Of a stretch of DNA of 61,947 bases, positions 1 through 61,947 are shown one piece after another; the first letter of the stretch is position 1, and each line of letters starts with the position of its first letter. The stretch spans positions 1 through 61,947 of the forward strand of contig JAFLVL010000002.1 of assembly GCA_022508325.1 (NCBI GenBank), read 5' to 3'. Under the pieces are notes generated by a model. The model was not told the origin of the DNA, made no database searches, and worked only from the letters and a program-made list of their open reading frames with translations. The position numbers and the translations under genes were made by a program. The DNA comes from Clostridiales bacterium. Its GTDB lineage: Bacteria; Bacillota; Clostridia; Christensenellales; CAG-314.

Positions 1-94
1 CTTACGAATCGCGTCTCCCCTGCCAATTACGTCGAAGGAAATATTCGGCGTAATTTTGTTTTTATAGAAGTTGATTTTTGATTTAAGCTAGTGC

Positions 95-123
95 TTTACA
101 TATAAATTTGCTTATATTATAAT
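95..123 (+). promoter_or_regulatory. candidate sigma-A promoter TTTACA-N17-TATAAT for the methyltransferase gene
   Basis: Hexamers read at 95-100 and 118-123 with a 17-nt spacer. GAGGA Shine-Dalgarno at 138-142, ATG at 148. Confidence 0.35.
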
Positions 124-147
124 TGATTTAGAAGTTAGAGGATTATC

Positions 148-930
148 ATGACGGATTATTTGAAAGAATTTTATGAAAATTACGATGAGGACGGTAGACT
201 GCGTAGCAAGTCAGGAATTGTTGAGTTTCTCACAACAATGCGCTACATTGACAAATACATTTTTGAAGGCGCGCGTATTATGGAAATTGGCGCAGGTACG
301 GGCAGATACAGCCATGAATTTGCGCAAAGGGGCTACCGTGTTGATGCGGTTGAGTTATTGGAGCACAATATTGAAATTTTCAAACGCAATACGCAAATCA
401 ATGAATCGATAACGATAACTCAGGGTAATGCGTTAGATTTATCAAGATTTAATGATAATACCTACGACATAACGCTGCTATTGGGTCCGATGTATCATTT
501 ATATACCGAAGAAGAACAGTCACAAGCACTGGCGGAGGCAATTCGAGTTACAAAGCGTGGCGGCGTCGTGTTTGTGGCATATTGCGGGAATGACGCTACC
601 ATTTTGGAATTTGGCTTTTTAAAATCTAAAATTTTACAGCCGCCCTATAACGAATTGATTGATTTTACCACTTTCAAAGCATTCTCCACTCCCGAAGAAC
701 TTTTCCAATTATATCGTAGAGAGGACATAGATAGGCTTGTACATAGATTTGACGTCACCCGATTGAATTACGTTGGTAGTGATATGGCAACTCACTATAT
801 GAGAAATTGTATAGAAGAAATGCCTGAAGAGGTCTACAGGATGTATCTTGAATATCACTTTACTATTTGTGAACGACAAGATATGGTGGGTATCTCACAT
901 CATATTTTAGATATTTTACGAAAGAATTAA
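148..930 (+). CDS. class I SAM-dependent methyltransferase
   Basis: 260-aa ORF with SAM-binding motif I 'IMEIGAGTGRYS' followed by the acidic 'VDAVE' motif, typical of the Rossmann-type methyltransferase fold. Confidence 0.8.
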   Translation: MTDYLKEFYENYDEDGRLRSKSGIVEFLTTMRYIDKYIFEGARIMEIGAGTGRYSHEFAQRGYRVDAVELLEHNIEIFKRNTQINESITITQGNALDLSRFNDNTYDITLLLGPMYHLYTEEEQSQALAEAIRVTKRGGVVFVAYCGNDATILEFGFLKSKILQPPYNELIDFTTFKAFSTPEELFQLYRREDIDRLVHRFDVTRLNYVGSDMATHYMRNCIEEMPEEVYRMYLEYHFTICERQDMVGISHHILDILRKN

Positions 931-1020
931 AGGTGATGTAAGACTTGGGCACAGATTTTGAATTAGTATTAGTCACGACTTCTGTGGGATATATGAAGCG
1001 GGTGGTTGTAGTAAAAATCT

Positions 1021-1052
1021 AAGGAAGATACAAAGCAGTATCTTCCTTTTCT
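1021..1052. terminator. bidirectional rho-independent terminator between convergent genes
   Basis: Stem AAGGAAGATAC / GTATCTTCCTT (1021-1031 / 1038-1048), 6-nt loop. A-tract on the left and T-tract on the right. Confidence 0.55.
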
Positions 1053-1088
1053 CTTTTGTACATATATGTATTTGTCTTTAGTAAAATC

Positions 1089-2507
1089 TCAATATTGTTT
1101 GTACAGTAGTTCGTAAATTCCGATAAATACAGGGAAGAGTAGAGCAATTCCAAGCGGAATTAGAATTTGTTTGGAAACAGGTGAGTAATCTGCAAATTCC
1201 ATGTTGCCAAGCGCGCTGAAACCGACTGCCGCCAGAACAATTATCGCGCATATCACCGAGGCAACTATAATTGCAATTCGGAAATTGAATTTAGGTTTGT
1301 CTTTGCGCGTTGGATACAATATGGCGTAAATGGAGAAACCTAATGGAATAACGATTAGCGCCGCAAGAGTAATAAGAAACGCTTTCCAAGGCGACAGAAC
1401 GTCTAAAGGTGTTTCAACTGTGATAGAGGCTAGTGCAAATATACCGAAGTATAGAAATGCGAAAGCGTAGGTGAACCAGGCTGTTTGGCAAAGAACCTTG
1501 GATTGTGGAATAAGTATTTTCGGTTTATATGCTGCAGTTGCGTGATTGTAGATTCGGATTCGAATTCCTTCTCTCGCTAGGCTGTCTGCTACGTCTTCGA
1601 GCGCGGCAGGGTGGTCCTCGTAATAAATCGTTGCAAGATTGTCGGATTCAGTATTGTGACTGGGCATTCCGTCAAGTTGATCACCCAGTACGTTCATCAA
1701 AACATGTTGATAATTCTCTCCTTCGGAGGTCGGTGATGAAGGTGTTTGGCGTTCTGCTTCACGCGCGCGCTGTTCAAATTGTTGCAGGAAGTCCTCGGCC
1801 GAATCCTGATTGACATCAAACTTCGTCTTTGCATCTTCGTGAGGTTCTACAGTAGGAGGCACGGTAGCGACAACAGACGGCTCTTCGGCGTAAGTAGGCG
1901 TGGTGGACTCATCTGAAGGTTCTTGCTCGACAATCTCGATTTCAGGCTCCGAATGTGTCAAAACTTCCGTCTCAACAATGTCTTCGGCAAAGGATGAATC
2001 TTCTTTCGACAAATTTTCTTCTGCCGGAGTGTCATCTCCTGAGAGCTCACGCAATCTGCGCGCTATCTCGTCCTGTTCGTCCAACTGCGAGCGGTATTCA
2101 TTCTTGCGCGTACGGCGTTGAGAACGTCTGCCGAACAATGGTGTGGCTTCGTCCTGCGAAATTTCCACTCCGTCAGCAGTTCCGTCAACAAGATCGCTCA
2201 TGACTCCGCGCTGATATTCCCATTCGGAAATAAACTGTTGGCAGTTGGCACGGCCAATGTTTGTCAGCGAATAGTAACGGCGTCTGCCACCGTTAGAGGT
2301 TTCGCCCCAGTATGACGCAATCAGGTGATCGTCCTCCAAACGCTTGAGGTATGAGTAGAGCGTTGCATTCTTAATTTGGTATCTGTTGCTCGTGCGATTT
2401 TTTATTTCTTTCGCAATTTCATAGCCGTACTTGTCTTCCTTGTACAGCGAGCACAAAATTATTGTTTCAATATTGCCTTTCAAAAAGGTAAAGTCGCCAC
2501 TGCCCAT
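1089..2507 (-). CDS. PadR-family winged-helix regulator fused to a long acidic linker and a C-terminal multi-pass membrane domain
   Basis: N-terminus 'YGYEIAKEI...LYSYLKRLEDDHLI...RRRYYSLT' is PadR-like. The middle roughly 230 aa is an Asp/Glu/Ser/Thr/Pro-rich low-complexity stretch. The C-terminal roughly 130 aa has about 4 hydrophobic helices. The track start at 2525 is TTG; the ATG at 2507 has GGAGG 6 nt upstream. Confidence 0.75.
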   Translation of the reverse strand: MGSGDFTFLKGNIETIILCSLYKEDKYGYEIAKEIKNRTSNRYQIKNATLYSYLKRLEDDHLIASYWGETSNGGRRRYYSLTNIGRANCQQFISEWEYQRGVMSDLVDGTADGVEISQDEATPLFGRRSQRRTRKNEYRSQLDEQDEIARRLRELSGDDTPAEENLSKEDSSFAEDIVETEVLTHSEPEIEIVEQEPSDESTTPTYAEEPSVVATVPPTVEPHEDAKTKFDVNQDSAEDFLQQFEQRAREAERQTPSSPTSEGENYQHVLMNVLGDQLDGMPSHNTESDNLATIYYEDHPAALEDVADSLAREGIRIRIYNHATAAYKPKILIPQSKVLCQTAWFTYAFAFLYFGIFALASITVETPLDVLSPWKAFLITLAALIVIPLGFSIYAILYPTRKDKPKFNFRIAIIVASVICAIIVLAAVGFSALGNMEFADYSPVSKQILIPLGIALLFPVFIGIYELLYKQY

Positions 2508-2527
2508 TGTAGTCCTCCTTTGCAAAT

Positions 2528-2556
2528 ATTGTAGAATATTAGTCTATATTTGTCAA
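2528..2556 (-). promoter_or_regulatory. candidate sigma-A promoter TTGACA-N17-TACAAT for the PadR-fusion gene
   Basis: The reverse complement of 2551-2556 is TTGACA and of 2528-2533 is TACAAT. Spacer is 17 nt. Confidence 0.5.
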
Positions 2557-2672
2557 TATTTTAGAATACTATTACTGACATAATATATAAATTTTCGCAA
2601 TTTTGACATATTATGTTATCAAATACTAAATGATTGCAAATGGTGCCGTAAATAAGGTGATACAAATTCGTT

Positions 2673-3422
2673 ATGAAGGTAGAAGTAACACGCACGTTAA
2701 AAAATATTGTACAGTTGCGTTACGAAGACGGCGTTTTAAAAGTAGTGGCGAATCGCTTTTTGTCTGATAAGCGTTTGAAGCAAATTATTGAGGAAAACGC
2801 CGAATGGATTAGGGCTCGAAAACAAGAGACGAATAAGAGCAAAGATTCAGTTGTCGCATCCAAGGCGAGAGCTGTTTCCGCGCCTCTTAAAAAATCAACG
2901 CTAAAGGCTCCGCGCAATCAAGACGACATCGATATCAAAGACGTGTTTGCAGGACGCAAGACGTTGGTTTTGGGCGACACTGTAAGAGTCTTGGCGACAT
3001 CATCTACTCGAACGGTTTTGGATGAGAATACGCTGTACATTCCTGAAAAATATTATCAGAGTAGAGAGACAAGGGTAAAAGCAATCAAAACATATCTTCG
3101 AAAAATGGCAATGCTTTACGTTTCTACCGAAATTTCAAATTTTGGCAGTCGCATTTCTCTGTGCCCAGCGAAAATAGAATTTCGAGAAATACCCGACGCC
3201 TGGCTGAAGTGCTCGCAAGCTGCGCAACGCATTTTGACTATTGACTACCGAGTCGTGCAGTTGCCACAAAATCTACGTCAGTACGTAATTGCTCACGCGT
3301 TTGCTCATTTCTTTCATCCTATTCATGACGAAAAATTCTGGAAATGTGTTTCCAGCGTTTTGCCACTGTATGAGGACTATTCTCGCCAGCTGGAAAAATA
3401 TAGATACCTTAAAGATGTTTGA
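2673..3422 (+). CDS. YgjP/DUF45-like (M48-type) metallopeptidase homologue with a degenerate zinc motif
   Basis: C-terminal 'HAFAHFFHPIHDEKFW' has the spacing of the family motif H-E-x-x-H-x-x-H-P-x-H-x-x-x-F-W, but the catalytic Glu is Ala. Confidence 0.6.
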   Translation: MKVEVTRTLKNIVQLRYEDGVLKVVANRFLSDKRLKQIIEENAEWIRARKQETNKSKDSVVASKARAVSAPLKKSTLKAPRNQDDIDIKDVFAGRKTLVLGDTVRVLATSSTRTVLDENTLYIPEKYYQSRETRVKAIKTYLRKMAMLYVSTEISNFGSRISLCPAKIEFREIPDAWLKCSQAAQRILTIDYRVVQLPQNLRQYVIAHAFAHFFHPIHDEKFWKCVSSVLPLYEDYSRQLEKYRYLKDV

Positions 3423-3430
3423 TCACAGCT

Positions 3431-3467
3431 AAAATAATAAAATCTCCTACAGTGTCTACTGCAGGAG
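3431..3467 (-). terminator. probable terminator downstream of lexA
   Basis: Hairpin 3444-3452 / 3459-3467 (8 of 9 bp) followed on the minus strand by a U-rich tract (plus-strand A-run 3431-3443). Confidence 0.45.
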
Positions 3468-3496
3468 AATAACGTTATATTCGGTTATTTTTTTTG

Positions 3497-4099
3497 TCAA
3501 AATCTTTTAATACAACCAACTACCTTGCCTAAAATCGTTGGATTCTCGTCCGGAGAGATAATAATGTCTGCCATCTCGCTGTTTTCGGGATGAAGAACCA
3601 GGCTCGGGGTGACGGCGTGCAGGCGCTTTACCGTAGCCTTATCTTGCCATAGAACTACTACAATTTCGTTTATATCGGCGTCACTTTGGGAGTGAACGAT
3701 GACAAAATCGCCATCTGCAATACCTGCCTCAATCATACTGTCGCCTTCTACACGCAACATGAACAAATCCTTGCCCATAAATATGTCTTGAGGTAGTGGG
3801 AATTCTCCCTCAATATTCTCTATTGCAAGTATGCCCGTACCTGCGCTGACATTACCAACAAGTGGAACGTAGTTTGACTGACTTCGAGTTTGTCTGAGAG
3901 AAAATGCTCTCTTTTTGTTGAAATCTTGAGTTATTAGCCCTCTTTCGCGCAACTTTTCCAAATAGTAGTGCACGGTAGACGTCGATTTGATAGAAAATTT
4001 TTCGCCGATTTCTCTCACGGAAGGCGGAAAATTATTGTCGTCAATAAAAGTCTTAATATATTCGTATATTTCCTCTAATCTTTTGTCACCCTTTTTCAT
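3497..4099 (-). CDS. lexA: LexA SOS repressor
   Basis: N-terminal wHTH, Ala-Gly self-cleavage region 'VGNVSAGTG', and the S24 Ser/Lys dyad context ('GDSM', 'VKRL'). Confidence 0.9.
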   Translation of the reverse strand: MKKGDKRLEEIYEYIKTFIDDNNFPPSVREIGEKFSIKSTSTVHYYLEKLRERGLITQDFNKKRAFSLRQTRSQSNYVPLVGNVSAGTGILAIENIEGEFPLPQDIFMGKDLFMLRVEGDSMIEAGIADGDFVIVHSQSDADINEIVVVLWQDKATVKRLHAVTPSLVLHPENSEMADIIISPDENPTILGKVVGCIKRF

Positions 4100-4105
4100 G
4101 GCTAT

Positions 4106-4134
4106 ATTCTAACATACTATTTCTCAAAAATCAA
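4106..4134 (-). promoter_or_regulatory. candidate promoter TTGATT-N17-TAGAAT placed 6 nt before the lexA ATG (leaderless geometry)
   Basis: The reverse complement of 4129-4134 is TTGATT and of 4106-4111 is TAGAAT. Only ATAGCC separates the -10 from the ATG at 4099, and there is no Shine-Dalgarno. Confidence 0.45.
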
Positions 4135-4250
4135 TAGAAAAACAAAACTTTTGTTCTAAATTATTGCAATTTCGTTCAGTTTTTAGTAAATGTATTCCGG
4201 AAAATGACGTTTTGTAGAATACTATGTTAGGCATAGTTATATTTAGACAG

Positions 4251-5501
4251 TTAAAAAACTATATATTTAGCAATCAAATCGATGTATTTTTTACTTATGA
4301 CAACCTTGATTTCTGTGTATTCGTCAAGATATTCAACGCTTTGGCATTGCGCGTCAAATTTGTGAAGCAAAGATAACATGCGAGCGCTTTCTGCAAGCGG
4401 TACGCGGATTTTGACGGTAGAGTAATGAGTGGCAACGTGCCTTTTGATATTCTCCATCAAAATGTCAATGTTTTTGCCGTCCAATGACGAGATAAATACT
4501 GACGAGACTGGCGTGTCGGAAGCGAGCGTTATTGATGAGTTAGTGCTTAATTTGTCGCATTTGTTGTAGACGCGTATTATTTGCGCAGTTGCCCCTAGTT
4601 CGCTCAAAGTTGCCTCTGTAGTGGCGATGTGGTCAGCAACGTTCTCGTCCGAAGCGTCGCAAACGTTCAAAAGTAAATCTGCGCGTGTTGCCTCTTCAAG
4701 GGTAGACTTGAAGGCGTTTATCAGAGTATGAGGTAGATCTTTGATGAATCCGACCGTATCGCAAAGCAGAATTTCAATTCCATTGTCAAGAGTGGTTTTC
4801 CGTACGGTTGTGTCAAGTGTTGCGAACAGTTTGTCATCTGCGTACACGTCGGATTGTGTCAATCTATTGAACAAGGTTGACTTACCTGCGTTTGTGTAGC
4901 CGACAAGTGCCACCGTAAAAATTCCGTTTTCTCGGCGCTTTTTGCGCGTGAGATTGCGGTGCGATTCTATTTCTTTCAGCTCAAGCTTCAAGCGGTGGAT
5001 TCTGTCGCGAGCAAGGCGTTTATTTGTTTCCAGCTTTGTTTCTCCTGGGCCGCGCGTGCCGATACCTGCGCCTTGACGCGAGAAATCGCCTTCAGGTTTT
5101 GTTGCCAAATTGTACGTTAATTGCGCAAGTTCGACTTGTTTTTTACCCTCGGCAGATGTTGCTCGCATTGCGAAAATGTCCAAAATCAAGTCGATTCTGT
5201 CGATGACATCGCAATCCAATGTTTTTGTCAAAAATGCGCGCTGTGTGGCGTTGAGATTGCAGGAAAATATTACGACGTCAATGTCACAATCCAGCATCTC
5301 AATAGTGCGCTTCAATTCGTCGAGTTTGCCTTTACCGAGCACTGTAGTGGGATCAATAGAGTCGCGTTTTTGCGTGCAGTAGAGCTTGATTTCACCTTGC
5401 GCGGTATTTATCAACTCTTTTATTTCATATAAATCCTGTTCCGACTTGGCGTTTGGCAGTTCCACGTATACCAACGCCACATTTTCTACTTTAACTTTCA
5501 A
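4251..5501 (-). CDS. hflX: GTPase HflX
   Basis: HflX N-domain ('GKGKLDEL'), G1 'GYTNAGKST', G3 'DTVGF', G4 'NKCD'. TTG start 1 nt after the upstream stop, with an AAGGA Shine-Dalgarno. Confidence 0.85.
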   Translation of the reverse strand: MKVKVENVALVYVELPNAKSEQDLYEIKELINTAQGEIKLYCTQKRDSIDPTTVLGKGKLDELKRTIEMLDCDIDVVIFSCNLNATQRAFLTKTLDCDVIDRIDLILDIFAMRATSAEGKKQVELAQLTYNLATKPEGDFSRQGAGIGTRGPGETKLETNKRLARDRIHRLKLELKEIESHRNLTRKKRRENGIFTVALVGYTNAGKSTLFNRLTQSDVYADDKLFATLDTTVRKTTLDNGIEILLCDTVGFIKDLPHTLINAFKSTLEEATRADLLLNVCDASDENVADHIATTEATLSELGATAQIIRVYNKCDKLSTNSSITLASDTPVSSVFISSLDGKNIDILMENIKRHVATHYSTVKIRVPLAESARMLSLLHKFDAQCQSVEYLDEYTEIKVVISKKYIDLIAKYIVF

Positions 5502-5502
5502 A

Positions 5503-6570
5503 TTATTCGTCCTTATTGTCGGGTGCGCCGCGCAAACTCACCTTAGTCGATGCGCTACGGCGTATGTCCTCTGTGATAGCGGCGTAATGCCGTTTGGTAG
5601 TGTTGACGTCCTTATGCCCCAAAACATCGGCAACGACGTAAATATCGCCGGTATTTCGGTATAGTTGTGTGCCGAAAGTGGAGCGCAGCTTGTGCGGGGT
5701 TATGTGTTTGAGAGGTGTAGCCACCGCGCTATATTTTTTGATTATATTTTCCACGGCGCGAGTCGTTATGCGTCGTTTCTGTAACGATAGGAAGAGCGCA
5801 GGCTCGTTTTTTAACGTTTCATCGGCTTTTCTTATGCAATAGTAGTCGTAGAGATAGCCGGCGACCTCCTCTGAAAAGTACAAAATTACGCGCGCGCCGC
5901 CTTTTCGAGTGACCACAAAACTCAAATCATCAAAATTGATATCGTCAAGGTCCAGTCCGACCAGCTCGCTGACACGAATTCCGGTGCCTAAAAACAAGCT
6001 TACCATTGCCAAATCGCGCACGCGGGTATTCTCTTGATATTTCTGCTGTCTGTCGGACAATCCCATTCCAGTGTCAACGACGTCAAGCATCGTCTCTATT
6101 TCGTCTCCGTCAAGGCGTATAATTTCCTTTTCGCGCAGCTTAGGCGTGTCAACGGAAGCGGTGGGATTGTATCGAATCAGCTGCTTTTTTTCGAAATACC
6201 TTATCATAGATCGAATTGCCGCCAATTTGCGGCTTTTTCCACGCGCGCCGTTCTTGACAATATTGCCATCCTTATCTCTGTAGATCTCTACGTAGCTGAG
6301 GTACGCCTCGATTTCGAAGGGCGAGAGGGATTCTATGTCCGCAGGTGTAATTTCCTTGACCGATTTTCTCTTAAAACGTGTGATTTTTGCGCTTATGTAG
6401 CGGAAAAAAGTGCGTATATCATAAGCGTAATTAAGGCGAGTAAGGGTGGTGGTGTTTGAAGAAATACCCACAAAGTATTCGCGACAGAAATCAGGCAAAT
6501 CCTCATCTAATATTCTGTCTAATTTCTCGATATTTTCTGCATCTCTATTGTTAAAATATGTTTTACTCAT
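5503..6570 (-). CDS. tyrosine recombinase, XerC/XerD family
   Basis: C-terminal catalytic signature 'TPHKLRSTFGT...LGHKDVNTTKRHY'. The track start at 6600 is TTG; the ATG at 6570 (MSKTYF...) is preferred. Confidence 0.8.
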   Translation of the reverse strand: MSKTYFNNRDAENIEKLDRILDEDLPDFCREYFVGISSNTTTLTRLNYAYDIRTFFRYISAKITRFKRKSVKEITPADIESLSPFEIEAYLSYVEIYRDKDGNIVKNGARGKSRKLAAIRSMIRYFEKKQLIRYNPTASVDTPKLREKEIIRLDGDEIETMLDVVDTGMGLSDRQQKYQENTRVRDLAMVSLFLGTGIRVSELVGLDLDDINFDDLSFVVTRKGGARVILYFSEEVAGYLYDYYCIRKADETLKNEPALFLSLQKRRITTRAVENIIKKYSAVATPLKHITPHKLRSTFGTQLYRNTGDIYVVADVLGHKDVNTTKRHYAAITEDIRRSASTKVSLRGAPDNKDE

Positions 6571-6576
6571 GCTTAT

Positions 6577-6605
6577 ATTGTAACGCAAAACTATTCGCAA
6601 AGCAA
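6577..6605 (-). promoter_or_regulatory. candidate promoter TTGCTT-N17-TACAAT placed 6 nt before the recombinase ATG (leaderless geometry)
   Basis: The reverse complement of 6600-6605 is TTGCTT and of 6577-6582 is TACAAT. ATAAGC follows, then the ATG at 6570, with no Shine-Dalgarno. Confidence 0.4.
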
Positions 6606-6629
6606 TAATAATTTTGTGTTTTGCGAATA
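6592..6629. repeat. inverted repeat TATTCGCAAA-N18-TTTGCGAATA overlapping the recombinase -35
   Basis: 10-bp arms at 6592-6601 and 6620-6629. The same 10-mer forms the arms of the 6894-6929 hairpin. Confidence 0.5.
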
Positions 6630-6893
6630 ATTTTTATTAAGTAATTGATATTGATAAACTCGGATGTAGTGGCCATCACAGAAAATTTAGAATAAAAAAG
6701 CAGAAGGAAAGAACAAGTCATAAATGGCTTGGGCACTCACGCAATTATACTTGCATTATACAGTTAGAAAGAATAAATTTTTTACCTAGGGTGGTGCGCT
6801 GCTATCGCTAATCACTCGTCAGTATGTTGACTAGGCAGTATGTGTCAATAATGGAATTTTCTTGGTGTGGTAACATCGCCACACACTAATATG

Positions 6894-6929
6894 TATCTAT
6901 TCGCAAAAGGCAGCTTTTGCGAATAGATA
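6894..6929. repeat. perfect 16-bp-stem palindrome TATCTATTCGCAAAAG-GCAG-CTTTTGCGAATAGATA
   Basis: Read directly. The arms contain the same TATTCGCAAA 10-mer as 6592-6629. Confidence 0.6.
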
Positions 6930-7185
6930 GTGGTAAAAATCGGGTTTTTTGAAAGCGGTACGTTATCAAATCCCTTTGGGGTTATTAAACAAGGACAAAT
7001 ATCAGGAGTTTGCAAAGAAATCTTTGTTTTCTTCGGCATTCAACGATGAGATTACAACGATTAAAATTGAATTAAAATTGAAGTCGTTTTTTTGGGGTAT
7101 TATGACGATGTCTGGTTTAAAGCACAAAACTTAAAGTATAAAATTGAGACTTTCAGAGAAAATTAGTTTTGTCTTTTTCGTAATA

Positions 7186-7215
7186 AAAAGCTCGTATTAA
7201 CAAATACGAGCTTTT
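7186..7215. terminator. bidirectional rho-independent terminator downstream of the ynbB-like gene
   Basis: Stem AAAAGCTCGTAT / ATACGAGCTTTT with loop TAACAA, 26 nt beyond the stop at 7241. Confidence 0.6.
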
Positions 7216-7240
7216 AAAGCATCTGCAGTTTGATTCAATA

Positions 7241-8455
7241 TTACTGAATCATTTTCAAAACTTTGTCGAGGGCTAATATACCGTGCTCGAGCGTTAGTCC
7301 GCCTTGCAAATAAACTGTGTACGGTGGTCTGATTGGACCATCACAGCTCAGTTCAATCGAAGCTCCTTGAACAAAACACCCTGCTGCCATGATAACTTTG
7401 TCAGCGTAGCCAGGTTGCTCCCACGGTTCGGGAACGACGAAGCCATCAACAGGCGAAACAGACTGTATTGCTTGACAAAAAGCAATTGCTTTGTCGGGAT
7501 CATTGAGCTTTATCGAACAGACGATGTCGCCCAGATGCTCGCCGACTTTTGGAGAAACCTCGTAGCCTGCATCGGTCAATGCTGAAGAAAACAAAATAGC
7601 CGTTTTTAACGCCTGATTGACGACATGTGGCGCCAAAAACAGTCCTTGATAAAACAATCTATAGCCTGGTTGATACGATCCTACTTCGGCTCCAATTGAA
7701 GGCGAGGTCAATCTGCCGACAATTAATTCAATCAGCGCGCTTTTTCCAACTACGTAGCCCCCTGTGGGCGCAATGCCACCACCTATATTTTTGATGAAAG
7801 AACCAGCGCAGATGTCAACGCCGACCTGCGTTGGCTCGCGCTCTTCCACAAATTCTCCGTAGCAATTATCGCAGAATATGATAGCGTTTGGAACTGATTT
7901 TTTCACGAAGGTGCACAATTCTTCAATCTGTTTGATGCTTAAAGCCGGTCGCCAGTCGTAACCGCGCGATCGTTGCAAATATATCATCTTGACTTTATTG
8001 CAAGATAGGTATTCGGCAATTTTCGCGTAATCAAACGAGCCGTCACCTTTTAAATCAATCGTCTCAAAGGCAATACCGAAGTCCTTCAAACTGCCCACAC
8101 CCACTTTATAAATAGTGTCTTGAAGTGTGTCGTAGGGTTGTCCTGTAACAGACAATACCATGTCTCCCGGACGCAATACGCCAAATAATGCCAGTGAAAT
8201 TGCATGAGTGCCTGAGGCTATTGATGGACTGACTATTGCGTCTTCTGTATTAAAAATTGAAGCCAGAACCTTGCGCAAGGTGTCTCTGCCTGTATCGTCT
8301 GAGCCGTACCCTGTCGTCCCGTTGAAATGACGCAATGCGACGGCGTTGGATTTGAAAGCTTCAATAACCTTTTCTTGATTTCTCAGAGCTATTTTATCAA
8401 GCGTTTCGAATATTGCTTTTGTATTTTTTAGTGCTTTTTCTACTCTTTTATCCAT
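7241..8455 (-). CDS. PLP-dependent YnbB-like protein (methionine gamma-lyase / aluminium-resistance family)
   Basis: Full-length similarity (from memory) to the B. subtilis YnbB family, in a similar hflX/miaA-mutSL neighbourhood to Bacillus. The ATG at 8455 (GAAGGA Shine-Dalgarno) is preferred over the TTG at 8542. Confidence 0.7.
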   Translation of the reverse strand: MDKRVEKALKNTKAIFETLDKIALRNQEKVIEAFKSNAVALRHFNGTTGYGSDDTGRDTLRKVLASIFNTEDAIVSPSIASGTHAISLALFGVLRPGDMVLSVTGQPYDTLQDTIYKVGVGSLKDFGIAFETIDLKGDGSFDYAKIAEYLSCNKVKMIYLQRSRGYDWRPALSIKQIEELCTFVKKSVPNAIIFCDNCYGEFVEEREPTQVGVDICAGSFIKNIGGGIAPTGGYVVGKSALIELIVGRLTSPSIGAEVGSYQPGYRLFYQGLFLAPHVVNQALKTAILFSSALTDAGYEVSPKVGEHLGDIVCSIKLNDPDKAIAFCQAIQSVSPVDGFVVPEPWEQPGYADKVIMAAGCFVQGASIELSCDGPIRPPYTVYLQGGLTLEHGILALDKVLKMIQ

Positions 8456-8561
8456 AATTTCCTTCAAATTTGCAATACTATGTCTGTAATAGTATTCTGT
8501 ATACTTCTTGTATATTTGCAATACTTGCGCGGTTGCGTACAATGTTGGGATTGTTTTAGAG

Positions 8562-9470
8562 TCAAATCAGTTTTAAACTTGCCAATTGCTTGTATATGTG
8601 TGCGGCTATTTCATCACTGCTCTTATTATCAACAGAGATGTACTCTGTAACGTTCATTTTTTTGAAATAGGTAATTTGGCGTTTGGCGTAATGTCGGGTA
8701 TTTATTTTAATCTGGGCAACAGCTTCCTCTTCCGTGCAACTGCCCGTCAAATAATAAATTATTTCCTTATACCCTATTGCAGAGAATGCTGACGTGTTGA
8801 TAAATCCATATTTTTCTGTAAGTGCACGTACTTCTGCCACAAGCCCTTTTTCAAGCATTTTGTCGACGCGTTTATCGATTTGCTTGTAGAGTTCCTCTCT
8901 TTCACGTTGCAATACAAAGAGCACCAAATTGTATTTCGGATTGATTTTTCTCACCCCATGTGCTAATTTTCCACCACTTTCAGCTATTTCTATTGCTCGA
9001 ATAACGCGCTTGGTATTGTTCAAATCTATCTGATTATAAGTATCAATATCAAGTTTTTTGAGTAGTTCTTGTAACGTTTCTATTCCATTGTTCAGCAAAA
9101 TCTGTTGCAATTCCGTGCGTCTGGCTTCTTCGACGTTGCCGAATTCCGGTGGGTATACAAGGCTGTCGAAATAAAATCCTGTTCCCCCCACTACTATCGG
9201 CAGACATTCCATATTGTCTATGATTGCCGATGCGTCGCGCTGATACAAAAATGATGAGTAGTTACAGTTCGGCTCCACTATATCAAGCATGTGGTGAGGA
9301 ACACCTTGCATTTCCGAACGAGCAATTTTTGCAGTGCCTATATCCATATCTTTATAGATTTGCATGGAATCAGCGGAAACGATTTCGCTTTTGAGCTGTT
9401 TCGCAAGTTTTACCGCTACTTCTGATTTACCGACAGAGGTTGTGCCTGTAATACCGATGATTGTCCGCAT
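8562..9470 (-). CDS. miaA: tRNA dimethylallyltransferase
   Basis: P-loop 'GTTSVGKS' and IPPT family organisation. The ATG shares 1 nt with the mutL TGA stop. Confidence 0.9.
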   Translation of the reverse strand: MRTIIGITGTTSVGKSEVAVKLAKQLKSEIVSADSMQIYKDMDIGTAKIARSEMQGVPHHMLDIVEPNCNYSSFLYQRDASAIIDNMECLPIVVGGTGFYFDSLVYPPEFGNVEEARRTELQQILLNNGIETLQELLKKLDIDTYNQIDLNNTKRVIRAIEIAESGGKLAHGVRKINPKYNLVLFVLQREREELYKQIDKRVDKMLEKGLVAEVRALTEKYGFINTSAFSAIGYKEIIYYLTGSCTEEEAVAQIKINTRHYAKRQITYFKKMNVTEYISVDNKSSDEIAAHIYKQLASLKLI

Positions 9471-11398
9471 CACACAATCCTCTTGAACATTTTCTCAATC
9501 TGCGATTTTGTAAACACCACTGTTATTGGGCGTCCGTGTGGGCACTGCAATATCTTATTTGCATAGATTTCTTTCAAAATGTAGGTTATATCGTATTTAT
9601 TTAGCGTATCTCCTGCTTTTACTGCGGCTTTACAAGCCTTTTTGGCAATGGTTTCCACTATTAGCTTGCGATCATCTAGTTTGAACTCGTCCATACTCGA
9701 CAATAGAAAATCTACAAAGTCTTTCATCCTTGTGTTCACAAGCAATGTTGCAACCGCAGTAATTTGATACGTATTGTGTCCAAACTCTTCAATTTGAATG
9801 CCCGCAGAGTAAATATTTTGCTTATTTTGCTCAATAAACAGCGCCTCTTCCTCTCTCACAGTAAATACGTATGGAACGAGTAACTGTTGCATATCCATTG
9901 ACACGCCCGCCAAAAATTTGTCGAACAGAATACGCTCGTGTGCGGCGTGCTGGTCTACAAGTATAAGTTTGTCTTCAAAATCTAGAATAAGGTAGGTTTT
10001 GAAAGCAACTCCCAAAACTCGTGCGCGATAATACAAATCATCGCCCAAATCGTCTTCATGGCTCACTGGGATTGGTGGCGTGGGTGTTTCCGATTCTTGG
10101 ACGATACTAAGTCTCGCCTGTTCAACAGTTCGTGGAGTTTCGTCAAGTCCCAAAGCTCTTCGCGCGTTAGCTACAGTTACTTCTCTTTGGAATTGTTTAA
10201 TGAATGTATCAAAATCGCGTCGATTCTCTTCTCTCTCGGTTGCTTTTTCTATCGCCAAATTATCTTCTTTCTGATCGGGCGTCATTAGTATTATTTCGCC
10301 GTCTTCTTTCAATTGGTCGATAGCTTCAACAACGTCTTGTTTCGTGCGAATAATTGGTTTGTCGTCACGCGCACCACTTGTACTTGAAAAAATTTGCGCT
10401 GAGCGTTTAGAAGTGTTTTCAAGCAAAGCGTCTTGCACTGCATGATAAAATTTCCCCGCAATATTGCGCGAGCCCTTGAAACGCACGATACTTTTTTTGG
10501 GGTGAATGTTTATGTCAACCTCATCGGGTGGAATTTCAAGGTTTAGCACGTAGAATGGAAATCTGTGCGCCATTAAGTAACCTTTATAGGCCTGGTAAAT
10601 AGCCGCAGAAATCCTGTCGTCGGTCACGCAACGTCCATTTACCGATAGCGTTTGATAATTTCTGTTAGCTTTGGTATATTCCGGAGTGCCGATATAACCG
10701 GTAATTCGCATAGTTTCAGTACAATAATTGATTGGAATGCAGTTGGAGAGGCAATCGCTGCCAAATACTGCGTAAATAGCTGCGTCTAAGCCTTCTCCGG
10801 TCGAGTCATAAATAATACCGTCATCGGCGCGGTACGTAATCGCCACGTTGGGGTTGGTAACGATGAATTTTGATATGAACTTAGTGATTTCCGTCTTTTC
10901 AGCTGCGGGACTTTTCAAAAAGCTCTTGCGCGCGGGAGTATTGTAATAAAGGTCACGAACTTCGATTTTTGTACCAACGTTTGCCGCGACGTAATGCTTG
11001 TCAACAACAACACCGTTTTCCACAGAAACACAGACTCCCGCGTCCATGCCTTTCGTGCGTGTAGTCAGCTTAATTCGAGAAACAGCCGCGATACTTGCCA
11101 AAGCTTCTCCGCGAAAGCCTAGCGATTGAATACACAACAAATCGGACGCCCTTGCTAGCTTGCTGGTTGCGTACCGCGCAAAAGCCAATTCTACGTCCCC
11201 TTCTTCTATTCCGCAGCCGTCGTCAATAACGGTTATTAAATCAATCCCACCGCCTTCAATATCAATCGTGATACGGCGCGCTGCGGCATCCACACTATTC
11301 TCAATTAGTTCTTTGACCGCGCCTATGGGATTATCGACAACTTCGCCTGCGGATATTAAATTGTATACGTCAGATGTTAACGCTTTAATTTTAGCCAT
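9470..11398 (-). CDS. mutL: DNA mismatch repair protein MutL
   Basis: GHKL ATPase N-domain ('ISAGEVV', 'VKELIENSVDA', 'DDGCGI') and a MutL C-terminal dimerisation domain. The ATG at 11398 overlaps the mutS stop by 8 nt. Confidence 0.9.
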   Translation of the reverse strand: MAKIKALTSDVYNLISAGEVVDNPIGAVKELIENSVDAAARRITIDIEGGGIDLITVIDDGCGIEEGDVELAFARYATSKLARASDLLCIQSLGFRGEALASIAAVSRIKLTTRTKGMDAGVCVSVENGVVVDKHYVAANVGTKIEVRDLYYNTPARKSFLKSPAAEKTEITKFISKFIVTNPNVAITYRADDGIIYDSTGEGLDAAIYAVFGSDCLSNCIPINYCTETMRITGYIGTPEYTKANRNYQTLSVNGRCVTDDRISAAIYQAYKGYLMAHRFPFYVLNLEIPPDEVDINIHPKKSIVRFKGSRNIAGKFYHAVQDALLENTSKRSAQIFSSTSGARDDKPIIRTKQDVVEAIDQLKEDGEIILMTPDQKEDNLAIEKATEREENRRDFDTFIKQFQREVTVANARRALGLDETPRTVEQARLSIVQESETPTPPIPVSHEDDLGDDLYYRARVLGVAFKTYLILDFEDKLILVDQHAAHERILFDKFLAGVSMDMQQLLVPYVFTVREEEALFIEQNKQNIYSAGIQIEEFGHNTYQITAVATLLVNTRMKDFVDFLLSSMDEFKLDDRKLIVETIAKKACKAAVKAGDTLNKYDITYILKEIYANKILQCPHGRPITVVFTKSQIEKMFKRIV

Positions 11399-14027
11399 TT
11401 TCTTTAACCTTTTTAACAAGTGAATTTAATATATCAAAAGCTTCTATCGGTGAGATTCTGTTGACGTCTATATCTCGCAAAATGGACGCAACCTCTTGGG
11501 CAGTTTTGGAAACTTGACGAGTGTTCTCGCCTTGTTCCAACTTATCCAGATTGAGACTAACGTCACTATTCTCCAACAGAGTGACAATCTCGCGGGCTCT
11601 TTTACACACTTCGTCGGGAACTCCGGCAAGCGATGCAACTTCGATACCGAAGCTCTTGTTAGTGCCACCGCGAGCAATTTTGTGTAGGAACACTATTGTC
11701 CCATTGAGCTCTTTGACGGTCACTCGATAATTCTTCACACCGTCCACTCTTCCTTCCAAATCGGTCAATTCGTGATAATGGGTCGAGAAAAGTGTCTTAG
11801 CTCCGATCTTTTGCGAAGCGTATTCCATCACTGCCCAGGCAATCGACAGTCCGTCAAAGGTGGACGTGCCACGCCCGATTTCGTCGAGAATTATCAAGCT
11901 GTTCTGTGTGGCGTTGTTGAGAATGTTAGCAACTTCCACCATTTCGACCATAAACGTGCTTTGGTTAAATGCAAGATCGTCGCTTGCGCCAACTCGCGTG
12001 AAAATTTTGTCAACGATAGGAATTTCTGCACTTTTAGCCGGCACGAATGAGCCGATATGCGCCATAAGTGTGATTAACGCAATTTGACGCATGAAAGTGC
12101 TTTTACCTGCCATGTTCGGTCCTGTAATTATCATCGTGCGATTGGCTGCGGTATCGAGCTTAACGTCGTTTGTAATGAAATTGTCACGTTTGATATAACA
12201 TTCCACGATGGGATGTCTGCCATCAATTACCTTTAATTCAGTACTGCTCACGTTGATTTTAGGCTTGCAATAGTCGTTAGTCTGCGCGACAATCGCAAGT
12301 GAGCAGAGACAGTCGAGGGCGGCTATTGAACGAGCCGTTTTCTGCATCGACGGTATATACGGCAAAAGCTTGTTGCGTAAATCGGCAAACAGCGCCTTTT
12401 GTAGCTTCTCCTTTTGCTCGAAAGAGGTCAACATTTTCTCTTCAAGCTCTTTGAGTTCTGGCGTGACAAAGCGTTCGCCGTTGGTCAAGGTCTGTTTCCT
12501 TATGTAATTGTCGGGCGCAAGGTGTAACATAGAATTGGTTATCTCGAAATAATAACCGAACACTTTGTTGTAGCCCAGCTTTAAGTTCTTGATACCGGTG
12601 CGTTCGCGCTCCTGTTCGCCCAATTTCGAAATCTTCGAGCCGCCGTTGCTCGCCATATCGTAGGCCTCGTCCAGAGCGGGATCATACCCCTTTCGTATAT
12701 ACTCGTCAGGCGGTATTTTATTGTCGTGTCTCTCCTGCTCGTCGATTAACGCCTTTTCCAGCAATTCCGCTATTTCGGGTAGCGGTTCTATAGAATCTGC
12801 AACTTCGACTAGAATTTTGCTTTTACAACTACACAATAGTTGCTTCAAGCTAGGCAACATAAACAGCGAGCGTTTCAGCGACAAACAGTCTTTTGGCGTG
12901 ACATTATTGTACGCCACCTTTCCTACGAGACGCTCAATATCGTAGATATCGTGTAGAACTTGTGTAATTTTCGAACGGAGAAGGAAGGCGCGGTACATCT
13001 CGTCTACACCGTCCAAGCGCGCGTTGATTTGCGAGGCTTTCTGCAACGGTCTGTCAATCCAGTCGGCAAGCATTCTTGCGCCCATGCTCGTCTCGGTCTT
13101 ATCTAGTAGCCACAGCAAACTGCCCTTACGCTTTCCCTCACGGAAAGAAACCGTAAGCTCAAGATTTTTGCGCGTTTTGATGTCGATTGACATAAATTTG
13201 TTCTTATCGACGTATCTAATGGGTTGTAAGTGCGGCAAATCGCGCTTTTGCGTCTCTCTCAGATATTGCAAGAGCGCGCCGCAAGCATTTATAGCAAATT
13301 GTTTGCCACGAAGACCAAAGCCCTCAAGAGTATTGACCTTGTAATGAGTTAGTAGTTTTTCGCCAGCAATGCGTTTATCAAAAGCACTCTCGATATACGG
13401 CGCAAATTCCGGAACGTAGCCGGCTTTCACGCAGTCGAGAAGCTGAGAAGTCTGTCTGGCTAATTCATTAGCGATGATTTCCGACGGTTTGTAGCATACC
13501 AAAAACTCTTGTAAATCCTTCAGATATCCTGTTCCGTCACATTCGGTAACGAAAATATCTCCTGTTGACAGGTCGCAAACAGCCACACCCAATTTGTCGT
13601 TAGCGTAAACCGATGCGATAAAATTACTGCGTCTGTCTTCCAAGATAGAGCTGTCCATAACTGTTCCCGGAGTTATCACTCGCACTACGTCACGCTGAAC
13701 GAGTTCTCGGCTCTTCGGGTTTGGCTCGGTAAGTTGTTCGCACACTGCCACTTTCTCGCCAGCTGCCAAAAGCTTGGCAATATAACTGTCTACCGCGTGA
13801 TACGGAACACCGCACATAGGCGCGCGTTCGGCAAGTCCACAATTTCGACCGGTTAACGTCAGGTCTAGGATACGGCTCGCGCGTTCGGCATCTTCAAAAA
13901 ACATTTCGTAGAAATCGCCGAGACGGTACAACAAAATACAGTCCTTGTACTGCTCTTTGGTTTCAAGATAGTTTCTCATCATTTTTGAAAGACCGTCTTC
14001 TTTCTTTTGTGTAGTACTTTCAGTCAT
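11391..14027 (-). CDS. mutS: DNA mismatch repair protein MutS
   Basis: Mismatch-binding N-domain, Walker A 'GPNMAGKST', 'DEIGRGTST'. True start is the ATG at 14027 (GGAGG 4 nt upstream), which overlaps the miaB TAA by 1 nt. The track start at 14120 is an in-frame extension into miaB. Confidence 0.92.
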   Translation of the reverse strand: MTESTTQKKEDGLSKMMRNYLETKEQYKDCILLYRLGDFYEMFFEDAERASRILDLTLTGRNCGLAERAPMCGVPYHAVDSYIAKLLAAGEKVAVCEQLTEPNPKSRELVQRDVVRVITPGTVMDSSILEDRRSNFIASVYANDKLGVAVCDLSTGDIFVTECDGTGYLKDLQEFLVCYKPSEIIANELARQTSQLLDCVKAGYVPEFAPYIESAFDKRIAGEKLLTHYKVNTLEGFGLRGKQFAINACGALLQYLRETQKRDLPHLQPIRYVDKNKFMSIDIKTRKNLELTVSFREGKRKGSLLWLLDKTETSMGARMLADWIDRPLQKASQINARLDGVDEMYRAFLLRSKITQVLHDIYDIERLVGKVAYNNVTPKDCLSLKRSLFMLPSLKQLLCSCKSKILVEVADSIEPLPEIAELLEKALIDEQERHDNKIPPDEYIRKGYDPALDEAYDMASNGGSKISKLGEQERERTGIKNLKLGYNKVFGYYFEITNSMLHLAPDNYIRKQTLTNGERFVTPELKELEEKMLTSFEQKEKLQKALFADLRNKLLPYIPSMQKTARSIAALDCLCSLAIVAQTNDYCKPKINVSSTELKVIDGRHPIVECYIKRDNFITNDVKLDTAANRTMIITGPNMAGKSTFMRQIALITLMAHIGSFVPAKSAEIPIVDKIFTRVGASDDLAFNQSTFMVEMVEVANILNNATQNSLIILDEIGRGTSTFDGLSIAWAVMEYASQKIGAKTLFSTHYHELTDLEGRVDGVKNYRVTVKELNGTIVFLHKIARGGTNKSFGIEVASLAGVPDEVCKRAREIVTLLENSDVSLNLDKLEQGENTRQVSKTAQEVASILRDIDVNRISPIEAFDILNSLVKKVKENG

Positions 14028-15355
14028 TATTCCTCCGTAACAATTCGTCCCCACAGTGTCGCCGAGCTTGCACGCTCGATTTTTACGGTGACGAATTTTC
14101 CAATATACGAATCGTCGCACTTAAAGTTGACAAGTCTGCCGCTTTCCGTTCTGCCACACATTGTATCTTGATACTTGAAGTTAGCGCCCTCGACAAGTAC
14201 CTCGTAGCACTGCCCGACCATCGTCTGACTAATCTCTTTTGTGACTTCATTTTGACAGGCTAGAAGGCGTGTTATTCTGTCTCGCTTAACAGAGTACGGA
14301 ATTTGATTTTCCATAGAGTATGCCGGTGTGCCCTTTCTGCGCGAGTAGACAAAACAAAATGCCGAACTGTATTTCACGCGACGAACTAGGTCGAGAGTAT
14401 CCATAAAATCTTCTTCGGTTTCTCCCGGGAAGCCGACCATAATATCGGTCGTAATTCCGACATGGGGTAGGGATTTACGTATTTTTTTAATCAAATCAAA
14501 GTAATTCTCGCGCGTGTAACGACGGTTCATTTGCTTAAGAACTCTATTACTTCCGCTCTGCACAGGCAGGTGAATATTATCGCAAATATTGGGATACGAA
14601 GCAATAGCGTCAATGACGTCCTGCGACAAATCTTTGGGGTGCGACGTCATGAAACGCAAACGGAATTTTCCTTCGATCTTGCCGATTTCATGAAGTAGCT
14701 GAGCGAAGCTTTCACCACTCTCCAAATCGTGACCGTAAGAGTTTACGTTCTGTCCGAGAAGCGTTATTTCCTTATATCCTTCGCTAAGTAGGTGATTCAC
14801 TTCGGTCAAAATATCTTCCATGGGTCTACTGCGCTCGCGCCCTCTGACGTAAGGCACAATACAATACGTGCAAAAGTTGTTGCAACCGTAGTTGATGTTT
14901 ACCCATGCATTGGGATAGCTGGTACGAGACTGCTTAAAGTCCTCCTCGCGATATTGCAGAAATTCAACACTATAATGTTTCTTTTTCTGTTGCGCCATTT
15001 TTATAGCGTCGGCTAATAAATTCAGGTTTGACGTACCAAGAACTATGTCAATATAGGGGTAGCTGGCTTTGATTTTGTCTGCGACACCCTCCTGTTGGGA
15101 CATACAACCGCACACCACCGCGATGAGTCTGGGATTTTTCTGTTTAAGTTTTTTGATAGCTCCGATATGTCCGTAAATTTTCTGTTCTGCCGTTTCTCTT
15201 ATGCAACAGGTATTAAATACCACGATATCAGCTTTTTCTACGCTGTCGCAAACCGTGTATCCGAGGGACTCTAATATGCCAGCAATTTTTTCCGAATCGT
15301 GGATATTCATTTGACATCCATAAGTGTGAATAAAATAATTCAAGCTTTCCTCCAA
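14027..15355 (-). CDS. miaB: tRNA-i6A37 methylthiotransferase MiaB
   Basis: UPF0004 N-domain cysteines, radical SAM 'CNNFCTYC', and a C-terminal TRAM domain. Confidence 0.9.
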   Translation of the reverse strand: MEESLNYFIHTYGCQMNIHDSEKIAGILESLGYTVCDSVEKADIVVFNTCCIRETAEQKIYGHIGAIKKLKQKNPRLIAVVCGCMSQQEGVADKIKASYPYIDIVLGTSNLNLLADAIKMAQQKKKHYSVEFLQYREEDFKQSRTSYPNAWVNINYGCNNFCTYCIVPYVRGRERSRPMEDILTEVNHLLSEGYKEITLLGQNVNSYGHDLESGESFAQLLHEIGKIEGKFRLRFMTSHPKDLSQDVIDAIASYPNICDNIHLPVQSGSNRVLKQMNRRYTRENYFDLIKKIRKSLPHVGITTDIMVGFPGETEEDFMDTLDLVRRVKYSSAFCFVYSRRKGTPAYSMENQIPYSVKRDRITRLLACQNEVTKEISQTMVGQCYEVLVEGANFKYQDTMCGRTESGRLVNFKCDDSYIGKFVTVKIERASSATLWGRIVTEE

Positions 15356-15465
15356 AATGCCAATTTAATGACATACTTTCACATATAACTACATTTTACT
15401 CTTAATTTCAATATTTTTCAAGAAAAATAAATATAAAAATATAAATAACAAAGAATAATAGTGAT

Positions 15466-17694
15466 ATGAAAAAGAAAAGACGTTTTTTGAAAGTTTTAGG
15501 AATAGTGACTGCAGTGTTGATAATTACAGGCGTTGCGGGCGGCGTAGGGTATGTTTCACACGTAAAACACAGCGAAAATTACGTGCAATTTGACAAAGGG
15601 CGACTTAACGAAGTCTATACTTCTCTGACCTTGTTGGATAAGGACGGGGCGCCGCTTGCCGAGCCACTGTATCTCAACGATTACAAGCAAATTCCGCTTG
15701 ACGCACTGCACGACTATACCTATATGGCGTTCGTGGCTGTCGAGGACAAACGCTTTTTTCAACATAACGGTATCGATTACAAGCGCGTAGGGGGCGCGAT
15801 TCTGCACAACATAAAAAGCGGCGGCTATAAAGAAGGTGCCTCCACTATCAGTCAACAACTTATCAAGAATACGCATTTAGACAATTACAAAACCCTTCGG
15901 CGTAAAGTCAACGAAATGCTTTTGGCAAGCGAGCTGGAAAGAGCGTACAGCAAAAGAGAAATATTGGAAATGTACGTCAACACCATTTACTTCGGACGAA
16001 GCGCCTACGGAATAGAAACCGCGGCAAACGTCTATTTTAACAAGAGCGCGGCAGATTTAACAGTATCAGAAAGCGCAGTGCTTGCCGGCATGATAAAAGC
16101 GCCAAACAATTACGCTCCCGACAAAAATGCAGAAAAATGCAAGGCGCGCAGAGACCGAGTGCTGAAATTGATGCTCGAACAGGGCATAATCGACCAATCG
16201 GCGTATGACGAGGCGATTGCTAGCGAAGTAACGTACACTCCGCAAGCGTCAAGTTCAGCAAAATCATACACCTATCACGTAATGCAAGAAGCGTGCAAAA
16301 TTCTCAATATGACACCGCTGCAGCTGGCAAAATCGGATTTCGTGATTGAAACCTACTGCAACCAACAAACGCAAAAGGAATTGACAAAGCTTGTCAATAG
16401 CGACGCTACCGCCACAAAAAACGGGGCTCTATCGCAGTTGGCGTGCGTTGTATGCGACAATAAAGGCGGAGTGGAAGCTTGCTATATGCGTGGCGAGGGG
16501 GCAGACGCTAAGCGTCAAGTCGGCAGCGCAATAAAGCCTATTGCAGTATATGCTCCTGCGCTCAACGAACGAATTATCACGCAGGCGTCGCCCGTACTGG
16601 ACGAGGAAACCGACTTCAACGGATATAAGCCGACTAACGCAGGAGGCTACAACGGATGGACGACAATCAAGTACGCCGTTGCAAAGAGCCTGAACGTGCC
16701 GGCAGTCAAAACGCTCAACGCGCTGGGGCTTCCGACGGCAGAAAAGTATCTGTCGAAGTTCGGAATCGATGGCGAGCAAAATTTATCTCTCGCACTAGGC
16801 AATGCAAACGGCGGCATGGATATATTTACGCTAGCCAAGTGCTACGCCACGCTTGCCAACGACGGCTGCGTAAACGACGTCGCGTTTATAAAAAATATTT
16901 ACAGCGAAAAGGGGCTGATTTACAGCAGAGAACAGGACAATGAAAGAGTTTTCAACACAGCAGCAAACTATCTGATGACGGATTTGTTGATAAACACTGT
17001 TGAAACAGGCACGGCAAAACTACTCAAAAACAACAAATTTCAAGTGGCGGCAAAGACGGGTACAGTCGGCAATTCGGAAGGCAATTCCGACGCTTTAGTA
17101 GCTGGCTACACTACTGAAAATACCTTCGTAGTTTGGTATAGCGGAGAAATGAACAATACTATAAACGGCGGCACAGAACCGTGCAAATTTGCCGCTAACC
17201 TATTAAACAAAATGTATACAGACAGTAAGCCCAAAAAGTTTGCTACGCCTAACTCGGTTATTCAACTTGACGTAGATAAGGACAGCTTGGATGAACAGCA
17301 GTTGGTTATAAAATGCGACATGGGGTTAAGATTTTGGTTTGATAAGGCAAATCAGCCCAAAGACGTTTTGAAAAAAATTGTGTATAACTACGCATTGGAA
17401 ATTGACTTGAAAGACAATACTGTTTTTGTCAAATTGCCCGAAGTAGAGAATGGCAAATGGCGACTCTACTCACAAGCCAAAAATGAACGCTCTAGTAATA
17501 TAGTTATAGAAAACGGGTTGTATATCGGCGAAATACAAGAAGATACGGAGTTTTACGCCGAGCTATACGTGAACAATAAGCTCGTCTACACTACTCCGCG
17601 CTCTAAGGTCTGCCCGACTGACTCAGCAAAGGAGCGAGAAGAAAAGAAAAATACCAACTTCCCATCACTCACCGACTTTTGGTACTGGCGCTAG
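15466..17694 (+). CDS. class A penicillin-binding protein (glycosyltransferase plus transpeptidase)
   Basis: N-terminal membrane anchor, GT51 motifs 'EDKRFFQHNGID' and 'GASTISQQL', and transpeptidase 'SAIKP' and 'KTGT'. Confidence 0.85.
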   Translation: MKKKRRFLKVLGIVTAVLIITGVAGGVGYVSHVKHSENYVQFDKGRLNEVYTSLTLLDKDGAPLAEPLYLNDYKQIPLDALHDYTYMAFVAVEDKRFFQHNGIDYKRVGGAILHNIKSGGYKEGASTISQQLIKNTHLDNYKTLRRKVNEMLLASELERAYSKREILEMYVNTIYFGRSAYGIETAANVYFNKSAADLTVSESAVLAGMIKAPNNYAPDKNAEKCKARRDRVLKLMLEQGIIDQSAYDEAIASEVTYTPQASSSAKSYTYHVMQEACKILNMTPLQLAKSDFVIETYCNQQTQKELTKLVNSDATATKNGALSQLACVVCDNKGGVEACYMRGEGADAKRQVGSAIKPIAVYAPALNERIITQASPVLDEETDFNGYKPTNAGGYNGWTTIKYAVAKSLNVPAVKTLNALGLPTAEKYLSKFGIDGEQNLSLALGNANGGMDIFTLAKCYATLANDGCVNDVAFIKNIYSEKGLIYSREQDNERVFNTAANYLMTDLLINTVETGTAKLLKNNKFQVAAKTGTVGNSEGNSDALVAGYTTENTFVVWYSGEMNNTINGGTEPCKFAANLLNKMYTDSKPKKFATPNSVIQLDVDKDSLDEQQLVIKCDMGLRFWFDKANQPKDVLKKIVYNYALEIDLKDNTVFVKLPEVENGKWRLYSQAKNERSSNIVIENGLYIGEIQEDTEFYAELYVNNKLVYTTPRSKVCPTDSAKEREEKKNTNFPSLTDFWYWR

Positions 17695-17733
17695 TAAATT
17701 TTTCAACTATACTTTGACTACATTACAAAAATA

Positions 17734-17765
17734 TTAGGCAGGATAACCTCCTGCCTAATTTCTTT
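17734..17765. terminator. bidirectional terminator between the PBP gene and the flavodoxin-like gene
   Basis: Stem TTAGGCAGGA / TCCTGCCTAA, loop TAACC, followed by TTTCTTTC. Confidence 0.65.
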
Positions 17766-17817
17766 CTATTATATTTAATACTCAAGCTATTTTTGGACGA
17801 TTTCGTTGCGCTACGAG

Positions 17818-18354
17818 TTATTTAGTTATGAAATGTTTCAAATCGGCAACTGCTTGCTCGGACGTCAAAATGTCGCCATTGATGCTCTCTTTCCCATATT
17901 TTTTAGCAGATAAAGACAAAATTCCCGGCATTTCTTCAGTGTGATAACTAAAAGCTGTTTGGAAATTTTCGATATTGCCGTTACTAATCACTATAAATTT
18001 TTTTGGTGTTTTCAAGTATCTTGTCAACAGTTGCTCGTTGTTTTGAAAATAGCAGAGACTTCTCTCGTTAAAAACAAAAAAGTTTGAGCATGGAAAATCG
18101 CAGTAATTTGGCACAATGAAATATGTAAGAGTACTATTCGTTATTGCGTCCAATATCTCGCACTCTTTGTCGTTGAAATATGGGCAATTGCTACCGCCGT
18201 TAAAGCATTGATATTCGCAGTCGACGCAAGCATTGATACTAAAATCTGCAAAATTGTAAATCTTAGCGTCTGGCAATTGAGATTTGATAAACCCGCTTAT
18301 TTGTGAAGAATTGCCACCTTTGCGAGAACTAAAAGAAACTATGCATACGCTCAT
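17818..18354 (-). CDS. flavodoxin-like fold protein (NAD(P)H-dependent FMN reductase / iron-sulfur flavoprotein type)
   Basis: N-terminal 'IVSFSSRKGGNS' FMN-binding-like loop plus a Cys-rich 'CVDCEYQCFNGGSNCPY'. The ATG at 18354 has an AGGAG Shine-Dalgarno; the track start at 18372 is GTG. Confidence 0.5.
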   Translation of the reverse strand: MSVCIVSFSSRKGGNSSQISGFIKSQLPDAKIYNFADFSINACVDCEYQCFNGGSNCPYFNDKECEILDAITNSTLTYFIVPNYCDFPCSNFFVFNERSLCYFQNNEQLLTRYLKTPKKFIVISNGNIENFQTAFSYHTEEMPGILSLSAKKYGKESINGDILTSEQAVADLKHFITK

Positions 18355-18440
18355 AAAGAAGCTCCTAAGCACTGAGCTGGAAGAAAATAATCCTAGTTTG
18401 TATCAGTGTTTTATTTTGAAGGCAATGCGCAATACCCTAC

Positions 18441-19592
18441 TTATTCTATAACCACCGTTTCAATGCTATTTAGCGCATTGTTGACAAGTGTTTCGACGTC
18501 GAGTGCGCTCTCTACCTTTTCTACAGCCGAAAGGCGAGGTTTTGTGACAGGGCGCTTGGGCAGAAATATCGTACAGCAGTCCTCATAAGGCAAAATTGAC
18601 GTCTCAAATGCACCGATTTTTTGCGAAATTTCAATAATTTCATCTTTATCGAAGCCGATAAGCGGTCTAAACACCGGGATTGTCGCAACAGAATTGGTAC
18701 TTGTTATACTTTCCAGTGTCTGACTCGCAACCTGCCCCAGGCTTTCACCTGTAATTACCGCGCCTGCGCTGTTCATTCGAGCAATCCGCTCGGCAATTCG
18801 CATCATAAAGCGGCGCATAATAGTTATCATGTACTCCTCAGGGCACTTTTCGTGTATTGCCGTTTGAATTTCAGTAAAACTCACAACATCTACTGTCATT
18901 CGTAAGGTGTATTTTTTGACTATTTTGGCAAGATCAAGAACTTTTTGTTTCGCCTGCATACTCGTATACGGAAAGCTGTGGAAATGCACCGCTCTGAGAG
19001 ACATTCCGCGCTTTGCCATCATATACGCCGCAACAGGACTGTCAATTCCGCCCGACAACATAACTATACCCTTGCCACCTGTACCCACCGGCATACCGTT
19101 GACAGCTTTTATGACTTGGCTAAATACAAATGTCTTGCCGTTCTCTCGAATATCGATGCTGACGGTGTGTTGCGGGTTCAACAAATCTACTTTCAATGCG
19201 GGATTGTGGTCTAAAATTACGCCGCCAACTTCAGCCGAAATTTTCATTGACGGCATGGGAAAACGTTTATCCGCGCGGTTGGTATTTACTTTAAATGTGC
19301 CAGAGCTAGGCGCAAAAAGCAACGCAGTTTGGCAAATTTGCTCTAAATCCGAATCAACTTCTTCCGCAATGCTGAGAGAATGTACGCCGAACACGTTCTT
19401 GACGGCGTCTACTATTTCGTCGAGGTACATTTCGTCAAAACTGCGGATTACGTAACGTGCATTGCTACGCGCAAATTCATATTTGTATTCAGCGAGAACT
19501 TTCCTAATATTGGCAACCAGTACACTCTCGAAAAAGTCTCTGTTATTGCCCTTTAAATGTATCTCGCCATATCTAATAATGATTACTTTCAT
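18441..19592 (-). CDS. thiI: tRNA 4-thiouridine synthase ThiI
   Basis: THUMP-type N-domain and the PP-loop 'SGGIDSPVA'. Confidence 0.85.
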   Translation of the reverse strand: MKVIIIRYGEIHLKGNNRDFFESVLVANIRKVLAEYKYEFARSNARYVIRSFDEMYLDEIVDAVKNVFGVHSLSIAEEVDSDLEQICQTALLFAPSSGTFKVNTNRADKRFPMPSMKISAEVGGVILDHNPALKVDLLNPQHTVSIDIRENGKTFVFSQVIKAVNGMPVGTGGKGIVMLSGGIDSPVAAYMMAKRGMSLRAVHFHSFPYTSMQAKQKVLDLAKIVKKYTLRMTVDVVSFTEIQTAIHEKCPEEYMITIMRRFMMRIAERIARMNSAGAVITGESLGQVASQTLESITSTNSVATIPVFRPLIGFDKDEIIEISQKIGAFETSILPYEDCCTIFLPKRPVTKPRLSAVEKVESALDVETLVNNALNSIETVVIE

Positions 19593-19595
19593 ATT

Positions 19596-20732
19596 CTACC
19601 TTACTATTTTTCGTAATTCTGTCACGCACTCGGCTAATTTTTCTGCAAGAAACTTGACGTCGTCTTTTGTGTTGTATTTAGAAAAGCTGATACGCAGAAT
19701 TCCCTCAGAGTAATCGGGATTCAGTCCTATAGCTTTGGCAATCCTACTTTGCTTGTTTTTGGAACTGCACGCAGAGCCTGTCCCAACGATTATATCGTAT
19801 TTTTCCAGCATGTGCAACAGTACTTCTCCGCGTATACCTGCAAATGCCAGTGACATTATTGCGGGGCTTGAGTTTTCAGTGCAATTCTCGCGCCACTGCG
19901 GCACAGTAATAAGAGATTGACGGATTGTATCTTTGTATTCTAAAAATTCGGTTGCGTTATCGTTGACTGCAGCGACCGCTTTTGATACGGAATGCGCCAA
20001 TGCCACGATACCGCCGACATATTCCGTGCCGGAACGCAATCCGCGCTCCTGCCCACCACCAAAAAGAATGGGAGAGAGTTTTGAACCACTTTTTACGTAC
20101 AGTCCGCCAATGCCTTTCGTACAATGTATCTTGTGACCTGCGAAGGAGTATAAATCTACCCCAAGGTAGCGTAAATTGACCGGTATTTTTCCTACAGCCT
20201 GAACACCGTCGGAAAAAGTCGCTGTATTAGGATTCTTTGATTTTACTAACGAATTAATAATTCGAACGTCGTTTATTGCGCCTGTTTCGTTATTGACGTG
20301 CATAAAGCATGCAAGCAAAGTGTCATTATCGATTTTAGATAAAAAATCGTCAACGTCTATACGTCCGTCAGACAAAACCTTACTCTGACGCAATTCGTAA
20401 CCGCGGTTGGATAGCTCAGACACAGTATTGAAAACAGCCGAATGTTCTGCCGCCGTCACCACTATGTTGCCATGTTTTGAGCGTAATGAACCATCTATCG
20501 CAAGATTGTTTGCTTCAGTACCGCCGGATGTTATAAGTATTTCGCTAGCAGAGCCTGCGCCGAGAGATTTAGCAATTTTTTCGCGAGCCGTTGCAATATC
20601 GTTAGCTACCTCCAAACTGAATGTGCTACGAGCCGACGGGTTGTAATATTTCTCTGTGTGGTACCGATTGAGTATATCCAAAACGTCCTCATCTACCTTT
20701 GTAGTTGCGCAGTTGTCAAAGTATCTTATCAT
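19596..20732 (-). CDS. cysteine desulfurase (NifS/IscS class V aminotransferase)
   Basis: PLP-lysine context 'HKIHCTKG' and active-site Cys loop 'GSACSS'. Sits directly upstream of thiI. Confidence 0.85.
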   Translation of the reverse strand: MIRYFDNCATTKVDEDVLDILNRYHTEKYYNPSARSTFSLEVANDIATAREKIAKSLGAGSASEILITSGGTEANNLAIDGSLRSKHGNIVVTAAEHSAVFNTVSELSNRGYELRQSKVLSDGRIDVDDFLSKIDNDTLLACFMHVNNETGAINDVRIINSLVKSKNPNTATFSDGVQAVGKIPVNLRYLGVDLYSFAGHKIHCTKGIGGLYVKSGSKLSPILFGGGQERGLRSGTEYVGGIVALAHSVSKAVAAVNDNATEFLEYKDTIRQSLITVPQWRENCTENSSPAIMSLAFAGIRGEVLLHMLEKYDIIVGTGSACSSKNKQSRIAKAIGLNPDYSEGILRISFSKYNTKDDVKFLAEKLAECVTELRKIVR

Positions 20733-20848
20733 TTTTATATTTTTCCTTTCTCGAATAGCACTTTGATCTATAAAAAATTTGATTTCTATGCCATTTTTTT
20801 GATATTATGTCTAAAATAGTATTCTGCAAATTACGAAATATTGGAATA

Positions 20849-23230
20849 CTATTTCAGCGTGAGTACGGTTACGCCGCTTTCGCCCTCGCCGTATACGCCC
20901 AGCCTGAACTCAGCAACGTTTCTATGATGGCGAAAATGTTCGTGTAGCCCCGCGCGAAGTCTACCGGTACCCATTCCGTGAATTACCCAAACTTGAGAGA
21001 TGCCCGCCACTACTGCCGCATCGATAAATTCGTCCACTATCATTATTGCATCGTCAACCGTTTTGCCAATTACGTTTATTTCGTTATTGAAACTTCGGGT
21101 ATTGATTTGCGTTTTTGTATTGTGTGCTCCACCATAATTGCGCGCAGCTTTTTGGTTAACTTCGGACACACTGTTATACAAGTCATTACTGCCAACTTCT
21201 GTTGTGAGGTTTCCCGAGCGGACCTTGATACGGGACTTTGACCTTATTTCCAAGACCTTGACTTGCACATTCATTTTCTTGGAGTATACGATGTCTCCAA
21301 CTTTCAGTTTTGTAAAATCCACTTGGTCTCCGGTAAAGATAATTTCGTCGCCGTCTTCTTCTTGTTTGACCTCAATATTGCTTATCTTTTTTGCCAGATT
21401 GCGCGCGGCAAATAGATCTTTGTCCGAAAGCACATCTTTATTCAGTATTTCTTTTATCTCAGTTACCAGCTCTGCCGCTTCTTCCTTTGCCTTTGAAAGA
21501 ATTTTCTTAGCTTCCTCACGAGAGCTTGCCAGCAGTTTGTCACGCTCGTTTTGCAGACTACCGTTCAACTTTTCAGTGCGTCGTTTTTCTTCCTGCAAAA
21601 GGCGCTGCTCTTCAGCTAATGCTTCCAGCTTCTGCTCATAATCACGACGAATTTCATCGGCATTTTGCAGAACTCTTTCAAATGCCAGTTTTTCGTCGGA
21701 AACGTTGTTTTTCGCGAATTCAATCACGTCATTGCGAAGGCCGAGCTTCGAAGCAATAGCTATTGCATTGGAGCTTCCAGGCACACCCATAATCAGCCGA
21801 TAAGTCGGAGCAAGAGTTTGCAAGTCAAATTCCATTGAAGCGTTTTCCACGCGCGGTGTTGTTAACGAATACTCCTTCAATCGTCCGTAGTGGGTGGTTA
21901 TCACGCCTTTTGCGCCACTTCTGCGTAGAAAGTCGGTAATTGCCAGTGCCAATGCGGCGCCTTCGTTGGGTTCAGTACCCGCGCCCACCTCGTCTATTAG
22001 TACTAAATGTCCTTGCGAACTCACGTTCAGAATATCTCGCAAATTAGTGATATGCCCCGAGAATGTAGAAAGATTTTGCTCAATGCTCTGCTCGTCACCG
22101 ATGTCACACAGCACATCGTCAAAGTATGAAACCACACTATCCTCTTCGCATGGCACAAATAGACCACTCATTGCCATAGCGCACGTCAACCCTACCGTTT
22201 TCAACGTGACAGTTTTGCCGCCGGTATTGGGGCCGGTTATGACTATAATGTCGTAATCTTCGCCTAATTGAACGGAAATTGGCACAACCTTCCTCTTATC
22301 GAGTAGAGGATGCCGCGCCTTTTTCAGTTTCAGGACGCCACTATCATTCAATATCGGCAGCGTGCCTCTATTCTCGAGTGCGTATTTGACCTTACTGAAA
22401 ATGACATCAATGTCGCTAATTGCATCGACGGTCGCGGATATTCGCTCTGCAAATGGTGAAATTCGGTCTGTGAATGCCTGGAGTATTCGCTGAATCTCCG
22501 CCTTTTCGTCCAAAGTTGCTTCGCGCAAAGCGTTGTTCAATTGGACGATTGCCATCGGCTCAATAAACAAAGTCGCGCCGGTAGAGGACTGATCGTGCAC
22601 TATTCCTGAAACAAATGACCTGTATTCCTGCTTGACGGGTATTACGTATCTGTCGCCGCGCAATGTCACTATTGCGTCCTGCAAGTATTTGGAAAGCTCG
22701 CTACTCTTCGTGTAGCTTTGTAGCTTCTGTTTTATATCGGCATTGATGGCTTTTATACGTTTGCGAATGGCGTATAATTCGTCCGAGGCCTTGTCGTTCA
22801 TTTCATCTTCGGACAAAATAGCGAAGTCTATGTCGTCCTCGAGCAGTTTGTCATTGTAGAGCGTGTATGCCTTGGCTTTAAGCAAACTTGTATCCACATC
22901 GTATTCCACAAAAAGAGACGCTTGCAAATGGCGCGCAGTACGTAAAACGCGCATTATTTGAAGAAGCTGTCCCATGGATAGGCAGGATCCAACCCGCGCA
23001 AGGGCGCAAGCTTCCGACACGTCGTCTACTGACAAATCGAAAGAAGATTCGAATTTGAACAAATCGTACGCCTGTTTTGTTTCATTGAGCAACTGTGTCG
23101 CGTCCAAGTAGCTGTTTGCAGGTTTGAGGTTTCTAACCTTCTGTTGTGCAATACTACTAATGCAATGAGCGCTGACAGCGTTCAAGATATCGAAATATTG
23201 TAGTTTATTTAATGTTTTTTCGTTTATCAT
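20849..23230 (-). CDS. mutS2: endonuclease MutS2
   Basis: Walker A 'GPNTGGKT', a long coiled-coil segment, and a C-terminal Smr domain 'VIHGMGTGRLR'. Confidence 0.9.
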   Translation of the reverse strand: MINEKTLNKLQYFDILNAVSAHCISSIAQQKVRNLKPANSYLDATQLLNETKQAYDLFKFESSFDLSVDDVSEACALARVGSCLSMGQLLQIMRVLRTARHLQASLFVEYDVDTSLLKAKAYTLYNDKLLEDDIDFAILSEDEMNDKASDELYAIRKRIKAINADIKQKLQSYTKSSELSKYLQDAIVTLRGDRYVIPVKQEYRSFVSGIVHDQSSTGATLFIEPMAIVQLNNALREATLDEKAEIQRILQAFTDRISPFAERISATVDAISDIDVIFSKVKYALENRGTLPILNDSGVLKLKKARHPLLDKRKVVPISVQLGEDYDIIVITGPNTGGKTVTLKTVGLTCAMAMSGLFVPCEEDSVVSYFDDVLCDIGDEQSIEQNLSTFSGHITNLRDILNVSSQGHLVLIDEVGAGTEPNEGAALALAITDFLRRSGAKGVITTHYGRLKEYSLTTPRVENASMEFDLQTLAPTYRLIMGVPGSSNAIAIASKLGLRNDVIEFAKNNVSDEKLAFERVLQNADEIRRDYEQKLEALAEEQRLLQEEKRRTEKLNGSLQNERDKLLASSREEAKKILSKAKEEAAELVTEIKEILNKDVLSDKDLFAARNLAKKISNIEVKQEEDGDEIIFTGDQVDFTKLKVGDIVYSKKMNVQVKVLEIRSKSRIKVRSGNLTTEVGSNDLYNSVSEVNQKAARNYGGAHNTKTQINTRSFNNEINVIGKTVDDAIMIVDEFIDAAVVAGISQVWVIHGMGTGRLRAGLHEHFRHHRNVAEFRLGVYGEGESGVTVLTLK

Positions 23231-23248
23231 ATTTTTTTAGTTACGTTG

Positions 23249-25513
23249 TTAATTTACTTTTGAGAATAGTCTGCCTTTTGTATAGGGCGCGTTTTCAACA
23301 TAGTCATCAATAACACCAGAGTTAATTTTTGCATAATGCGCGAGAACTAGCTCATCGTAATCTATCAAATATCTTCCGCTTGCGCGTAGTTTGTTGACGA
23401 CGGATAGTTTCTTGCCATTTAATAGTTCAAACGTGCAGCGTGTATCTCTTCTGCGGTAAAATTCAAATTTGTTGCCTAATTCGTCGGTGTAGGCTAAGGG
23501 CATGTTTGCAGCACAGTTTTTACAGGAGCAGTTGTATACAACTTTGTAGGGGCAAAGAACTAATTTCATAAGCGTTAACTTGCCGTCTACAAATATCAGA
23601 CCGCTATGATTAGCAAACTTGGCAATTTCATTTAACGTCAACTCAAGGGAGTAGACGAAAGCTTCGGCGTCGGCAAATTCTCTTACCATCGCGTCGTTGT
23701 ATATATTCAACCCGCTACCAGCGATGTAAGGTAAGTTTAGACGACGCGCCAACTCGACGTGTCCGACGTTGTGACAGACTATGCCGAACTTGCGATTTTT
23801 CAACAATTCCGAAAGGTATTCATTGTCGGAAAATGACGGCAAATCAATAAAGCAATGGATGTCAGAAATGTCGTCCAAAACTGATGAATTAATGACCTGG
23901 GGTTTAAAAATTAGATATTTTGCGCTGTTTTTAGCCTGTTTCAGTTGTTCCTGAGTATAGCAAGTTACTGCCAGAAATCTGTCCTCTAAGTCGAAGTGGT
24001 CGCGTTTGTCTGCCTTAAAGTTATCAACATCTACGCTATCAATGTCAACTGATAATCTGTCATCGAATTGTTTTTCGTAATGCGCAACGATTTCCTCCGT
24101 CAGCTTATGTAACACGTTTCTTCGCATTAAATTAATCTGCGACTTAGCTAGGAATACCTCATGAATATCAACTGCTATGTCTGAAATAGTATAGCACGAT
24201 TCCCCGCTTTTTCGTAATTGCTCAAGCACTTCGTCAACTGTTGTTGGCTTTGTCAGAGCCTGTTCTACAAGGAAATCTGATACGTATTTTACGCAAATCT
24301 CATTGTATTTTGCAGAAATCGTCGCGAGTTGATTAGAATGTGCGGAAAATTCTAGTCTAATAGGCAATGTTTTACGAGCGGACAGAACGTCTTTTGACAG
24401 TTTAGTTGACGTCGTTCGCCGCACTTCCATGCCGTCTCTGACCTTTTTGTCAAATTCGGCACGTATTAAGCCTATTCCTGACTCTATGGCTACTCCGCCA
24501 CAATATTCCACCGAGTCCTTGAAAACCTTGAGTCCATCGCCTTTGGCTATTTCTTTCTCTGCGAGAATTCCATCACCTTTTACCTTTCCAACAGGCACAC
24601 CAATGTGATTTTGTACGTGGGGATAGATAATACCAAAATTTTCGCCCTCCAAGTAACCCAATTTAGTCATTGCACGGTTATACATTTCCGCAAGCTCAAG
24701 TTCATCTTCTCGACTATACGAAAAATTATTTGCGAACAACTTTTTATAAATTCTGCTAGAAATTCCGGCATATTCTGCGCGGCGGTTACGCCCTTCGATT
24801 TTATAAACCGAAACGCCCACCTCCTGCAGCCTTTTGGCGTTCTCAAGTCCGCAGAGATCCCTGGCTGACAATAGATAAATGGGGCTGGAGGAGCCGTTGG
24901 GCGAATAAAGCTTGCGACATGGTTGGGCGCACAAACCTCTATTGCCACTATTCCCACCAACCATTCCAGAAAACAGGCATTGGCCGGACTGACAAACGCA
25001 TGTTGCTCCGTGTATAAAACATTCCGTCTTAACCCCTGTCGAAGCGATGGACTTAATTTCGTCGATGCTGCTTTCGCGAGCGCACACAACAGTGTCAGCT
25101 CCGCACTTTTTCAAAAATTCAGCGCCAAATGCATCGTGAACGTTGAGTTGAGTGCTGGCAACTACGTCGAACGGTTTGGGCAGGGTTGCGGCAATACGCA
25201 TAAGCGCAAGATCGGTCACAATTACACCATCAGCATAGCGCTTATACACTTCATATAAAAGTTTTACAGCCGCACAAAACTCTTCGTTTTTGAGTGAGGT
25301 ATTAATTGCGACGTAAACCTTAACACCATAAAGATGGCAATAGTCAATCCATTCACGAACGTTGTTCAGAGTAAAGTTTTGCGCTTTCATGCGGGCGTTG
25401 AACATGTCTAAACCAAGGTAGACAGAATCGCAACCGTTATTAACGGCTGCAATCAGTTGCTCGACGCTACCTGCGGGAGCAAGTATTTCTACCTTGTGTT
25501 TAGTTGCTGTCAA
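23249..25513 (-). CDS. peptidase U32 family protein
   Basis: U32 signature 'ECFIHGATCVCQSGQCLFS'. TTG start with a GAGGTG Shine-Dalgarno. Confidence 0.8.
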   Translation of the reverse strand: MTATKHKVEILAPAGSVEQLIAAVNNGCDSVYLGLDMFNARMKAQNFTLNNVREWIDYCHLYGVKVYVAINTSLKNEEFCAAVKLLYEVYKRYADGVIVTDLALMRIAATLPKPFDVVASTQLNVHDAFGAEFLKKCGADTVVCARESSIDEIKSIASTGVKTECFIHGATCVCQSGQCLFSGMVGGNSGNRGLCAQPCRKLYSPNGSSSPIYLLSARDLCGLENAKRLQEVGVSVYKIEGRNRRAEYAGISSRIYKKLFANNFSYSREDELELAEMYNRAMTKLGYLEGENFGIIYPHVQNHIGVPVGKVKGDGILAEKEIAKGDGLKVFKDSVEYCGGVAIESGIGLIRAEFDKKVRDGMEVRRTTSTKLSKDVLSARKTLPIRLEFSAHSNQLATISAKYNEICVKYVSDFLVEQALTKPTTVDEVLEQLRKSGESCYTISDIAVDIHEVFLAKSQINLMRRNVLHKLTEEIVAHYEKQFDDRLSVDIDSVDVDNFKADKRDHFDLEDRFLAVTCYTQEQLKQAKNSAKYLIFKPQVINSSVLDDISDIHCFIDLPSFSDNEYLSELLKNRKFGIVCHNVGHVELARRLNLPYIAGSGLNIYNDAMVREFADAEAFVYSLELTLNEIAKFANHSGLIFVDGKLTLMKLVLCPYKVVYNCSCKNCAANMPLAYTDELGNKFEFYRRRDTRCTFELLNGKKLSVVNKLRASGRYLIDYDELVLAHYAKINSGVIDDYVENAPYTKGRLFSKVN

Positions 25514-25560
25514 AATACACCTCTATTGTAAGGATTACGACCTATCTTTCTACAGATTTT

Positions 25561-25580
25561 CGCGACATGGGGTGAGAAAA
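25561..25580. repeat. 20-nt exact repeat CGCGACATGGGGTGAGAAAA, copy 1
   Basis: Identical to 35807-35826. Intergenic, 48-67 nt upstream of the U32 start. Confidence 0.7.
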
Positions 25581-25593
25581 TCCAAGATTTTGC

Positions 25594-27975
25594 TTACTGC
25601 TCGCGCAATACTAAGTTGTATTTTTCTTTAAGCACGCGTAGCGCTTTGCCGCTTTGTTTTTCAATGTCAGAATCTTGCAATGTTCTGTTTCTGTCTCTGA
25701 ATACAACAGTTATAGCCAAGCTCTTTTTGCCTGCGCCAAGTTTCTCGCCACGGTAGACGTCAAATAAATCCGCACTTTCTACAAGTGGTAAGTTCAAAAA
25801 TTCATCCAAAACGTCTTGCGCCGCTACATCCTCGTCACATAGGAAAGCGAAGTCACGGCTAACAGATGGGAACTTTGCGAAAGGTCGATATTTAATTTCT
25901 TTTCGAGTCAATGTGAACAGCGCGTCTAGATTCAACTCGGCAAACCAGCAGTCTACGTCAATATCAAAATTGGATGCTACCTGTGGATGAATTTTGCCGA
26001 ATGATCCAACATCTAATCCTTCAAGGAATATATTGGCTGAGATACCGGGATGAAGAGTGGCCGAACTCGAACGATTGAGTTTGATATTAGCGTCTGTAAT
26101 ACTGCGCACAACTTGCAACACGTCTCTACGGAAATCGTCAAAACTTACATCTGTTGCGCAAATTGAGAGACGATTTTGCTCTATTGGCAGACTCTCAAGA
26201 GGCAATTTATCCGCAAGATAAACCTTTCCAATCTCGAAAAGTCGCAAATCTCGGTTATTTCGTGATAGGTTTAAACCTACACACTGTAGCATATTGGGAG
26301 TCAAGCTGATATTCATTAATGATAATTCTTCGCCTATTGGATTTTTTACTCGAATATACTGTCCTTCATTAACGGCGACACTACTTGCCTTTTCGAAGAG
26401 AGCTTTGCCAGCAAACGGATAGAAAATACACTCGTTATATCTAAGTCCGACAAGAACATTCTTAATTTTGTCACGCAACTTGTCCGCCTCTGTTTTACCG
26501 CCGGTTGTTATGCGCGACTTTGGCATCAGTGTGCCCTTGATATTGTCGTAACCGTACACACGAATGAGTTCTTCAATTATATCGCAGTCACGCGATATGT
26601 CGTCACGGTACGGCGGGACAATGCAATTGACAGAATTGTTGTCGACCGATGTCCGAATATTCAGCGAATTTAAGATTGATATAATTTGTTCATCGGGAAT
26701 TTTAATCCCCAGCAAACTTGCAATCCGTTTTTTGTCGAACTTGATAGTCCTGTTCTGCGCCACTTCACCGACCGAAATTCTTCCGCGAGTAATTTTTCCG
26801 CACCCAAGTTGCTGAATTAGGTGTAAAGCGCGCGACAACCCGAGATTGTTCGTGTAAGTTTCAATTCCCTTTTCGAATCTCGCCGACGAGTCGGAACGCA
26901 ACACCAATCGACGAGCGGTACGTCTTACGTTCATTCTGGCAAAGGTTGCAGATTCGAGCAACACGCAAGTTGTATCGTCTTTAATTCCGGAATTTGCACC
27001 ACCCATAATTCCCGCTAGACCTACGGCGCGCTCTTTGTCCGCAATCACCAAATCGTTACTATTCAAGTCGTACTCCTTGCCGTCAAGAGGAATTATTTTT
27101 TCGCCATCTGTAGCTCTCCGCACCAAAATTTGCTTTTCGCTAATATCTTTGTAATCAAAAGCGTGCATGGGTTGACCTATCTCGTACAAAACGTAGTTGG
27201 TAATGTCGACAAGACTGTTTATTCCGCGCAGTCCTACTTTAGCAAGTCTACTCGTCAGCCATAAAGGTGACTTTTCAATCTTGACGTCGGTAACACCTTG
27301 CATAAAGTATCCTTTGCATATATCGGTAGCCAAAACTTCCACCTTCACAAGGTCGGTTGTAGCGACACTTTCCTCAACGTAATCGATTGCAGGTTCACGA
27401 TAAGTCGTCCCTAGCGCCACTGCAACCTCTCGCGCAAGTCCCAGTACACTATTGCAGTCCTGTCTGTTTGCCGTTACTGCAACGTCCAAAATGTAATCAT
27501 CTATACCGACTTCTTTGCGAATATCCTCGCCGACAGTCGCCGAATTTTGCAACACCAACACGCCGTCAACGTCTGCATTCGGGTACATATCTGCGTTTAT
27601 GCCAAGCTCTTCTGCTCCGCAGAACATACCCCAAGATTCCTCACCGCGCATTTTGCCTTTGGTGATATGCAATCCGTTAGCCAAATTTGCATTATGTAGC
27701 GCAACAGGAACCTTATCTCCCACCTTTACGTGGTGGTCGTTGGTAACAATGGGAATAATTTCGTCGCCAATATCGACCTTACAGCACAAAAGACGCTCCG
27801 CGTTGGGGTGCTGGGCAATGCCTACGATTTGGCAAACTTTTACGTTAGTGACCTTTTCACCAAGATAGACCACTTCTTCAATCTCCCAGCCGATATCGAC
27901 CATTTTTTTGCAAAGCGTATCAATGTCAACGTTGACATCAACGTATTCTTTTAACCAAGAAAGAGGCAATTTCAT
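25594..27975 (-). CDS. pheT: phenylalanine--tRNA ligase beta subunit
   Basis: 793-aa ORF with an N-terminal tRNA-binding domain, B3/4, B5 and a C-terminal anticodon-binding-like domain. Directly downstream of pheS. Confidence 0.92.
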   Translation of the reverse strand: MKLPLSWLKEYVDVNVDIDTLCKKMVDIGWEIEEVVYLGEKVTNVKVCQIVGIAQHPNAERLLCCKVDIGDEIIPIVTNDHHVKVGDKVPVALHNANLANGLHITKGKMRGEESWGMFCGAEELGINADMYPNADVDGVLVLQNSATVGEDIRKEVGIDDYILDVAVTANRQDCNSVLGLAREVAVALGTTYREPAIDYVEESVATTDLVKVEVLATDICKGYFMQGVTDVKIEKSPLWLTSRLAKVGLRGINSLVDITNYVLYEIGQPMHAFDYKDISEKQILVRRATDGEKIIPLDGKEYDLNSNDLVIADKERAVGLAGIMGGANSGIKDDTTCVLLESATFARMNVRRTARRLVLRSDSSARFEKGIETYTNNLGLSRALHLIQQLGCGKITRGRISVGEVAQNRTIKFDKKRIASLLGIKIPDEQIISILNSLNIRTSVDNNSVNCIVPPYRDDISRDCDIIEELIRVYGYDNIKGTLMPKSRITTGGKTEADKLRDKIKNVLVGLRYNECIFYPFAGKALFEKASSVAVNEGQYIRVKNPIGEELSLMNISLTPNMLQCVGLNLSRNNRDLRLFEIGKVYLADKLPLESLPIEQNRLSICATDVSFDDFRRDVLQVVRSITDANIKLNRSSSATLHPGISANIFLEGLDVGSFGKIHPQVASNFDIDVDCWFAELNLDALFTLTRKEIKYRPFAKFPSVSRDFAFLCDEDVAAQDVLDEFLNLPLVESADLFDVYRGEKLGAGKKSLAITVVFRDRNRTLQDSDIEKQSGKALRVLKEKYNLVLREQ

Positions 27976-27987
27976 CGTCTTATCCTC

Positions 27988-29004
27988 CTATTTACCAAAT
28001 TGCTTCAAAAAGCGTTGATCGTTCTCAAACAACAAACGAATATCGGGAATGCCGTATTTTATCATTGCAAAGCGATCCATGCCAATGCCGAAGGCAAAGC
28101 CGTTGTATTTTTTGCTGTCGATGCCGCAGTTCTCCAACACGCAGGGATTGACCATACCGGCGCCAAGCAGTTCTATCCAACCTGTGCCTTTACATAGAGA
28201 ACAGCCTTTTCCGCCACAGTTACTGCAAGTTACGTCCACCTCTACGCTAGGCTCCGTAAATGGAAAAAATGACGGACGGAAACGCACTTTTGTGTTTTCG
28301 CCAAACATGCGCGCGGCAATGTATTCCAAAGTACCTTTGAGGTCGCACAAGGTTATGTTTTTGTCCACGACAAGTCCCTCTATTTGATGGAAAACAGGCG
28401 AGTGTGACGCGTCGCTGTCGGAACGGAACACCTTTCCGGGACAAATGACCTTGATAGGCGGCTTCTTCTTCTCCATAAGTCTAGCCTGCATAGCAGAAGT
28501 CTGTGTGCGTAGCAAAATACTGTCCGTAATGTAGAACGTGTCTTGCATATCACGTGCGGGGTGATCCTCGGGAATGTTCAACGCTTGGAAATTGTAGTAA
28601 TCTGTTTCAATCTCGGGACCTGACAACACCTCAAAGCCCATCGCAACCATGAGCTCGGTTATTTCGTTTTGGATAAGTGTAACAGGGTGCAACGCGCCCC
28701 ATGGCTTGGTTGCTGTGAGACTCACGTCAATACGTTCCTCTTGCAAACGACGCTGCAATTCCGCCACCTTAAGCTCGTCCAGCTTCTCGGCAAGAACAGC
28801 CTCCATTAGATTGCGCAATTCGTTTACTTTTGCGCCAAAGCTCGGACGCTCCTCTGCAGAAAGGTCTTTGATACTTTTAAGCAAACCTGTCAATTCGCCG
28901 GTTTTACCTAGATACTTGACTTTGAGCTCTTGCACTGCCGCAATCGTCGAGCAAGCTGCCAATTCGTCATGAAAGACTGACTTGATTTGTTCGATTTTGT
29001 CCAT
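27988..29004 (-). CDS. pheS: phenylalanine--tRNA ligase alpha subunit
   Basis: Class II aaRS motifs ('FRPSFFPFTEPS', 'GFAFGIGMDR'). Confidence 0.92.
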   Translation of the reverse strand: MDKIEQIKSVFHDELAACSTIAAVQELKVKYLGKTGELTGLLKSIKDLSAEERPSFGAKVNELRNLMEAVLAEKLDELKVAELQRRLQEERIDVSLTATKPWGALHPVTLIQNEITELMVAMGFEVLSGPEIETDYYNFQALNIPEDHPARDMQDTFYITDSILLRTQTSAMQARLMEKKKPPIKVICPGKVFRSDSDASHSPVFHQIEGLVVDKNITLCDLKGTLEYIAARMFGENTKVRFRPSFFPFTEPSVEVDVTCSNCGGKGCSLCKGTGWIELLGAGMVNPCVLENCGIDSKKYNGFAFGIGMDRFAMIKYGIPDIRLLFENDQRFLKQFGK

Positions 29005-29013
29005 ATTTTTCTC

Positions 29014-29255
29014 CTAAAAACGCCCTAAGATGCCAAATAGCAACTTAGGGCGATTAAAATTTACCGCGGTACCACCTAATTTTAAGGAAAACCTTATCTC
29101 TACTGTTTTTTAACGGAAACAACTCGCGAAAAACTACTGTCAGTTCATCTTTCGAACTCGGAAGGGAATATCTTTTTACGCAAAGGCGAGGCTCACACCA
29201 TCCCCCACTCGCTGAAGCTTTGTTGGTCGTAAACTCTTATGCTTCGTCAACGCTT
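29014..29255 (-). promoter_or_regulatory. T-box leader (Phe specifier) controlling pheST
   Basis: On the minus strand the conserved T-box sequence AATTAGGTGGTACCGCGG lies at 29064-29081 (plus-strand coordinates). The terminator CGCCCTAAG/CTTAGGGCG at 29021-29052 is followed by a U-run. A UUC codon in a 'GAG UUC GAAAG' loop context sits at 29154-29156. Confidence 0.85.
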
Positions 29256-29261
29256 TCTTGA

Positions 29262-29290
29262 ATTATATATAATAACTAAGAAAAAGTCAA
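29262..29290 (-). promoter_or_regulatory. consensus sigma-A promoter TTGACT-N17-TATAAT driving the T-box leader
   Basis: The reverse complement of 29285-29290 is TTGACT and of 29262-29267 is TATAAT. Spacer is 17 nt. Confidence 0.6.
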
Positions 29291-29306
29291 GAATTTATAT
29301 AAGATT

Positions 29307-29987
29307 TTACGCCGTGCCAAGCAGCAATCCGCCTTGAAGAAATACGTCCGGAACAGTGCCGATAATTACACTTTCGCAGATGAGTACGGGAGTAGTCGTC
29401 TCGACCTCCAAATGCGATGTCGGCATAATAAGATCCACTTTGCTCTCTACGTAAATGTAAATTCTGTGCAAGGTTTGGTTTATTCCTGCGGTCTCAAAGG
29501 TCGACGTAAAAGTACAATTAACCGCGCCAATGGGCGAAACGGTAACGGTGACTGTGGGGCCTTTCTCCGACAACAGCGGAATACCCGAGAGCGTGCCGAG
29601 AGGAATGTTGACCTCAAAAGCGTTAATTGCGTTAATCTTGCTCTGTGACATTATAGCCGTGTTGCGCGCCAGCAAATTCACCAGCGCGCTATTGGCGGTA
29701 ATCATCGTTATATCGTTGTTGTCGTTGCGCTCGATGCTTACAAAATTTTTGAAGTCCCCACTGTCGGCAAGTGCCACGCAAACAGCGTCATTGACAGCCA
29801 TCGTCGTCTCGGATATCAGTCGCGTTTGAGCAATAGACAAAATCGTCGGCGTCATAGAGCGCCAATAAATCCATAGCGCAAGTATAATTGCCAACACTAC
29901 TATCACGACGAGCGCGCCGGTAAGTCTTGCAATCAATTTGCGACGTTTATTCTGTTTTGCGCTTGTGCTCACTACCGTGTAACGCAT
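29307..29987 (-). CDS. yunB: sporulation protein YunB
   Basis: N-terminal membrane anchor, then YunB-family blocks 'IPLGTLSGIPLLSEKGP', 'AGINQTLHRIYIYV' and 'ESVIIGTVP'. Confidence 0.7.
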   Translation of the reverse strand: MRYTVVSTSAKQNKRRKLIARLTGALVVIVVLAIILALWIYWRSMTPTILSIAQTRLISETTMAVNDAVCVALADSGDFKNFVSIERNDNNDITMITANSALVNLLARNTAIMSQSKINAINAFEVNIPLGTLSGIPLLSEKGPTVTVTVSPIGAVNCTFTSTFETAGINQTLHRIYIYVESKVDLIMPTSHLEVETTTPVLICESVIIGTVPDVFLQGGLLLGTA

Positions 29988-30037
29988 AACCCCACCTTTG
30001 CCACATTATATTCGCTTGTGGGATCAATAGTTACACT

Positions 30038-30409
30038 TTATTTCTTTTTTGTACGCGGACGGAAGATGACAGACACAAGATAACCCGACACAATGGCAAT
30101 GCTTATACCTGTCGCGCAAGCAGCAAGCCCTCCTGTCAGCGCGCCGTAAACTCCGTCCTGCTTGGCGGCTTTGACCGCGCCCTTGACTAACGCGCACCCA
30201 AATCCCGAAATAGGTACGCTTGCGCCTGCTCCTGCAAATTCAATCAACTTGCTATACAACCCAAAACCTTCTAAAATTGCTCCTGCAACAAGAAATAGCA
30301 CCAAAATTTTGCCATTAGTCAGGTGAGTCCAGTTGATTATTATTTGACCAATCAGGCAAATACCACCGCCCACCAAAAATGCTTTTAGAAACATCAAAAA
30401 CGTATCCAT
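30038..30409 (-). CDS. spoVAE: stage V sporulation protein AE (SpoVAEB-type)
   Basis: 123-aa multi-pass membrane protein paralogous to the spoVAC product ('SVPISGFG'). Last gene of the spoVAC-AD-AE triad. Confidence 0.8.
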   Translation of the reverse strand: MDTFLMFLKAFLVGGGICLIGQIIINWTHLTNGKILVLFLVAGAILEGFGLYSKLIEFAGAGASVPISGFGCALVKGAVKAAKQDGVYGALTGGLAACATGISIAIVSGYLVSVIFRPRTKKK

Positions 30410-31410
30410 TATATCGTAACCTCCACAAGATGAGTAATTGCAGGTATAGTGTCCCCTTGAAATGACGTCGTAGGACTCATTAGTGCGCCGGTGCCAGCCA
30501 ACAAAATGCGCTTATATTCGCCACGGCGCAGTCTGCCCAAAAGAACGCTGTTGAACACTAACGCCGAACACGCCGCTCCGCTGCCACCCTGATAAGTCTG
30601 TTGCTCATCCCAATAGAGCGACGCGCCACAATCGTGAAGCTGTTCAGAAATGTCGTACCCTTCCTGACGCGTTAAGTCTAGGAGAATGTCCGAACCAAGC
30701 TTACCCAAGTCGCCGGTGTAAATTACATCATAGTCGGACGGCTGAGTGTCGGTATCCTTGAAGAATGTCACAAGTGTGTCGCACGCGGAAGGTGCCATAG
30801 CCGCGCCCATGTTGTTTGCATCCATAATGCCATAGTCTACAACTCTACCTATGGTAGCCCTTGTAACTCGCGGCACACGCTCTTCGCTTTTGCTGGAAAG
30901 CACCGTTGCGCCTACACCTGTCGCAGTCCATTGCGTGACGGGAGAACGGAGTACTCCGAGTTCCAACGGATAACGGTACTGTCTTTCTGCGGTAGAAAAG
31001 TGACTGCCCGCCATGCAAACTACGTTCTCGAATCCGTTACTTAGTACGTTTGCACCGATAATTAAGCTTTCTACGAATGTTGCACAGGCGTTGTACAGCC
31101 CCAAAAAGCCCGCGTGTTGCTTGCGCGCAGCATAAGAAACTGATACTATCTGATTGAGCAAATCTCCGCCGACAACCGCGTCTATATCGGCGTTAGTTAG
31201 ATTGGCTTTTGCAATGGCTCCGTCTATTGCATGTTCGAACATTTTACGTTCGGCGCGTTCAAAGGTGTTTTGACCGAACATATCGTCCTCTAATGCAACA
31301 TCAAAAAAGCCCTTGTATCTGCCGTCGTTTTCTTTAGGTCCCGCAACAGTATAGCCGTCTATAATATGAGCATTATCAAAGCTCAAGGTACGCTTTTTGT
31401 AATAGTTCAT
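30409..31410 (-). CDS. spoVAD: stage V sporulation protein AD
   Basis: 333-aa thiolase-fold-like protein in the canonical position between spoVAC and spoVAE. Confidence 0.85.
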   Translation of the reverse strand: MNYYKKRTLSFDNAHIIDGYTVAGPKENDGRYKGFFDVALEDDMFGQNTFERAERKMFEHAIDGAIAKANLTNADIDAVVGGDLLNQIVSVSYAARKQHAGFLGLYNACATFVESLIIGANVLSNGFENVVCMAGSHFSTAERQYRYPLELGVLRSPVTQWTATGVGATVLSSKSEERVPRVTRATIGRVVDYGIMDANNMGAAMAPSACDTLVTFFKDTDTQPSDYDVIYTGDLGKLGSDILLDLTRQEGYDISEQLHDCGASLYWDEQQTYQGGSGAACSALVFNSVLLGRLRRGEYKRILLAGTGALMSPTTSFQGDTIPAITHLVEVTI

Positions 31411-31411
31411 A

Positions 31412-31858
31412 CTAGCCTCCGAAAATTAACGTCAAAAGCGCCACAATCACAGATATTGTCACCCCATTTACGATTACAGGCCCCGCAACAAGGAACATTT
31501 TAGCCCCAACGCCGTAGATATAACCCTCTGCGCGAAATTCCAGAGCGGGCGACACTACGGCATTAGAAAATCCGGTAATAGGTATCGTTGATCCTGCTCC
31601 GGCAAATCTGCCAATGTTGTCGTAGACGCCAAAACCGGTTAGTAAAGCGGCGATTAGTACTAACGTACCGGATGCCAAAACGGACGCGTCCTGATCGTTG
31701 AACCAAAGTGAATACATTTCTATAAACGCCTGTCCAATAACGCAAATGATTCCACCTATCAAGAATGCCCAGAACATATTTTTCCAGTGAGAGCTCTTGG
31801 GCATTTTCTCAAAGACGTAAGATTTATAATTGTCCTTTGTTATTTCATAATTTGCCAT
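31412..31858 (-). CDS. spoVAC: stage V sporulation protein AC
   Basis: 148-aa membrane protein with 'GSTIPITGFSNAV'. AGGTG Shine-Dalgarno upstream. Confidence 0.85.
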   Translation of the reverse strand: MANYEITKDNYKSYVFEKMPKSSHWKNMFWAFLIGGIICVIGQAFIEMYSLWFNDQDASVLASGTLVLIAALLTGFGVYDNIGRFAGAGSTIPITGFSNAVVSPALEFRAEGYIYGVGAKMFLVAGPVIVNGVTISVIVALLTLIFGG

Positions 31859-31866
31859 ATTAACAC

Positions 31867-31980
31867 CTACTTTTTTACGGTTTGTTCTTCTTGTCTGTTT
31901 TCTAAATCGTACTGATCAGGCAAGAATGTCTCCTTTTCGTCGGTATTGCTACCGTATTTTCTGCTGTTTGGAAATTTCAT
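31867..31980 (-). CDS. possible 37-aa hydrophilic ORF (MKFPNSRKYGSNTDEKETFLPDQYDLENRQEEQTVKK) preceding spoVAC
   Basis: Hand translation. The ATG at 31980 lies 6 nt downstream of a TAGAAT -10 element (leaderless geometry) and the stop lies 8 nt before the spoVAC ATG. No homology recognised. Confidence 0.3.
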   Translation of the reverse strand: MKFPNSRKYGSNTDEKETFLPDQYDLENRQEEQTVKK

Positions 31981-31986
31981 AACAAG

Positions 31987-32015
31987 ATTCTAGCCAATTG
32001 AAACGGTTTTTATTC
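31987..32015 (-). promoter_or_regulatory. candidate forespore-type (sigma-F/G-like) promoter GAATA-N15-GGCTAGAAT for the spoVA operon
   Basis: The reverse complement of 32011-32015 is GAATA and of 31987-31995 is GGCTAGAAT, which fits the remembered GGnnAnAnT -10 pattern. There is no sigma-A-like -35. Confidence 0.3.
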
Positions 32016-32248
32016 AAGATATGCAAAGTAACCGCCATATTGAGGCAAAAAGCTCAAAAATGCAATAATGCCGCAATGCTATGTCTGAAATAGTATTATA
32101 CAAATGGTCAAATTTTGGAATAGTTAAATCTTAAATGAGCTTTTTTGCGTCATAAGATAAAAATAAAGAACGCACTAAGCGTTCTATTAAATATTTATAT
32201 CTGAAGTTAAAAGTGAATATTACTTTTTTGTGGAAGAACTGATGGAAA

Positions 32249-32884
32249 CTACTCTACCTTAGTCACATTCTCGTCAACGAGAAAATCGGGCACTTCTTCG
32301 ACTGTGTCGAACATGGGCTTTTCCACCACTTGGACGTTGGGCGTTGAGGTGGTGATTTCCTGTAACTTCTGAAGCAAGGTTTCGTAGTCAGGCAGATCGG
32401 AAATATCGCTAATAGAAAAGCGTTTCAAGAAGTCGTCGGTTGTTGCGAATAGCAACGGTTTACCGATAGTTTCTTTACGTCCGACAACCTCGATTAGACC
32501 CAAACGCATCAAGTTTTGCACCGAGTACGTGCAGTCAACACTACGAATCTCCTCTATTTCTATACGCGTCACCGGTTGTTTGTAGGCGATTATTGCAAGT
32601 GTTTCAAGCATTGCGTTGGTTAACTCTTTCTCTTTTATAGGATTGAGAACTGCCTCAACGTCTTTTGAATAGTCGGGGTTTGTGGCGAATTGCAATTTTT
32701 TGTTGAAGCGCAGAATGTGTATGCCACTCTCACCGCTAAACTTTGTCATAAGCTCAGATACAGCTTCTTTGAAGTCCTTATCCGTTGCGCCTAGCTTTTC
32801 TTTGAGGTAACTCTCCTCTACTGCTTTGCCCGAAACGAACAAAACTGCCTCTATTTTATTACTCAAAAGAGTCATAATCGTCAT
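32249..32884 (-). CDS. scpB: segregation and condensation protein B
   Basis: ScpB winged-helix repeats ('IEAVLFVSG', 'AIIAYKQPVTRIEIEEIR'). The alternative ATG at 32875 would shorten the overlap with scpA. Confidence 0.85.
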   Translation of the reverse strand: MTIMTLLSNKIEAVLFVSGKAVEESYLKEKLGATDKDFKEAVSELMTKFSGESGIHILRFNKKLQFATNPDYSKDVEAVLNPIKEKELTNAMLETLAIIAYKQPVTRIEIEEIRSVDCTYSVQNLMRLGLIEVVGRKETIGKPLLFATTDDFLKRFSISDISDLPDYETLLQKLQEITTSTPNVQVVEKPMFDTVEEVPDFLVDENVTKVE

Positions 32885-33668
32885 CCATCCTTATCTCAAT
32901 ATCGTCGCTGTCGGCGCGCTTTGTAATGACTATATCTTCAAACAGACCACTTTGCGAGACGTTTATAATTTGTAGTTTCAACAGCTCCAGCACTGCAAGA
33001 AATGTTGTCACAATCTCGTTTTTAGTTGTATTCTCGTCAAACAATTCCTTAAGGGAAAACTTGGTCTCAGTCTGCAAAATTTCGCGAATATACGCCATTT
33101 TTTGCGGCACGGAAAAACTTTCGCGCGTGATTGCGCGAGAGACGTTTTCTGCTGCGTTCTTGACCTGCATGCGCATCAAAAACTTGCCAAAAGCCTTGAT
33201 AAAGCCTTCCACGCTCAGGTTTTCCTTGATTACAGAGACTTCTTTTCCGACATTTTTGTCAGGTTCACGGTAAAACCGATTGACATTCTCTTGTTTTTTA
33301 AGGTCCGTTACGATTTCTTTGAACAGCTTGTACTCTTCAAGTTGGCGAATAAGCACCGCTTCCGGCGTCTCTTCACCTTCGTTCAACTCGGGCAATATGG
33401 GGAGCAACGCGCGCGATTTGATTTCTATAAGCGTCGCAGCCATTGCCATATATTCGCTGGCTTGATCCACGTCCAATTCGGACAGCTGAGACATATATTG
33501 CAAGAACTGTTCAGTTACCTGCGATACGAATATATCTTTTATTTCGATCTTATTTTCTTTGACCAAGGCCAAAAGCAAATCGAGAGGACCGTTGAAGTTT
33601 GCCAGGTTCAGCTCGAGAACCGACTTCTCTTCATCAAACATATATTCTTGTTTTACTTCCTCAGCCAT
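32859..33668 (-). CDS. scpA: segregation and condensation protein A
   Basis: ScpA/kleisin N-terminus 'FNGPLDLLLALVKENKIEIKDI'. Upstream of scpB. Confidence 0.85.
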   Translation of the reverse strand: MAEEVKQEYMFDEEKSVLELNLANFNGPLDLLLALVKENKIEIKDIFVSQVTEQFLQYMSQLSELDVDQASEYMAMAATLIEIKSRALLPILPELNEGEETPEAVLIRQLEEYKLFKEIVTDLKKQENVNRFYREPDKNVGKEVSVIKENLSVEGFIKAFGKFLMRMQVKNAAENVSRAITRESFSVPQKMAYIREILQTETKFSLKELFDENTTKNEIVTTFLAVLELLKLQIINVSQSGLFEDIVITKRADSDDIEIRMDDDYDSFE

Positions 33669-34380
33669 TGAATATCAACCTCCAAAAGTTGTAAAAACCG
33701 CCCTGTATCAACCCGCCAAATCTAGCTAAATACCAATTCAAAGGCGAAAAGAGAGAGAGCATCGGAATGTAATTGGAAAGGGAATTAAACACTATAAATC
33801 CCAACATAATATACAAGCTGTATCTGCGAAGAAACATCATTGCTCCATTGCGTTCGTCAATAAAGCAGCTAAGCAATCGATAACCGTCGAGAGGATACAA
33901 CGGCAACAGATTAAATAGCGCAAATGCGACATTCAAACTAAGTATCAAATAGGACAATTCGCGAAAGAAATACACTGCGTATGCCGCACTTTCCGTTTGC
34001 GGTGAGATATTCCAAAATATTACATAGAACATCGCAGCAAAAAAAGCCAATATTATATTCGTCGATATTCCCGCTATCGACACGGTAATCGCGCCTATCC
34101 TTTTGTCTTTGAAATTGTTGGGATTGACAGGAACAGGCTTTGCCCAGCCGAAGCCAACAAGGAACATCAAAACAAGTCCCACCCAGTCAAAGTGTTTGAT
34201 AGGATTCAGAGTCAGCCTGCCGTATATCTTAGCGGTGTTGTCGCCGTTCCAAAGCGCAACTAGTCCATGCGCCAATTCGTGTAAAACCAGCGCGGCAAGC
34301 AACGCCACGACAAAAGCCAGGACGTTCAACAGTCCGCATCTTCCGTTGGGAGCGTCAACAAATAACTCGTATAATGTCAT
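33661..34380 (-). CDS. site-2 protease family (M50) membrane metalloprotease
   Basis: 'HELAHG' in the first membrane segment and a downstream 'LLPLYPLDG' motif. Confidence 0.75.
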   Translation of the reverse strand: MTLYELFVDAPNGRCGLLNVLAFVVALLAALVLHELAHGLVALWNGDNTAKIYGRLTLNPIKHFDWVGLVLMFLVGFGWAKPVPVNPNNFKDKRIGAITVSIAGISTNIILAFFAAMFYVIFWNISPQTESAAYAVYFFRELSYLILSLNVAFALFNLLPLYPLDGYRLLSCFIDERNGAMMFLRRYSLYIMLGFIVFNSLSNYIPMLSLFSPLNWYLARFGGLIQGGFYNFWRLIFNG

Positions 34381-34467
34381 GAAAATATTGTAACAAACTA
34401 TTAAAATAAAGTCAAATAAATATATATTATCTATTTAAGCGTAAGGTTACACTTCAAAACAATATTA

Positions 34468-34504
34468 AATTTACGAGGAGCGCTGTAGACGCCCCTCGTA
34501 AATT
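34468..34504 (-). terminator. possible terminator after the DD-carboxypeptidase gene
   Basis: 11-bp stem AATTTACGAGG / CCTCGTAAATT with a 15-nt loop. The downstream tract is T-rich but not a clean U-run. Confidence 0.4.
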
Positions 34505-34557
34505 CACGTTAATTTGAAAGAAAACCACTTCTAATCTTCTCCGCAATTTGTCTATAC

Positions 34558-35697
34558 TTAGTCGGTTAGTAATTCTTTGACGTAATCCCAGTAGGACTTA
34601 GCGGCAACATCGGTTTTTGCAACCAAGTTTACTTGACCAACCACCTTGCCATTGCTATCTGTAAGCGTAGCCGTTCCAAGTACGTCTCCGCGCGCAACAG
34701 GCGCCTTTACACTCTTTTGAAGCTCAATCGAGACCTGACAATCTGAGTTGCCCTTCTTCCCAAACGCAAGTAGCTTGCCATCAGCAACTACTTCAACTAC
34801 GTCCTCCTTGCCGCCTTGTACAGTAACGCTCTCCACACTAGCTTGTTCTTGCAAATAAATCTTACTCTCGTAGTTTGCGAAAGCGTAGTTAAACATATCG
34901 CTAACTTCCTTAAAACGAGTTTTGCTGTCAGGAGCGCCGACCACGACTGCAATTACGCGAGTGTCTCCACGTTTTGCAGTTGCGGCTAGACAGTGTTGCG
35001 CTTCGCTGGTATAACCGGTCTTGCCGCCGTCACATCCGTCATAGAAACGAACCAGCTTGTTCGTATTAGTCATTCCTGTAACTCGCCCGGACGGATGAAC
35101 AAAGTCCTCCATCCAAATATTAGCGCAAGTAAAGTAATGCGGATGTTCAATTAACTTAGAAAGCATTATACCCACGTCTTTTGCGCAAGAATATTGACTG
35201 ACAGCGGGGAGACCCGTGCAGTTCTCGAAATGAGTTGCGACCAAACCGAGCTCTTTAGCCTTAGCGTTCATTTTTGAAACAAAGTTTTCGACACTGCCTT
35301 CGAGATGCTCAGCGACAGCCACACAACTGTCGTTAGCCGAGCAAACGACGATTGACTTAATCAGATTCTCCAGTTTATAAGTCGCGTTAGCATCTAAAAA
35401 GACTTGAGAACCGCCCATGGAAGCGGCGCGTGAGCTAGCGATTACGTCGTCATTAAGAGAGACTTTACCGTTGTCAATTGCATCGTAGACACACAATAAC
35501 GTCATAATTTTCGTCATACTTGCAATGGGACGCTTTTCAGTCGCGTTGCTTTCAAACAGAACTTGACCGTCTTCTGACATTAGTATCGCTTCCTTCGAAG
35601 TAATGTTAATCGAAGCGGTATCAGCGTAAGCAGTTGCGGGCGCGATTGCCGCAGCAAGTAGCATAATGCCGATGACAAATGTTAGTAGCCTTTTCAT
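34558..35697 (-). CDS. D-alanyl-D-alanine carboxypeptidase (S11, PBP5/DacB/DacF-like)
   Basis: Signal peptide, then 'SMTK', 'SAND' (SxN) and 'KTGYT' (KTG) motifs. Confidence 0.85.
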   Translation of the reverse strand: MKRLLTFVIGIMLLAAAIAPATAYADTASINITSKEAILMSEDGQVLFESNATEKRPIASMTKIMTLLCVYDAIDNGKVSLNDDVIASSRAASMGGSQVFLDANATYKLENLIKSIVVCSANDSCVAVAEHLEGSVENFVSKMNAKAKELGLVATHFENCTGLPAVSQYSCAKDVGIMLSKLIEHPHYFTCANIWMEDFVHPSGRVTGMTNTNKLVRFYDGCDGGKTGYTSEAQHCLAATAKRGDTRVIAVVVGAPDSKTRFKEVSDMFNYAFANYESKIYLQEQASVESVTVQGGKEDVVEVVADGKLLAFGKKGNSDCQVSIELQKSVKAPVARGDVLGTATLTDSNGKVVGQVNLVAKTDVAAKSYWDYVKELLTD

Positions 35698-35806
35698 ATT
35701 ATTCTCCTTATTGTATTTTCCTTAGTATTTGCAAATATCGCTTAACTATACAACGGAGAAAAGGCATCTGAACTCACTAGAACTTGTGTGCCGTTTCAGT
35801 CCAAAA

Positions 35807-35826
35807 CGCGACATGGGGTGAGAAAA
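35807..35826. repeat. 20-nt exact repeat CGCGACATGGGGTGAGAAAA, copy 2
   Basis: Identical to 25561-25580. Intergenic, 110-129 nt upstream of the carboxypeptidase start. Confidence 0.7.
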
Positions 35827-35894
35827 CCTCGTGCAAGCAGCATATCAACTTGTCTTTAACAGGATACCACTACTTCGACAAATATTAGAACAAA

Positions 35895-36170
35895 TTATCC
35901 GTTCAGTCTCTCAGAAAGTGCTTTAGAGGGTTTGAAAACTATCACCTTTTTGGCAGGAATGTTTATCTTCTTATGCGTTGCAGGGTTGATGCCCTTACGC
36001 GCGGCACGCTTTTTGATTTTGAAACTGCCAATTCCTGTCAACACTACGTCATGACCTTTTTTCAGCTGTTCTTCAATACTTTCCCAGAATGCATCGTAAA
36101 ATATTTCCGCTTGCTTGGACGTCTCGCCCGTCTTGTCTACTACACTGTCAATAAATTCACCTTTCTTCAT
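35895..36170 (-). CDS. hup: DNA-binding protein HU
   Basis: 91-aa ORF with the HU/IHF fold signature 'GIGSFKIKKRAARKGINPAT'. Confidence 0.9.
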   Translation of the reverse strand: MKKGEFIDSVVDKTGETSKQAEIFYDAFWESIEEQLKKGHDVVLTGIGSFKIKKRAARKGINPATHKKINIPAKKVIVFKPSKALSERLNG

Positions 36171-36384
36171 TCTCTGCTCCTTAATATTATTTTTTCAAAG
36201 TGTTGACATAGACGTATTAATTTATACTATCTCATTTATCTCGCCTACTTTATCCTTATTAGTAAAAAGCTGTTGCGTGCTCTATTGCTTCCCAACTTTT
36301 AATGCGTATTTCGCAGAAAATATAAGGCTTCCGACAGTCTCCTATCGGAAGCCTTCAAATAACTTGTTCATTTTTAATTTGAAA

Positions 36385-37533
36385 TTATCTAGTGACCTTT
36401 TCCCAGACAGATTTCGGTCCACCACCTATTCCAAGCTGTTCTCTGATTGTATCGGCAATTACGTCAAAGCCCTTGAGCGTGCCCAAATTTGTCGGCACTA
36501 CTTCGCGTCCGTAAATCAAGAGGGGCGTATACTCACGCGTATGGTCGGTGTGTGCTTTGTGCGTTGGGTCGCAACCGTGGTCGCCAGTGATATAGATTAC
36601 GTCATCGTGATGGATGACTTTGATTAGTTCAGCAACTTTCGCGTCAATTTCTTCCAGCGCAGCAGCATATCCAAACACGTCGCGTCTGTGACCGTACTTC
36701 ATATCGGTATCCACCAAATTTACAAATACGAGTCCGTCAAAACGTTCTTTGGCAATTTCTATCGTCTGATTCAGACCGTCAAGGTTGCTTGCGGTATGCG
36801 TGCTTCTGGTTATACCCTGACCGTTGAAGATATATTCGATTTTTCCGACAGCGACACTTTGCAGCCCGGCGTCCTTGACATTGTCGAGAATTGTTTTAGC
36901 CGGAGGATTGAGTGAGAAGTCTTTGCGCTCAGCCGTACGGGTAAAGGGATACGCGCCTGTGAAAGGTCTTGCGATAATTCTTCCTACAGCGTACTTGCCG
37001 GTACAAAGCTTGCGAGCCTTCTCGCACATATCGTACAACTGCTCTATCGTGTATTTATCCATGTGGACGGCAATTTGCAAGACGCTGTCTGCAGAGGTAT
37101 AAACTATTGGGAAGCCGGTCTTCAGATGCTCCTCACCGTAGTCCTTAATGACTTCCGTGCCGCTATAAGGCTTATTGCATAAAACTTTTGTGCCAAGCTC
37201 CTTTTCCAGTTTGGTTATAAAGCTTTGAGGGAAACCGTTAGGAAATGTCGGCATCGGTTCGTTGGTTATTACTCCTGCCATTTCCCAGTGACCTACAGTA
37301 GTATCTTTGCCCTTGGACAGCTCTTCAAGGCGAGCGTACGCGCCATTAGGCTGGCGGTCGTCATTGTAAGTTCCGTCAATATTGTACAATCCCATGTCAG
37401 CAAGCGTAGGCAAATTAAGGTCATACGCTGCGCGAACGTTTTTCAAAGTGTTTGCACCATAGTCGTTAAATTTTTTGCAATCGGGCATAGCGCCTATACC
37501 GAAACCGTCAATTACAAGTATGAATGCTCTCAT
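36385..37533 (-). CDS. deoB: phosphopentomutase
   Basis: N-terminal 'ILVIDGFGIG' metal-binding block and C-terminal 'ITGDHGCDP'. The ATG at 37533 has a GGAAGG Shine-Dalgarno. Confidence 0.9.
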   Translation of the reverse strand: MRAFILVIDGFGIGAMPDCKKFNDYGANTLKNVRAAYDLNLPTLADMGLYNIDGTYNDDRQPNGAYARLEELSKGKDTTVGHWEMAGVITNEPMPTFPNGFPQSFITKLEKELGTKVLCNKPYSGTEVIKDYGEEHLKTGFPIVYTSADSVLQIAVHMDKYTIEQLYDMCEKARKLCTGKYAVGRIIARPFTGAYPFTRTAERKDFSLNPPAKTILDNVKDAGLQSVAVGKIEYIFNGQGITRSTHTASNLDGLNQTIEIAKERFDGLVFVNLVDTDMKYGHRRDVFGYAAALEEIDAKVAELIKVIHHDDVIYITGDHGCDPTHKAHTDHTREYTPLLIYGREVVPTNLGTLKGFDVIADTIREQLGIGGGPKSVWEKVTR

Positions 37534-37585
37534 ATTCAATACCTTCCTTTGATTAAATTCTAACATACTTTTTGTATTTTTTCAA

Positions 37586-38161
37586 TCAAATGACGGCAGT
37601 TATTATTTTCAATATTACGAAAAAAGTCAAAATTTTGACTACAAAACCGATTGCGAGTATCATCAGACAAGGCAGAAAATCGCGCCACGATTCCCGAAAT
37701 CTGCGGCACGTAGGGTATTCGCAAGAGGCGAGAAAAGTCGCCAACATATAAGTTACAATCTCTGGCAATGCTACCAATATGGTGTAAAATACTCCCCAAA
37801 CCGACCAACACTCAATTGTCGCCGCTGTATTTGCACCGCAGTAAAAGCCAGCAACAAACAGCAGAAAGTAATTCAAAAAACGCGTTTGCGGCATGAGATT
37901 GCATAGAACGATGCAGAAAAAGTAAGCGAAAGAGCCAATCAGGAAGAAAAAAAACAGCGAAAATCCTCCTGTAAAAAGTGTCTCTGCAAAGGCGCTCCTA
38001 TTAAAATACCACCAACTGTAAGCGAATGCCTTAAATAACGCTACTCCAAGCGCAATGCCTGCGGCAGCAATCAATGCGCAAGCAAGCGCCCTCCACTTGC
38101 ATTCGCATATTTTTGCCCATAAATCTTCAAAATACCGTTTTATTCTACAAAAAATGCCCAT
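37586..38161 (-). CDS. multi-pass membrane protein, possibly SpoIIM-like
   Basis: About 5 hydrophobic helices. 'ALPEIVTYMLATFLAS' weakly recalls the SpoIIM family 'lPhg.fEipa' block. Weak Shine-Dalgarno. Function uncertain. Confidence 0.35.
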   Translation of the reverse strand: MGIFCRIKRYFEDLWAKICECKWRALACALIAAAGIALGVALFKAFAYSWWYFNRSAFAETLFTGGFSLFFFFLIGSFAYFFCIVLCNLMPQTRFLNYFLLFVAGFYCGANTAATIECWSVWGVFYTILVALPEIVTYMLATFLASCEYPTCRRFRESWRDFLPCLMILAIGFVVKILTFFVILKIITAVI

Positions 38162-38194
38162 ATCATTTGATATGAGCAATTCTTTCAGTTTATG

Positions 38195-38268
38195 CTAATT
38201 AGTCAACATCCATTTTGCGTATATTCCGTAGCCACGCGTTGGGTCGTTAACGAAGACGTGGGTAACTG
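38195..38268. repeat. displaced copy of the spoIVB 3' end (island boundary, att-like)
   Basis: 65 of 74 nt identical to 48736-48809. On the minus strand it encodes VTHVFVNDPTRGYGIYAKWMLTN-stop, identical to the real SpoIVB C-terminus, but has no upstream gene body. Confidence 0.75.
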
Positions 38269-38368
38269 TCAAGAAGTTATAAGAAATTTTCTTCCATAAT
38301 TCGTGTAGTTTCGCTATAAAGCGAAATCTTTCGACAGGTATTGCACGACACATTTCGACCAATGCGTA

Positions 38369-39508
38369 TTATTTCTTCATGTCAAGCATTTCATTCACTC
38401 TTGTTTGTATAAATGCTTCGATAATCTTAAGTCGATCATTTGGCAAATTGTACTTGGGATGCTTTTTGAACTTAAAGTTAATCAACTTACGCAACTCTAC
38501 TCTCTGTCTATCCGACAAAAATTCTTGGACTAATGCGTCATAAGAAACTCCTTCAAATGCAGGTGTTCGGGTTTTTGCATACTTTTCAATCTCTCGCAAA
38601 TCGTCTTCCATCGCATAGTTGAAGAGCGAAAGACCGTTATCAAAAATCGGTGCTAATGCAATTGGCTTATTTGTACTGTTGTCAACAAGTAGCCCGAAAT
38701 TTCCGAAATGCCTATCGGTATTGCATACAAGAGCATCAAATATCATCATGTCGGCAAACTCATCATAATAACTGTCGCCAAGAGATTTCAGGTACTTTAC
38801 TGCCTTTGTTAATGTGCAATTAGGCAAAAATTTATGGATTGGAACATACGATGTATTAATGTCTGTAAAAAGCTCGCATGTCGAACATACAATATCTTTC
38901 CATTTGGACAAGCCATAATTAACATGTTTAAGCCCCATCCTTTCGGCTATTTGCGCCGCATAGAATTCGGAATAAGGTTCTTTTCCTGCGTTGGCTGCAC
39001 CCGAAGTACCGCCCTTGCTTAGATAAATTTTCTTGTTAATTCTGCGCCAGCATTTTCTGAGCATACCATTCGTGGTATATTCCGGCGATGAAGTAAACCC
39101 ATTGTGCGTTGTGCTACCGTAACCGGTATAGGCTATCAAAGCCAAAGTTCGACTAAAGCTGTTTTCGTAAAGATTGTAGCTTGCAAATTTTCCCCTGAAT
39201 CCCTCTTCGACAATCCAATAGCTGTCGTTAAGTGAAAGACCTTTACTCAACTGTATAATTCCGATTGTATCATTATGCGAAAGTCCACTTCGCGACAGAA
39301 TTTGATCAACAAACTCCCTATTTTTCGGTATTACGCGAGATGACAACCATCGGACAAGTCCTTCCGAATCGGGAGTCATTCCAATGGGTAATAAATATTT
39401 CAATTCGTCATTCACATATTCGATATGATAGACAATTTCTCCCAATTTAGCTCTTTGCAAACTAAACTTTAGAAGGATATTGTCGTATTCTCTTAATTCG
39501 AATATCAT
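38369..39508 (-). CDS. HipA-like serine/threonine kinase (toxin-type)
   Basis: Catalytic block 'FDALVCNTDRHFGNFGLL...APIFDNG' (HipA_C D-R-H-x-x-N motif) and a HipA-like N-terminal region. No HTH partner gene adjacent. Confidence 0.75.
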   Translation of the reverse strand: MIFELREYDNILLKFSLQRAKLGEIVYHIEYVNDELKYLLPIGMTPDSEGLVRWLSSRVIPKNREFVDQILSRSGLSHNDTIGIIQLSKGLSLNDSYWIVEEGFRGKFASYNLYENSFSRTLALIAYTGYGSTTHNGFTSSPEYTTNGMLRKCWRRINKKIYLSKGGTSGAANAGKEPYSEFYAAQIAERMGLKHVNYGLSKWKDIVCSTCELFTDINTSYVPIHKFLPNCTLTKAVKYLKSLGDSYYDEFADMMIFDALVCNTDRHFGNFGLLVDNSTNKPIALAPIFDNGLSLFNYAMEDDLREIEKYAKTRTPAFEGVSYDALVQEFLSDRQRVELRKLINFKFKKHPKYNLPNDRLKIIEAFIQTRVNEMLDMKK

Positions 39509-39695
39509 TGTTTACCAGCCCTTCCGCAATGAAAAATACAGTATAGTTTCCATCGAAACATTTTTTAATATTGTATCATATAAAAGCGGAAAATTCAATC
39601 AGTGAATAGGCATTGTACTTAAGCTTCTTAATGATTGAATTGAATTTAAAACAAAAAACATCAAAAATTTCGTTAATAATATCTTGCTCTGCGTT

Positions 39696-39971
39696 TTACT
39701 TTAGCTGATTAAGAATAAATTGTTCTAAGGCTTCTTGTAGGGATGGACCGTCATCATTAAATTCGACCTTTACAGGCGTATCTCCGACTTTGAATAAATA
39801 CGGATTTTTAATTTGTGCCATGAAAGACAGTATACGCTCAAGTACCGGTTTCGAAGTGTCTATATGTACGGTTCTTATGTCTACCAAATCTTCCAGCTTT
39901 ACATCACCAATATCCAAAGACTTAAGGCATTCCAATTGTTTTGACAAATTCTCTTTGTTTTTTTCACTCAT
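39696..39971 (-). CDS. small conserved hypothetical protein, DUF6870-like (assigned from memory)
   Basis: 'LVDIRTVHIDTSKPVLERILSFMAQIKNPYLFKVGDTPVKVEF' matches the pattern I recall for DUF6870 proteins on Firmicutes mobile elements. Confidence 0.4.
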   Translation of the reverse strand: MSEKNKENLSKQLECLKSLDIGDVKLEDLVDIRTVHIDTSKPVLERILSFMAQIKNPYLFKVGDTPVKVEFNDDGPSLQEALEQFILNQLK

Positions 39972-40114
39972 GCAATTTTCCCCTTATGTTATTACCTATG
40001 ATAATTATAGCATACTGCTTATATTTATCTATACTTATAGGCAAAAATCCTGTGAGTAAACATTTTATATATTAGAACGTCGGATTTAATTCAATGATAA
40101 TTTTTTTAAATTAA

Positions 40115-40150
40115 AAATAATATGGCAGTAAATTTACCGCCATATTATTT
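40115..40150 (-). terminator. terminator hairpin at the end of the RloB-like gene
   Basis: Stem AAATAATATGGC / GCCATATTATTT (40115-40126 / 40139-40150) with a T-rich tail on the minus strand. Confidence 0.5.
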
Positions 40151-40764
40151 TAATTAAATTTCTTTTCAATTTTAGTAACCCAAGAGGTATCAGCTTGTTC
40201 AAGTTTATCTAACAATTCTATAAAATTTGAACTTGGCACTTCTTGCCATTCACATGAGATAGCAGACAAATTGGCTTTCATAACAGAATAATTAGAAGAA
40301 TTTACTTGCTTCATTATTGTCTCTCGTTGATTTGCTTTGGCTTGATATTCCTCTACTCCTGTCAACCTTTTTATAACTGGTGCATTTTTTACTTTACTAT
40401 TTGACGATAATCGAACCGAATTAAAATGCGACAAAATTATTTGCATCGTACAAGGATTTGCAAAAAACACAATGTCCTTTGCCACTTTCTTATTGTGATA
40501 TTTATCTATCTTTTTAATTAAGTTTTTGAATTGACCATACGGCTCAATTTCAGTATCGCAGAAAATCATAATCAAATCTGAATTGTCATTTTGGAATTCA
40601 TTTTGATAAACTGCAGTAATGTTGTCAATCGACCTAGCGTTTTTCAGTTTGATTGTATAATTTGAGTGAAATACTTTACATTCTATTAATTTAGAAAAAT
40701 AATCGTACTCTTCATAGCCTTCACAAATTATACATATCTTCTTTTGTGAAAATTTATTACTCAT
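40150..40764 (-). CDS. RloB-family protein (AbiLii-like)
   Basis: N-terminal 'KKICIICEGYEEYDYF' matches the RloB hallmark (i-x-CEG-x-x-E-x-x-YF). The ATG at 40764 overlaps the ATPase stop by 8 nt (ATGAGTAA). Confidence 0.65.
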   Translation of the reverse strand: MSNKFSQKKICIICEGYEEYDYFSKLIECKVFHSNYTIKLKNARSIDNITAVYQNEFQNDNSDLIMIFCDTEIEPYGQFKNLIKKIDKYHNKKVAKDIVFFANPCTMQIILSHFNSVRLSSNSKVKNAPVIKRLTGVEEYQAKANQRETIMKQVNSSNYSVMKANLSAISCEWQEVPSSNFIELLDKLEQADTSWVTKIEKKFN

Positions 40765-42040
40765 CTGCACTGTCCCCCAACAAAATTGAAATTAAGTCGG
40801 GCTCAGGTAATGCTCCAAGAGCACCTAATTTATACTTTTCTAATAAATCAGACTCTGAACGAATATTATCTTTATGTGCAGTATAGTCTTTTAGCGAATA
40901 AATATATGCACCTTCATCATTCTTTGCAGCAAACCAAATCTGATCTTTTCTGAATAATTTTTTGCAGTCCAATAAAGTGCCATCATGTGCTGAAAAAATT
41001 ATCTGCGCTTTAGTATTTAATTCGTTATTAAATAAAGATATTATTGCACGAGTTAATTTAAAATGAAGACTGCTATCTAGTTCGTCAACAATAAGAATTT
41101 TCCCTTCTTCAAGAGCTTCAATTATAAAGCTCGCCAAAGAAACCATTTTTTTCGTTCCAGTAGAATCATAGATAAGACTCTGTACAGGCTTGCCTTTATG
41201 AATTGACGTCAGCCTTAACATATCTTCAAATGCAACTGTAAGCTGCAAAACCTGTTCCTGTGGAGCCGAATACTGATAAATATTGGGATTTCTTTTTACA
41301 CTTTCATTATCGCTTTTTACATACTTATAATCTTCTATATCTAAATCCGCTAGTTTTATTAGCTCGACTATTCTATTACCTATTTCTTTATTCTCTTTTA
41401 AAGTCTGTATAGTTTTGCCAAGCGGAATATTATTTGCGTCCAACACTTCTATCTTAAAAGCAAAACTTCTTAAAATATTTTTGTAATATTCAATAATAGG
41501 AAATTTTTCACTATTAATTGTATATATCAAAATATTGTCAGGTGATACAGCTTTAAGCAATACATTTAATTCTTCATTATCAGCAAACTTATAAACATTA
41601 TTTACCATGTCTCTGATATAAATTTCTTTTTCACTTTCAGTTCCATATTTATCAACAGTAATTTCGGCAAGTCTCTCGTATACAAATCCTCTTTTATACT
41701 GATTTGTTATGGTTGAATCATATCCAAAATCATAACTATATGCCTTCCCATCAAATAAGAAAGAAATTCCAAGAAGGCACAAATTATTATTAGTAAATAG
41801 ATTGGGAGGAACTTCTGCTACAATGCCCAATAAAACATTGCGAATAGAATTTATTGCTCTTATAACACATGTTTTACCAACATTATTACCACCATATATA
41901 CAAGCTGCTTTTACTACATTAAAATTATTCTGCTGATATACATTAGAATAAAATTTTTTAATTCTCATATCTGCAATTAATGACATTTCTGTTTTATTTG
42001 CATAAACAAGAAAATTATTAACTCTTATACTTAAAATCAT
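40757..42040 (-). CDS. ABC/SMC-like AAA_21-type ATPase (RloA / AbiLi-like)
   Basis: Walker A 'GGNNVGKT' near the N-terminus and distal 'ILIVDELDSSLHFKL' (Walker B / D-loop) and 'FSAHD' (H-loop). The ATG at 42040 has a GAGG Shine-Dalgarno; the track start at 42109 is GTG. Confidence 0.7.
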   Translation of the reverse strand: MILSIRVNNFLVYANKTEMSLIADMRIKKFYSNVYQQNNFNVVKAACIYGGNNVGKTCVIRAINSIRNVLLGIVAEVPPNLFTNNNLCLLGISFLFDGKAYSYDFGYDSTITNQYKRGFVYERLAEITVDKYGTESEKEIYIRDMVNNVYKFADNEELNVLLKAVSPDNILIYTINSEKFPIIEYYKNILRSFAFKIEVLDANNIPLGKTIQTLKENKEIGNRIVELIKLADLDIEDYKYVKSDNESVKRNPNIYQYSAPQEQVLQLTVAFEDMLRLTSIHKGKPVQSLIYDSTGTKKMVSLASFIIEALEEGKILIVDELDSSLHFKLTRAIISLFNNELNTKAQIIFSAHDGTLLDCKKLFRKDQIWFAAKNDEGAYIYSLKDYTAHKDNIRSESDLLEKYKLGALGALPEPDLISILLGDSADE

Positions 42041-42069
42041 TTTAAACCTCGCTTTATATTTATATTTAT

Positions 42070-42098
42070 AGTATACCACTAAAATATTTTTTGTGCAA
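42070..42098 (-). promoter_or_regulatory. candidate promoter TTGCAC-N17-TATACT for the ATPase/RloB pair, with an inverted repeat over the -35
   Basis: The reverse complement of 42093-42098 is TTGCAC and of 42070-42075 is TATACT. GTGCAA-N5-TTGCAC inverted repeat at 42093-42109. Confidence 0.4.
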
Positions 42099-42162
42099 TA
42101 TTTTTGCACGAAAAATATTTATTTTTATTATTCCCTGAAACACTTGTTTTAAACTGACTACA

Positions 42163-42197
42163 AAAAAGTATCCGAAAACATCTCCCGGATACTTTTT
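42163..42197. terminator. bidirectional rho-independent terminator
   Basis: Stem AAAAAGTATCCG / CGGATACTTTTT with an 11-nt loop. It probably ends readthrough from the radical SAM operon. Confidence 0.6.
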
Positions 42198-42826
42198 AAC
42201 TCTGATACTTTGGTCGCAAAAGGACTTAGAAACTTTACAAGTAAATTATATCACAGCTTCATCTACTAATCAATGATTAACTTTTACTTATTTTGTCGAA
42301 TTATTATTTTTAAAGTAAAATAAATTTATAGTGTAAAAGAGTTTATTAATTAACTAATTACAGTTTACACAAACCAATACTATCTTTCAAACTTATAATT
42401 CAATATACTTTATTATGAAATATAAAATGTAAACAGAGTTTTCTGCTGAGATTCATCGTTATAATTTCATATACTAAAATCAGTACAAAATGGTTAAGCA
42501 AATAAAATATTTTTGATTTTATCCGATATTACATATTGACATCAATATGCGAAAATGTATATCTTGAATAAATCCAGTATCCTCGTCAATCTCATTCAAA
42601 GCACCTGATATATTCTTATGTATTAAAACATCTTTCATCAGATGAAAATCCTCATATTTAGTCTATCATATTTTAAAACTAATATTAACTGTTGTTTTTT
42701 ATGAATTACATGTACAGATTACGCGCTTTCAACTATAAAACTATTGTATCTCTGTTATTACGTACTTTAATAGCACAAAAAAGAGTTCCACTCTGTAAGC
42801 GTAGCACTCATATTTTGAGATAAATT

Positions 42827-43939
42827 CTATTTTGTTAAATTTTCTTTTATTATCTTTTGAGCGTAAGGATTTATATTACATAAATCAATTTCAGATAAGC
42901 GCACTTCAATGTTATCATAAACCATATTCGTAACATAACACTCAAAAGAACTTTTTCTTTGTAAACTTCCATCTAATAAACACGACGCATTACAGCCACT
43001 GTTACATTTAGTTATCCACTTGCATTTTTTACAACTAGTTATTCGGATTTCATTGTCTTTTAAGATATTAAGGAATGGCTTACTTAAAAAAGCTTCTCGT
43101 ACATCTGAAATCTCAAAAACATTAGCTAATTTAAATCCATCCTTTATTAATCGTCCACAAGGATAAATATCGCCATATGCATCTATAGCAATATATCTAA
43201 ACAAACATCCATGGTTTAGACATCCCGATTTAACGCCAAAATACTGGTGTAACAAATCTACACAAGACGCGACTCGAATGTTACATTTTTTATCATATAG
43301 CCAGTAATTAAACAATTCGATAAAATTATTTGTCCATTCTTCTTTACTAAGAGAAAAATCTTCATGTTGTTTGGCCGCACCATCAGGGAAAATATGGTTA
43401 AATTTTACAGGAATATTTCTTTGCTTGAAACACTCATACATATCCAATAAATGATTTATCGACTTAGATGAAACTGTAGCTAAGCAACTAAATGGCACCC
43501 CCTGTTCTTGCAATTTTGCAATTACTTTCTCTACTTTCTCCGTTTGTTGTCGCATATATGAATTATATGGTCCGTCATAGGATATAGATATGGATGTTTT
43601 GTTTGCTTGAAATAAGACTATAAACTCGTCAGTTAGAAGTGTCCCATTTGTCTGCAAATTAAACCTAAACTTGCAATCAAATTTATTCGAAAAAGTGTCA
43701 AACATTTTGTATGCCTTTTCGAAAAACTCAAATCCGGCTAACAGTGGTTCTCCTCCATGCCATATTATTTTTATTGTACTATAATTGGGCGCAAGAATAC
43801 TCAAAAATCTCTCAAGAGTACCTATTTCCATTATTTTTGTATCATATCCCGTATCTGCATGGTAACAATGCAAACATCTTAAATTGCAGGCGTTAGTGGG
43901 TTCTAATAATACGAGTATATCTTTGCTGAAATTCATCAT
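42827..43939 (-). CDS. radical SAM / SPASM-domain enzyme, anSME-like architecture
   Basis: 'CNLRCLHC' (CX3CX2C) at residues 18-25. C-terminal 'CLFRYIAIDAYGDIYPC' (CX10GX4C) and 'CKKCKWITKCNSGC' (CX2CX5CX3C) form the SPASM motif. Blocks 'GGEPLLAG.EFFEK', 'LQTNGTLL', 'SYDGP' and 'CKKCKW' resemble anaerobic sulfatase-maturating enzymes. No N-terminal RRE extension. Confidence 0.85.
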   Translation of the reverse strand: MMNFSKDILVLLEPTNACNLRCLHCYHADTGYDTKIMEIGTLERFLSILAPNYSTIKIIWHGGEPLLAGFEFFEKAYKMFDTFSNKFDCKFRFNLQTNGTLLTDEFIVLFQANKTSISISYDGPYNSYMRQQTEKVEKVIAKLQEQGVPFSCLATVSSKSINHLLDMYECFKQRNIPVKFNHIFPDGAAKQHEDFSLSKEEWTNNFIELFNYWLYDKKCNIRVASCVDLLHQYFGVKSGCLNHGCLFRYIAIDAYGDIYPCGRLIKDGFKLANVFEISDVREAFLSKPFLNILKDNEIRITSCKKCKWITKCNSGCNASCLLDGSLQRKSSFECYVTNMVYDNIEVRLSEIDLCNINPYAQKIIKENLTK

Positions 43940-43951
43940 TTTATTTTACCT

Positions 43952-44131
43952 TTAATATACTGGTAACTCTGAATATTCGGAGTACTCAGAATACTGTGAA
44001 TAATCAGAGTAATCGGCATCGCTATCAGAGTAATAAAAAATAAACGCATCATAATCCGTAATGGTCTGCGACAACAACCTTTTATATTTATCGTACAATT
44101 TAATTAGTTTTTGTTTATTCTTGTCATTCAT
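43952..44131 (-). CDS. unannotated 59-aa ORF, candidate radical SAM substrate peptide
   Basis: Hand translation: MNDKNKQKLIKLYDKYKRLLSQTITDYDAFIFYYSDSDADYSDYSQYSEYSEYSELPVY. The ATG overlaps the upstream stop by 8 nt (ATGAATGA), and the TAA lies 12 nt before the radical SAM ATG. It falls one residue below the 60-aa track cutoff. Confidence 0.55.
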   Translation of the reverse strand: MNDKNKQKLIKLYDKYKRLLSQTITDYDAFIFYYSDSDADYSDYSQYSEYSEYSELPVY

Positions 44132-45530
44132 GCGTTTTCACCTCGCTATATATAAATTTTATGAATGGATGCACCTCATATATATCTTTATCAATAATCC
44201 TTGTTTTCAAAATGATAGTCGAATCCAATAAAAACTGTTTTAATGTTTTTCGTTTGAAAGCTGACGTTCCAACGCCACCAGCCCTTGTACGTATCCTTAA
44301 TAACGAATCATCGAATTCTTTCTCACTCATCTTGCTACTAACGCTAATGATATATTTTTTTATATCTGCGATAGTATCTTTGTTGCGATGACAATCTGTG
44401 TATAGAGAAAGTGTCTCAAAATAGTCATCAATAATATCACGCTCTCTAGATTTAGCATTAGAGAATTCTTCATTGCGATAATATTTTTTTAGAGTCATTT
44501 CATCGTAACAATATTTATTTTCTATTCCACAAAAATTATTAGATGTGTTTAATGAATGAGATAATGGTAGAAAAATCCAATATGGATTATTGCCACTGTT
44601 GTCAATAACTTGTTTTAAAAATTCATTATTTGTTAGATGTGCTTTTTTTCCATTAAAATATAATGAACACTTACACTCCTCTTTCATTTTTTTGCATCGA
44701 TAAATTTGATTAGCGCATCCTTTGCCGTTTTTATGCTTTCTAGTATATGTTCTGATAGAACGAAGCATTATATCTAAGACTTCGTCTTCGCTTAATTGAG
44801 GCCAAGCATAGTTTAAGTCTTGAATCTTGCTTCGATATTCTACAGGCAACTTTCCACTGCCATTATCGAAACATTCAAATAAGCTTGTTTCAACTGCAAT
44901 GATAAATATTGGATTTCGGGATTTTAAAAAGAATTCAAAACATACTTTTCTAAATCTTGTAACTTGTTCACAACTATATTTGCTCCTTAATTTATTTCGA
45001 CAAAAACTATCGAAATTATCAACCAAATAAATAGTCTTTTGGTTTGTAGTCGGAAACATTTTTCTTAAAAACGCACCAATGATATTTCCATCATTTATCA
45101 TTTCCGACGAAAAACAGACATTTCCAAATTTTTCATTTGCATCAACTAATTGAACAGATTCACCATTCACACAAAAATTGTTAAGTCTTTCTCTTAATAA
45201 TTCCAAAAATGGTGATTTTCCAATATATCGCCCTCCATAAAAAAAGGTTTTATAACTACTGCCCAAAATACCCTCTAGAAGTTTGGCTCCACACATGCCT
45301 TTATTATCTACACAAACCCTAAGAACCTCTTGATATACAATCCTTTGCAATTCCACACAAGTATCATCAGCCAAATCAGCGTTTAGCGTATCTATGCCAT
45401 CTTTAGTCAAACTGTTAAAATACTTCAACATGCAATAGTACTTTATTTTTTTTGAAATTACTTCTGACTTGTTTGGTCTAACTACTTGTTCGTCCAATTC
45501 ATCAAGAGGTCTAAATCTTTTTTTACCCAT
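44124..45530 (-). CDS. P-loop NTPase of unknown family
   Basis: Walker A 'GGRYIGKS' (residues 99-106), Walker B 'TIYLVD' (166-171), Cys cluster 'CANQIYRCKKMKEECKC'. GAGGATGAG Shine-Dalgarno upstream. No family recognised. Confidence 0.55.
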   Translation of the reverse strand: MGKKRFRPLDELDEQVVRPNKSEVISKKIKYYCMLKYFNSLTKDGIDTLNADLADDTCVELQRIVYQEVLRVCVDNKGMCGAKLLEGILGSSYKTFFYGGRYIGKSPFLELLRERLNNFCVNGESVQLVDANEKFGNVCFSSEMINDGNIIGAFLRKMFPTTNQKTIYLVDNFDSFCRNKLRSKYSCEQVTRFRKVCFEFFLKSRNPIFIIAVETSLFECFDNGSGKLPVEYRSKIQDLNYAWPQLSEDEVLDIMLRSIRTYTRKHKNGKGCANQIYRCKKMKEECKCSLYFNGKKAHLTNNEFLKQVIDNSGNNPYWIFLPLSHSLNTSNNFCGIENKYCYDEMTLKKYYRNEEFSNAKSRERDIIDDYFETLSLYTDCHRNKDTIADIKKYIISVSSKMSEKEFDDSLLRIRTRAGGVGTSAFKRKTLKQFLLDSTIILKTRIIDKDIYEVHPFIKFIYSEVKTHE

Positions 45531-45557
45531 AGTTGCTCATCCTCAGTAAAGTCAAGT

Positions 45558-46241
45558 TTATTTCCTGCTTATTAATTGCTTTAAAATAAAAATGTTTTCC
45601 ACCATACCCTTGATATAGACCTTAAGTGCTGTATAATTATCACTGCTATTGTCTATTCTCTCGTTAAATTCTTCAATATAGGATTCCACCTTATGTAGCG
45701 TAACCGAAATTTGACCTTTCTTTTGTTTTTTTCTCATCCAGTTCTGAAAAACAATGTACCTAGGAATATTATAAAATATACTATCACTTTCAACCGAACA
45801 ACAAACGTTACGTATGCTTTCTATACCTAACCCGTTTTTAATGTTATTGTAAATAACTTTATATTGTTCATCATCAAGTTGCGGAATTATTTTAAAATTA
45901 GGTATAGTCTTACCAAACATTTTTTTAATTAAGACATCTAACTCCTCATTAATCACGCAGACGAGCGATTGATACTTATCCAATGTTTTCCATTGATGAA
46001 TGTAGGTAGCTTCAAATATAAAGCCAATACAGACACCTGCAAAACTTCCAACGAAACTCGATAAAACATTAATTACATAGTCATCTTTCAAGGCAAGAAA
46101 CTTAAGTTTCAAAAACATTTGCATCAATAATTTTATTAAAATCGGTGCAATACACAAGCATAATGCAAATATCAGAAATGATTTTAAAATAATTACAAAT
46201 CTATGCCAACCGACTGAATAATATTTGTTATCTTTATCCAT
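45558..46241 (-). CDS. 2-TM membrane protein of unknown function
   Basis: Two N-terminal hydrophobic helices ('FVIILKSFLIFALCLCIAPILIKLL', 'VINVLSSFVGSFAGVCIGFIF') followed by a roughly 140-aa soluble region. First gene of the four-gene operon. Confidence 0.5.
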   Translation of the reverse strand: MDKDNKYYSVGWHRFVIILKSFLIFALCLCIAPILIKLLMQMFLKLKFLALKDDYVINVLSSFVGSFAGVCIGFIFEATYIHQWKTLDKYQSLVCVINEELDVLIKKMFGKTIPNFKIIPQLDDEQYKVIYNNIKNGLGIESIRNVCCSVESDSIFYNIPRYIVFQNWMRKKQKKGQISVTLHKVESYIEEFNERIDNSSDNYTALKVYIKGMVENIFILKQLISRK

Positions 46242-46363
46242 TTTTTATTTCCTAAACTAATATGTTATAAACTACGAATAGTCAATTCTTGCTGGAATTT
46301 ATTTATATATACTTATTTCTTACCGAGCCATAAACAACAATTTCATCAATAACTGGTAGATTT

Positions 46364-46387
46364 ACAAACGAATTTTTTTTCGTTTGT
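46364..46387 (-). terminator. hairpin just after the CD-NTase stop (weak terminator candidate)
   Basis: 9-bp stem ACAAACGAA / TTCGTTTGT with a 6-nt loop, but no U-run after the stem on the minus strand. Confidence 0.3.
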
Positions 46388-46392
46388 CATTG

Positions 46393-47460
46393 CTATGCAA
46401 TTTTAATTACTCTATTAATGTCATCTCCTATGTCTCCCAACATCATAGAAGTCACTGATTGTAACTGCCTAACCCCTTCTATGCTTTCAGAACTACTTAG
46501 TTGATCGCCTAGCGGATCTAAAAGTTTACTAAAATTCTTTTCATGTCCATAAAATTCAAGTGTTTCATTTATTACCTTTAAAAGCGTCAGAGGGCTTTCT
46601 CCAATCCAATATTTATTAGTAGGAATAGTATATAAAAGCGAACTTATTGCATAACTGCTAAAATTAATTTTTGCACCTAGTTCTCTTTCAGCATCTGTTT
46701 TAATTGTTTTCAAAAGTCGTATCGCTCGTTTAAATACACCCCCTGTAAAAGAATCTTTGTTCTTTAACAAATCATTAAACCAGAAAGGGTAGTTTAATAT
46801 TCTCTCGTTATTCCTCTTGTTATAAATTTGAATTCCTCTATATATTGCATTGTTTGTTTCGGCATATCTATTACTGTTAAACCAATTCGCTGGCACCACG
46901 TCAACTTTTACAATTAAAGAACCTCCTGATAATGCAATACTTTTTGCTCCACTATTATCAACATGTACAGAAGACATCACTTTTTTTATTTGTCCCACGC
47001 AGTTATTCCGTAATTCTGCCAAATCATTTTCAGGCACTCCTTTGTAAGGATACTGTGGCCTCTGGGGATGTTCAAGAGTTTCATATAAACCAATAATTGT
47101 CAGCAAATCAACATCACTATTATGTCTAATGTGAGTATTATTGGATACTGATCCTTGGTATTTGAACTCGAGAGGAGCAGAATAATAAATGTTATCATTC
47201 ATCTGTTTTAGAACATTTTCGACACTCTTTCTACAGCTAATAATTTGTTGTGTATAATTTTGTGCTACAGGTAGCATGCCGCCGACTATATACCTAATGA
47301 GCGAACTTTCTTGCACCCACTGGTACTGCCTTGCTTGATTAAAACTCTCATACGCTGCAGCATTATGCCGTAATTCTTGTTCCTCAAGTAAAATTCTTTG
47401 CGCTGAACCGAACTTTCGAAAATCCATTTCTTTTAGTAATTTATCATAATCAAAATTCAT
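46393..47460 (-). CDS. CD-NTase / SMODS-type nucleotidyltransferase (CBASS cyclase)
   Basis: Pol-beta NTase motif 'YQGSVSNNTHIRHNSDVDLL' (G-S ... D-x-D) and third acidic residue in 'VKVDVVPA', as in cGAS/DncV-like enzymes. GGAG Shine-Dalgarno inside the end of the upstream gene. Confidence 0.7.
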   Translation of the reverse strand: MNFDYDKLLKEMDFRKFGSAQRILLEEQELRHNAAAYESFNQARQYQWVQESSLIRYIVGGMLPVAQNYTQQIISCRKSVENVLKQMNDNIYYSAPLEFKYQGSVSNNTHIRHNSDVDLLTIIGLYETLEHPQRPQYPYKGVPENDLAELRNNCVGQIKKVMSSVHVDNSGAKSIALSGGSLIVKVDVVPANWFNSNRYAETNNAIYRGIQIYNKRNNERILNYPFWFNDLLKNKDSFTGGVFKRAIRLLKTIKTDAERELGAKINFSSYAISSLLYTIPTNKYWIGESPLTLLKVINETLEFYGHEKNFSKLLDPLGDQLSSSESIEGVRQLQSVTSMMLGDIGDDINRVIKIA

Positions 47461-47461
47461 T

Positions 47462-48061
47462 TTATTTCTCCTGTTTTATTAATTTAATCGTACCATATCT
47501 TGGCCTATCTACTGGATAGTTGTAATACTTGCCATTAATAGAATTGTTATCAAACGTGATTGAAGCTGTACCATCATGTTTATGTAAAGCTTTTAAATTT
47601 CCATTTGGGGCATTCATATAACAATAATACAAATAGATACTCCCATCGTCTGATACATCGATATGCGCCATATAACTCTGCGAATATGAATTATCTGTTT
47701 TTAATGAAATCAGTATTTTAGACCATGTTTGTTTAATCGTTACAGTTCCTTTCCAGTCTGAAGTTTTGAAGTTTGATTTGCCGTCACACAAATATTGACC
47801 ACTTATTTTTTTACTTTTTATGCCGGGTATTATTTGCCATAACCATCTGTCGAATATAAAATACAATGCTGCAAATATAGATGAAAAACCAAATCCGATA
47901 ATCAAAATAAAAGTTATAAAAGGTGATCCAAGATTATCTGACAGCCTTCTTACAATAAAATCACACAACGGGGTTAAAACCAAATTAAGAATCATTGATA
48001 GTATTGTAATAATAACAATACTTAGTCTTCGATGACATTTATTTGATGTATACTTATGCAT
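47462..48061 (-). CDS. 2TM plus beta-rich effector, Cap15-like (CBASS effector)
   Basis: Two N-terminal TM helices followed by a roughly 125-aa beta-strand-patterned domain ('GTVTIKQTWSKILISLKT', 'SIYLYYCY', 'GTASITF', 'GTIKLIK'). Its stop is 1 nt from the NTase ATG. Confidence 0.5.
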   Translation of the reverse strand: MHKYTSNKCHRRLSIVIITILSMILNLVLTPLCDFIVRRLSDNLGSPFITFILIIGFGFSSIFAALYFIFDRWLWQIIPGIKSKKISGQYLCDGKSNFKTSDWKGTVTIKQTWSKILISLKTDNSYSQSYMAHIDVSDDGSIYLYYCYMNAPNGNLKALHKHDGTASITFDNNSINGKYYNYPVDRPRYGTIKLIKQEK

Positions 48062-48294
48062 TAAACTTCACCCTCTAGCTTTTCTCATGCAGACATAGCA
48101 ACTCTATATTTAATGATCTGCACCAGACACAAATTAACATTTTGTTAAGACATTTCTCGCACCAATCTCAATTAGATATAGCTGACAATGAGATTCAATG
48201 GATTGTCTTTTTTTGTTATTTATTTAATATACCTGGTATAGTATAAAAAAGTTAAGTTTATTTAAAAATTAAGAAAAATTTTTATTAAAACTAA

Positions 48295-48486
48295 TCACTG
48301 CACCATTTTGTTTCTACGAATTAGCTAAATAAAGGTGCGGATCTACGTTCTGTTCAAGCAATACTTGCTCAAACTAGCGTAGCAACCACTCAAATTTATA
48401 CAGAAGTTAGTACAAACCGTAAAAAACAAGTTTTAAAAAAAATTATAGAAATAAGTTGTGATAATATTTTGAAATTTATTGACTGA
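48295..48486 (+). pseudogene. C-terminal remnant of a tyrosine recombinase/integrase
   Basis: Translates to SLHHFVSTN*LNKGADLRSVQAILAQTSVATTQIYTEV... versus the family pattern LRH-FAT-LL--GADLR-VQ-LLGH-S--TTQIYTHV. It has an in-frame TAG, Arg to His and His to Gln substitutions at catalytic positions, and no upstream gene body. Confidence 0.7.
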
Positions 48487-48735
48487 AAATTATTTGGCAC
48501 AATTTGGGCACAAAGTTGGCAGAAAAATGCGGATGCTTTTTATTTTGAAGCCTGCTATAATATGGACAAACAAACGGTCAAATCAAGTTTGACACTCAAT
48601 TTGACCGTTTGGATTTAATAATAGTTATTTGTTATATTTTTCACGTTTGTACTTTATTATTTGATAATCATGCATCGCTAACGTAAAAGAAAAGGAGGTC
48701 ATTAAACGTTAGCAAAATACAATGTATAGTAATAT

Positions 48736-48809
48736 CTAATTAGTCAGCATCCACTTGGCGTAGATGCCGTAGCCGCGCGTAGGGTCGTTAACGAATACGT
48801 GGGTGACTG
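48736..48809. repeat. spoIVB 3'-end copy inside the intact gene (partner of 38195-38268)
   Basis: 74-nt alignment with 9 mismatches, all synonymous (8 at third codon positions plus one TTG/CTG Leu). Confidence 0.75.
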
Positions 48810-49842
48810 CGCCTACGAGCTTACCATTCTGAACGATGGGGCTACCGCTCATGCCTTGCACTATTCCGCCTGTTTTCTCCAAAAGCTCCTTGTCGGTTAC
48901 GTGAATGACCATTCCCTTGTCATCGCGGGAGGACTGTGGCGTTGCCTTAACAATCTCAATCTCGTAACTTTTGCGCACGTTGTCGTCCAATGTACAGTAA
49001 ATCAGCGCCTTGCCCGGTCTCACTTCTGAAACATCTGCTACGGCAATAGTTTTGGCGCAGAACTGCGGCAAACTGTTGAAAGTGCCAAAGGCTCCGAACT
49101 TATTATTAGTGTAGATATTGCCTGTGCGTTCATCAAAGCAAAAGCTTCCTTTGAGTTCGCCTGCTGCGCCCTTTTTGCCCTTCTCAATCCCATCAATCGA
49201 GCAATTGAACACACCCCCGTTGCTACAATTAACCGTGTTGCCCTGTGGATCGCATATCGGATGTCCAAGACTGCCAAAATTCAAATTTTTACGTACATAA
49301 GTCAACGTTCCGATACCGCTGCTAGAATCGCGCGTCCACAGACCCAGACGGTATTGCCCCGCCGTGAGATCTTTCTGCGGAGTTATAGTTGATTCCTGTA
49401 TTTTGCCATCGCGAAGGAACTTGACAGGCAAAGGGTTGCCTTTTGATGCATTTGCTATCTCCGTCAACTTACTCGAACCGTAAATCTTGCGACCGTTTAG
49501 CTCCACTATCACGTCATTAATTGCGATTCCCGCCGTTAATGCCGGACAACACAACTTGCCGTCTTGATTGACGAATTCATTGAGTCCAATTACCGTGACC
49601 CCATCGCCGTCGAGAGTTATGCCAAGAGGATAACCGCCAAGATAGACCTCTTCATCGATTTTCGTCGGTCTATTGCCCGTAAAAAGATTACCAACCTCGT
49701 CAAAAAAGCTGCCGTCAGCGGCGGTTTGCATAGCGACCACGTCTTGCGCAACTATATTAGTCTCAGCATGGGCTACAAGTAGTCCAAATTGTAACATGAA
49801 TATAAAACTCAATAAAAATAGCAGGAATTTCTTCATAGACAC
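48736..49842 (-). CDS. spoIVB: SpoIVB signalling serine peptidase (S55)
   Basis: Signal anchor, PDZ region, and catalytic block 'GGIVQGMSGSPIVQNGKLVGAVTHVFVNDPTRGYG', nearly identical in pattern to B. subtilis SpoIVB. Confidence 0.85.
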   Translation of the reverse strand: MSMKKFLLFLLSFIFMLQFGLLVAHAETNIVAQDVVAMQTAADGSFFDEVGNLFTGNRPTKIDEEVYLGGYPLGITLDGDGVTVIGLNEFVNQDGKLCCPALTAGIAINDVIVELNGRKIYGSSKLTEIANASKGNPLPVKFLRDGKIQESTITPQKDLTAGQYRLGLWTRDSSSGIGTLTYVRKNLNFGSLGHPICDPQGNTVNCSNGGVFNCSIDGIEKGKKGAAGELKGSFCFDERTGNIYTNNKFGAFGTFNSLPQFCAKTIAVADVSEVRPGKALIYCTLDDNVRKSYEIEIVKATPQSSRDDKGMVIHVTDKELLEKTGGIVQGMSGSPIVQNGKLVGAVTHVFVNDPTRGYGIYAKWMLTN

Positions 49843-49982
49843 CTCAAAACACTAAGCATAGTTTGTGAATTTGAACTGCTATTATTCGCTAATTATCAAT
49901 AAAAAAATAGTCAGAAGCAATAAAAATCCGCAGAGATTGTCTGCGGATAAATTATAATTTGTAAATACTATCAAGTTATATG

Positions 49983-52040
49983 TTAAAAACCGATTCTGGC
50001 GCGTTTCGGAACGCTATTTACGACAAACTCCTTGTCTGCGCTTGCGTGTTCAAAATCATCGCGAGTAAGTACAATGTCGCTCTTTCCGCCAAGTTGACAA
50101 CGCATTGCCGCCTTTGCCCACGTACGTTCGAACAAATTGCGCACGTAACGGGCGTTTGAGAAATCCTTTGAGGAGAGTGTCGAGTCTGGCAAATCCATAA
50201 AAAATTTACGCGCCGATTCAAAGAGTCCTTCGTCACATTTGAATTTGTCTTTGACCATAGATACGAAAATTTCATAAAGCTGTTCGCGCGTGAAATTGGG
50301 GAATTCAATCGTATAGGGCATTCTACTCGCAAGTCCTAGATTGCCGTTCATCAGCTTGTTCATTTCGTCGGTATAGCCCGCCAAAATGACTACAAAGTCG
50401 TTGCGATGATTTTCCATTTCTGCAATCAAGGTATCTAACGCTTCTCTGCCGTAGTCCTTATTGTCGGGGTCATTACTGCGATAGAGAGTATAAGCTTCGT
50501 CAATGAACAGCACCGAGCCATAAGCGTCGCGACAAATGCTTGAGGTTTTGGGAGCAGTTTCGCCGATATATCTTCCGCAGAAATCTCTGCCTGCATACTC
50601 GAAGAATGCGCCGACACGCAGTATTCCCTTTTCCTTCAAAATCTTGCCGATAATACGCGCAACGGTCGTTTTGCCTGTGCCGGGGTTACCCACAAAACGC
50701 ATGTGAATGCATGGACGGTCAGCCGAACCGCTTTTGACTGAGAGTTCTATTTGAGCGATTATCTCCTCTACTCTCTGCTTGATACCGTCCACGCCAACTA
50801 GCTTGTTGAGTTGCTCTGCGCCGGATAAATTGGCATCGCTTATGTCGCTGCAAAGTAATTTTGCATCATTTACGCCAATCTGATTGCTTTTTTCCGTTTT
50901 ATGCGAATTGGCGATATGCTTTTGGTACACTAGCTCACGCACGACTTTTTTTACAGTTTTGATACCGTAAAACTTGCCGTCGCTCTTTTCTTCAGAGATA
51001 CGATCGAAGAAAAATTTCCAGGCAGAGTTCGTCATGGCGAAATTGTAATGTTTCAACTCTGCTTCTGCGCACGCTTTAACCTCGTCTTGGCTGAGCGGCG
51101 GGAAGGATACCGTCTTGACGCTCACCAAGTCGGAAAGTGAATACTTGATTCTTGCGAGAACGTCTTTGTCAACAAATGGCACTCTAAACGCTAAAATGTG
51201 ATCGTTAGCACACTTCTCAACCGTGCGTAAAAACTGCTTGAAGAAGCGGCTATTGGTCTTGTCCATCCATTCACTGATATCGACACAAACAACCTTTACG
51301 CTATCGGGAGCGCCGCTTTCGACAGCGTGACGAGCATCTTCAAAGGGCTCGGCGCTTTCGCGATATACGTCCAGGCGCGCCTCGCGTACCGGACGTGATG
51401 ACATTTCGCAGAGATGAAGCTCGCCTAGCAACTCAGCCAGTAGATTCAAATATGTAGAAAGTCCGCAACCGTCGCCAATTGAGAACAGATAACACTGATT
51501 CATCAATACTTCGTAGGTCTTAGTGCGCTTGATTTCATCTGAAATGCTGGCGATTTCCTTGCAGAGCGCCTTGAATTCAGTCGCCCCAACAAGTCCGCTG
51601 ATTTTATCAAGGACCGTAGGAGTTTTTTCCGAAGTAGTTGCCGTTGAGGGAGCGCATCCGTCTGAGCCGCTTACTCTGCGAGCAAACTTTTCAAATTCGT
51701 CAAGGTCGTCATCGGACTTTTCGGGCGGGTTTGCTGTGGTTGAAACGTCGCCGCCTTTGAAATCCACTTCTTGAAATACCAATACGTCATAGGCTGATAC
51801 TTCTGGATAGCGGACGGCAAACAAATCCATAATAGAGCTTACTAGTTCGCCACAATTCCCAACAGTCGTGTCAAAAAGTACCGATACTGACGTAAAAGAG
51901 CTATAATATAAAGTCAAATTCTCGAATTTGGCCACTTCTGCCTTTATAATGTCGGTAGGCAACTGCGCATCGAATTGATGCTTCAACACCCAATTCCTGT
52001 CCAACCCAATGTTCAAGATTTTCTTCTGATGTTCAGCCAT
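49983..52040 (-). CDS. AAA+ ATPase of the SpoVK/CbbX family with a long N-terminal extension
   Basis: C-terminal module with Walker A 'GNPGTGKTTVARIIGKIL' and Walker B 'VLFIDEAY'. The first roughly 430 aa have no motif I recognise. The ATG at 52040 has GGAG 6 nt upstream. Confidence 0.7.
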   Translation of the reverse strand: MAEHQKKILNIGLDRNWVLKHQFDAQLPTDIIKAEVAKFENLTLYYSSFTSVSVLFDTTVGNCGELVSSIMDLFAVRYPEVSAYDVLVFQEVDFKGGDVSTTANPPEKSDDDLDEFEKFARRVSGSDGCAPSTATTSEKTPTVLDKISGLVGATEFKALCKEIASISDEIKRTKTYEVLMNQCYLFSIGDGCGLSTYLNLLAELLGELHLCEMSSRPVREARLDVYRESAEPFEDARHAVESGAPDSVKVVCVDISEWMDKTNSRFFKQFLRTVEKCANDHILAFRVPFVDKDVLARIKYSLSDLVSVKTVSFPPLSQDEVKACAEAELKHYNFAMTNSAWKFFFDRISEEKSDGKFYGIKTVKKVVRELVYQKHIANSHKTEKSNQIGVNDAKLLCSDISDANLSGAEQLNKLVGVDGIKQRVEEIIAQIELSVKSGSADRPCIHMRFVGNPGTGKTTVARIIGKILKEKGILRVGAFFEYAGRDFCGRYIGETAPKTSSICRDAYGSVLFIDEAYTLYRSNDPDNKDYGREALDTLIAEMENHRNDFVVILAGYTDEMNKLMNGNLGLASRMPYTIEFPNFTREQLYEIFVSMVKDKFKCDEGLFESARKFFMDLPDSTLSSKDFSNARYVRNLFERTWAKAAMRCQLGGKSDIVLTRDDFEHASADKEFVVNSVPKRARIGF

Positions 52041-52129
52041 ATTCATCTCCAAAACTGTATTTTGCGGTAAAAGTGTTGCATTTGTATAACTAGCACAGCG
52101 TGTTCAGGCTATATTATTGATGAGATTAG

Positions 52130-53845
52130 CTATTTTTTCAGATTATTTTTGTAATTGGCAGACCAATCAAGTAGCTCCTTTGCATTGACAATTGCGTGTT
52201 CGCCAACGCTACCCATTAGGCGCGAAACTTCTCTTGCGCGCTGCTCGTAGTCCGTCAATACATCTACTGCCGTATAAGTCCTGCCATCTTTTTCGTACTT
52301 TCGTATATACAAATTGACGTCAGCCATAGCTGCAATCTGTGGAAGGTGAGTGATTACCACGCATTGATAACCGTCATTTTTATTAGTTGAAACATTTGCC
52401 AGCTTATTGGCAACCATTTGCGCCATATTGCCGGAAATTCCCGTATCGATTTCATCAAATACCATAGTTGGGATTTTTTCCGCAAGAGCCGTAATATTCT
52501 TTACTGCCAGCATAAACCGCGACATTTCGCCACCGGAAATGACCTTCGAGAGAGGTTTTAAGGGTTCGCCTACGTTTGCCGACATCAAAAACTCCACCTT
52601 ATCAAAACCGTCTGCAGACGGCGAAGCGGAATACTCGTCATAGCTCGGCTCGTCGTTAAATTGCACTGTGAAATTCGTTCCGCGCATACCAAGATCATTC
52701 AGTTCCTGCATTATTTGCGCAGCAAGCTTCTGTGCGGTATCTCGCCTCATTGCCGACTTTTTTTGAGCTAGCTTGTACATTTGCGTCACAACCTTGCGCT
52801 TTTCAGCATTGAGCTGCTCGATACGTTCGCTGGAATTCAAGAGGTTGTCGTATTGCTTTTGGGCAGATTCAAGGAACTTCAAAACATCGGCAACACTGCC
52901 GCCGTATTTGCGCTTCAGTTGGCGTATTTTTTCCAGACGCCCTTCCATTTTGTCGACTTCCGCTGGGCTGAAATCCGTAGCCGAAAGAACGCTATCCAAC
53001 TGATCTGCCACGTCGTCAATCTCCAAACGCACTGACAGCAACCGCTCGGATAATTCGTCGGCACCATCCTCCAAGTTTGAGATAGAGCGCAACAAATTGA
53101 CACTTTGCGAAACTTGCGCACTAGCACCCTGTTCACCCTGCAATAATGCGACTGTTTGGTTAAGCGCAGTACTGATCTTCTCTACATTGACCATGCGTTT
53201 ATGCATAGAAAGCAGCTCGTCCTCTTCTTCCTCGCTGAGGTCGGTAGCAACAATCTCGTCGATTTGGTATTTCAGTATATCAAGCAGTCGTTCGCGCTCG
53301 GCGTCACTTCCCCCAAAACTCTTCAATTCTTTGTTAATTGCCGTGAGTTGTGGGTATAATTCCGTTTTCAGCTGTATGTCGATTCCCCCGAAATCGCAAA
53401 AGGCGTCGAGAACCGAAAGCTGATTTTTTTCGTTCAAAAGAGCCAAGTGCTGACCTTGCCCAAAGATATCCACAAGCTCCGCGCAAACTTCCTTGAGTAT
53501 CGCCTGTGTGGTAGTCTTGCCTTGTATACGAATTTCGTTCTTGCCCGACGTTGACATTTTGCGATAAATCAATATCTCGCAGTCATTTCCATAGCCGTAT
53601 TCGTCGAGCTTAGAGAGCACAGCTGAATGTGGGTCGACCTCAAAAAGCGCCGTAACTTCGGCATAATCCTGACCGTACTTGATAAGAGTTTTGTCTGCTC
53701 TATCGCCCAAAACAAAAGCGAGCGAATCGATAATGATAGATTTACCACTACCTGTTTCGCCGGACAATACTGTCAAACCCTCTTGAAACTCAATGTCAAG
53801 ATGGTCAATGAGCGCTATGTTGTTAATCGTCAATTGTCTAATCAT
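52130..53845 (-). CDS. recN: DNA repair protein RecN
   Basis: SMC-like architecture: Walker A 'GETGSGKS', a long coiled coil, C-terminal 'SGGEMSR' signature and 'MVFDEIDTG' Walker B. Confidence 0.9.
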   Translation of the reverse strand: MIRQLTINNIALIDHLDIEFQEGLTVLSGETGSGKSIIIDSLAFVLGDRADKTLIKYGQDYAEVTALFEVDPHSAVLSKLDEYGYGNDCEILIYRKMSTSGKNEIRIQGKTTTQAILKEVCAELVDIFGQGQHLALLNEKNQLSVLDAFCDFGGIDIQLKTELYPQLTAINKELKSFGGSDAERERLLDILKYQIDEIVATDLSEEEEDELLSMHKRMVNVEKISTALNQTVALLQGEQGASAQVSQSVNLLRSISNLEDGADELSERLLSVRLEIDDVADQLDSVLSATDFSPAEVDKMEGRLEKIRQLKRKYGGSVADVLKFLESAQKQYDNLLNSSERIEQLNAEKRKVVTQMYKLAQKKSAMRRDTAQKLAAQIMQELNDLGMRGTNFTVQFNDEPSYDEYSASPSADGFDKVEFLMSANVGEPLKPLSKVISGGEMSRFMLAVKNITALAEKIPTMVFDEIDTGISGNMAQMVANKLANVSTNKNDGYQCVVITHLPQIAAMADVNLYIRKYEKDGRTYTAVDVLTDYEQRAREVSRLMGSVGEHAIVNAKELLDWSANYKNNLKK

Positions 53846-53869
53846 ATCTCTTGTGAAATGTGTAGGCTT

Positions 53870-54322
53870 TTACTTGCACGCCTCGTCAATTCTACTTTTG
53901 ACTGCTTCGGCATCGTCGGCATTTGAACAGACAACGAGTACGCAACTCCTGTCTGCCAATATACCTACCGCTTCTGTTATAGACATCTGCTCAATTGCTC
54001 CCGACACAGCTTGGGCACTGTCGCTAATAGTTTTAACGACCACGAGATTACCTGCCGTAACTACTGAGATCACAGCCTCACGCACGACGTTCATCAATTT
54101 GTCGGGTACCCTAGCATCTATAGTTTGCTTGGTAACGTATTTGTACTTATTGTCGGCGGTGAGAGTTTTTATCAGTCCTAACTCTTTAATATCCCGAGAA
54201 ATAGTCGCCTGCGTAATGTCAAATCCAGCCAAACGCAGTTCGCTGACAAGCTCGTCCTGCGTTTCAATATCACGCGACGAAATAATGCTTAAAATTTTAG
54301 ATTGTCTAGATGAACGCGACAT
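53870..54322 (-). CDS. argR: arginine repressor
   Basis: 'ETQDELVSELRLAGFDITQATISRDIKELGLIK' wHTH and a C-terminal oligomerisation domain. The ATG at 54322 (AGAGG Shine-Dalgarno) is preferred over the GTG at 54349. Confidence 0.85.
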   Translation of the reverse strand: MSRSSRQSKILSIISSRDIETQDELVSELRLAGFDITQATISRDIKELGLIKTLTADNKYKYVTKQTIDARVPDKLMNVVREAVISVVTAGNLVVVKTISDSAQAVSGAIEQMSITEAVGILADRSCVLVVCSNADDAEAVKSRIDEACK

Positions 54323-54500
54323 ACATGCCTCTTTTTGCCACTTTTTCACTTATTTCAATATATTATGTCTATCATAGTATTCTATATTTTGTTAAAAACG
54401 AGAATAATTCCGCAATTCTCAATGGCAAAATAGCTATTTTAGCCCAAAATCCATTAAAATAAGGTCTGTTGTATAATTATATATTATTTTTTGTATCAAT

Positions 54501-56303
54501 TCAAGCCTTTGATAGCAATTCGCTAGCTACTTTGAATACGCCGTCAAAATCCAGACCGTTTTGAAGCAATTGCTCTGCTACTTTCGCATGTTTGACAAAT
54601 TGGTCGTCAACGCCCAAACATTTCACAGATATTTCTCGGTTATTTCTAGCAAAATACGCAACAACGCTTTGCCCAAAACCGCCCTGCAAAACATTTTCTT
54701 CCAAAGTCAAGATGTTGCGGGTCTGTAATCCATTCAAAAGCTGTTCGTCCAATGGTTTGACGGTCGTCACTGCCACCACGTCTACGCCGTCCAGTGCGTC
54801 AGCAACCTTCAAAGCTGTACAAATCATATTATCGCCGACAGCAAATATTGTCAATTTGCTATTCTCGACCTTTCTAAGCACCTTCCAACGTCCGTCAAAA
54901 TGGCGTTCTTCATTGCATAAACATTTGGAGTACCTAATCGCGACAGACCCCTTCTCGTTTAGGCTCGTTTCAATCATCTGAGACAATTCGGAATAGGTCG
55001 AGGGCGTCCATATCTTGATATTTGGAATTTGATTTAGATATGACAAGTCAAAAAGTCCTTGGTGAGTCTTACCGTCGTCACCTACAAAGCCTGCTCTGTC
55101 AATCAAGAATGTCACAGGTAGGTTTTGCAATGCCACGTCATGCAATATTTGGTCATAACTACGTTGCAGAAAGGTCGAATATATCGCCACAAAGGGTCTT
55201 GCGCCGCCTTTGGCCAAACCGGCAGCAAATGTCACGGCATGTTCCTCGGCAATTCCCACGTCGAAGAATCTGTCTTCAAATTTATCTTTAAAAGCGTCCA
55301 GTCCTGTTGCGCGTGCCATTGCGGCGCATACTGCCACAACGTCAGAACGCTCTTCTGCAAGTCGACACAGCGTATCGCTAACTACCTGCGCGCATTCCAA
55401 CCCGACGTCTACTCCTGCTCTATTGACAGCGTGGTACGTTTCGGGATCTTGCTCGGCAGGGAGATAGCCTTTGCCTTTTTTCGTCACAATATGTAGTAAG
55501 GTTGGTTTGCTTACGTTGTTCTTTATTTTCGTGAGGTAATAAACGAGGTCCTTGACCTCATTGCCGTCGATAATTCCAACGTATTTCAAATCAAACGTAT
55601 CAAAATAGCTGTTGCGAACGTAACCAAGCTTTGCGCGACGCTTACACCACCTCAAGAAACCGTACATTGGCTTGCCGACAAGCGGAATTGCCGTGAGAAA
55701 GCGTTTCAAACGCTCCTTGTTGCGGTCGTACTTACCCACGCGGAGCTTTGACATATTGAGAGTCGCCGAACCAACATTGTCGCTTATGGACATATTGTTG
55801 TCGTTGAGTATTATCAACATATTCGTATCATTCACGTTATTCAACGCCTCGTAGGTCATTCCACACGTCATTGAGCCGTCGCCAACGACTGCGACGACCT
55901 TATAATCCTTGCCAAGAGTATCGCGCGCCTTAGCCAGTCCTAACGCTGCAGAAATTGCGGTACCTGCATGCCCTGTATTAAAGGTGTCTACTTCGTTCTC
56001 TTCGCAATCGGGAAAACCGCTGATACCTCCACTGCTTCTCAATGAAGAAAAATTCTCACCCCTAGAGGTAAGAATTTTGTGAGCGTAACATTGATGACCT
56101 ACGTCCCACACAATTCTGTCGTCTTCGCCAAAAACGTAATGAAGAGCGACGGTAAGTTCGACAACCCCCAAATTGCTTGCCAAATGTCCGCCGCTCTGCC
56201 CGACCTCGGCAATGAGTTTAGCGCGAATGTCGGCGCACAGTTCAGGCAACTGTTTGACGTCAAGTCTTTTCAAATCTTGTATAGTTTTTATTTGTTCAAG
56301 CAC
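54501..56303 (-). CDS. dxs: 1-deoxy-D-xylulose-5-phosphate synthase
   Basis: ThDP motif 'GDGSMTCGMTYEALNN' and transketolase-like domains. GTG start 1 nt after the upstream stop, with a GAAGGA Shine-Dalgarno. Confidence 0.92.
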   Translation of the reverse strand: MLEQIKTIQDLKRLDVKQLPELCADIRAKLIAEVGQSGGHLASNLGVVELTVALHYVFGEDDRIVWDVGHQCYAHKILTSRGENFSSLRSSGGISGFPDCEENEVDTFNTGHAGTAISAALGLAKARDTLGKDYKVVAVVGDGSMTCGMTYEALNNVNDTNMLIILNDNNMSISDNVGSATLNMSKLRVGKYDRNKERLKRFLTAIPLVGKPMYGFLRWCKRRAKLGYVRNSYFDTFDLKYVGIIDGNEVKDLVYYLTKIKNNVSKPTLLHIVTKKGKGYLPAEQDPETYHAVNRAGVDVGLECAQVVSDTLCRLAEERSDVVAVCAAMARATGLDAFKDKFEDRFFDVGIAEEHAVTFAAGLAKGGARPFVAIYSTFLQRSYDQILHDVALQNLPVTFLIDRAGFVGDDGKTHQGLFDLSYLNQIPNIKIWTPSTYSELSQMIETSLNEKGSVAIRYSKCLCNEERHFDGRWKVLRKVENSKLTIFAVGDNMICTALKVADALDGVDVVAVTTVKPLDEQLLNGLQTRNILTLEENVLQGGFGQSVVAYFARNNREISVKCLGVDDQFVKHAKVAEQLLQNGLDFDGVFKVASELLSKA

Positions 56304-56304
56304 G

Positions 56305-56958
56305 TTATCCTTCTTTGCGGAAAATACTCAATACTTTTGCCACACCAAAAATAATCTTATTGGCTTGTTTGACAGCGATTCCTTTCCCTGCTGCTTTCAA
56401 CGTTATTGTAAGGGTGGAAATCACTGCATATATTGCAACAGATATTACAAAGCTAATCTTTGCATCCAAAGACGCTTCCGTCGCAAAAAACACCAAGGTC
56501 GCAGCGCTGATACCGGACACTATGCCACACACGTCTCCCACTATGTCGCAGCATACTGACGAAACGACATCGCTCTTTTGAGACAGTTTGACTGCGAGCT
56601 TGGCACCGCGCACCTTCCTCGACGCCATTGCCAGAAACGGCTGTATGTCACACGCTGTAGAAGCCGTACCGATAATGTCGAATACGACGCCCAACAGTAA
56701 AATGATGACAGTAAGTATCGTTGCCAGCCACCAACTAGCATCTCCTAATACCAACGTAGATGCGGCGTTAACTGCCGCCGACAAAACGAGAGTAATCAAT
56801 AGAGCTTTCAACGGCCACAGATTACGTTTCTTTTTCTTCTTGTCAGAACGTTCTTTATCTTTCTTTTTGTATTGTTCCTTTGCTACTTGTTCCGCAGTTT
56901 GACTGTCGGAAGATTGCACTTCTTCTTCCTGTCGCGGAACAGAATCTGTATTCTTCAT
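56305..56958 (-). CDS. oapA: OapA-like small membrane protein (OLE-associated protein A candidate)
   Basis: 217 aa with a Lys/Glu-rich N-terminus and about 4 TM helices. It lies between the OLE-like RNA locus and dxs, the published oapA position. Confidence 0.55.
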   Translation of the reverse strand: MKNTDSVPRQEEEVQSSDSQTAEQVAKEQYKKKDKERSDKKKKKRNLWPLKALLITLVLSAAVNAASTLVLGDASWWLATILTVIILLLGVVFDIIGTASTACDIQPFLAMASRKVRGAKLAVKLSQKSDVVSSVCCDIVGDVCGIVSGISAATLVFFATEASLDAKISFVISVAIYAVISTLTITLKAAGKGIAVKQANKIIFGVAKVLSIFRKEG

Positions 56959-56996
56959 AATTCTCCACTACAAGCAAGTTTTCTCAATTTTATAAT

Positions 56997-57616
56997 AAAA
57001 AAAGGTGGTGACTCGTCAGATAAACCTTACGGCATAGGTTCAGTAGGATTTCCCAAGCAGAAACTCCCCGTCGCCGAAGAAGCAGTTTCCTTTTAATTCC
57101 GCCTATGCGGTGTCACCACTCGCATAACTGAATCGCCACTTAGTCCGTACTATAATCTCTGACAAGCCTGAATTGCAGTCTAGAAGATTTCCTTTACAGA
57201 AACCGTCGTACTTTAGTTTCTTTTGCAAAATTCATTTCGTAAAGCAATCGGAATTGCGTCGTAGGCCAACAAACACAACCCGTTCAGTACTCCCAAAATT
57301 TCACTCAAAACAAGCTACACTGTACACAGCTTTTTATTCACCGCATAGCAGGTTTAACCTCAGAGAGTAATCACTTATTTATTAGGCAACTACCCTGTTG
57401 AGTCTCCACGAATATTGGGGATAGAGCGTATGCCATTACACCTTACCCAATATCCTTAACTCCCAGCACAAGCCCCCGTTTGGGCAACGAAAGCAAGCAC
57501 AAGAAGCTTCATCGATGTGCTCGTCGACGGTCTTTTAGGCCCGCCTTCAATACGTCAGTTTCTGACTAGAATACTGCACCACCAAGTTTTTATTAAGTTT
57601 TCGAGCCAAAAGCTCA
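56997..57616 (-). ncRNA. ole: OLE (ornate, large, extremophilic) RNA candidate, about 620 nt
   Basis: 738-bp gap between oapA-like and ispA with no credible ORF. Promoter at 57623-57651. The 3' end is closed by a stem (57112-57119 pairs with 57004-57011) followed by U7 (plus-strand A-run 56997-57003). Many internal hairpins. The nusB-folD-xseA-xseB-ispA-[RNA]-oapA-dxs...recN neighbourhood matches the published OLE locus. Confidence 0.65.
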
Positions 57617-57622
57617 TTTTGT

Positions 57623-57651
57623 ATTGTACCACAAACCTTCGCAAAATGCAA
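57623..57651 (-). promoter_or_regulatory. sigma-A promoter TTGCAT-N17-(TGG)TACAAT for the OLE-like RNA
   Basis: The reverse complement of 57646-57651 is TTGCAT and of 57623-57631 is TGGTACAAT (extended -10). Spacer is 17 nt. Confidence 0.55.
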
Positions 57652-57696
57652 ACGGTTTAAATATATGCAAATATATTGAGTAATTGTTACTGCTAA

Positions 57697-58506
57697 TTAC
57701 TTTTGCCTTGACAAGTTCGCGTCGCAGAATTCCTTGATATAAGTGAGGTCGTAAGGAAGACGGTCGCACGCAGCCTTGATTTCATCGCTTAACTTTTCGG
57801 CGTATTCGCGTAGCTCACGTCGGCTAAAAACGTCCAAAAACGACTTTTCGCACTTCTCGGAATCGAGTAGGTCGTCAATTACCTGATAGCAAATTCCGAT
57901 TTTACACGCAATATTGTCAAATACCGACACTTCCTCGTCTGTCGCCCCGCCAACAAGTGCTCCGCATACGAGCGCCGCTCTGATGAGTGTTCCGGTCTTG
58001 TTGAGAGCAACCTCTGTCGCCTGCTCCACCGTCGTAGTCTCGGTGAAAAGGTCCAACGACTGTCCGTGCACAAGCCCATGTATACCACTCATTTTGAAAA
58101 GGAACACGCAGGCCGCCTGATAACGCTTGTTAGATAGCGGTCCTGCAAGAACCGTCTCAAAAGCAAGATTCAACAGCGCGTCTCCCGCAAGAACCGCAGA
58201 CGCCTCGCCAAATTGCATGTGACAGGAGCGTTTTCCTCTACGGAAATCATCGTTATCCATACAGGGTAAATCATCGTGAATGAGCGAATAGGTATGGACG
58301 AATTCCAACGCCGCGGCAAGCTTCTTTGCGCCCTCATTGACGAAATTGCCTACTGCTTTTGCTGTAGAGAGCAACAGCATCGGGCGAAAGCGTTTTCCAC
58401 CGCTGTTAAGGCTGTATTCCATCGCCGATAGCACTTTGTCGTGAGTTTTAGGCATATTTTGCTTTAAGATTTCATCAATATAATCTACGGTAATATTAGT
58501 TTTCAT
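57697..58506 (-). CDS. ispA: polyprenyl (farnesyl/geranylgeranyl) diphosphate synthase
   Basis: First and second Asp-rich motifs 'HDDLPCMDNDDFRRGK' and 'VIDDLLD'. Confidence 0.85.
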   Translation of the reverse strand: MKTNITVDYIDEILKQNMPKTHDKVLSAMEYSLNSGGKRFRPMLLLSTAKAVGNFVNEGAKKLAAALEFVHTYSLIHDDLPCMDNDDFRRGKRSCHMQFGEASAVLAGDALLNLAFETVLAGPLSNKRYQAACVFLFKMSGIHGLVHGQSLDLFTETTTVEQATEVALNKTGTLIRAALVCGALVGGATDEEVSVFDNIACKIGICYQVIDDLLDSEKCEKSFLDVFSRRELREYAEKLSDEIKAACDRLPYDLTYIKEFCDANLSRQK

Positions 58507-58696
58507 CGATTATTTTCCTCACTTTGTCTTGGAGAATAACAAGTTTGCCTTTGCAGTCGTTAAGCGCGATCATACACTCGTCGGCAATCTGAACAGTTTG
58601 TTCGAATATTTCCAGCGATTTCTCTAAGGAGACGTTCTCGTCCTCTATTTGACTTGCCAAGCTGTCAAGTTTGGTAATTTTTTCTTCTAAACTCAT
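58496..58696 (-). CDS. xseB: exodeoxyribonuclease VII small subunit
   Basis: 66-aa helical protein ('SLEKSLEIFEQTVQIADEC') directly after xseA. Confidence 0.85.
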   Translation of the reverse strand: MSLEEKITKLDSLASQIEDENVSLEKSLEIFEQTVQIADECMIALNDCKGKLVILQDKVRKIIDEN

Positions 58697-59868
58697 TTTT
58701 CCTTCTCCTTTTCCGTGACCTTAGCTGCGACACTTCCGTCTTGAAGGGTCAACCTAATCTCGTCGCCAACGTTTAGTTGCGCAACAGAATGTACCACACC
58801 CCCACCGCTTGACACATAGCCGTAGCCACGCCTCAAAATAGTTACGGGATTGAGACTAGACAATTTATTGACTGCCTTATCTAGCTGCATTATATTTCTG
58901 TCTGCCTTCATTTTGCAACTGCTCTCAATGCTTTTGAGACAAAACTTTACGCGATTTTGTTGCGAAACGATTTTATGTCCAATGTCCGAGTTGATAATCC
59001 GTACGTCGTAGCAAACTTGCTCTTTGAGCTGTTGCAGTCGCGAACTGACGACGCTATTGATTTTCTGAATGGCGGTTGTTACTCTAAACCTTTCGCGAGT
59101 TACGTCGATTGTGACAAATTCTGCCGCCTCGCTAGGGGTTACAGCGCGCCTGTCCGCCGCAAAGTCAGCCAGAGTAAAGTCTATTCCGTGCCCTACCGCC
59201 GAGACGATGGGCTTAACGCAGCTTGCAATAGCTCGAACGACCTTTTCGGAATTGAACACCGACAAGTCTTCATTAGACCCGCCACCGCGACCGACGATTA
59301 CAACGTCTACGTCACTGCTATTGAAATATTCAATTCCGCGCGTTATCTCGCCCTCAGCGCCGACGCCCTGAACCTTGACAGGGTACAGCAGGAGGTCGGA
59401 AAAAGGCTGTCTACGCAGAGCGACGTTGGTTATGTCGTGTATGACCGCGCCTGTTTCACTGGTGACAATGCCGATTTTTCTAGCGCAATGCGGCACTACC
59501 TTTTTGCGTTCTTCGTCAAAAAGCCCCTCTTTTGCGAGTCTTTCTTTCAATTCGACAAAACGCAGGTAAGCCGCGCCGGTATTGGTAGTTGCCGTAAGTC
59601 TACGCGCATACAGCGACACAGAACCGCTTCTGACGAAGTAATTCAGCTGTCCTTCGACGACTGCCACCATTCCGCTAGTAGGCTCTCCTACGCTATCGTA
59701 GCAAAAGCAATTTACGGCTGCGTTGTCGTCCTTTAATGAAAAGTACCAGCCGTCACGAGCGCGCTTAACGTTGGTGATTTCGCCGCAGACAGTCAAGTCG
59801 TTCAGCACCGAATCAATGTCAAAAATGCCGTGAATGTAGTTGTTGAGTTGGGTTACAGTTATTGTCAT
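58693..59868 (-). CDS. xseA: exodeoxyribonuclease VII large subunit
   Basis: N-terminal OB fold ('GEITNVKR...GWYFSLKD') and catalytic core 'GRGGGS.EDL'. ATGA overlap with folD. Confidence 0.9.
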   Translation of the reverse strand: MTITVTQLNNYIHGIFDIDSVLNDLTVCGEITNVKRARDGWYFSLKDDNAAVNCFCYDSVGEPTSGMVAVVEGQLNYFVRSGSVSLYARRLTATTNTGAAYLRFVELKERLAKEGLFDEERKKVVPHCARKIGIVTSETGAVIHDITNVALRRQPFSDLLLYPVKVQGVGAEGEITRGIEYFNSSDVDVVIVGRGGGSNEDLSVFNSEKVVRAIASCVKPIVSAVGHGIDFTLADFAADRRAVTPSEAAEFVTIDVTRERFRVTTAIQKINSVVSSRLQQLKEQVCYDVRIINSDIGHKIVSQQNRVKFCLKSIESSCKMKADRNIMQLDKAVNKLSSLNPVTILRRGYGYVSSGGGVVHSVAQLNVGDEIRLTLQDGSVAAKVTEKEKEK

Positions 59869-60686
59869 TTTTGGTTGTTCAACGCTTTACACAGGTTTTC
59901 AAAAAGAGTTGCGCGAGTAACAGGTCCCACGCCACCGGGAACAGGGGAAACCGCCGCCACTACGTCATAAACCTCTTTTGCCACGTCCCCGCAGGTTTTT
60001 CCGTTAACGAAGCTAAGTCCAACGTCAATTACTACCGTATTGCTCGTGACGAAGTCTTTGGTTATGAGTCCTGCGACACCGCATGCAGAAATGAGCACGT
60101 CTGCGTTTCTGCAAATTGCAGGTAAATCCACAGTCTTGGTGTGACAAACCGTCACAGTAGCGTTTCTTTGCAATGCCATTAGCGCGAGAGGCTTGCCTAC
60201 GGCGTTACCTCTGCCGACAATTACTACGTGTTTGCCCTGCAAGTCTATATTATAAAAATCAAGCAGTCTCAATACTGCTAACGGTGTCGCGGGGTAAAGT
60301 CCGTCCCCTCCCTTGTATAATTTCGCAATTGACAACGGATTGATGCAATCTACGTCTTTATCGACCGGCACAAAATTGACTGCATTAGCGTAATCCTTGG
60401 ATAACGGCTGTTGCACTATCACGCCGGTCACATCAGCGTGCCTGCACATATCCTCGACCGTTTCACAAAATAGTTCGGGAATAAGCGTGGCGGTTACAAG
60501 AACTTCGTTACACTCAAAGCCAAAGTTCGACGCGCTCTTCTTTAAAGAATTTGAGTACTGTAGCCAAGCTTCACTCTCAACGAAACCGATTGTGCAAAGT
60601 GTTCCGTGGCGCGAACCGCGTGCGGCTATTACTTTTTCAGAAATACTATCGGCGACAGGCTTTCCAAGTAGGAGCTTCGCGCTCAT
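59865..60686 (-). CDS. folD: bifunctional methylenetetrahydrofolate dehydrogenase/cyclohydrolase
   Basis: 'GRGNAVGKPLALML'-type NADP loop and 'PVPGGVGPVT' C-terminal motif. ATGA overlap with nusB. Confidence 0.9.
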   Translation of the reverse strand: MSAKLLLGKPVADSISEKVIAARGSRHGTLCTIGFVESEAWLQYSNSLKKSASNFGFECNEVLVTATLIPELFCETVEDMCRHADVTGVIVQQPLSKDYANAVNFVPVDKDVDCINPLSIAKLYKGGDGLYPATPLAVLRLLDFYNIDLQGKHVVIVGRGNAVGKPLALMALQRNATVTVCHTKTVDLPAICRNADVLISACGVAGLITKDFVTSNTVVIDVGLSFVNGKTCGDVAKEVYDVVAAVSPVPGGVGPVTRATLFENLCKALNNQK

Positions 60687-61072
60687 TTCAAACTCCTTAA
60701 ATACGCCGCCAAAATGCCGTTGACGTAGCTAACGCTCTTGTCTGTAGAATACTTCTTTACGATGCTCACCGCTTCGTTAATGACGACAGGGCGCGGGGTG
60801 TCCATATTTATCATTTCGTACAGAGCCATTTCAAGCGCCGCAAGGTCGGGGCGATAAATACGTGATAGCTTGAAGGAGCGGGAAAATTCACTTATAATTT
60901 TGTCCAACTCTTCCTTTTGCGATACGACACCGCTAACTAACTCTGTGGCGAACTTGACGTCATCTTCATCCAACTTTGTTTGATCGAACTGCGAAAAGTT
61001 GGCGTCGTCGACGCCAGTCATTAGATAGGTATATATTTTGCAAAATGCCACTTCTCTTGCGTAACTTCTCAT
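60683..61072 (-). CDS. nusB: transcription antitermination factor NusB
   Basis: 129-aa helical protein ('REVAFCKIY', 'INEAVSIVKKY'). Confidence 0.9.
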   Translation of the reverse strand: MRSYAREVAFCKIYTYLMTGVDDANFSQFDQTKLDEDDVKFATELVSGVVSQKEELDKIISEFSRSFKLSRIYRPDLAALEMALYEMINMDTPRPVVINEAVSIVKKYSTDKSVSYVNGILAAYLRSLK

Positions 61073-61144
61073 CTTTGCTCCAAAACACGCGAAAGACTCT
61101 TTGTTTAAAAGAGTAAATCCCTTTCAAAACAAAGAGCCACAGCG

Positions 61145-61474
61145 TTAATTTTCATCAAATTCTACGTCGATAACGTGTACATTGACGTCCTTAACCTTGA
61201 ACTCGGTCATGCTTTCAATGGTGTTCTTGACCGTGTTCTGGATCGTGCTTGCAACATCGCTGACTTCTACGTTGTACTTGAGCTTCACGTAGACGTCAAT
61301 AAACATTTCGTCGGCAACCTGCTCTACTTTGATGGATTCGCGCGCCTGCTTGGACTTGTCGGGGAATTTCACCACGCCCTCGATTTCCGCCAAAGCGCAA
61401 TCAACGATATCGGGCACCAACTCGCTGCTGTACACAAGCCGTCCTGCTTCATCAAATCTATTTATAACTTTCAT
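61145..61474 (-). CDS. Asp23/Gls24 family envelope stress protein
   Basis: 109-aa ORF with the Asp23-family pattern ('IVDCALAEIEGV', 'VEVSDVASTIQNTVKNTIE'). Same position as yqhY in Bacillus. Confidence 0.8.
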   Translation of the reverse strand: MKVINRFDEAGRLVYSSELVPDIVDCALAEIEGVVKFPDKSKQARESIKVEQVADEMFIDVYVKLKYNVEVSDVASTIQNTVKNTIESMTEFKVKDVNVHVIDVEFDEN

Positions 61475-61632
61475 AGATTGCTCCTATCTTATCTTTTGTA
61501 TAATTGTATCACAAGTTTAAAAGAAATACAACTAATGAAATCAATGTTATTATAGTATTCTCAACCAAAGGTGAAGGTGTTTGACTGGGACGCCGAGCGT
61601 AGCTCGAAGTTCCCAGACAAATACCCGAGCTG

Positions 61633-61947
61633 CTACACGGGGAGTATTTTTACGTAATCAGGTGTAACAGCGGCTTCTGTTGCCACAATGTTGTAGATAC
61701 GTACGGTATCTGCGCGTGTCAACTCATCTGCGTCGACAATTACGCTGATGTTGTCAAGTGTGGAATTCACGGTAACGAGAACGTCGTTGAAACCTTGCGC
61801 TTTGAGCAGCGTTTCGAGAAGAAGTTCCGTTTCCATAGCGTTGATTATCTGTTGCTTTCTGATGAGCGCGTTTTGTCTGGCTTCTGCGTACTCGTCGCCT
61901 TCCATAGCCAGAATTGCGTTCAGTTCGGCAATTTCGTAATCGCGAGT
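61633..61947 (-). CDS. spoIIIAH: SpoIIIAH-like protein, 5'-truncated by the window edge
   Basis: The frame stays open to position 61947. The C-terminal 'LETLLKAQGFNDVLVTVNS..ISVIV' resembles the SpoIIIAH C-domain, and the synteny with asp23-nusB matches Bacillus. Confidence 0.55.
   Translation of the reverse strand, partial: TRDYEIAELNAILAMEGDEYAEARQNALIRKQQIINAMETELLLETLLKAQGFNDVLVTVNSTLDNISVIVDADELTRADTVRIYNIVATEAAVTPDYVKILPV

Follow-up and report, generated by a model that had tools for sequence, protein, structure and literature searches.

Four co-directional minus-strand genes lie between a CBASS and an AbiL-like module in the window, by which we mean the whole 61,947-nucleotide stretch of clostridial DNA that was analysed. 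Do they form one system and, if so, what does it do? The four ORFs, their named motifs and their short or overlapping junctions were all found in the sequence where an initial annotation had placed them (Table 1). The stop codon of the two-transmembrane (TM) protein gene is followed by 27 nt containing GAGGATGAG and then by the ATG of the NTPase-like gene. An 8-nt overlap, ATGAATGA, holds both the stop of the latter and the start of the peptide ORF, with a GAGGTG Shine-Dalgarno 8 nt upstream, and 12 nt separate the peptide stop from the ATGATG of the radical SAM (rSAM) gene.

Table 1. Coordinates of the four cassette genes, their motifs and the surrounding island within the window
Feature	Position	Strand	Remark
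Gene 1, 2-TM membrane protein	45558..46241	(-)	227 aa ORF
Gene 2, soluble P-loop-like protein	44124..45530	(-)	468 aa ORF
Walker A GGRYIGKS, residues 99-106 of gene 2	45213-45236	(-)	motif location
Walker B IYLVDNFD, residues 167-174 of gene 2	45009-45032	(-)	motif location
Cys cluster CANQIYRCKKMKEECKC of gene 2	44667-44717	(-)	motif location
Conserved C-terminal tail HPFIKFIYSEVKTHE of gene 2	44127-44171	(-)	motif location
Gene 3, putative precursor peptide	43952..44131	(-)	59 aa ORF
Leader stretch LIKLYDKY, pattern L..L.Y..Y, of gene 3	44084-44107	(-)	motif location
F-I-F, recognition-like motif of gene 3	44036-44044	(-)	motif location
Core YYSDSDADYSDYSQYSEYSEYSE of gene 3, six Y-S-[DQE] triplets	43967-44035	(-)	motif location
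Gene 4, radical SAM/SPASM enzyme	42827..43939	(-)	370 aa ORF
CX3CX2C (CNLRCLHC, residues 18-25) of gene 4	43865-43888	(-)	motif location
GGEP motif of gene 4	43745-43762	(-)	motif location
SPASM cysteines of gene 4	~42935-43222	(-)	motif location
PCGR motif of gene 4, Gly in place of anSME Asp	43151-43165	(-)	alignment to 4k36
AT-rich island, ~10.5 kb (context only, not cassette)	38195..48809	.	inserted at 3' end of spoIVB
Direct repeats bounding island, 74 nt, 88% identical	38195-38268 and 48736-48809		= 3' end of spoIVB
HipA-like gene in island	38369-39508
DUF6870 in island	39696-39971
AbiLii/AbiLi in island	40150-42109		PADLOC
CBASS cyclase in island	46393-47460		PADLOC
Cap15 effector in island	47462-48061		PADLOC

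That the four genes are one unit, as the initial annotation proposed, is borne out by related loci. Among relatives whose rSAM is about 46-68% identical, 15 loci extend far enough to include all four genes and have the order TM, NTPase-like, short peptide, rSAM (window, L003, L004, L005, L006, L083-85, L086-87, L088-89, L090-91, L092, L093, L094/95/L108, L188, L189 and L190); three more, cut by contig ends, have it in part (L002, L008 and L027). Across these loci the genes overlap or follow one another closely, while the flanks differ and are unrelated. Within the clade of at least about 46% identity the four genes are never apart except in L007, where the rSAM gene is found with kinase, PP2C-like and HExxH genes and the peptide, TM and NTPase genes are missing. 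In 16 loci with a more distant rSAM (30-38% identity), most of them with [YH]xD-type precursors, HMMs of the TM and NTPase-like proteins detected no homologue of either. The four genes thus constitute one co-conserved unit, a self-contained and horizontally mobile cassette whose hosts are uncultured gut Clostridia and Christensenellaceae. It combines a RiPP pair with obligate partners that are novel, and the original view that no described family has this gene set holds: PADLOC, Pfam and NCBIfam contain none and no describing paper was found.

The 59-aa ORF is more than a chance reading frame, being conserved in position and motif. In 17 distinct related loci a homologous ORF of 44-59 aa directly precedes the rSAM gene (L008, which nearly duplicates L005, would make 18). 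All 17 precursors share a helical leader, a [DNES]F[IV]F motif and Y-S-D-type triplets, with both Y-x-[DE] and [YH]-S-[DNR] present. The repeats are encoded by differing synonymous codons, and TRF detected no DNA tandem repeat in the gene.

The adjacent enzyme scores above cut-off against Pfam Radical_SAM (6e-15) and SPASM (1e-5) and has eight further cysteines in the SPASM arrangement (240, 245, 261, 303, 306, 312, 316 and 334) but no N-terminal RRE domain. None of the cluster cysteines varies across the family, which comprises about 48 clusters at 44-68% identity. By these matches it is of the SPASM peptide-maturase type, as had been claimed from the sequence. Its best NCBIfam matches all fall below cut-off (DynA, 169 vs 450; anSME, 159 vs 349 bits; TIGR04083, 131 vs 300); the top ones are the peptide maturases DynA, TIGR04083, PapB, AmcB, YhhB and GrrM, plus anSME. 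The nearest PDB entries are anSME 4k36 (4e-29), CteB 5wgg and the triceptide enzyme ChlB 9gm3. Because the enzyme does not reach the curated cut-off of any named family, the reaction type has to be judged from the substrate motif. Most likely it cross-links the 59-aa peptide. Given the leader, F-[IV]-F motif and triplets common to all 17 precursors, the best chemical guess is a three-residue cyclophane (triceptide) of the YxD type; YxdB has been reported to join Tyr-C3 to Asp-C-beta on YxD motifs (PMC11002830). The middle Ser is as conserved as the Tyr and Asp, and Ser-centred chemistry would also fit. In minviopeptin, YSK, HAS and FTK triplets lose 2 Da each (PMC12912966). So while the gene set of this RiPP-type cluster is undescribed, its peptide and enzyme are not chemical orphans: Y-x-D is the YxdB substrate, and the relatives at 30-38% identity have [YH]-x-D repeats.

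The two remaining proteins are each orphan families specific to the clade. Hydropathy places the TM helices of the membrane protein at residues 22-40 and 57-81, the second bearing the family motif (L)LPDFLGGxxGxxxGF, ahead of a soluble C-terminal domain of about 150 aa. Its homologues hold the equivalent position in all family loci, and it has no significant match in Pfam, NCBIfam, PADLOC or PDB. The NTPase-like family is fast-evolving and very divergent, at 17-22% identity, yet order and tight junctions are kept. Word-indexed and exhaustive searches returned the protein itself and one or two family members only, and the exhaustive search found none outside the cassette clade. The window protein has no significant profile match; one orthologue weakly matches ATPase_2, NB-ARC and AAA_22 (E ~1e-4), PDB profiles give weak DnaI and Cdc6 matches, and the AlphaFold models (pLDDT 35 and 32) are unusable. 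The protein has a conserved Arg194 and an NPxW motif, and in orthologue alignments D171 is invariant and G104, D174 and R194 are at least 90% conserved. The "P-loop NTPase" of the initial annotation fits the window copy, whose Walker A is intact, but not the family: only 4 of the 14 aligned orthologues have the Walker A Lys, which is replaced in the other 10 (GMS, GVS, GTS, GLT, GTT, GIT, GAT), with the Walker B Asp pair and Arg194 retained. These features point weakly to an AAA+/STAND-like fold with a mostly degenerate P-loop, and the retention of the Lys in so few orthologues suggests a switch or scaffold and not a conserved motor.

The window context is a defence island. As first described, it is AT-rich and integrated (GC 0.25-0.33 vs ~0.44, with 74-nt direct repeats) and flanks the cassette with a CBASS (cyclase, 8e-84; Cap15 2TM effector, 1e-40) and AbiLi/AbiLii (2e-64 and 3.5e-8). 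Elsewhere the cassette adjoins an AriA/GajA-like gene (L002, 1e-53), Tmn (L090, 6e-64), a TraG/VirD4 gene (L094), or an AAA ATPase and a trypsin-like protease (L188); in L092 it is on an ICE with ArdA, beside an LmuB-like (Lamassu-like) gene (8e-21) and HsdM. About eight loci have vWA/kinase/PP2C-like (TerY-P-like) neighbours: kinase and PP2C-like genes, mostly co-directional, adjoin in L003, L005, L007, L088, L093, L094/L108 and L190, with a vWA gene called in four of these, and L086 has a kinase and TerD. The PP2C-likeness consists of motifs read by eye (ADGLGG, GDSRCY, SDGxFD), which Pfam and PDB searches did not confirm. The kinase triad is absent from the window, L004, L083, L090, L092, L188 and L189 and is therefore not required for keeping the cassette. 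PADLOC matched neither the TM protein, the NTPase-like protein nor the peptide, and neither the vWA nor the PP2C-like neighbours. The cassette is often beside anti-phage genes and so may represent a new conflict system that works through a peptide. A defence role, as first suggested, is plausible from this neighbourhood, but L004, L083-85 and L189 lie between housekeeping genes with no defence neighbour. Taken together, the interpretation in the initial annotation is partly supported.

Our preferred explanation, held tentatively and with somewhat less than even confidence, is a mobile four-gene cassette that cross-links a peptide, keeps it cell-associated and serves biological conflict. The SPASM enzyme would bind the co-translated precursor at its leader and F-[IV]-F motif and then modify the Tyr-Ser-Asp/Glu triplets; that it modifies the peptide is suggested by family membership and by their conserved pairing. 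By analogy with YxdB-type enzymes acting on YxD, the modification would most likely be a Tyr-C3 to C-beta(Asp/Glu) three-residue cyclophane, at -2 Da per triplet, giving a rigid, strongly acidic, poly-cyclic peptide. Because the cassette contains no protease, ABC exporter or RRE, the mature peptide probably stays cell-associated and works with the two obligate clade-specific partners; many RiPP clusters use host proteases and generic exporters, however, so the missing genes are no proof of intracellular action. With its Walker A lysine dispensable in most orthologues, the AAA+/STAND-like protein would be a ligand-controlled switch or scaffold instead of an energy-coupling motor, and the 2-TM hairpin with its soluble C-terminal domain may be the membrane-acting or anchoring output. 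Judging from the neighbourhood, the conflict would be phage or mobile-element defence or abortive infection, with the cassette acting alone or as an add-on to the TerY-P-like vWA/Ser-Thr kinase/PP2C-like triads.

Could this instead be an ordinary secreted triceptide-type RiPP cluster? An acidic cross-linked peptide would then be trimmed by a host protease or the HExxH protein and released as a bacteriocin, metal chelator or signal, the 2-TM protein being an export pore or immunity protein and the NTPase-like protein serving the precursor as chaperone, scaffold or regulator. A small membrane protein accompanies the rSAM in the streptide operon. It is clear that the rSAM and its precursor descend from a wider set of minimal precursor-plus-rSAM clusters, which have [YH]xD repeat cores and comparable Y..Y leaders; housekeeping genes flank several loci, and known triceptide clusters are small (PMC11002830). 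The initial annotation had reported no sulfatase, exporter or PqqD/RRE gene, and none is present in any locus; its statement that a leader protease is missing applies to the cassette core, but a possible one, an ATLF-like HExxH protein, is encoded in the operon of L003 and L007. We nevertheless consider secretion unlikely, if a serious contender: the conserved core has no double-glycine or other cleavage motif, peptidase or ABC transporter, a two-helix protein whose partner has so often lost the Walker A Lys makes a poor energy-driven exporter, the plain-RiPP-looking relatives are without both partner genes, and the cassette repeatedly adjoins defence genes, ICE cargo and kinase triads. Hardly credible is the reading of the enzyme as an anSME or a PQQ/mycofactocin-like cofactor synthase, with the short ORF incidental or a cofactor precursor. 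The enzyme does resemble anSME in its best solved-structure match, equal length, CX3CX2C and two auxiliary-cluster Cys pattern, TIGR03942 is its second-best NCBIfam match, and the window peptide ends Val-Tyr, like MftA. "anSME-like" in the earlier sense of nearest-neighbour similarity can stand, but the score falls far short of the anSME cut-off, and the Asp following an auxiliary-cluster Cys in 4k36 is a Gly kept in at least 90% of the family. There is no sulfatase in ~18 loci, no C/S-x-P/A-x-R motif in the peptide, and no PqqD/MftB, PqqB/C or dependent dehydrogenase gene. MftC-like C-terminal Val-Tyr chemistry, also raised earlier, is excluded because only the window peptide ends VY.

The kinase neighbours admit another reading, in which the cassette is an accessory module of TerY-P-like signalling: the peptide, cross-linked or not, would be a Ser/Thr kinase phospho-acceptor or an acidic ligand of the vWA MIDAS, the rSAM, NTPase-like and TM proteins would tune or read the signal, and the copy in the window would be what remains of it, standing alone. 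Acidophilic kinases typically act in an S-D/E context, and the MIDAS of vWA domains is a site at which acidic side chains bind. In four loci the cassette adjoins genes for a vWA protein, a Pkinase and a protein of 650-710 aa bearing PP2C-like motifs, in three more it adjoins the kinase and PP2C-like genes, and in L007 the triad is accompanied by the rSAM but by none of the other three cassette genes. TerY-P triads, composed of vWA, PP2C and Ser/Thr kinase (Anantharaman 2012 and Gao 2020, as summarised in PMC11090510), are reported to be both stand-alone anti-phage systems and add-ons to other defence operons (PMC11090510). Against this stand the loci lacking the triad, the window among them, the absence of any PADLOC TerY-P call, a PP2C assignment made by eye and a purely conjectural role for the peptide as ligand or substrate. 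We rate it improbable, and the relation to TerY-P is association, not membership. The initial annotation had also raised a partition into two independent side-by-side modules, a TM plus NTPase sensor/effector pair and a peptide plus rSAM RiPP pair. More distant relatives do have the latter pair and lack the TM and NTPase genes, but within the clade the four part only in L007, order and tight junctions outlast extreme NTPase divergence and changing flanks, the end of the NTPase gene overlaps or directly adjoins the start of the peptide ORF, and the NTPase-like family is found nowhere else. This makes the partition very improbable.

Among known systems, the FtsH ternary (vWA-MoxR) systems offer a precedent, from computational work, for a small peptide that is modified by an rSAM and acts in an NTPase-centred conflict system: for them Kaur, Burroughs, Iyer and Aravind (2020) predicted an rSAM and a stand-alone "peptide-effector" (PMC7159879). 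The cassette core differs in having no MoxR, vWA or FtsH and in its TM and NTPase-like families. Directly downstream of the cassette in L086 is a locus of the FtsH-ternary kind, with a double-AAA+ FtsH-like gene, a second rSAM and a 39-aa ORF; that rSAM is 434 aa long and outside the cassette rSAM family. Pairs of a STAND/AAA+ NTPase and a TM effector (Avs-type, Tmn) are also alike in placing a soluble P-loop protein gene beside a small TM gene in defence islands, and the weak profile similarity of one orthologue fits them. Unlike in those pairs, the window protein is without a significant profile match, the Walker A Lys is mostly lost, there is no known effector domain, and a peptide and rSAM are obligate partners.

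The closest likeness is to YxdA/YxdB and other 3-CyFEs (XncB, OscB/GrrM, MscB/FxsB, YhhB, HaaB, ChlB, MicB). As there, a SPASM rSAM of ~370 aa without RRE is encoded directly after a short precursor with a C-terminal core of aromatic-X-X triplets, which in the cassette are Y-S-D/E/Q. The solved structures nearest to the enzyme include ChlB, and the precursors of the relatives at 30-38% identity carry [YH]xD repeats. The likeness to YxdB is judged from the substrate motif and the published description, and the cassette enzyme scores below the cut-off of every curated 3-CyFE model. From described triceptide clusters the cassette is set apart by the Ser conserved at position 2 of its triplets, by its obligate 2-TM and NTPase-like partners, by its lack of an exporter or protease, and by its defence-island, ICE and kinase-triad context.

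The cassette comprises four genes within 3.4 kb. Direct reading of the sequence places the four co-directional minus-strand ORFs, their junctions and their motifs at the coordinates claimed in the initial annotation. The gene for the two-transmembrane (2-TM) protein is separated from the NTPase-like gene by a 27-nt gap containing GAGGATGAG. The stop of the NTPase-like gene overlaps the start of the precursor peptide gene by 8 nt (ATGAATGA, preceded by GAGGTG), and a gap of 12 nt leads on to the gene for the radical SAM/SPASM enzyme, here termed rSAM. A terminator scan gave no convincing terminator between the four genes, promoter scores in the cassette region were at or below the shuffled background, and an Rfam scan of 41900-46600 returned zero matches.

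Coordinates of the cassette genes and of two further genes of the island in the window
Feature	Positions	Strand	ORF	Match	Location
TM protein gene	45558-46241	-	227 aa		
NTPase-like gene	44124-45530	-	468 aa		
Precursor peptide gene	43952-44131	-	59 aa		
rSAM gene	42827-43939	-	370 aa		
HipA-like kinase	38369-39508			HipA_C 1.6e-7	inside island, beyond AbiLii
DUF6870 protein	39696-39971			1.5e-28	inside island, beyond AbiLii

DNA of the rSAM family was drawn from species-representative genomes, assemblies and metagenomes, and relatives were counted as clusters at 90% identity. Approximately 48 relatives share 44-68% identity with rSAM, after which there is a drop to 36% or less. The order 2-TM, NTPase-like, 44-59-aa ORF, rSAM is found in the window and is repeated in 14 distinct loci whose flanks are long enough (L003, L004, L005, L006, L083, L086, L088, L090, L092, L093, L094/L108, L188, L189 and L190; L-numbers denote loci with rSAM relatives in other genomes or metagenomes), again with short or overlapping junctions. 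Three loci cut by contig ends, L002, L008 and L027, fit this order in their visible parts. The partner proteins have diverged to 17-22% identity among NTPase-like proteins and 21-25% among TM proteins, with homology still recognisable. The retention of gene order amid differing flanks supports the earlier proposal that the four genes form one unit. The hosts are without exception MAGs of uncultured gut Clostridia or Christensenella. Plasmid and phage databases contain rSAM relatives below 30% identity only, and IMG/VR only an rSAM clade at 35% identity or less that is without TM and NTPase-like genes.

The only exception to the unit is L007, where rSAM follows kinase, PP2C-like and HExxH genes and no precursor-like ORF lies within 8 kb. 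In this locus (3364-9080) the enzyme is 47% identical, the peptide, TM and NTPase-like genes are absent, and the HExxH protein is ATLF-like. L003 has this HExxH protein too, ahead of its TM gene. The protein might be a leader peptidase; alternatively, L007 might be a cassette that has degenerated or been rewired.

Membership of rSAM in the radical SAM/SPASM superfamily is clear. It scores 56.2 bits against Pfam PF04055 (gathering score 29.5) and 26.1 bits against the SPASM profile PF13186 (21.5). The core begins at residue 10, without an RRE, and the cluster motif CX3CX2C reads CNLRCLHC at residues 18-25. Eight SPASM-type Cys (240, 245, 261, 303, 306, 312, 316 and 334) are invariant in 46 family members, confirming that the SPASM cysteine pattern is complete, as had been noted from the sequence. 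Assignment to a described family is another matter, as rSAM falls under the curated cut-off in 62 of the 62 NCBIfam families that it touches. Its top match is DynA (NF041298), at 169 against a cut-off of 450; anSME, TIGR04083 (131 against 300) and PapB are also among the best, and several cyclophane-forming maturases rank after them. Models of three-residue cyclophane-forming rSAM enzymes (3-CyFEs, the enzymes of triceptides) are all far from their cut-offs: AmcB 98.6/425, YhhB 98/445, GrrM 89.6/310, FxsB 61.5/370 and XyeB 51/450. DarE (83 against 650) and MftC (55.9 against 265) are likewise under cut-off. In PADLOC-DB v2 the only matches of the enzyme are weak ones to pVip (3e-12), and they fall on the part common to rSAM proteins in general (residues 15-127).

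The solved structures closest to rSAM are anSME 4k36 (4e-29), CteB and the triceptide enzyme ChlB. In the 4k36 alignment, anSME 'ypCDfy' lies opposite rSAM 'ypCGrl', so that the Asp directly after the third AuxI Cys is replaced by Gly, a Gly conserved in at least 90% of the rSAM family. This Asp, Asp277 of anSMEcpe, is the proposed catalytic base of anSME. Whereas anSME acts with a sulfatase partner, no sulfatase domain was found among the neighbours in about 18 loci, and the C/S-x-P/A-x-R motif is absent from the peptide. Scores against the anSME models are also under cut-off (TIGR03942, 159.5 against 349.45; PRK13758, 101.9 against 441). On these grounds we rejected the anSME reading; the anSME-like label of the initial annotation holds as nearest-neighbour similarity only. 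A dynobactin or darobactin maturase was considered and rejected as well, given the DynA and DarE scores and the lack of any Trp in the peptide core, where these maturases have a Trp-containing core of the W-x-W/K type.

The core of the window peptide, YYSDSDADYSDYSQYSEYSEYSE, contains six Y-S-[DQE] triplets. Because its three consecutive Y-S-E units use differing synonymous codons and TRF finds no DNA tandem repeat in the gene, it is as protein that the repeat is maintained. In 17 of 17 distinct precursors the N-terminal leader has the pattern L..L...Y..Y and a [DNES]-F-[IV]-F motif is present. After F-[IV]-F come a linker of 2-9 residues and one to six Y-S-D-type triplets; Y-x-[DE] and [YH]-S-[DNR] are present in every one of the 17. 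The VY C-terminus is confined to the window peptide, its orthologues ending in TED, PSI, DSD, SDD, SND, SDR, DGW and similar, which excludes the MftC-like C-terminal Val-Tyr chemistry cited earlier among examples of peptide maturases. With MftC under cut-off and no PqqD-like gene, the mycofactocin/PQQ reading was discarded altogether.

Aromatic-X-X triplets are the substrates of 3-CyFEs, and the layout by which triceptide systems are recognised, a Y-x-D-type triplet core directly upstream of an RRE-less SPASM rSAM, is present here. The peptide and rSAM pair is a further example of a described precursor/maturase type. YxdB is reported to join Tyr-C3 to Asp-C-beta on YxD motifs (PMC11002830), and the YSK, HAS and FTK triplets of minviopeptin lose 2 Da each (PMC12912966). 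Because the precursor triplets match these substrates, a YxD/E-type cyclophane is, by analogy, the most likely reaction of rSAM on the precursor. The precursor Ser is invariant, and the chemistry may instead be Ser-centred.

Beyond the cassette clade lies a neighbouring rSAM clade at 30-38% identity. Its precursors have a similar Y..Y leader and cores of which YTDYTD, YSEYLDYHDYSD and HDNSGGHPDYHNDSHDN are examples, and no TM or NTPase-like genes accompany them. Because HMMs of the two partner families found 0 homologues in 16 loci of this clade, nor any in the IMG/VR loci, the TM and NTPase-like partners are an innovation of the cassette clade. Cores with His/Tyr-x-Asp repeats, for example HENGHDNSGGHPDYHNDSHDNT, YTDYTD and HSDSHSDYDDYADHNDYDD, occur in L013-L019, L112, L026, L033, L035, L038, L042 and L043, the first eight of these in Bacilli and Muribaculaceae MAGs. 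Some cores exceed 100 aa or come in several tandem copies. L013 and L019 encode a 191-aa protein downstream of rSAM, the sole further partner seen. This clade may be an unexplored His-rich triceptide-like group. On a predicted viral contig, L098 (IMGVR_UViG_3300037044_000078, 7850-9074), an rSAM 33% identical to ours is preceded by a 45-aa ORF ending in YPEYGEYSEYLDYHDYSDGPETGDDD. Neither TM nor NTPase-like genes accompany this Y-x-E/D precursor pair, which a phage or prophage carries.

The window NTPase-like protein, soluble by hydropathy, has a Walker A motif GGRYIGKS and a Walker B motif IYLVDNFD. Across 14 aligned orthologues D171 and C33 are invariant, and G104 of the P-loop, D174, Arg194, C279, C288 and Y461 are kept in at least 90%; further conserved features are an NPxW motif and, at the C-terminus, the tail PF[IV]x[YF][IV]YS[DE]xK.F. 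The Walker B Asp pair is retained. The Walker A Lys occurs in only 4 of the 14 (window, L003, L027 and L092), the remainder reading GMS, GVS, GTS, GLT, GTT, GIT or GAT. The window peptide, NTPase-like and TM proteins have no significant Pfam, NCBIfam or PADLOC match, and no system-specific model of PADLOC-DB v2 matches any of the three. Per-member Pfam scans and PDB profile searches of the NTPase-like and TM families gave weak or non-significant matches at best: one NTPase-like orthologue weakly matches ATPase_2 (1.2e-4), NB-ARC (1.7e-3) and AAA_22, and the family profile weakly matches DnaI and Cdc6 (E ~0.6-0.8). A word-indexed search with the NTPase-like sequence or a 6-sequence profile retrieved itself and one orthologue only, and exhaustive phmmer against 1.84e9 representatives added one further family member and a probably spurious 1935-aa match. 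AlphaFold2 models of the protein are of low confidence (pLDDT 35 from the single sequence, 32 from a 3-sequence alignment). The P-loop NTPase of the initial annotation therefore stands for the motifs of the window copy, but the Lys is missing in 10 of 14 orthologues and the window protein matches no named family. These features weakly suggest an AAA+/STAND-like P-loop protein in which hydrolysis would not be the conserved function. Such a protein would fit a switch or scaffold and would speak against an ATP-driven exporter, a reading that we rejected for want of a conserved Walker A Lys.

By eye, the NTPase-like tail PFIKFIYSE (44127-44171; consensus PF[IV]x[YF][IV]YS[DE]) resembles the F-I-F...Y-S-D stretch of the precursor (43967-44044). 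A tail HMM retrieved all NTPase-like tails and 0 precursors at E<50 among 4568 six-frame segments. Homology of the two is unsupported by this search, and the resemblance remains one at eye level. If it is real, rSAM might modify the NTPase-like tail too, or the peptide might mimic the tail.

Every member of the TM family has a two-helix hairpin, whose TM2 bears the conserved motif (L)LPDFLGG..G...GF, and a C-terminal domain that is soluble and about 150-250 aa long. L088 encodes a second TM-family homologue (10658-13045; HMM E 4e-19) 5 kb downstream of its cassette. What comes next is a Sel1/LRR repeat protein in place of an NTPase-like one, so the TM family can evidently take other partners.

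The island that carries the window cassette measures 10.5 kb, its GC of 0.25-0.33 contrasting with flanks of about 0.44. Its borders are a 74-nt direct repeat, 88% identical (38195-38268 and 48736-48809). One copy is the spoIVB 3' end and the other a duplicated fragment 10.5 kb off, indicating insertion at the spoIVB 3' end. Between the two repeats, no integrase ORF was seen. Besides the cassette, the island contains Cap15 and a CBASS cyclase, AbiLi/AbiLii, a DUF6870 protein and a HipA-like kinase. GC, direct repeats and PADLOC agree with the AT-rich integrated island and its CBASS and AbiL flanks proposed at the outset. The HipA-like and DUF6870 genes may form an additional toxin-antitoxin or defence element. 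In the CBASS pair (46393-48061) the gene for the Cap15 2TM effector lies ahead of the cyclase gene. The spacer from the cyclase stop to the cassette TM gene is 151 nt and has no predicted terminator, and transcription could therefore read through from CBASS into the cassette.

The other loci have flanks unrelated to those of the window, with AriA/GajA-like genes in L002 and Tmn in L090. L092 has its cassette on an ICE with ArdA, PcfJ and PcfK, plus LmuB-like and HsdM genes; TraG/VirD4 neighbours the cassette in L094 and an integrase in L006. Defence-like genes also lie upstream of the L188 cassette (1-5670), where an AAA ATPase and a trypsin-like protease make up an ietAS-like pair and are joined by a 1451-aa orphan. 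Housekeeping flanks alone were found in L004, L083-85 and L189. By a simple tally over about 17 loci, which is the basis of the association with defence neighbours, the commonest neighbour is a Ser/Thr kinase with a 650-710-aa protein bearing PP2C-like motifs (L003, L005, L007, L088, L093, L094/L108 and L190). A vWA gene was called in four of these loci, and L086 has a kinase with TerD. The vWA and PP2C-like neighbours have no TerY-P-specific PADLOC match; Pfam did not confirm the PP2C identity of the 650-710-aa protein, and a PDB sequence search with it was empty. Because PADLOC, Pfam and PDB did not confirm either identity, we call the set TerY-P-like only. In L190 a further defence-like neighbour, an NB-ARC/nSTAND3 protein (16741-18486), lies downstream of the vWA, kinase and PP2C-like set. 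Just downstream of the L086 cassette (9347-16734; also in L087) are a double-AAA+ FtsH-like protein (IetA-like, 4e-47; Peptidase_M41) and an FtsK_gamma protein, and next the gene of another radical SAM protein (434 aa, unrelated to the first) together with a 39-aa ORF, then Metallophos and Clp_N.

The gene set of the cassette, its conservation, its mobility and its motifs are direct observations. For its reaction, intracellular action and defence role we infer the following. rSAM would cross-link Y-S-D/E triplets of the co-translated precursor, the product would stay cell-associated and have the 2-TM protein and a P-loop protein, a degenerate switch, as partners in its action, and the whole would constitute a conflict module that is mobile and in some loci linked with a kinase triad. 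This combination of cross-linked peptide, switch and membrane protein in a mobile conflict module is our best reading, held tentatively. No locus has an exporter or a sulfatase, and the conserved core has no protease. The main rival, somewhat unlikely in our judgement, is a secreted triceptide-type RiPP for which the TM protein would form a pore or confer immunity, while the P-loop protein would be a chaperone or a regulator. In a narrower conflict variant the kinase and vWA triad would have the peptide as its substrate or ligand. Kinase sets are the commonest neighbours, the triad is absent from the window island, and we consider this variant improbable. Two independent modules are disfavoured by the strict co-occurrence of the four genes and seem very improbable, and the anSME and cofactor readings, having failed their defining tests, are scarcely credible.

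A bolder form of the conflict module, which we regard as doubtful, would be an unrecognised class of conflict system. Here an acidic poly-cyclophane peptide built by rSAM would act inside the cell as ligand or effector instead of being secreted as a natural product, gating a degenerate STAND/AAA+-like switch and a 2-TM membrane effector and able to plug into vWA/kinase/PP2C (TerY-P-like) signalling. Radical-SAM-modified peptides are studied nearly always as secreted natural products. Anti-phage systems are known with nucleotides, nucleases, pores and NTPase switches, and we know of none with cross-linked ribosomal peptides. If the bolder form is true, RiPP chemistry has been recruited for immunity. 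If functional, a conserved cassette combining a triceptide-like pair with two orphan proteins, and having CBASS, AbiL, Lamassu-like genes, Tmn, ICE cargo and TerY-P-like triads as travelling companions, would join the RiPP and anti-phage fields. It offers a small, testable four-gene operon, Y-S-D/E repeats as a new substrate motif for cyclophane enzymology and a possible handle on the targets of TerY-P-type kinase triads. Even if it is merely a RiPP cluster, uncultured gut Clostridia have yielded in it one precursor class and two accessory families that are new.

Our literature search found no paper tying rSAM/SPASM enzymes to anti-phage systems or TerY-P. To our knowledge the obligate union with two orphan families, in a context of defence genes, ICEs and kinase triads, is undescribed, with no PADLOC, NCBIfam or Pfam model and no paper found. 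Its precursor layout is like that of YxdB-type triceptides, but rSAM lies outside every curated 3-CyFE model of NCBIfam with which it was compared. TerY-P triads are reported to be anti-phage and to occur as add-ons to other defence operons (PMC11090510); their kinase, PP2C-like and vWA architecture adjoins related cassettes, whereas the window cassette is without the triad. In NTPase-centred conflict systems, an rSAM that 'likely modifies a peptide-effector' has been predicted computationally (Kaur et al. 2020, PMC7159879), and the locus downstream of the L086 cassette resembles the 'FtsH ternary system' of that study, with its rSAM-modified peptide effector.

What the first reader, a model, noticed from the sequence alone, without database searches (positions are those of the whole stretch)
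43952..44131. Hidden 59-aa ORF with a (D/E/Q)-Y-S x5 repeat, no Cys, ending in Pro-Val-Tyr
Seen: the minus-strand ORF reads MNDKNKQKLIKLYDKYKRLLSQTITDYDAFIFYYSDSDADYSDYSQYSEYSEYSELPVY and is one residue under the 60-aa track cutoff. The first roughly 30 aa are Lys-rich and helix-prone, like a leader. The last roughly 27 aa contain 7 of the peptide's 11 Tyr, with only Ser/Asp/Glu/Gln/Ala between the aromatic residues, and no Cys, Trp, Gly, or Lys after residue 18. The repeat is written with mixed synonymous codons (gat tac tct gat tat tca cag tat tct gag tac tcc gaa tat tca gag). It is therefore maintained at the protein level and is not a recent DNA slippage product. Start and stop are coupled to both neighbours. 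Inference: this is a leader-core precursor for the adjacent rSAM/SPASM enzyme. Each known chemistry has a plausible handle in the core. Tyr-x-Asp/Glu triplets could form three-residue cyclophanes, Glu/Tyr pairs could crosslink as in PQQ biogenesis, the C-terminal Val-Tyr resembles mycofactocin MftA, and multiple Ser residues could be oxidised in the anSME manner. Thioether (sacti/ranthipeptide) chemistry is excluded because there is no Cys.
Basis: partly seen in the sequence, partly recalled or inferred. Interest (0 to 1): 0.85.

Follow-up and report, generated by a model that had tools for sequence, protein, structure and literature searches.

The report
Conserved Tyr-Ser-Asp repeat peptide beside radical-SAM enzyme
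The 59-residue hidden gene is real: it belongs to a conserved, previously undescribed family of short peptides that always sit just upstream of a radical-SAM peptide-modifying enzyme, in a four-gene cassette that here lies inside an anti-phage defence island.

Summary
The ORF at 43952..44131 (-) is exactly as described. It is far beyond chance: 0 of 400 random 62-kb sequences reach 4 or more Y-x-D/E units in 24 aa, and there is no DNA tandem repeat.

Fourteen of 15 distinct loci with a rSAM homolog (44-68% identity) carry a 43-59 aa ORF directly upstream. These peptides share a roughly 32-aa leader (L..L...Y..Y, then F-I/V-F) and an acidic core with 2-6 aromatic-x-Asp/Glu units. An exact Y-S-D occurs in all 14.

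The peptide is the third gene of a conserved cassette: a 2-TM protein, a 470-790 aa P-loop-like protein with a mostly degenerate Walker A, the peptide, then rSAM/SPASM. The enzyme has no RRE domain, has a complete SPASM cysteine set, and resembles anSME and the triceptide synthase ChlB. It reaches no curated family cut-off.

Most likely chemistry is three-residue aryl-to-C-beta cyclophanes on Y-S-D/E. This is inferred, not shown. The C-terminal Val-Tyr is unique to this peptide.

The cassette sits in a 10.5-kb low-GC insertion between CBASS and AbiL. No protease or exporter is conserved with it. An intracellular or defence role remains open.

Verdict: real; a new variant of rSAM-modified peptide systems.

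The parts
45558..46241 (-). Component A: 227-aa two-transmembrane protein, first gene of the cassette
   Evidence: Two hydrophobic segments are read from the sequence. Homologs occupy the same position in 9 other loci. Alignment A5 shows conserved YYNV..H, a glycine-zipper TM2 (LLPDFLGGMxGIxIGFxLEW), and S.EN.SIL.NLP and LLQEIH..I..RN motifs. No Pfam, NCBIfam, PADLOC or PHROG hit.
44124..45530 (-). Component B: 468-aa P-loop-like, Cys-containing protein of unknown function
   Evidence: Walker A-like GGRYIGKS and Walker B-like IYLVDNFD. Homologs of 470-790 aa lie in the same position. Alignment A2 shows LCxLKFYN, a mostly degenerate Walker A (RHMGxTS), hhhhDDLD, RKCW, NPWW..PL.H and a C-terminal PF..YVYSD motif. 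It is nearly an orphan by sequence: only one true relative among 1.84 billion representatives. The AF2 model is unusable, pLDDT 38.
44139..44144 (-). Shine-Dalgarno GAGGTG of the peptide gene, 7 nt before the ATG
   Evidence: Read directly from the sequence.
44036..44131 (-). Component C, leader: residues 1-32 (MNDKNKQKLIKLYDKYKRLLSQTITDYDAFIF), ending in the conserved F-I-F
   Evidence: Alignment A4: Y16 is invariant and L9, F30, F32 are at >=90%. The F-I/V-F motif ends at residue 28-32 in 13 of the 14 peptides; L007 has H-L-T at that position.
43952..44035 (-). Component C, core: residues 33-59 (YYSDSDADYSDYSQYSEYSEYSELPVY) plus the stop codon. It holds six Y-S-[D/E/Q] units.
   Evidence: Y44 is invariant; S45, D46 and Y47 are >=90% conserved. 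No basic residue in the core. No DNA tandem repeat.
42827..43939 (-). Component D: 370-aa radical SAM/SPASM enzyme with no N-terminal RRE domain
   Evidence: PF04055 E 6e-15 and PF13186 above its cut-off. Invariant C18/C22/C25 plus C240, C245, C261, C303, C306, C312, C316 and C334 in 42 homologs. AF2 pLDDT 93.9. Foldseek: anSME TM 0.81, ChlB TM 0.78. Best NCBIfam scores are DynA 169 bits and anSME 159.5 bits, both below cut-off.

Best explanation
The ORF encodes a genuine ribosomal precursor peptide. Its roughly 32-residue Lys-rich leader is probably helical (L..L...Y..Y) and ends in a conserved Phe-Ile-Phe. The leader presents an acidic C-terminal core of six Tyr-Ser-(Asp/Glu/Gln) units to the rSAM/SPASM enzyme encoded 12 nt downstream.

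Most likely the enzyme abstracts a hydrogen from the C-beta of the acidic residue at position +2 and joins that carbon to the Tyr ring. That would give a string of three-residue cyclophanes (triceptide-type aromatic1-X2-X3 chemistry, -2 Da per unit).

The peptide and enzyme work within a conserved, translationally coupled four-gene cassette. The other two genes encode a two-TM protein and a large P-loop-like protein. The enzyme lacks an RRE, so the large protein may hold the leader or act as a scaffold.

Shown: the ORF; its conservation and synteny; the enzyme's fold and cluster-binding cysteines; the motif register. Inferred: that the peptide is the substrate; the cross-link chemistry; the roles of the two partner proteins. 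My confidence is about 0.8 that it is the rSAM's precursor peptide and about 0.4-0.45 for the specific cyclophane chemistry.
For: The ORF and its coupling to both neighbours are.

Fourteen distinct homologous peptides lie directly upstream of rSAM homologs of 44-68% identity. Gene callers of public sources predicted them independently, and none carries a name.

The register is Y-S-D. Across the cores, the +1 position of the aromatic residues is S in 39 of 68 cases and the +2 position is D or E in 47 of 68. L091 and L093 keep Y-S-D while losing the D-Y adjacency. The aromatic position tolerates H (L003 HHD) and F (L007 FSE, L279 FAD).

More distant rSAMs (26-35% identity) also have aromatic-x-D/N repeat peptides upstream. 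Examples are L100 YANYGDYFDYADYANYTD, L098, L015 (two copies), L016, L013, the phage contig L176, and L009 with H-x-D/N.

A six-frame scan of 194 loci finds such repeats almost only upstream of rSAM genes.

The enzyme has the same RRE-less, roughly 360-aa architecture as cyclophane synthases and anSME. It is a structural neighbour of ChlB, which was solved bound to its leader.

Triceptides are defined by aromatic1-X2-X3 motifs with an aryl-to-C-beta link (PMC11499958). Y-S-K is a proven motif (PMC12912966), and Aro-Xaa-Asn is the classic one (PMC9062424).
Against: There is no biochemical or expression evidence of any kind.

The enzyme fails every curated cyclophane-synthase model: YhhB 98 bits against a cut-off of 445, AmcB 98.6 against 425, GrrM/OscB 89.6 against 310, XyeB 51 against 450, FxsB 61.5 against 370. 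It is slightly closer to anSME than to ChlB in both sequence and structure.

I found no characterised triceptide synthase that takes an acidic X3. Known X3 residues are K, R, N, A and S.

One homologous rSAM (L008, 47% identity) has no peptide, A gene or B gene next to it. The enzyme family may therefore have another substrate there.

No protease or exporter is conserved with the cassette, which is unusual for a secreted RiPP.
Confidence: 0.7

Rival explanations
1. The cassette is an anti-phage or conflict system rather than a secreted natural-product pathway. The rSAM-modified acidic peptide acts inside the cell as a trigger, cofactor or effector. The P-loop-like protein is the sensor or scaffold, and the 2-TM glycine-zipper protein is the membrane effector. 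This concerns the biological role and is compatible with the peptide being the rSAM substrate.
For: In the window the cassette lies in a 10.5-kb low-GC (29-32% against 44%) insertion between spoIVB and a conserved membrane-protein gene. Its flanks are a CBASS pair (Cap15 effector plus CD-NTase), AbiLi/AbiLii and a HipA-like PDC-M03A protein.

Neighbours in other loci include an AriA/GajA-like ATPase (L001), Tmn (L091), an IetA-like AAA with TerD (L089), and a kinase plus a weak PP2C-like roughly 700-aa protein, with vWA in L087, in five loci. ArdA (L093) and a T4SS coupling protein (L196) also occur. A relative sits in a temperate-phage moron position (L176).

No protease or transporter is conserved with the cassette. 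RiPPs with anti-phage function have a precedent in lanthipeptides (bioRxiv 10.1101/2024.06.26.600839).
Against: This is guilt by association only. None of the four proteins matches a PADLOC model, apart from the generic rSAM core against pVip.

Three loci (L003, L278, L279) sit among housekeeping genes (the dap operon) with no defence neighbours. Bacteriocin and RiPP clusters also ride on mobile islands.
Confidence: 0.22
2. The rSAM installs a different modification on the same peptide. The options are anSME-like oxidation of the repeated Ser to formylglycine, a PQQ-like Glu/Asp-to-Tyr cross-link in another register, epimerisation, or an ether or C-N link as in darobactin and dynobactin.
For: anSME is the closest solved structure and the second-best HMM. 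DynA is the best HMM, at 169 bits here and 281-302 bits for the Bacteroidota relatives. Ser is the commonest X2 residue in the close family.
Against: Ser is replaced by N, D, A, H, G or Y in many units and in the distant relatives, whereas the aromatic and acidic positions persist. The anSME substrate motif C/S-x-P/A-x-R is absent. The PqqA E-x-x-x-Y spacing is absent and PqqE is a poor structural match (TM 0.56). Phe can replace Tyr, which argues against chemistry that needs the phenol oxygen.
Confidence: 0.25
3. The small ORF is translated but is not the rSAM substrate. It could be an acidic DNA- or protein-mimic, an antitoxin-like regulator of the cassette, or a metal-binding tail. In that case the rSAM acts on component B or on a small molecule.
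For: L008 keeps the rSAM without the peptide. B has invariant Cys residues (C33, C286). The core is extremely acidic with no basic residue.
Against: The peptide has a leader-core architecture, is tightly coupled to the rSAM start, and co-varies with rSAM homologs even at 26-35% identity where A and B are absent or different (L013, L015, L098, L176). That pattern links the peptide to the enzyme specifically.
Confidence: 0.08
4. The ORF is a chance open frame in an AT-rich spacer and is not a gene.
For: It is short, and the look-up lists the exact sequence from ENA only, whereas its two upstream neighbours (2-TM protein and 468-aa protein) are also listed from NCBI.
Against: It is conserved in 14 distinct loci with divergent DNA. 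It has a strong RBS and overlapping or abutting stops and starts. The chance expectation is 0 of 400.
Confidence: 0.02

Closest known systems
Triceptides: three-residue cyclophane RiPPs made by RRE-less rSAM/SPASM synthases (3-CyFEs such as XyeB, GrrM/OscB, YhhB, HaaB, HtkB, ChlB, MicB)
   Same: A short precursor with repeated aromatic1-X2-X3 units. The aromatic residue may be Tyr, His or Phe. The single-domain rSAM/SPASM enzyme of about 360-370 aa has no RRE. Structural match to ChlB is TM 0.78. Y-S-K and Aro-x-Asn are proven motifs (PMC12912966, PMC9062424, PMC11499958).
   Different: X3 is Asp or Glu, which I found in no characterised example. The enzyme scores far below every curated 3-CyFE model. 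The conserved partners are a 2-TM protein and a P-loop-like protein rather than a protease, oxidase or transporter. The cassette sits in defence islands. The cross-link itself is untested.
Anaerobic sulfatase-maturating enzyme (anSME, PDB 4K36-4K39)
   Same: It is the closest solved structure (TM 0.81, 25% identity) and has the same architecture with two auxiliary clusters.
   Different: The HMM score is 159.5 bits against a cut-off of 349. The peptide has no sulfatase motif C/S-x-P/A-x-R. None of the nine island ORFs scanned matches a sulfatase family. The partner is a co-conserved small peptide instead.
Dynobactin maturase DynA, and the darobactin/daropeptide enzymes
   Same: DynA is the best NCBIfam match (169 bits). 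The Bacteroidota relatives with Y-x-D/N peptides reach 281-302 bits. Both form aromatic cross-links on short motifs.
   Different: The score is below the cut-off of 450. The core is neither W-N-S-N-V-H-S-Y-R-F-like nor an aromatic1-X2-aromatic3 motif. The host is a Gram-positive gut anaerobe.
Mycofactocin (MftA/MftB/MftC)
   Same: The window peptide ends in Val-Tyr, and MftC is a SPASM enzyme.
   Different: The Val-Tyr ending is absent from all 13 homologous peptides. The MftC model scores 56 bits against a cut-off of 265. No MftB-like RRE protein is present.
His-Xaa-Ser system (HxsA-D), a repeat peptide with paired rSAM enzymes
   Same: A short three-residue repeat peptide encoded next to a SPASM enzyme. 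Some relatives have His-rich cores (L003, L009).
   Different: HxsB scores 58.6 bits against a cut-off of 370. There is one rSAM rather than two, and the repeat is different.
Anti-phage lanthipeptides (bioRxiv 10.1101/2024.06.26.600839)
   Same: They are a possible functional analogue: a ribosomal modified peptide used in phage defence.
   Different: The enzymology is unrelated. A defence role for the present cassette is untested.

Membership tests
Radical SAM/SPASM peptide maturases (RiPP type) | CX3CX2C radical-SAM cluster motif | tested here: met
   C18-x3-C22-x2-C25 is invariant in 42 homologs. PF04055 E 6e-15.
Radical SAM/SPASM peptide maturases (RiPP type) | SPASM domain with cysteines for two auxiliary [4Fe-4S] clusters | tested here: met
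   PF13186 scores 26.1 bits against a cut-off of 21.5. C240, C245, G256, C261, C303, C306, C312, C316 and C334 are invariant. The full-length fold matches anSME and ChlB.
Radical SAM/SPASM peptide maturases (RiPP type) | Co-conserved adjacent precursor peptide with leader and core | tested here: met
   14 of 15 distinct loci carry one.
Radical SAM/SPASM peptide maturases (RiPP type) | Enzyme-dependent modification of the peptide | not testable with these tools
   Requires co-expression and mass spectrometry.
Triceptides (3-CyFE products) | Aromatic1-X2-X3 motifs in the core | tested here: met
   Six Y-S-[D/E/Q] units here. The register is fixed by L091 and L093. H or F occurs at the aromatic position in homologs.
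Triceptides (3-CyFE products) | Maturase belongs to a recognised 3-CyFE family | tested here: not met
   YhhB 98 bits against 445, AmcB 98.6 against 425, GrrM/OscB 89.6 against 310, XyeB 51 against 450, FxsB 61.5 against 370. ChlB scores only 57 bits by sequence, although the structural TM is 0.78.
Triceptides (3-CyFE products) | Aryl carbon to C-beta bond closing a three-residue ring | not testable with these tools
   Needs MS/MS and NMR.
anSME | Scores above the equivalog cut-off, and the substrate has C/S-x-P/A-x-R | tested here: not met
   TIGR03942 scores 159.5 bits against 349.45. The motif is absent from the peptide.
Dynobactin DynA | Scores above the equivalog cut-off | tested here: not met
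   NF041298 scores 169.3 bits against 450.
Mycofactocin | Conserved C-terminal Val-Tyr on the precursor, with MftC and MftB partners | tested here: not met
   The Val-Tyr ending occurs only in the window peptide. TIGR03962 scores 55.9 bits against 265. No RRE protein was detected.
PQQ (PqqA/PqqD/PqqE) | E-x-x-x-Y in the precursor, with PqqE and PqqD partners | tested here: not met
   That spacing is not a conserved feature. PqqE is only a distant structural match, TM 0.56. No PqqD is present.
Known anti-phage systems (PADLOC-DB 2.0) | Component proteins match system models | tested here: not met
   No hit for A, B or the peptide. The rSAM matches only the generic core of pVip, at 44 bits.
P-loop NTPases (component B) | Intact Walker A GxxxxGK[ST] and Walker B | tested here: inconclusive
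   The window has GGRYIGKS and IYLVD, and L002 has GTPGTGKS. Six of 9 aligned homologs have RHMGxTS-type motifs without the Lys, and L093 has no recognisable Walker A. Only weak AAA hits appear, at E around 0.01-0.07. The AF2 model is poor.

The most novel reading that the evidence does not exclude
The four genes (2-TM protein, degenerate P-loop protein, Y-S-D/E repeat peptide, rSAM/SPASM) form a new kind of anti-phage or inter-element conflict system. In it a radical-SAM cross-linked peptide stays inside the cell and acts as the switch or effector. The cassette would then be a mobile unit that inserts into defence hotspots and is also carried by temperate phages.
Probability: 0.2. Interest if true: 0.85.

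Novelty: new variant of a known kind. Interest (0 to 1): 0.6.

Why it matters
If the peptide is modified as proposed, it adds an acidic aromatic-x-Asp/Glu motif and a new enzyme clade to radical-SAM cyclophane chemistry. The source is uncultured gut Clostridia, which are hard to mine by activity.

Two features make it more than one more RiPP cluster. First, the conserved partners are two protein families with no detectable relatives, and no protease or exporter is conserved with them. Second, the cassette repeatedly sits beside defence genes (CBASS, AbiL, AriA/GajA-like, Tmn, kinase/PP2C/vWA modules) and on mobile elements, including a prophage.

That makes the question 'do bacteria use radical-SAM peptides in intracellular immunity?' directly testable with one 3.4-kb construct.

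Tried and rejected
- **Relatives of the 468-aa protein.** Back-translated patterns against genomes found none. The word-index search returned only the query itself. phmmer against 1.84 billion representatives gave one true relative, P0123.
- **Structure of the 468-aa protein.** The resulting model has pLDDT 38 and I did not use it for fold search. A profile against PDB sequences gave only noise.
- **Other collections.** JGI metagenome and IMG/VR scans with the rSAM profile found no member of the close (>44% identity) family, only distant ones.
- **Literature.** I searched for the core strings, for YSD, for Tyr/Asp cross-links, and for SPASM together with phage defence. I found no description of this family. 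The Ophion rSAM defence system is unrelated: it combines an rSAM with a PHP and a PRTase.
- **Rejected readings.** MftA-like Val-Tyr chemistry is rejected because the ending is not conserved. A DNA-slippage origin is rejected by the TRF result. A non-coding RNA in the region is rejected because Rfam is negative. Homologs of the kinase/PP2C accessory module are absent from the window.
- **Hotspot in relatives.** Inserts at the same site in relatives L284 and L307 gave no PADLOC hits.
Full report
**1. The observation**

Residues 41-55 form five contiguous Y-S-[D/Q/E] triplets, and a sixth (Y34-S35-D36) lies upstream.

A GAGGTG ribosome-binding site lies 7 nt before the ATG. The ATG overlaps the stop of the upstream 468-aa ORF (ATGAATGA). 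The rSAM ATG follows the peptide stop after 12 nt. One small correction: the last 27 residues hold 8 Tyr, not 7.

Tandem Repeats Finder sees no DNA repeat. In a six-frame scan this ORF is the only open frame in the window with >=4 Y-x-[D/E] in 24 aa. None of 400 order-2 Markov random 62-kb sequences reached 4.

**2. Is it a gene? Comparative evidence**

The downstream rSAM has about 50 homologs at 44-68% identity. Nearly all come from gut metagenome assemblies. Below that tier, identity drops to about 35%.

I recovered 15 distinct loci of this close tier with upstream sequence. Fourteen carry a 43-59 aa ORF ending 0-150 nt before the rSAM start. These are the window and L001, L002, L003, L007, L087, L089, L091, L093, L195, L196, L197, L278 and L279.

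Peptide identity to the window is only 25-45%, yet the architecture is constant (alignment A4):
- A leader with L9 and Y16.
- An F-I/V-F motif ending at residue 28-32 (L007 has H-L-T at that position).
- An acidic core with 2-6 aromatic-x-[D/E] units and almost no basic residues.
- An exact Y-S-D in all 14 peptides.

The consensus is MxxxxLxxLxxxYxKYxxxxxxxxxxDDxFIFxxxxxSxYxDYSDYSDxx.

Several of these small ORFs are present as predicted proteins in public sources, all unnamed. The window peptide's exact sequence is listed from ENA only, whereas the neighbouring 2-TM and 468-aa proteins are also listed from NCBI.

The one exception is L008. It keeps the rSAM but has no peptide, A gene or B gene.

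**3. The register of the repeat**

L091 reads Y-S-D-S-Y-S-D-S-Y-S-D and L093 reads S-Y-S-D-S-N-Y-S-D. Both break the acid-Tyr adjacency and keep Y-S-D.

Across the 14 cores, the residue after an aromatic is Ser in 39 of 68 cases. The residue two positions after is Asp or Glu in 47 of 68. The aromatic position can be His (L003 H-H-D) or Phe (L007 F-S-E, L279 F-A-D).

More distant rSAMs (26-35% identity) also have such peptides directly upstream, with different leaders:
- L100: Y-A-N, Y-G-D, Y-F-D, Y-A-D, Y-A-N, Y-T-D.
- L098, L015 (two copies), L016 and L013, all Bacteroidota.
- L176, a phage contig.
- L009, a 25%-GC Bacilli MAG. Its peptide needs TGA read as Trp, and its core is H-x-D/N rich.

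In a six-frame scan of all 194 loci held at that point, such repeats occurred almost only upstream of rSAM genes. There were two false positives, both inside long ORFs.

The conserved unit is therefore aromatic1-X2-(Asp/Glu/Asn).

**4. The cassette**

The peptide is the third of four co-oriented, tightly packed genes.

- **A (45558..46241, 227 aa)** is a two-TM protein. Homologs occupy the same place in nine other loci. They share a YYNV..H motif, a glycine-zipper second helix (LLPDFLGGMxGIxIGFxLEW) and conserved cytoplasmic motifs.
- **B (44124..45530, 468 aa)** belongs to a fast-evolving family of 470-790 aa. It has an N-terminal LCxLKFYN, a P-loop-like core, a Cys-containing middle region, NPWW..PL.H, and a C-terminal PF..YVYSD motif.
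- **B's Walker A.** The window protein and L002 keep a Walker A Lys (GGRYIGKS, GTPGTGKS). Six of the nine aligned homologs have RHMGxTS-type motifs without it, and L093 has no recognisable Walker A. Walker B (hhhhDDLD) is conserved. An essential NTPase activity is therefore doubtful.
- **B's isolation.** B is almost an orphan by sequence, with one true relative among 1.84 billion representatives. It could not be modelled (pLDDT 38).

A, B and the peptide have no Pfam, NCBIfam, PADLOC or PHROG match. No protease or transporter is conserved with the cassette.

**5. The enzyme**

D (42827..43939, 370 aa) has these features:
- The CX3CX2C motif at C18/C22/C25.
- A complete SPASM cysteine set (C240, C245, G256, C261, C303, C306, C312, C316, C334), invariant in 42 homologs.
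- The radical-SAM core starts at about residue 10, so there is no RRE domain.
- The AF2 model is confident, with pLDDT 93.9.
- Its best PDB neighbours are anSME (TM 0.81) and ChlB (TM 0.78). ChlB is a triceptide synthase solved with its leader peptide. CteB and SuiB come next.
- By sequence, the best curated models are DynA (169 bits against a cut-off of 450) and anSME (159.5 against 349). The cyclophane synthases YhhB, AmcB and GrrM/OscB score 90-99 bits.

D belongs to none of these families. It shares their RRE-less, roughly 360-aa architecture.

**6. Most likely mechanism**

Triceptides are defined by aromatic1-X2-X3 motifs in which an rSAM/SPASM enzyme links the aromatic ring to the C-beta of X3 (PMC11499958). 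Proven motifs include Y-S-K, H-A-S and F-T-K (PMC12912966), H-T-K, H-A-A and Y-D-R (PMC11499958), and Aro-x-Asn (PMC9062424).

The present motif differs only in having Asp or Glu at X3. In distant relatives, Asn appears at that position. It also tolerates Tyr, His and Phe at the aromatic position, as triceptide synthases do.

I therefore infer a chain of Tyr-to-Asp/Glu C-beta three-residue cyclophanes. This step is inference only; I put it at about 0.4-0.45. The claim that the peptide is the rSAM substrate I put at about 0.8.

The other chemistries fit less well:
- **Mycofactocin-like.** The window's C-terminal L-P-V-Y is unique among the 14 peptides.
- **anSME-type Ser oxidation.** Ser is the least conserved of the three positions across the wider family.
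- **PQQ-type cross-linking.** The E-x-x-x-Y spacing is absent.

Because D lacks an RRE, the leader may bind D directly, as the ChlA leader binds ChlB, or bind B. I could not test either option.

**7. Context**

GC content falls from about 44% to 29-32% between roughly 38 and 48.5 kb. Close relatives of the host are uncultured gut Clostridia near Christensenellaceae. In several of them (L280, L282), spoIVB and the 197-aa membrane-protein gene lie 20-45 nt apart, followed by phosphopentomutase. In the window the same two genes are 10.5 kb apart. Other relatives (L281, L284) carry inserts of a different size at that site. The island is therefore an insertion at a variable hotspot.

The island contains:
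- A HipA-like PDC-M03A protein.
- AbiLii and AbiLi.
- The four-gene cassette.
- A CBASS pair: CD-NTase plus the Cap15 2-TM effector.

Neighbours of the cassette elsewhere:
- An AriA/GajA-like ATPase (L001).
- Tmn (L091).
- An IetA-like AAA, TerD and a kinase (L089).
- A kinase plus a roughly 700-aa protein with weak PP2C similarity, in five loci. L087 adds two vWA genes, giving a TerY-P-like set.
- ArdA (L093) and a T4SS coupling protein (L196).

A distant peptide-plus-rSAM pair sits in a temperate phage, just before holin, amidase and integrase (L176). Three loci (L003, L278, L279) lie among housekeeping genes.

This association, together with the missing protease and exporter, keeps an intracellular conflict or defence role open at about 0.2. 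It is guilt by association only.

**8. Novelty**

I found no description of these peptides, of A or of B in the searchable literature or in four profile libraries. The kind of system is well known: an rSAM/SPASM enzyme with a leader-core precursor. What appears new is the motif with an acidic X3, the enzyme clade, the two partner families and the genomic setting. I rate it a new variant of a known kind, with interest 0.6.

Noticed in passing
window 38180..48735: A low-GC (29-32% against about 44%) 10.5-kb island is inserted between spoIVB (48736..49842) and a conserved 197-aa membrane-protein gene (37586..38179). In several relatives (L280, L282) these two genes are 20-45 nt apart. Other relatives carry different inserts at the same site: L281 about 1.2 kb and L284 4.4 kb; in L307 other genes follow spoIVB. 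The L284 and L307 inserts gave no PADLOC hits.
   Followed up: partly
window 46393..48061: A compact two-gene CBASS system: a CD-NTase (355 aa, PADLOC Cyclase E 8e-84) and a Cap15-type 2-TM effector (199 aa, PF18153 E 2e-26). It lies directly upstream of the cassette.
   Followed up: partly
window 38369..42109: An AbiLi (450 aa) / AbiLii (206 aa) pair with overlapping genes, and a HipA-like kinase matching the PADLOC candidate PDC-M03A (379 aa). A 91-aa ORF at 39696..39971 between them was not examined.
   Followed up: partly
window 42110..42826: A roughly 700-nt AT-rich stretch between the rSAM stop and the AbiLi start. It has no minus-strand ORF of 40 aa or more, only a 43-aa plus-strand ORF (42692..42823) at its edge. 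It has no Rfam hit, and there is only one weak terminator-like hairpin, at 42082..42120 straddling its edge with the AbiLi start. Its function is unknown.
   Followed up: partly
L176 3850..5107 (IMG/VR contig): A temperate-phage contig carries a D/E-Y repeat peptide (..GDYPEYGEYSEYLDYHDYSD..) and an rSAM of 33% identity. They sit immediately before holin, amidase and a serine integrase, which is a typical moron position.
   Followed up: partly
L013 4800..4994; L015 4220..4393 and 4374..4544; L016 4134..4301; L098 3269..3424; L100 1..174: Bacteroidota rSAMs that score 281-302 bits on the DynA model (measured for L013, L015 and L098) have Y-x-D/N repeat peptides with a different leader (T-Y-A-Q-K-A-I..L). 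L015 has two tandem copies. These look like a sister precursor family.
   Followed up: partly
L009 4820..5011: In a 25%-GC Bacilli MAG the candidate peptide upstream of a 35%-identical rSAM has an in-frame TGA. Read with genetic code 4, it gives a 63-aa peptide with a His-rich H-x-D/N core. The rSAM frame also loses one stop under code 4.
   Followed up: partly
L008 364..6080: A 47%-identical rSAM has no peptide, 2-TM gene or large-protein gene. It directly follows a kinase (528 aa), a PP2C-like 679-aa protein and a 312-aa protein with a weak anthrax-lethal-factor-like metalloprotease hit. This may be a decayed cassette or a different substrate.
   Followed up: partly
L002, L087, L196, L197, L008 (flanks of the cassette): An accessory pair recurs next to the cassette: a Ser/Thr kinase plus a 646-709 aa protein with weak PP2C/SpoIIE similarity. 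L087 adds two vWA genes, and the whole resembles the TerY-P defence triad. The pair is absent from the window.
   Followed up: partly
window 44124..45530 against alignment A2: The Walker A lysine of the large protein is retained only in the window and L002. Six of the nine aligned homologs have RHMGxTS-type motifs, and L093 has no recognisable Walker A. Most family members are therefore probably not active NTPases.
   Followed up: yes
L003-L006, L278 (dap operon) and L003, L091 (dinB): In several genomes the four-gene cassette is inserted beside the asd-dapA-dapB operon or next to a dinB (IMS) gene. This hints at preferred insertion neighbourhoods.
   Followed up: no

Follow-up and report, generated by a model that had tools for sequence, protein, structure and literature searches.

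The window analysed here is the whole stretch of 61,947 nt, and the locus of interest lies on its minus strand, where the genes are arranged in the order Asp23-like, nusB, folD, xseA, xseB, ispA, OLE, oapA, dxs, argR, and recN. This order agrees with the one given in the original prediction (nusB-folD-xseA-xseB-ispA-OLE-oapA-dxs-...-recN). The upstream neighbour, ispA (57697-58506), is a gene for a polyprenyl/farnesyl diphosphate synthase. It is separated by exactly 738 bp, the size that had been claimed, from an ORF of 217 aa (56305-56958) encoding a four-helix membrane protein. Downstream, the GTG start codon of dxs (54501-56303) is located 1 nt past the oapA stop codon, and the next genes are argR (53870-54349) and recN (52130-53845), which together span 52130-54349. 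The spacing between dxs and argR is only 151 bp, and no match to tlyA-type or nadK-type families was found among the approximately 50 larger ORFs scanned in the window; thus, the two genes are missing between dxs and argR, as had been proposed. The direct succession of dxs and argR is common to the whole clade, across which the xseA-xseB-ispA-OLE-oapA-dxs-argR-recN synteny is the same; Clostridium loci contain approximately 1.65 kb of additional sequence between dxs and argR. The ispA/dxs neighbourhood is canonical for OLE, as reportedly described by Puerta-Fernandez and colleagues in 2006, and the synteny measured across the clade agrees with this.

The window comes from a gut member of the Clostridia that is uncultured and spore-forming; its closest named relatives belong to the family CAG-314 of the GTDB Christensenellales. 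Sporulation proteins encoded in the window include SpoIVB, SpoVK-like, SpoVAC/AD/AEB, YunB, and SpoIIIAH-like proteins, and the relatives are Clostridia MAGs out of gut samples. Ca. Fimimonas corresponds to GTDB CAG-1435, also in the Christensenellales (PMC8035907). Placement of the host in Bacillota is typical for OLE carriers, which are typically anaerobes and/or spore-formers. Among the larger ORFs and intergenic gaps of the 62-kb window, none encoded OapB, OapC/YbxF, bS21, or MpfA, and a tRNA scan of the window yielded none.

The 738-bp gap is touched by three ORFs, all of them short: two on the plus strand (74 and 65 aa) and one of 51 aa overlapping the end of ispA. They were taken as non-coding because they are located inside or across a structured-RNA match. 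This match, to the Rfam OLE model RF01071, lies on the minus strand at 56989-57598, as had been expected, and scored 445.9 bits (gathering score, 50; E 1.1e-127); it was untruncated and covered model positions 1-616 of 616. OLE was the sole Rfam match in the window. The score was similar to those of relatives; Clostridium and Acetivibrionales sequences scored 523 and 528 bits, respectively. Thermodynamic folding gave a minimum free energy of -195 kcal/mol (z -2.95, 20 shuffles) and recovered P1 and the 3' domain. We concluded that the gap holds a full-length OLE RNA gene (ole) followed by the gene of its membrane partner, oapA, and that the RNA is of a known class rather than a new element. 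An ole-oapA module of uncultured spore-forming gut Clostridia is the best explanation of the whole (probability approximately 0.95), and no observation counted against the OLE/oapA identification.

Stems P1-P10 and P12-P15 (nomenclature according to PMC12265935) are present in the window OLE, as are the consensus blocks: the kink-turn bases, the GGCC loop, the GNRA loops of P13 and P14.1, and the conserved joining sequences. The joining regions are long, and many of their unpaired nucleotides are invariant among relatives. The small variable P11 is missing; we rejected this as a special feature, since the entire clade lacks P11, as do other groups. The 5' and 3' strands of P1, GGUGGUG (57577-57583) and CACCACC (57004-57010), were located from the sequence and by folding. 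Of the 72 aligned OLE sequences, 60-66 can form P1, whose sequence hardly varies. The following 5' strands (57549-57576), namely P2 CAGUAUUCUAG (57576-57566), P3 CAGAAAC (57564-57558), and P3.1 GACGUAUU (57556-57549), pair with the 3' strands of P3.1 (AGUACGAC), P3 (GUUUCUG), and P2 (CUAGACUG) at 57176-57212, as read from the sequence; the P10 hairpin (57194-57184) is placed between these 3' strands. In three relatives (L009, L018, and L022), P3 carries a compensatory change, CAGGGUG / CCUCCCUG.

The elements known as binding sites in published OLE RNAs could also be located. The P4a hairpin (57526-57545; model positions 54-73), is one of two published OapA-binding regions (PMC12265935). The kink-turn region (57454-57516) consists of J4a/5 AUCGAUGAAG, the P5/P5.1 hairpin, and J5/6 UUAAGG; its kink-turn bases are identical to the consensus CGAUGAAG / UUAAGG and invariant in 12 relatives, and the kink-turn is the OapC site in published OLE (PMC9723947). 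P6 (57410-57455), the published bS21 site (PMC12054373), retains the conserved GGG/CCC pairs; the CCUCCU anti-Shine-Dalgarno mimic of the Halalkalibacterium halodurans P6 is lost, and CCCCAAUAU is found instead. P7 (57403-57358; model positions 198-241; 44 nt) and P8 (57351-57320; model positions 249-277; 32 nt) contain no deletion, and the covariance model also assigned a long P9 arm of approximately 96 nt (57216-57311). The palindromic loop GGCC of P9 (57267-57264), a published kissing-loop dimer contact (PMC12286853), is invariant among relatives. The P13 hairpin (57104-57126), UAUGCG-A-GUG[GUGA]CACCGCAUA, has a GNRA tetraloop and a single bulged A and corresponds to the published OapB site (PMC7936274), and the second GNRA hairpin, P14.1 (57082-57064), has a GCGA loop. 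Hence, the kink-turn bases, P9 GGCC, and the P13 GUGA loop with its bulged A, which are the protein-binding and dimerisation elements, are all present at the level of sequence. Because P7, P8, and P9 are of full size and P13 is intact, the window OLE was assigned to the full-length class.

Upstream of ole, a promoter was recognised on the minus strand, with a -35 box TTGCAT (57646-57651) and an extended -10 box TGGTACAAT (57623-57631; TG at 57631-57630, TACAAT at 57628-57623). The place and the hexamers of the promoter proposed originally held, and its N17 string did not: 17 nt is the spacer from hexamer to hexamer, and written out in full the pattern is TTGCAT-N14-TGGTACAAT. An exact match to it occurred once in the window, and three matches occurred with one mismatch allowed, compared with 0.1 expected by chance. 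TTGCA and TGnTAnAAT are kept in position in most aligned relatives. From this promoter, the transcription start is predicted near 57616, and the primary transcript is predicted to extend from there to approximately 56997. Its length of approximately 620 nt is that of the minus-strand RNA foreseen originally. Folding placed a hairpin, GAGC-UUUUG-GCUC (57603-57615), at the predicted transcript start and upstream of the Rfam model, within a 5' leader of approximately 30 nt that separates the -10 box from P1. This leader hairpin covaries in relatives (GGGC/CCCC, GUGG/CCAC, GGACG/CGUCC, and others), with the pairing kept and the stem sequence varying. It is specific to the clade and absent in Clostridium loci, where the -10 box adjoins P1.

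At the other end, GGTGGTG (57583-57577) pairs with CACCACC (57010-57004), directly followed by T7 (57003-56997 on the minus strand). A closing stem with U7 had been anticipated here; both were found, and the stem proved to be the long-range P1, which free-energy folding also recovered. We rejected U7 as a classic intrinsic terminator, since a terminator scan made no call, the stem is the long-range P1, and some relatives are without the U-run: it is kept in the closest relatives and lost in L009, L018, and L022. Because no local hairpin precedes U7 and the run is lost in these relatives, termination at this position is something that we infer, and U7 is likely a partial termination point.

The 217-aa protein is preceded by a ribosome-binding site, GGAGAA (56966-56961). 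Its proposed homology to OapA was borne out by a DxxxD motif, four helices, and 38% identity over 194 residues (E 1e-42), the whole conserved length, with a Clostridium argentinense protein whose gene follows a 523-bit OLE. The motif is DIVGD at residues 138-142, with D138, I139, G141, and D142 invariant in 49 relatives, and its counterpart in the Clostridium protein is DVVGD. DxxxD is known as a distinctive and defining feature of OapA (PMC11332333). The hydropathy profile indicated four segments, and an AF2 model (mean pLDDT 74) contained helices at residues 48-73, 76-102, 131-161, and 166-197. Further features are a Lys-rich N-terminal tail (30-45), FDxxGTA (93-99), and a basic loop (111-130). 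In this loop, R114 and G118 never vary, and the same holds for K115 and K120 among 15 relatives, with at least 90% conservation of both lysines among 49. The conserved basic residues are predicted to face the cytoplasm according to the inferred topology. Cooperative binding to OLE RNA is a trait of OapA and, by analogy, may be shared by the window protein.

Family searches of the protein against Pfam and NCBIfam gave no match at E 0.001 and chance-level membrane-protein matches at E 10; PF01595 (CNNM) did not match even at E 10, and no CBS, CorC, or other soluble domain was found. Sub-threshold PF01595 matches were obtained for the Clostridium and Acetivibrionales orthologues, as published for OapA, and some close homologues of the window protein carry PF01595 or bear the name CorB. 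In a PDB fold search with the model (pLDDT 74), the top four matches were to MtCorB (7M1T/7M1U), with a best TM-score of 0.49, weak E-values of 0.04-0.3, Foldseek probabilities of 0.77-1.00, and sequence identities of 12-15%. MtCorB is an archaeal CNNM protein, and 7M1U is the published top match for H. halodurans OapA. According to the literature, OapA and the CNNM transmembrane domain are distantly related (PMC11332333). As no direct family match was available, the identity of the protein as OapA was set via its homologues, motifs, fold, and synteny.

The family membership of the RNA and the protein and their architecture are accompanied by tight genetic linkage. OLE was located directly upstream on the same strand in 78 of 80 genomes with an OapA homologue (nhmmer), and Rfam found OLE in all 17 loci scanned (17/17). 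Expression was assessed indirectly, via a mouse-gut relative whose OapA is 63% identical to that of the window. In one mouse-gut metatranscriptome, its OLE contig had a depth of 1500-2000 compared with 33-34 for ispA and oapA-dxs; this word depth is a rough measure of abundance and places OLE approximately 50-fold above ispA, oapA, and dxs. Low-depth contigs in the same run bridge ispA-OLE and OLE-oapA-dxs, the latter reading through from OLE into oapA and dxs. Other metatranscriptome contigs cover the OLE part of the window only, including a few of at least 99% identity that are likewise confined to OLE. The orthologue of this relative appears to be highly and discretely expressed, in line with the transcript that had been anticipated.

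These data bear on the possibility that the 600-nt region acts chiefly in cis, as the 5' leader (a giant riboswitch or attenuator) of an oapA-dxs mRNA, instead of being a stable particle RNA. Such a leader would suit an oapA gene that has no convincing promoter of its own and starts only 38 nt past U7, a contig of the relative that extends from the 3' end of OLE across oapA and into dxs, and a U-run after P1 that could be a conditional terminator. However, this U-run is missing from some relatives. OLE outweighed oapA-dxs approximately 50-fold in the same run, and other RNA runs contained the OLE part alone; therefore, OLE appears to be a discrete, accumulating RNA. In addition, H. halodurans OLE gives a single stable band with a half-life of approximately 3 h, and OapA, OapB, and OapC bind to it in trans (PMC3413148, PMC9723947); we consider the leader reading highly improbable. 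A decaying remnant, or a reduced OLE with lost functions, resembling the variant 1 or variant 2 forms of gut TANB77/RF39, would be compatible with a host among uncultured gut Clostridia, the missing P11 hairpin, and the loss of the P6 anti-Shine-Dalgarno mimic. Against this, P7, P8, and P9 are of full size, the GNRA loop and bulge of P13 are intact, and P11 is missing clade-wide and in other groups; furthermore, 446 bits is near the scores of relatives and not far under those of Clostridium (523) and Acetivibrionales (528), and the orthologue is highly expressed. A reduced gut variant was rejected on the full size of P7-P9 and P13, and this reading is hardly credible. A further question was whether the clade first makes OLE with its own type of leader hairpin and later trims it off, and whether part of the mature RNA becomes a covalently closed circle in which the U-tail behind P1 is linked to the RNA's 5' terminus at P1. 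In run X32, one 170-nt RNA contig (depth 33) reads ...CACCACC-UUUU-A-UU-GGUGGUGCAG... in RNA sense and matches a mouse-gut relative at 167 of 169 aligned bases. The head-to-tail joint was absent in seven runs from six other studies, one of them with an OLE depth near 2000, and in X38, the second run of the same study, despite OLE contigs on the same reference. Because the joint occurred in one run only and 'OTHER' is the sole library type on record for that study, the more likely cause is ligation or template switching at ends held together by P1. We set the joint aside as probably an artefact of the library, although it still puts the two ends of the RNA beside P1, and circularisation is regarded as very doubtful. 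Our literature search found nothing relevant on circular OLE or on OLE in Christensenellales.

The remaining alternative concerns what the full-length OLE particle does. OLE is among the largest and best-conserved bacterial noncoding RNAs, and recent structures suggest that it may span the membrane. One proposal holds that OLE is a ribozyme, with a particle that catalyses a reaction at the membrane and OapA as an anchor only, not an ion transporter. Large ribozymes typically share its size, ornate structure, and wealth of invariant unpaired nucleotides, and the discoverers favour this view (PMC11332333); nevertheless, neither catalysis nor splicing or self-cleavage has been observed (PMC3413148), OapA is similar to CNNM Mg2+ transporters, OLE anticorrelates with MpfA, and OLE loss leads to Mg2+ sensitivity (PMC11332333). 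We therefore regard a catalytic OLE as unlikely. A different and more favoured idea, tentative and speculative as it is, sees OapA as a transporter module for divalent cations (Mg2+), in which the RNA replaces the cytoplasmic CBS/CorC regulatory domains of MpfA/CorB-type proteins and gates or tunes the flux. The relation of OapA to MpfA and the DxxxD motif have been described (PMC11332333). We offer ion transport as a working hypothesis.

On the ole-oapA module reading, transcription of ole would most likely start at a promoter of its own, an extended -10 element of sigma-A type (57651-57623), supplemented by low-level read-through from ispA. The primary transcript of approximately 620 nt would open with the small leader hairpin, and the mature RNA would probably begin near P1, as in H. 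halodurans, and end in U7 after P1. According to published work, OLE has a promoter of its own, its 5' ends lie near P1, and its half-life is approximately 3 h (PMC3413148). Leaky termination at U7 would let transcription continue into oapA and dxs and supply their mRNA. That the RNA sits at the membrane, has protein partners, dimerises, and is linked to stress phenotypes is suggested here by published work on H. halodurans and Clostridium: OLE of H. halodurans is known to be at the membrane (PMC12265935), and a dimer and membrane model has been published (PMC12286853, PMC12265935). By analogy, the RNA may fold into two domains and dimerise through conserved loops including P9 GGCC, and OapA, with its four helices, putative CNNM-like fold, and DxxxD, may keep it at the membrane. 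Small proteins may bind at the kink-turn (OapC), P6 (bS21), and P13 (OapB), and the particle may help the cell withstand short-chain alcohols, cold, excess Mg2+, poor carbon sources, and similar stresses.

The ole-oapA locus type is already known. The present locus is a standard full-length OLE beside a standard oapA, routine Rfam annotation would cover the lineage, and the question of OLE function is not advanced. Its modest value lies in showing that uncultured commensal gut Clostridia retain OLE in full length and not in a reduced form, with a very highly expressed orthologue in a relative. The clade offers many diverged sequences for covariation work, and its 5' leader hairpin and the conserved N-terminal tail of OapA could inform studies of processing and assembly.

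Compared with the OLE RNAs of RF01071 (H. halodurans, Clostridium acetobutylicum, and C. botulinum), the window RNA has the same stems, joining sequences, and P1 closure; PDB 9LCR is a cryo-EM structure of C. botulinum OLE. The kink-turn bases, P9 GGCC, the GNRA loops of P13 and P14.1, a promoter just upstream, and the ispA-ole-oapA-dxs position are also shared with known OLE. The window RNA differs in lacking P11, in having a leader of approximately 30 nt with a hairpin that Clostridium lacks, and in a P6 that is not an anti-Shine-Dalgarno mimic, and its host is a gut commensal and not an extremophile. The protein shares with OapA the four helices, DxxxD, basic cytoplasmic loop, and gene position directly after ole, and its fold may likewise be CNNM-like; however, its N-terminal tail (residues 1-46) is longer, disordered in the model, and marked by an invariant MKNxDxVP start and a Lys-rich stretch, of which only the Lys-rich part aligns with Clostridium OapA. 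The best structural matches to the OapA model were MpfA/CorB/CNNM proteins (PF01595; MtCorB 7M1T, 7M1U). Because OapA has four helices and not three, carries DxxxD, lacks CBS-pair/CorC domains, and shows 12-15% identity and weak fold E-values, it was placed outside the CNNM family proper. OLE variants 1 (TANB77) and 2 (RF39) likewise come from uncultured gut Bacillota known only from metagenomes (PMC11332333); in contrast to these variants, P7, P8, and P9 of the window OLE are neither shortened nor missing, and its OapB site on P13 is intact.

The 738-bp gap between ispA (57697-58506, minus strand) and the 217-aa ORF (56305-56958, minus strand) had exactly the length given in the original prediction, and only ORFs of 51-74 aa touch it. 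When all 4227 Rfam families were scanned, the sole match in the whole window was OLE RNA (RF01071), located at 56989-57598 on the minus strand. The score of 445.9 bits (E 1.1e-127) was far above the gathering score of 50, and the alignment spanned model positions 1-616 of 616 without truncation. Thus, the covariance-model search that had been proposed to check the prediction was passed by a wide margin.

Stems were assigned by transferring the Rfam alignment to the published nomenclature (PMC9723947, PMC12265935, and PMC7936274). On the minus strand, the following were located: P1 (GGTGGTG at 57583-57577 with the complementary CACCACC at 57010-57004), P2 and P3/P3.1 (57576-57549 with 57212-57176), P4a (57545-57526), the kink-turn with P5 (57516-57454), P6 (57455-57410), P7 (57403-57358), P8 (57351-57320), P9 (57311-57216; palindromic GGCC loop at 57267-57264), P10 (57194-57184), P13 (57126-57104; GUGA tetraloop and one bulged A), and P14.1 (57082-57064; GCGA loop). 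The small, weakly conserved P11 was the sole stem absent here, an absence shared by the whole clade and by other groups. Reduced OLE variants, in which P7-P9 are short or absent and the OapB site is lost, are known from uncultured gut lineages (Fernando and Breaker, PMC11332333). Since P7-P9 are of full size and the OapB site is intact, a reduced variant was rejected for this locus, and the RNA is assigned from its sequence to the full-length class.

The predicted promoter elements were present on the minus strand as a -35 box TTGCAT (57651-57646) and an extended -10 element with TG at 57631-57630 and TACAAT at 57628-57623. The promoter string, given earlier with N17, was corrected to TTGCAT-N14-TGGTACAAT, 17 nt being the hexamer-to-hexamer spacer. 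The window has a single exact copy of this pattern; with one mismatch permitted there were three matches, against 0.1 expected by chance. At the other end, CACCACC is directly followed by a T7 run (57003-56997, minus strand), so that the closing stem and U7 both exist, but the stem encloses ~570 nt and therefore is not a local terminator hairpin; a simple terminator scan did not call it. When the predicted 620-nt transcript was folded by free energy, the P1 helix was recovered (z = -2.95 against 20 shuffles).

Linkage of OLE to the downstream gene was investigated in relatives of the 217-aa protein, for which 80 loci were kept with one genome per species. A full OLE lay directly upstream in all 17 loci scanned with Rfam, and an nhmmer profile of the clade's OLE sequences detected it immediately upstream, in the same orientation, at 78 of the 80 loci, several of these matches being cut by contig ends. 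No match to this profile was obtained in the remaining two loci, which belong to Mycoplasmatota and Bacilli MAGs (L051 and L053), and upstream of the OapA homologue of locus L074 OLE was only partly detected with the Christensenellales-like clade profile; a diverged OLE variant 2 form may be present in these three. The canonical order recognized in the original prediction was borne out across the clade as xseA-xseB-ispA-OLE-oapA-dxs-argR-recN, with argR directly after dxs. The dxs-argR interval was ~1.65 kb longer in Clostridium loci, which fits the two extra genes (tlyA and nadK-type) previously noted as missing here. A scan of the larger ORFs of the 62-kb window matched neither family, and their absence is a real trait of the lineage. 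Six relatives (L029, L035, L037, L039, L015, and L020) had argR and recN after oapA with no dxs detected between; therefore, dxs is not a fixed member of the module in this clade.

The 217-aa product had no Pfam or NCBIfam match of its own, and some of its 318 database homologues carried PF01595 (CNNM) or were named CorB in the source. It shared 38% identity (E 1e-42) with a Clostridium argentinense protein encoded after a 523-bit OLE. In alignments of 15 and 49 relatives, an FD..GT block was invariant, as were D138, I139, G141, and D142 of the DIVGD sequence at residues 138-142. The corresponding motif is DVVGD in the C. argentinense protein, and DxxxD is the motif that sets OapA apart from CNNM domains (PMC11332333). 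Four transmembrane helices were indicated by hydropathy as well as by the AlphaFold2 model (mean pLDDT 74), in which a basic loop separates helices 2 and 3 and the Lys-rich N-terminal tail is disordered. Homology to the OLE neighbour of C. argentinense, the DxxxD motif, and the four helices confirmed that this is an OapA-like membrane protein, as had been proposed. The top four Foldseek matches in the PDB were the archaeal CNNM transporter MtCorB (7M1T and 7M1U), all weak (E 0.04-0.3, best TM-score 0.49); 7M1U is also the published best match of H. halodurans OapA. These modelled fold matches are consistent with, rather than conclusive of, a CNNM fold. The N-terminal tail (residues 1-46; 56821-56958, minus strand) starts with MKNxDxVP, which is conserved in the clade (M1, V7, and P8 invariant; K2, N3, and D5 at least 90% conserved), followed by a variable acidic stretch, a Lys-rich run, and NLWP; it possibly serves in RNA contact or sorting.

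The Rfam, protein, and linkage results together support the interpretation as OLE RNA with oapA. We concluded that this gut Clostridia lineage carries an ordinary full-length OLE gene which, together with its partner oapA, occupies the customary genomic setting. Loci of this kind have been described before, and the OLE gene here would be picked up by routine annotation.

The nearest genomes were uncultured Clostridia MAGs from the gut of rabbit, mouse, chicken, and human, and the DNA runs having words in common with the locus were rodent and rabbit gut metagenomes. The best OapA match showed 81% identity, and no identical protein was present in the database searched. One relative has a name, Candidatus Fimimonas, which corresponds to GTDB genus CAG-1435 (Christensenellales, family CAG-314; PMC8035907). 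NCBI places it under Myxococcaceae (L018 and L037), together with 'Corallococcus sp.' (L017 and L039); this placement seems to have been inherited from the erroneous label 'Corallococcus sp. CAG:1435'. This label is a trap for readers of match names, as these MAGs are gut Clostridia. Many sporulation proteins are encoded in the window, which fits the published correlation of OLE with sporulation genes (PMC11332333).

Elsewhere in the window, a defence island of CBASS, AbiL, viperin-like, and HipA-like genes lies at 38.4-48.1 kb between spoIVB and housekeeping genes. Its minus-strand genes encode a HipA-like protein (kinase; 38369-39508, PDC-M03A), AbiLi (40757-42109, paired with AbiLii at 40150-40770), a radical SAM protein with weak viperin-like matches (42827-43939), and a type I CBASS pair (46393-48061) consisting of an oligonucleotide cyclase (46393-47460, PADLOC E 8e-84) and, after it, a 2TM/Cap15-type effector (47462-48061). 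ORFs 44124-45530 and 45558-46241 beside the CBASS pair had no family match. No credible ORF, Rfam match at gathering score, or tRNA was found in 42110-42826, 48062-48735, and 6601-7240 (~640-720 bp each), the last adjoining a phage-type integrase gene (5503-6600). A 689-aa AAA+ protein (49983-52052, minus strand) resembled SpoVK/CbbX/EccA-type ATPases in its C-terminal half, below trusted cut-offs, and its N-terminal ~400 residues had no family match.

In orthologues, OLE RNA dimerises via conserved loops (PMC12286853), and OapA keeps it at the membrane, which it may cross (PMC12265935). OapB binds P13, OapC the kink-turn, and bS21 P6, and cells need OLE to withstand alcohols, cold, excess Mg2+, and poor carbon sources. 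All sequence elements for the published contacts are present in the window OLE, save the anti-Shine-Dalgarno mimic in P6. By analogy, the particle here would be a dimeric RNA kept at the membrane by OapA and bound by OapB, OapC, and bS21. In the mechanism that we favour, though only as a speculation, OapA would be a CNNM-type divalent-cation module for which the RNA replaces the missing CBS/CorC regulatory domains; that OLE is instead a ribozyme seems unlikely to us.

The exact organism was poorly represented in every run, the best sharing 26% of sampled words. In several metatranscriptomes, contigs of 90-99% identity matched the window solely within OLE and covered no part of ispA, oapA, or dxs. 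In a metatranscriptome with the mouse-gut relative L008 (OapA 63% identical), contig depth, a crude measure, was 1500-2000 for OLE versus 33 for ispA and 34 for oapA-dxs, and low-depth contigs bridged ispA to OLE and OLE to oapA and dxs. As oapA starts 38 nt past the U-run (ribosome-binding site GGAGAA) and the window scan gave no convincing promoter of its own, it is most likely translated from read-through transcripts.

A leader of ~30 nt lies between the -10 box and P1 in the clade, with a small hairpin (57615-57603, minus strand) at the predicted transcript start, upstream of the Rfam model. The hairpin's stem sequences vary widely among relatives with pairing retained; it is missing from Clostridium loci, where the -10 box adjoins P1, and from a small number of relatives. 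A conserved A-rich linker (ACAACUAAAUAAAA-like) follows down to 57584. The leader may be removed from the RNA, because a relative's RNA contigs begin near P1. In the RNA run X32, one 170-nt contig (depth 33) joined the OLE 3' end head-to-tail to the 5' end and agreed with L008 at 167 of 169 aligned bases (L008 3915-3970 and 3386-3498; window 57000-57055 and 57473-57585). The junction, CACCACC-UUUU-A-UU-GGUGGUG, has four U after P1, one A, and a 5' end two bases before P1. Seven runs of six other studies did not contain it, nor did another run of the study to which X32 belongs. The likelier origin is ligation or template switching of ends that P1 keeps together, and a circular OLE form, the one unconventional reading left, is very improbable. 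Whatever the cause, the junction sets both ends of the RNA only a few bases from P1, in agreement with 5' RACE in H. halodurans. The expression in L008 also matches that of H. halodurans OLE, a very abundant and stable RNA with its own promoter and some co-transcription (PMC3413148).
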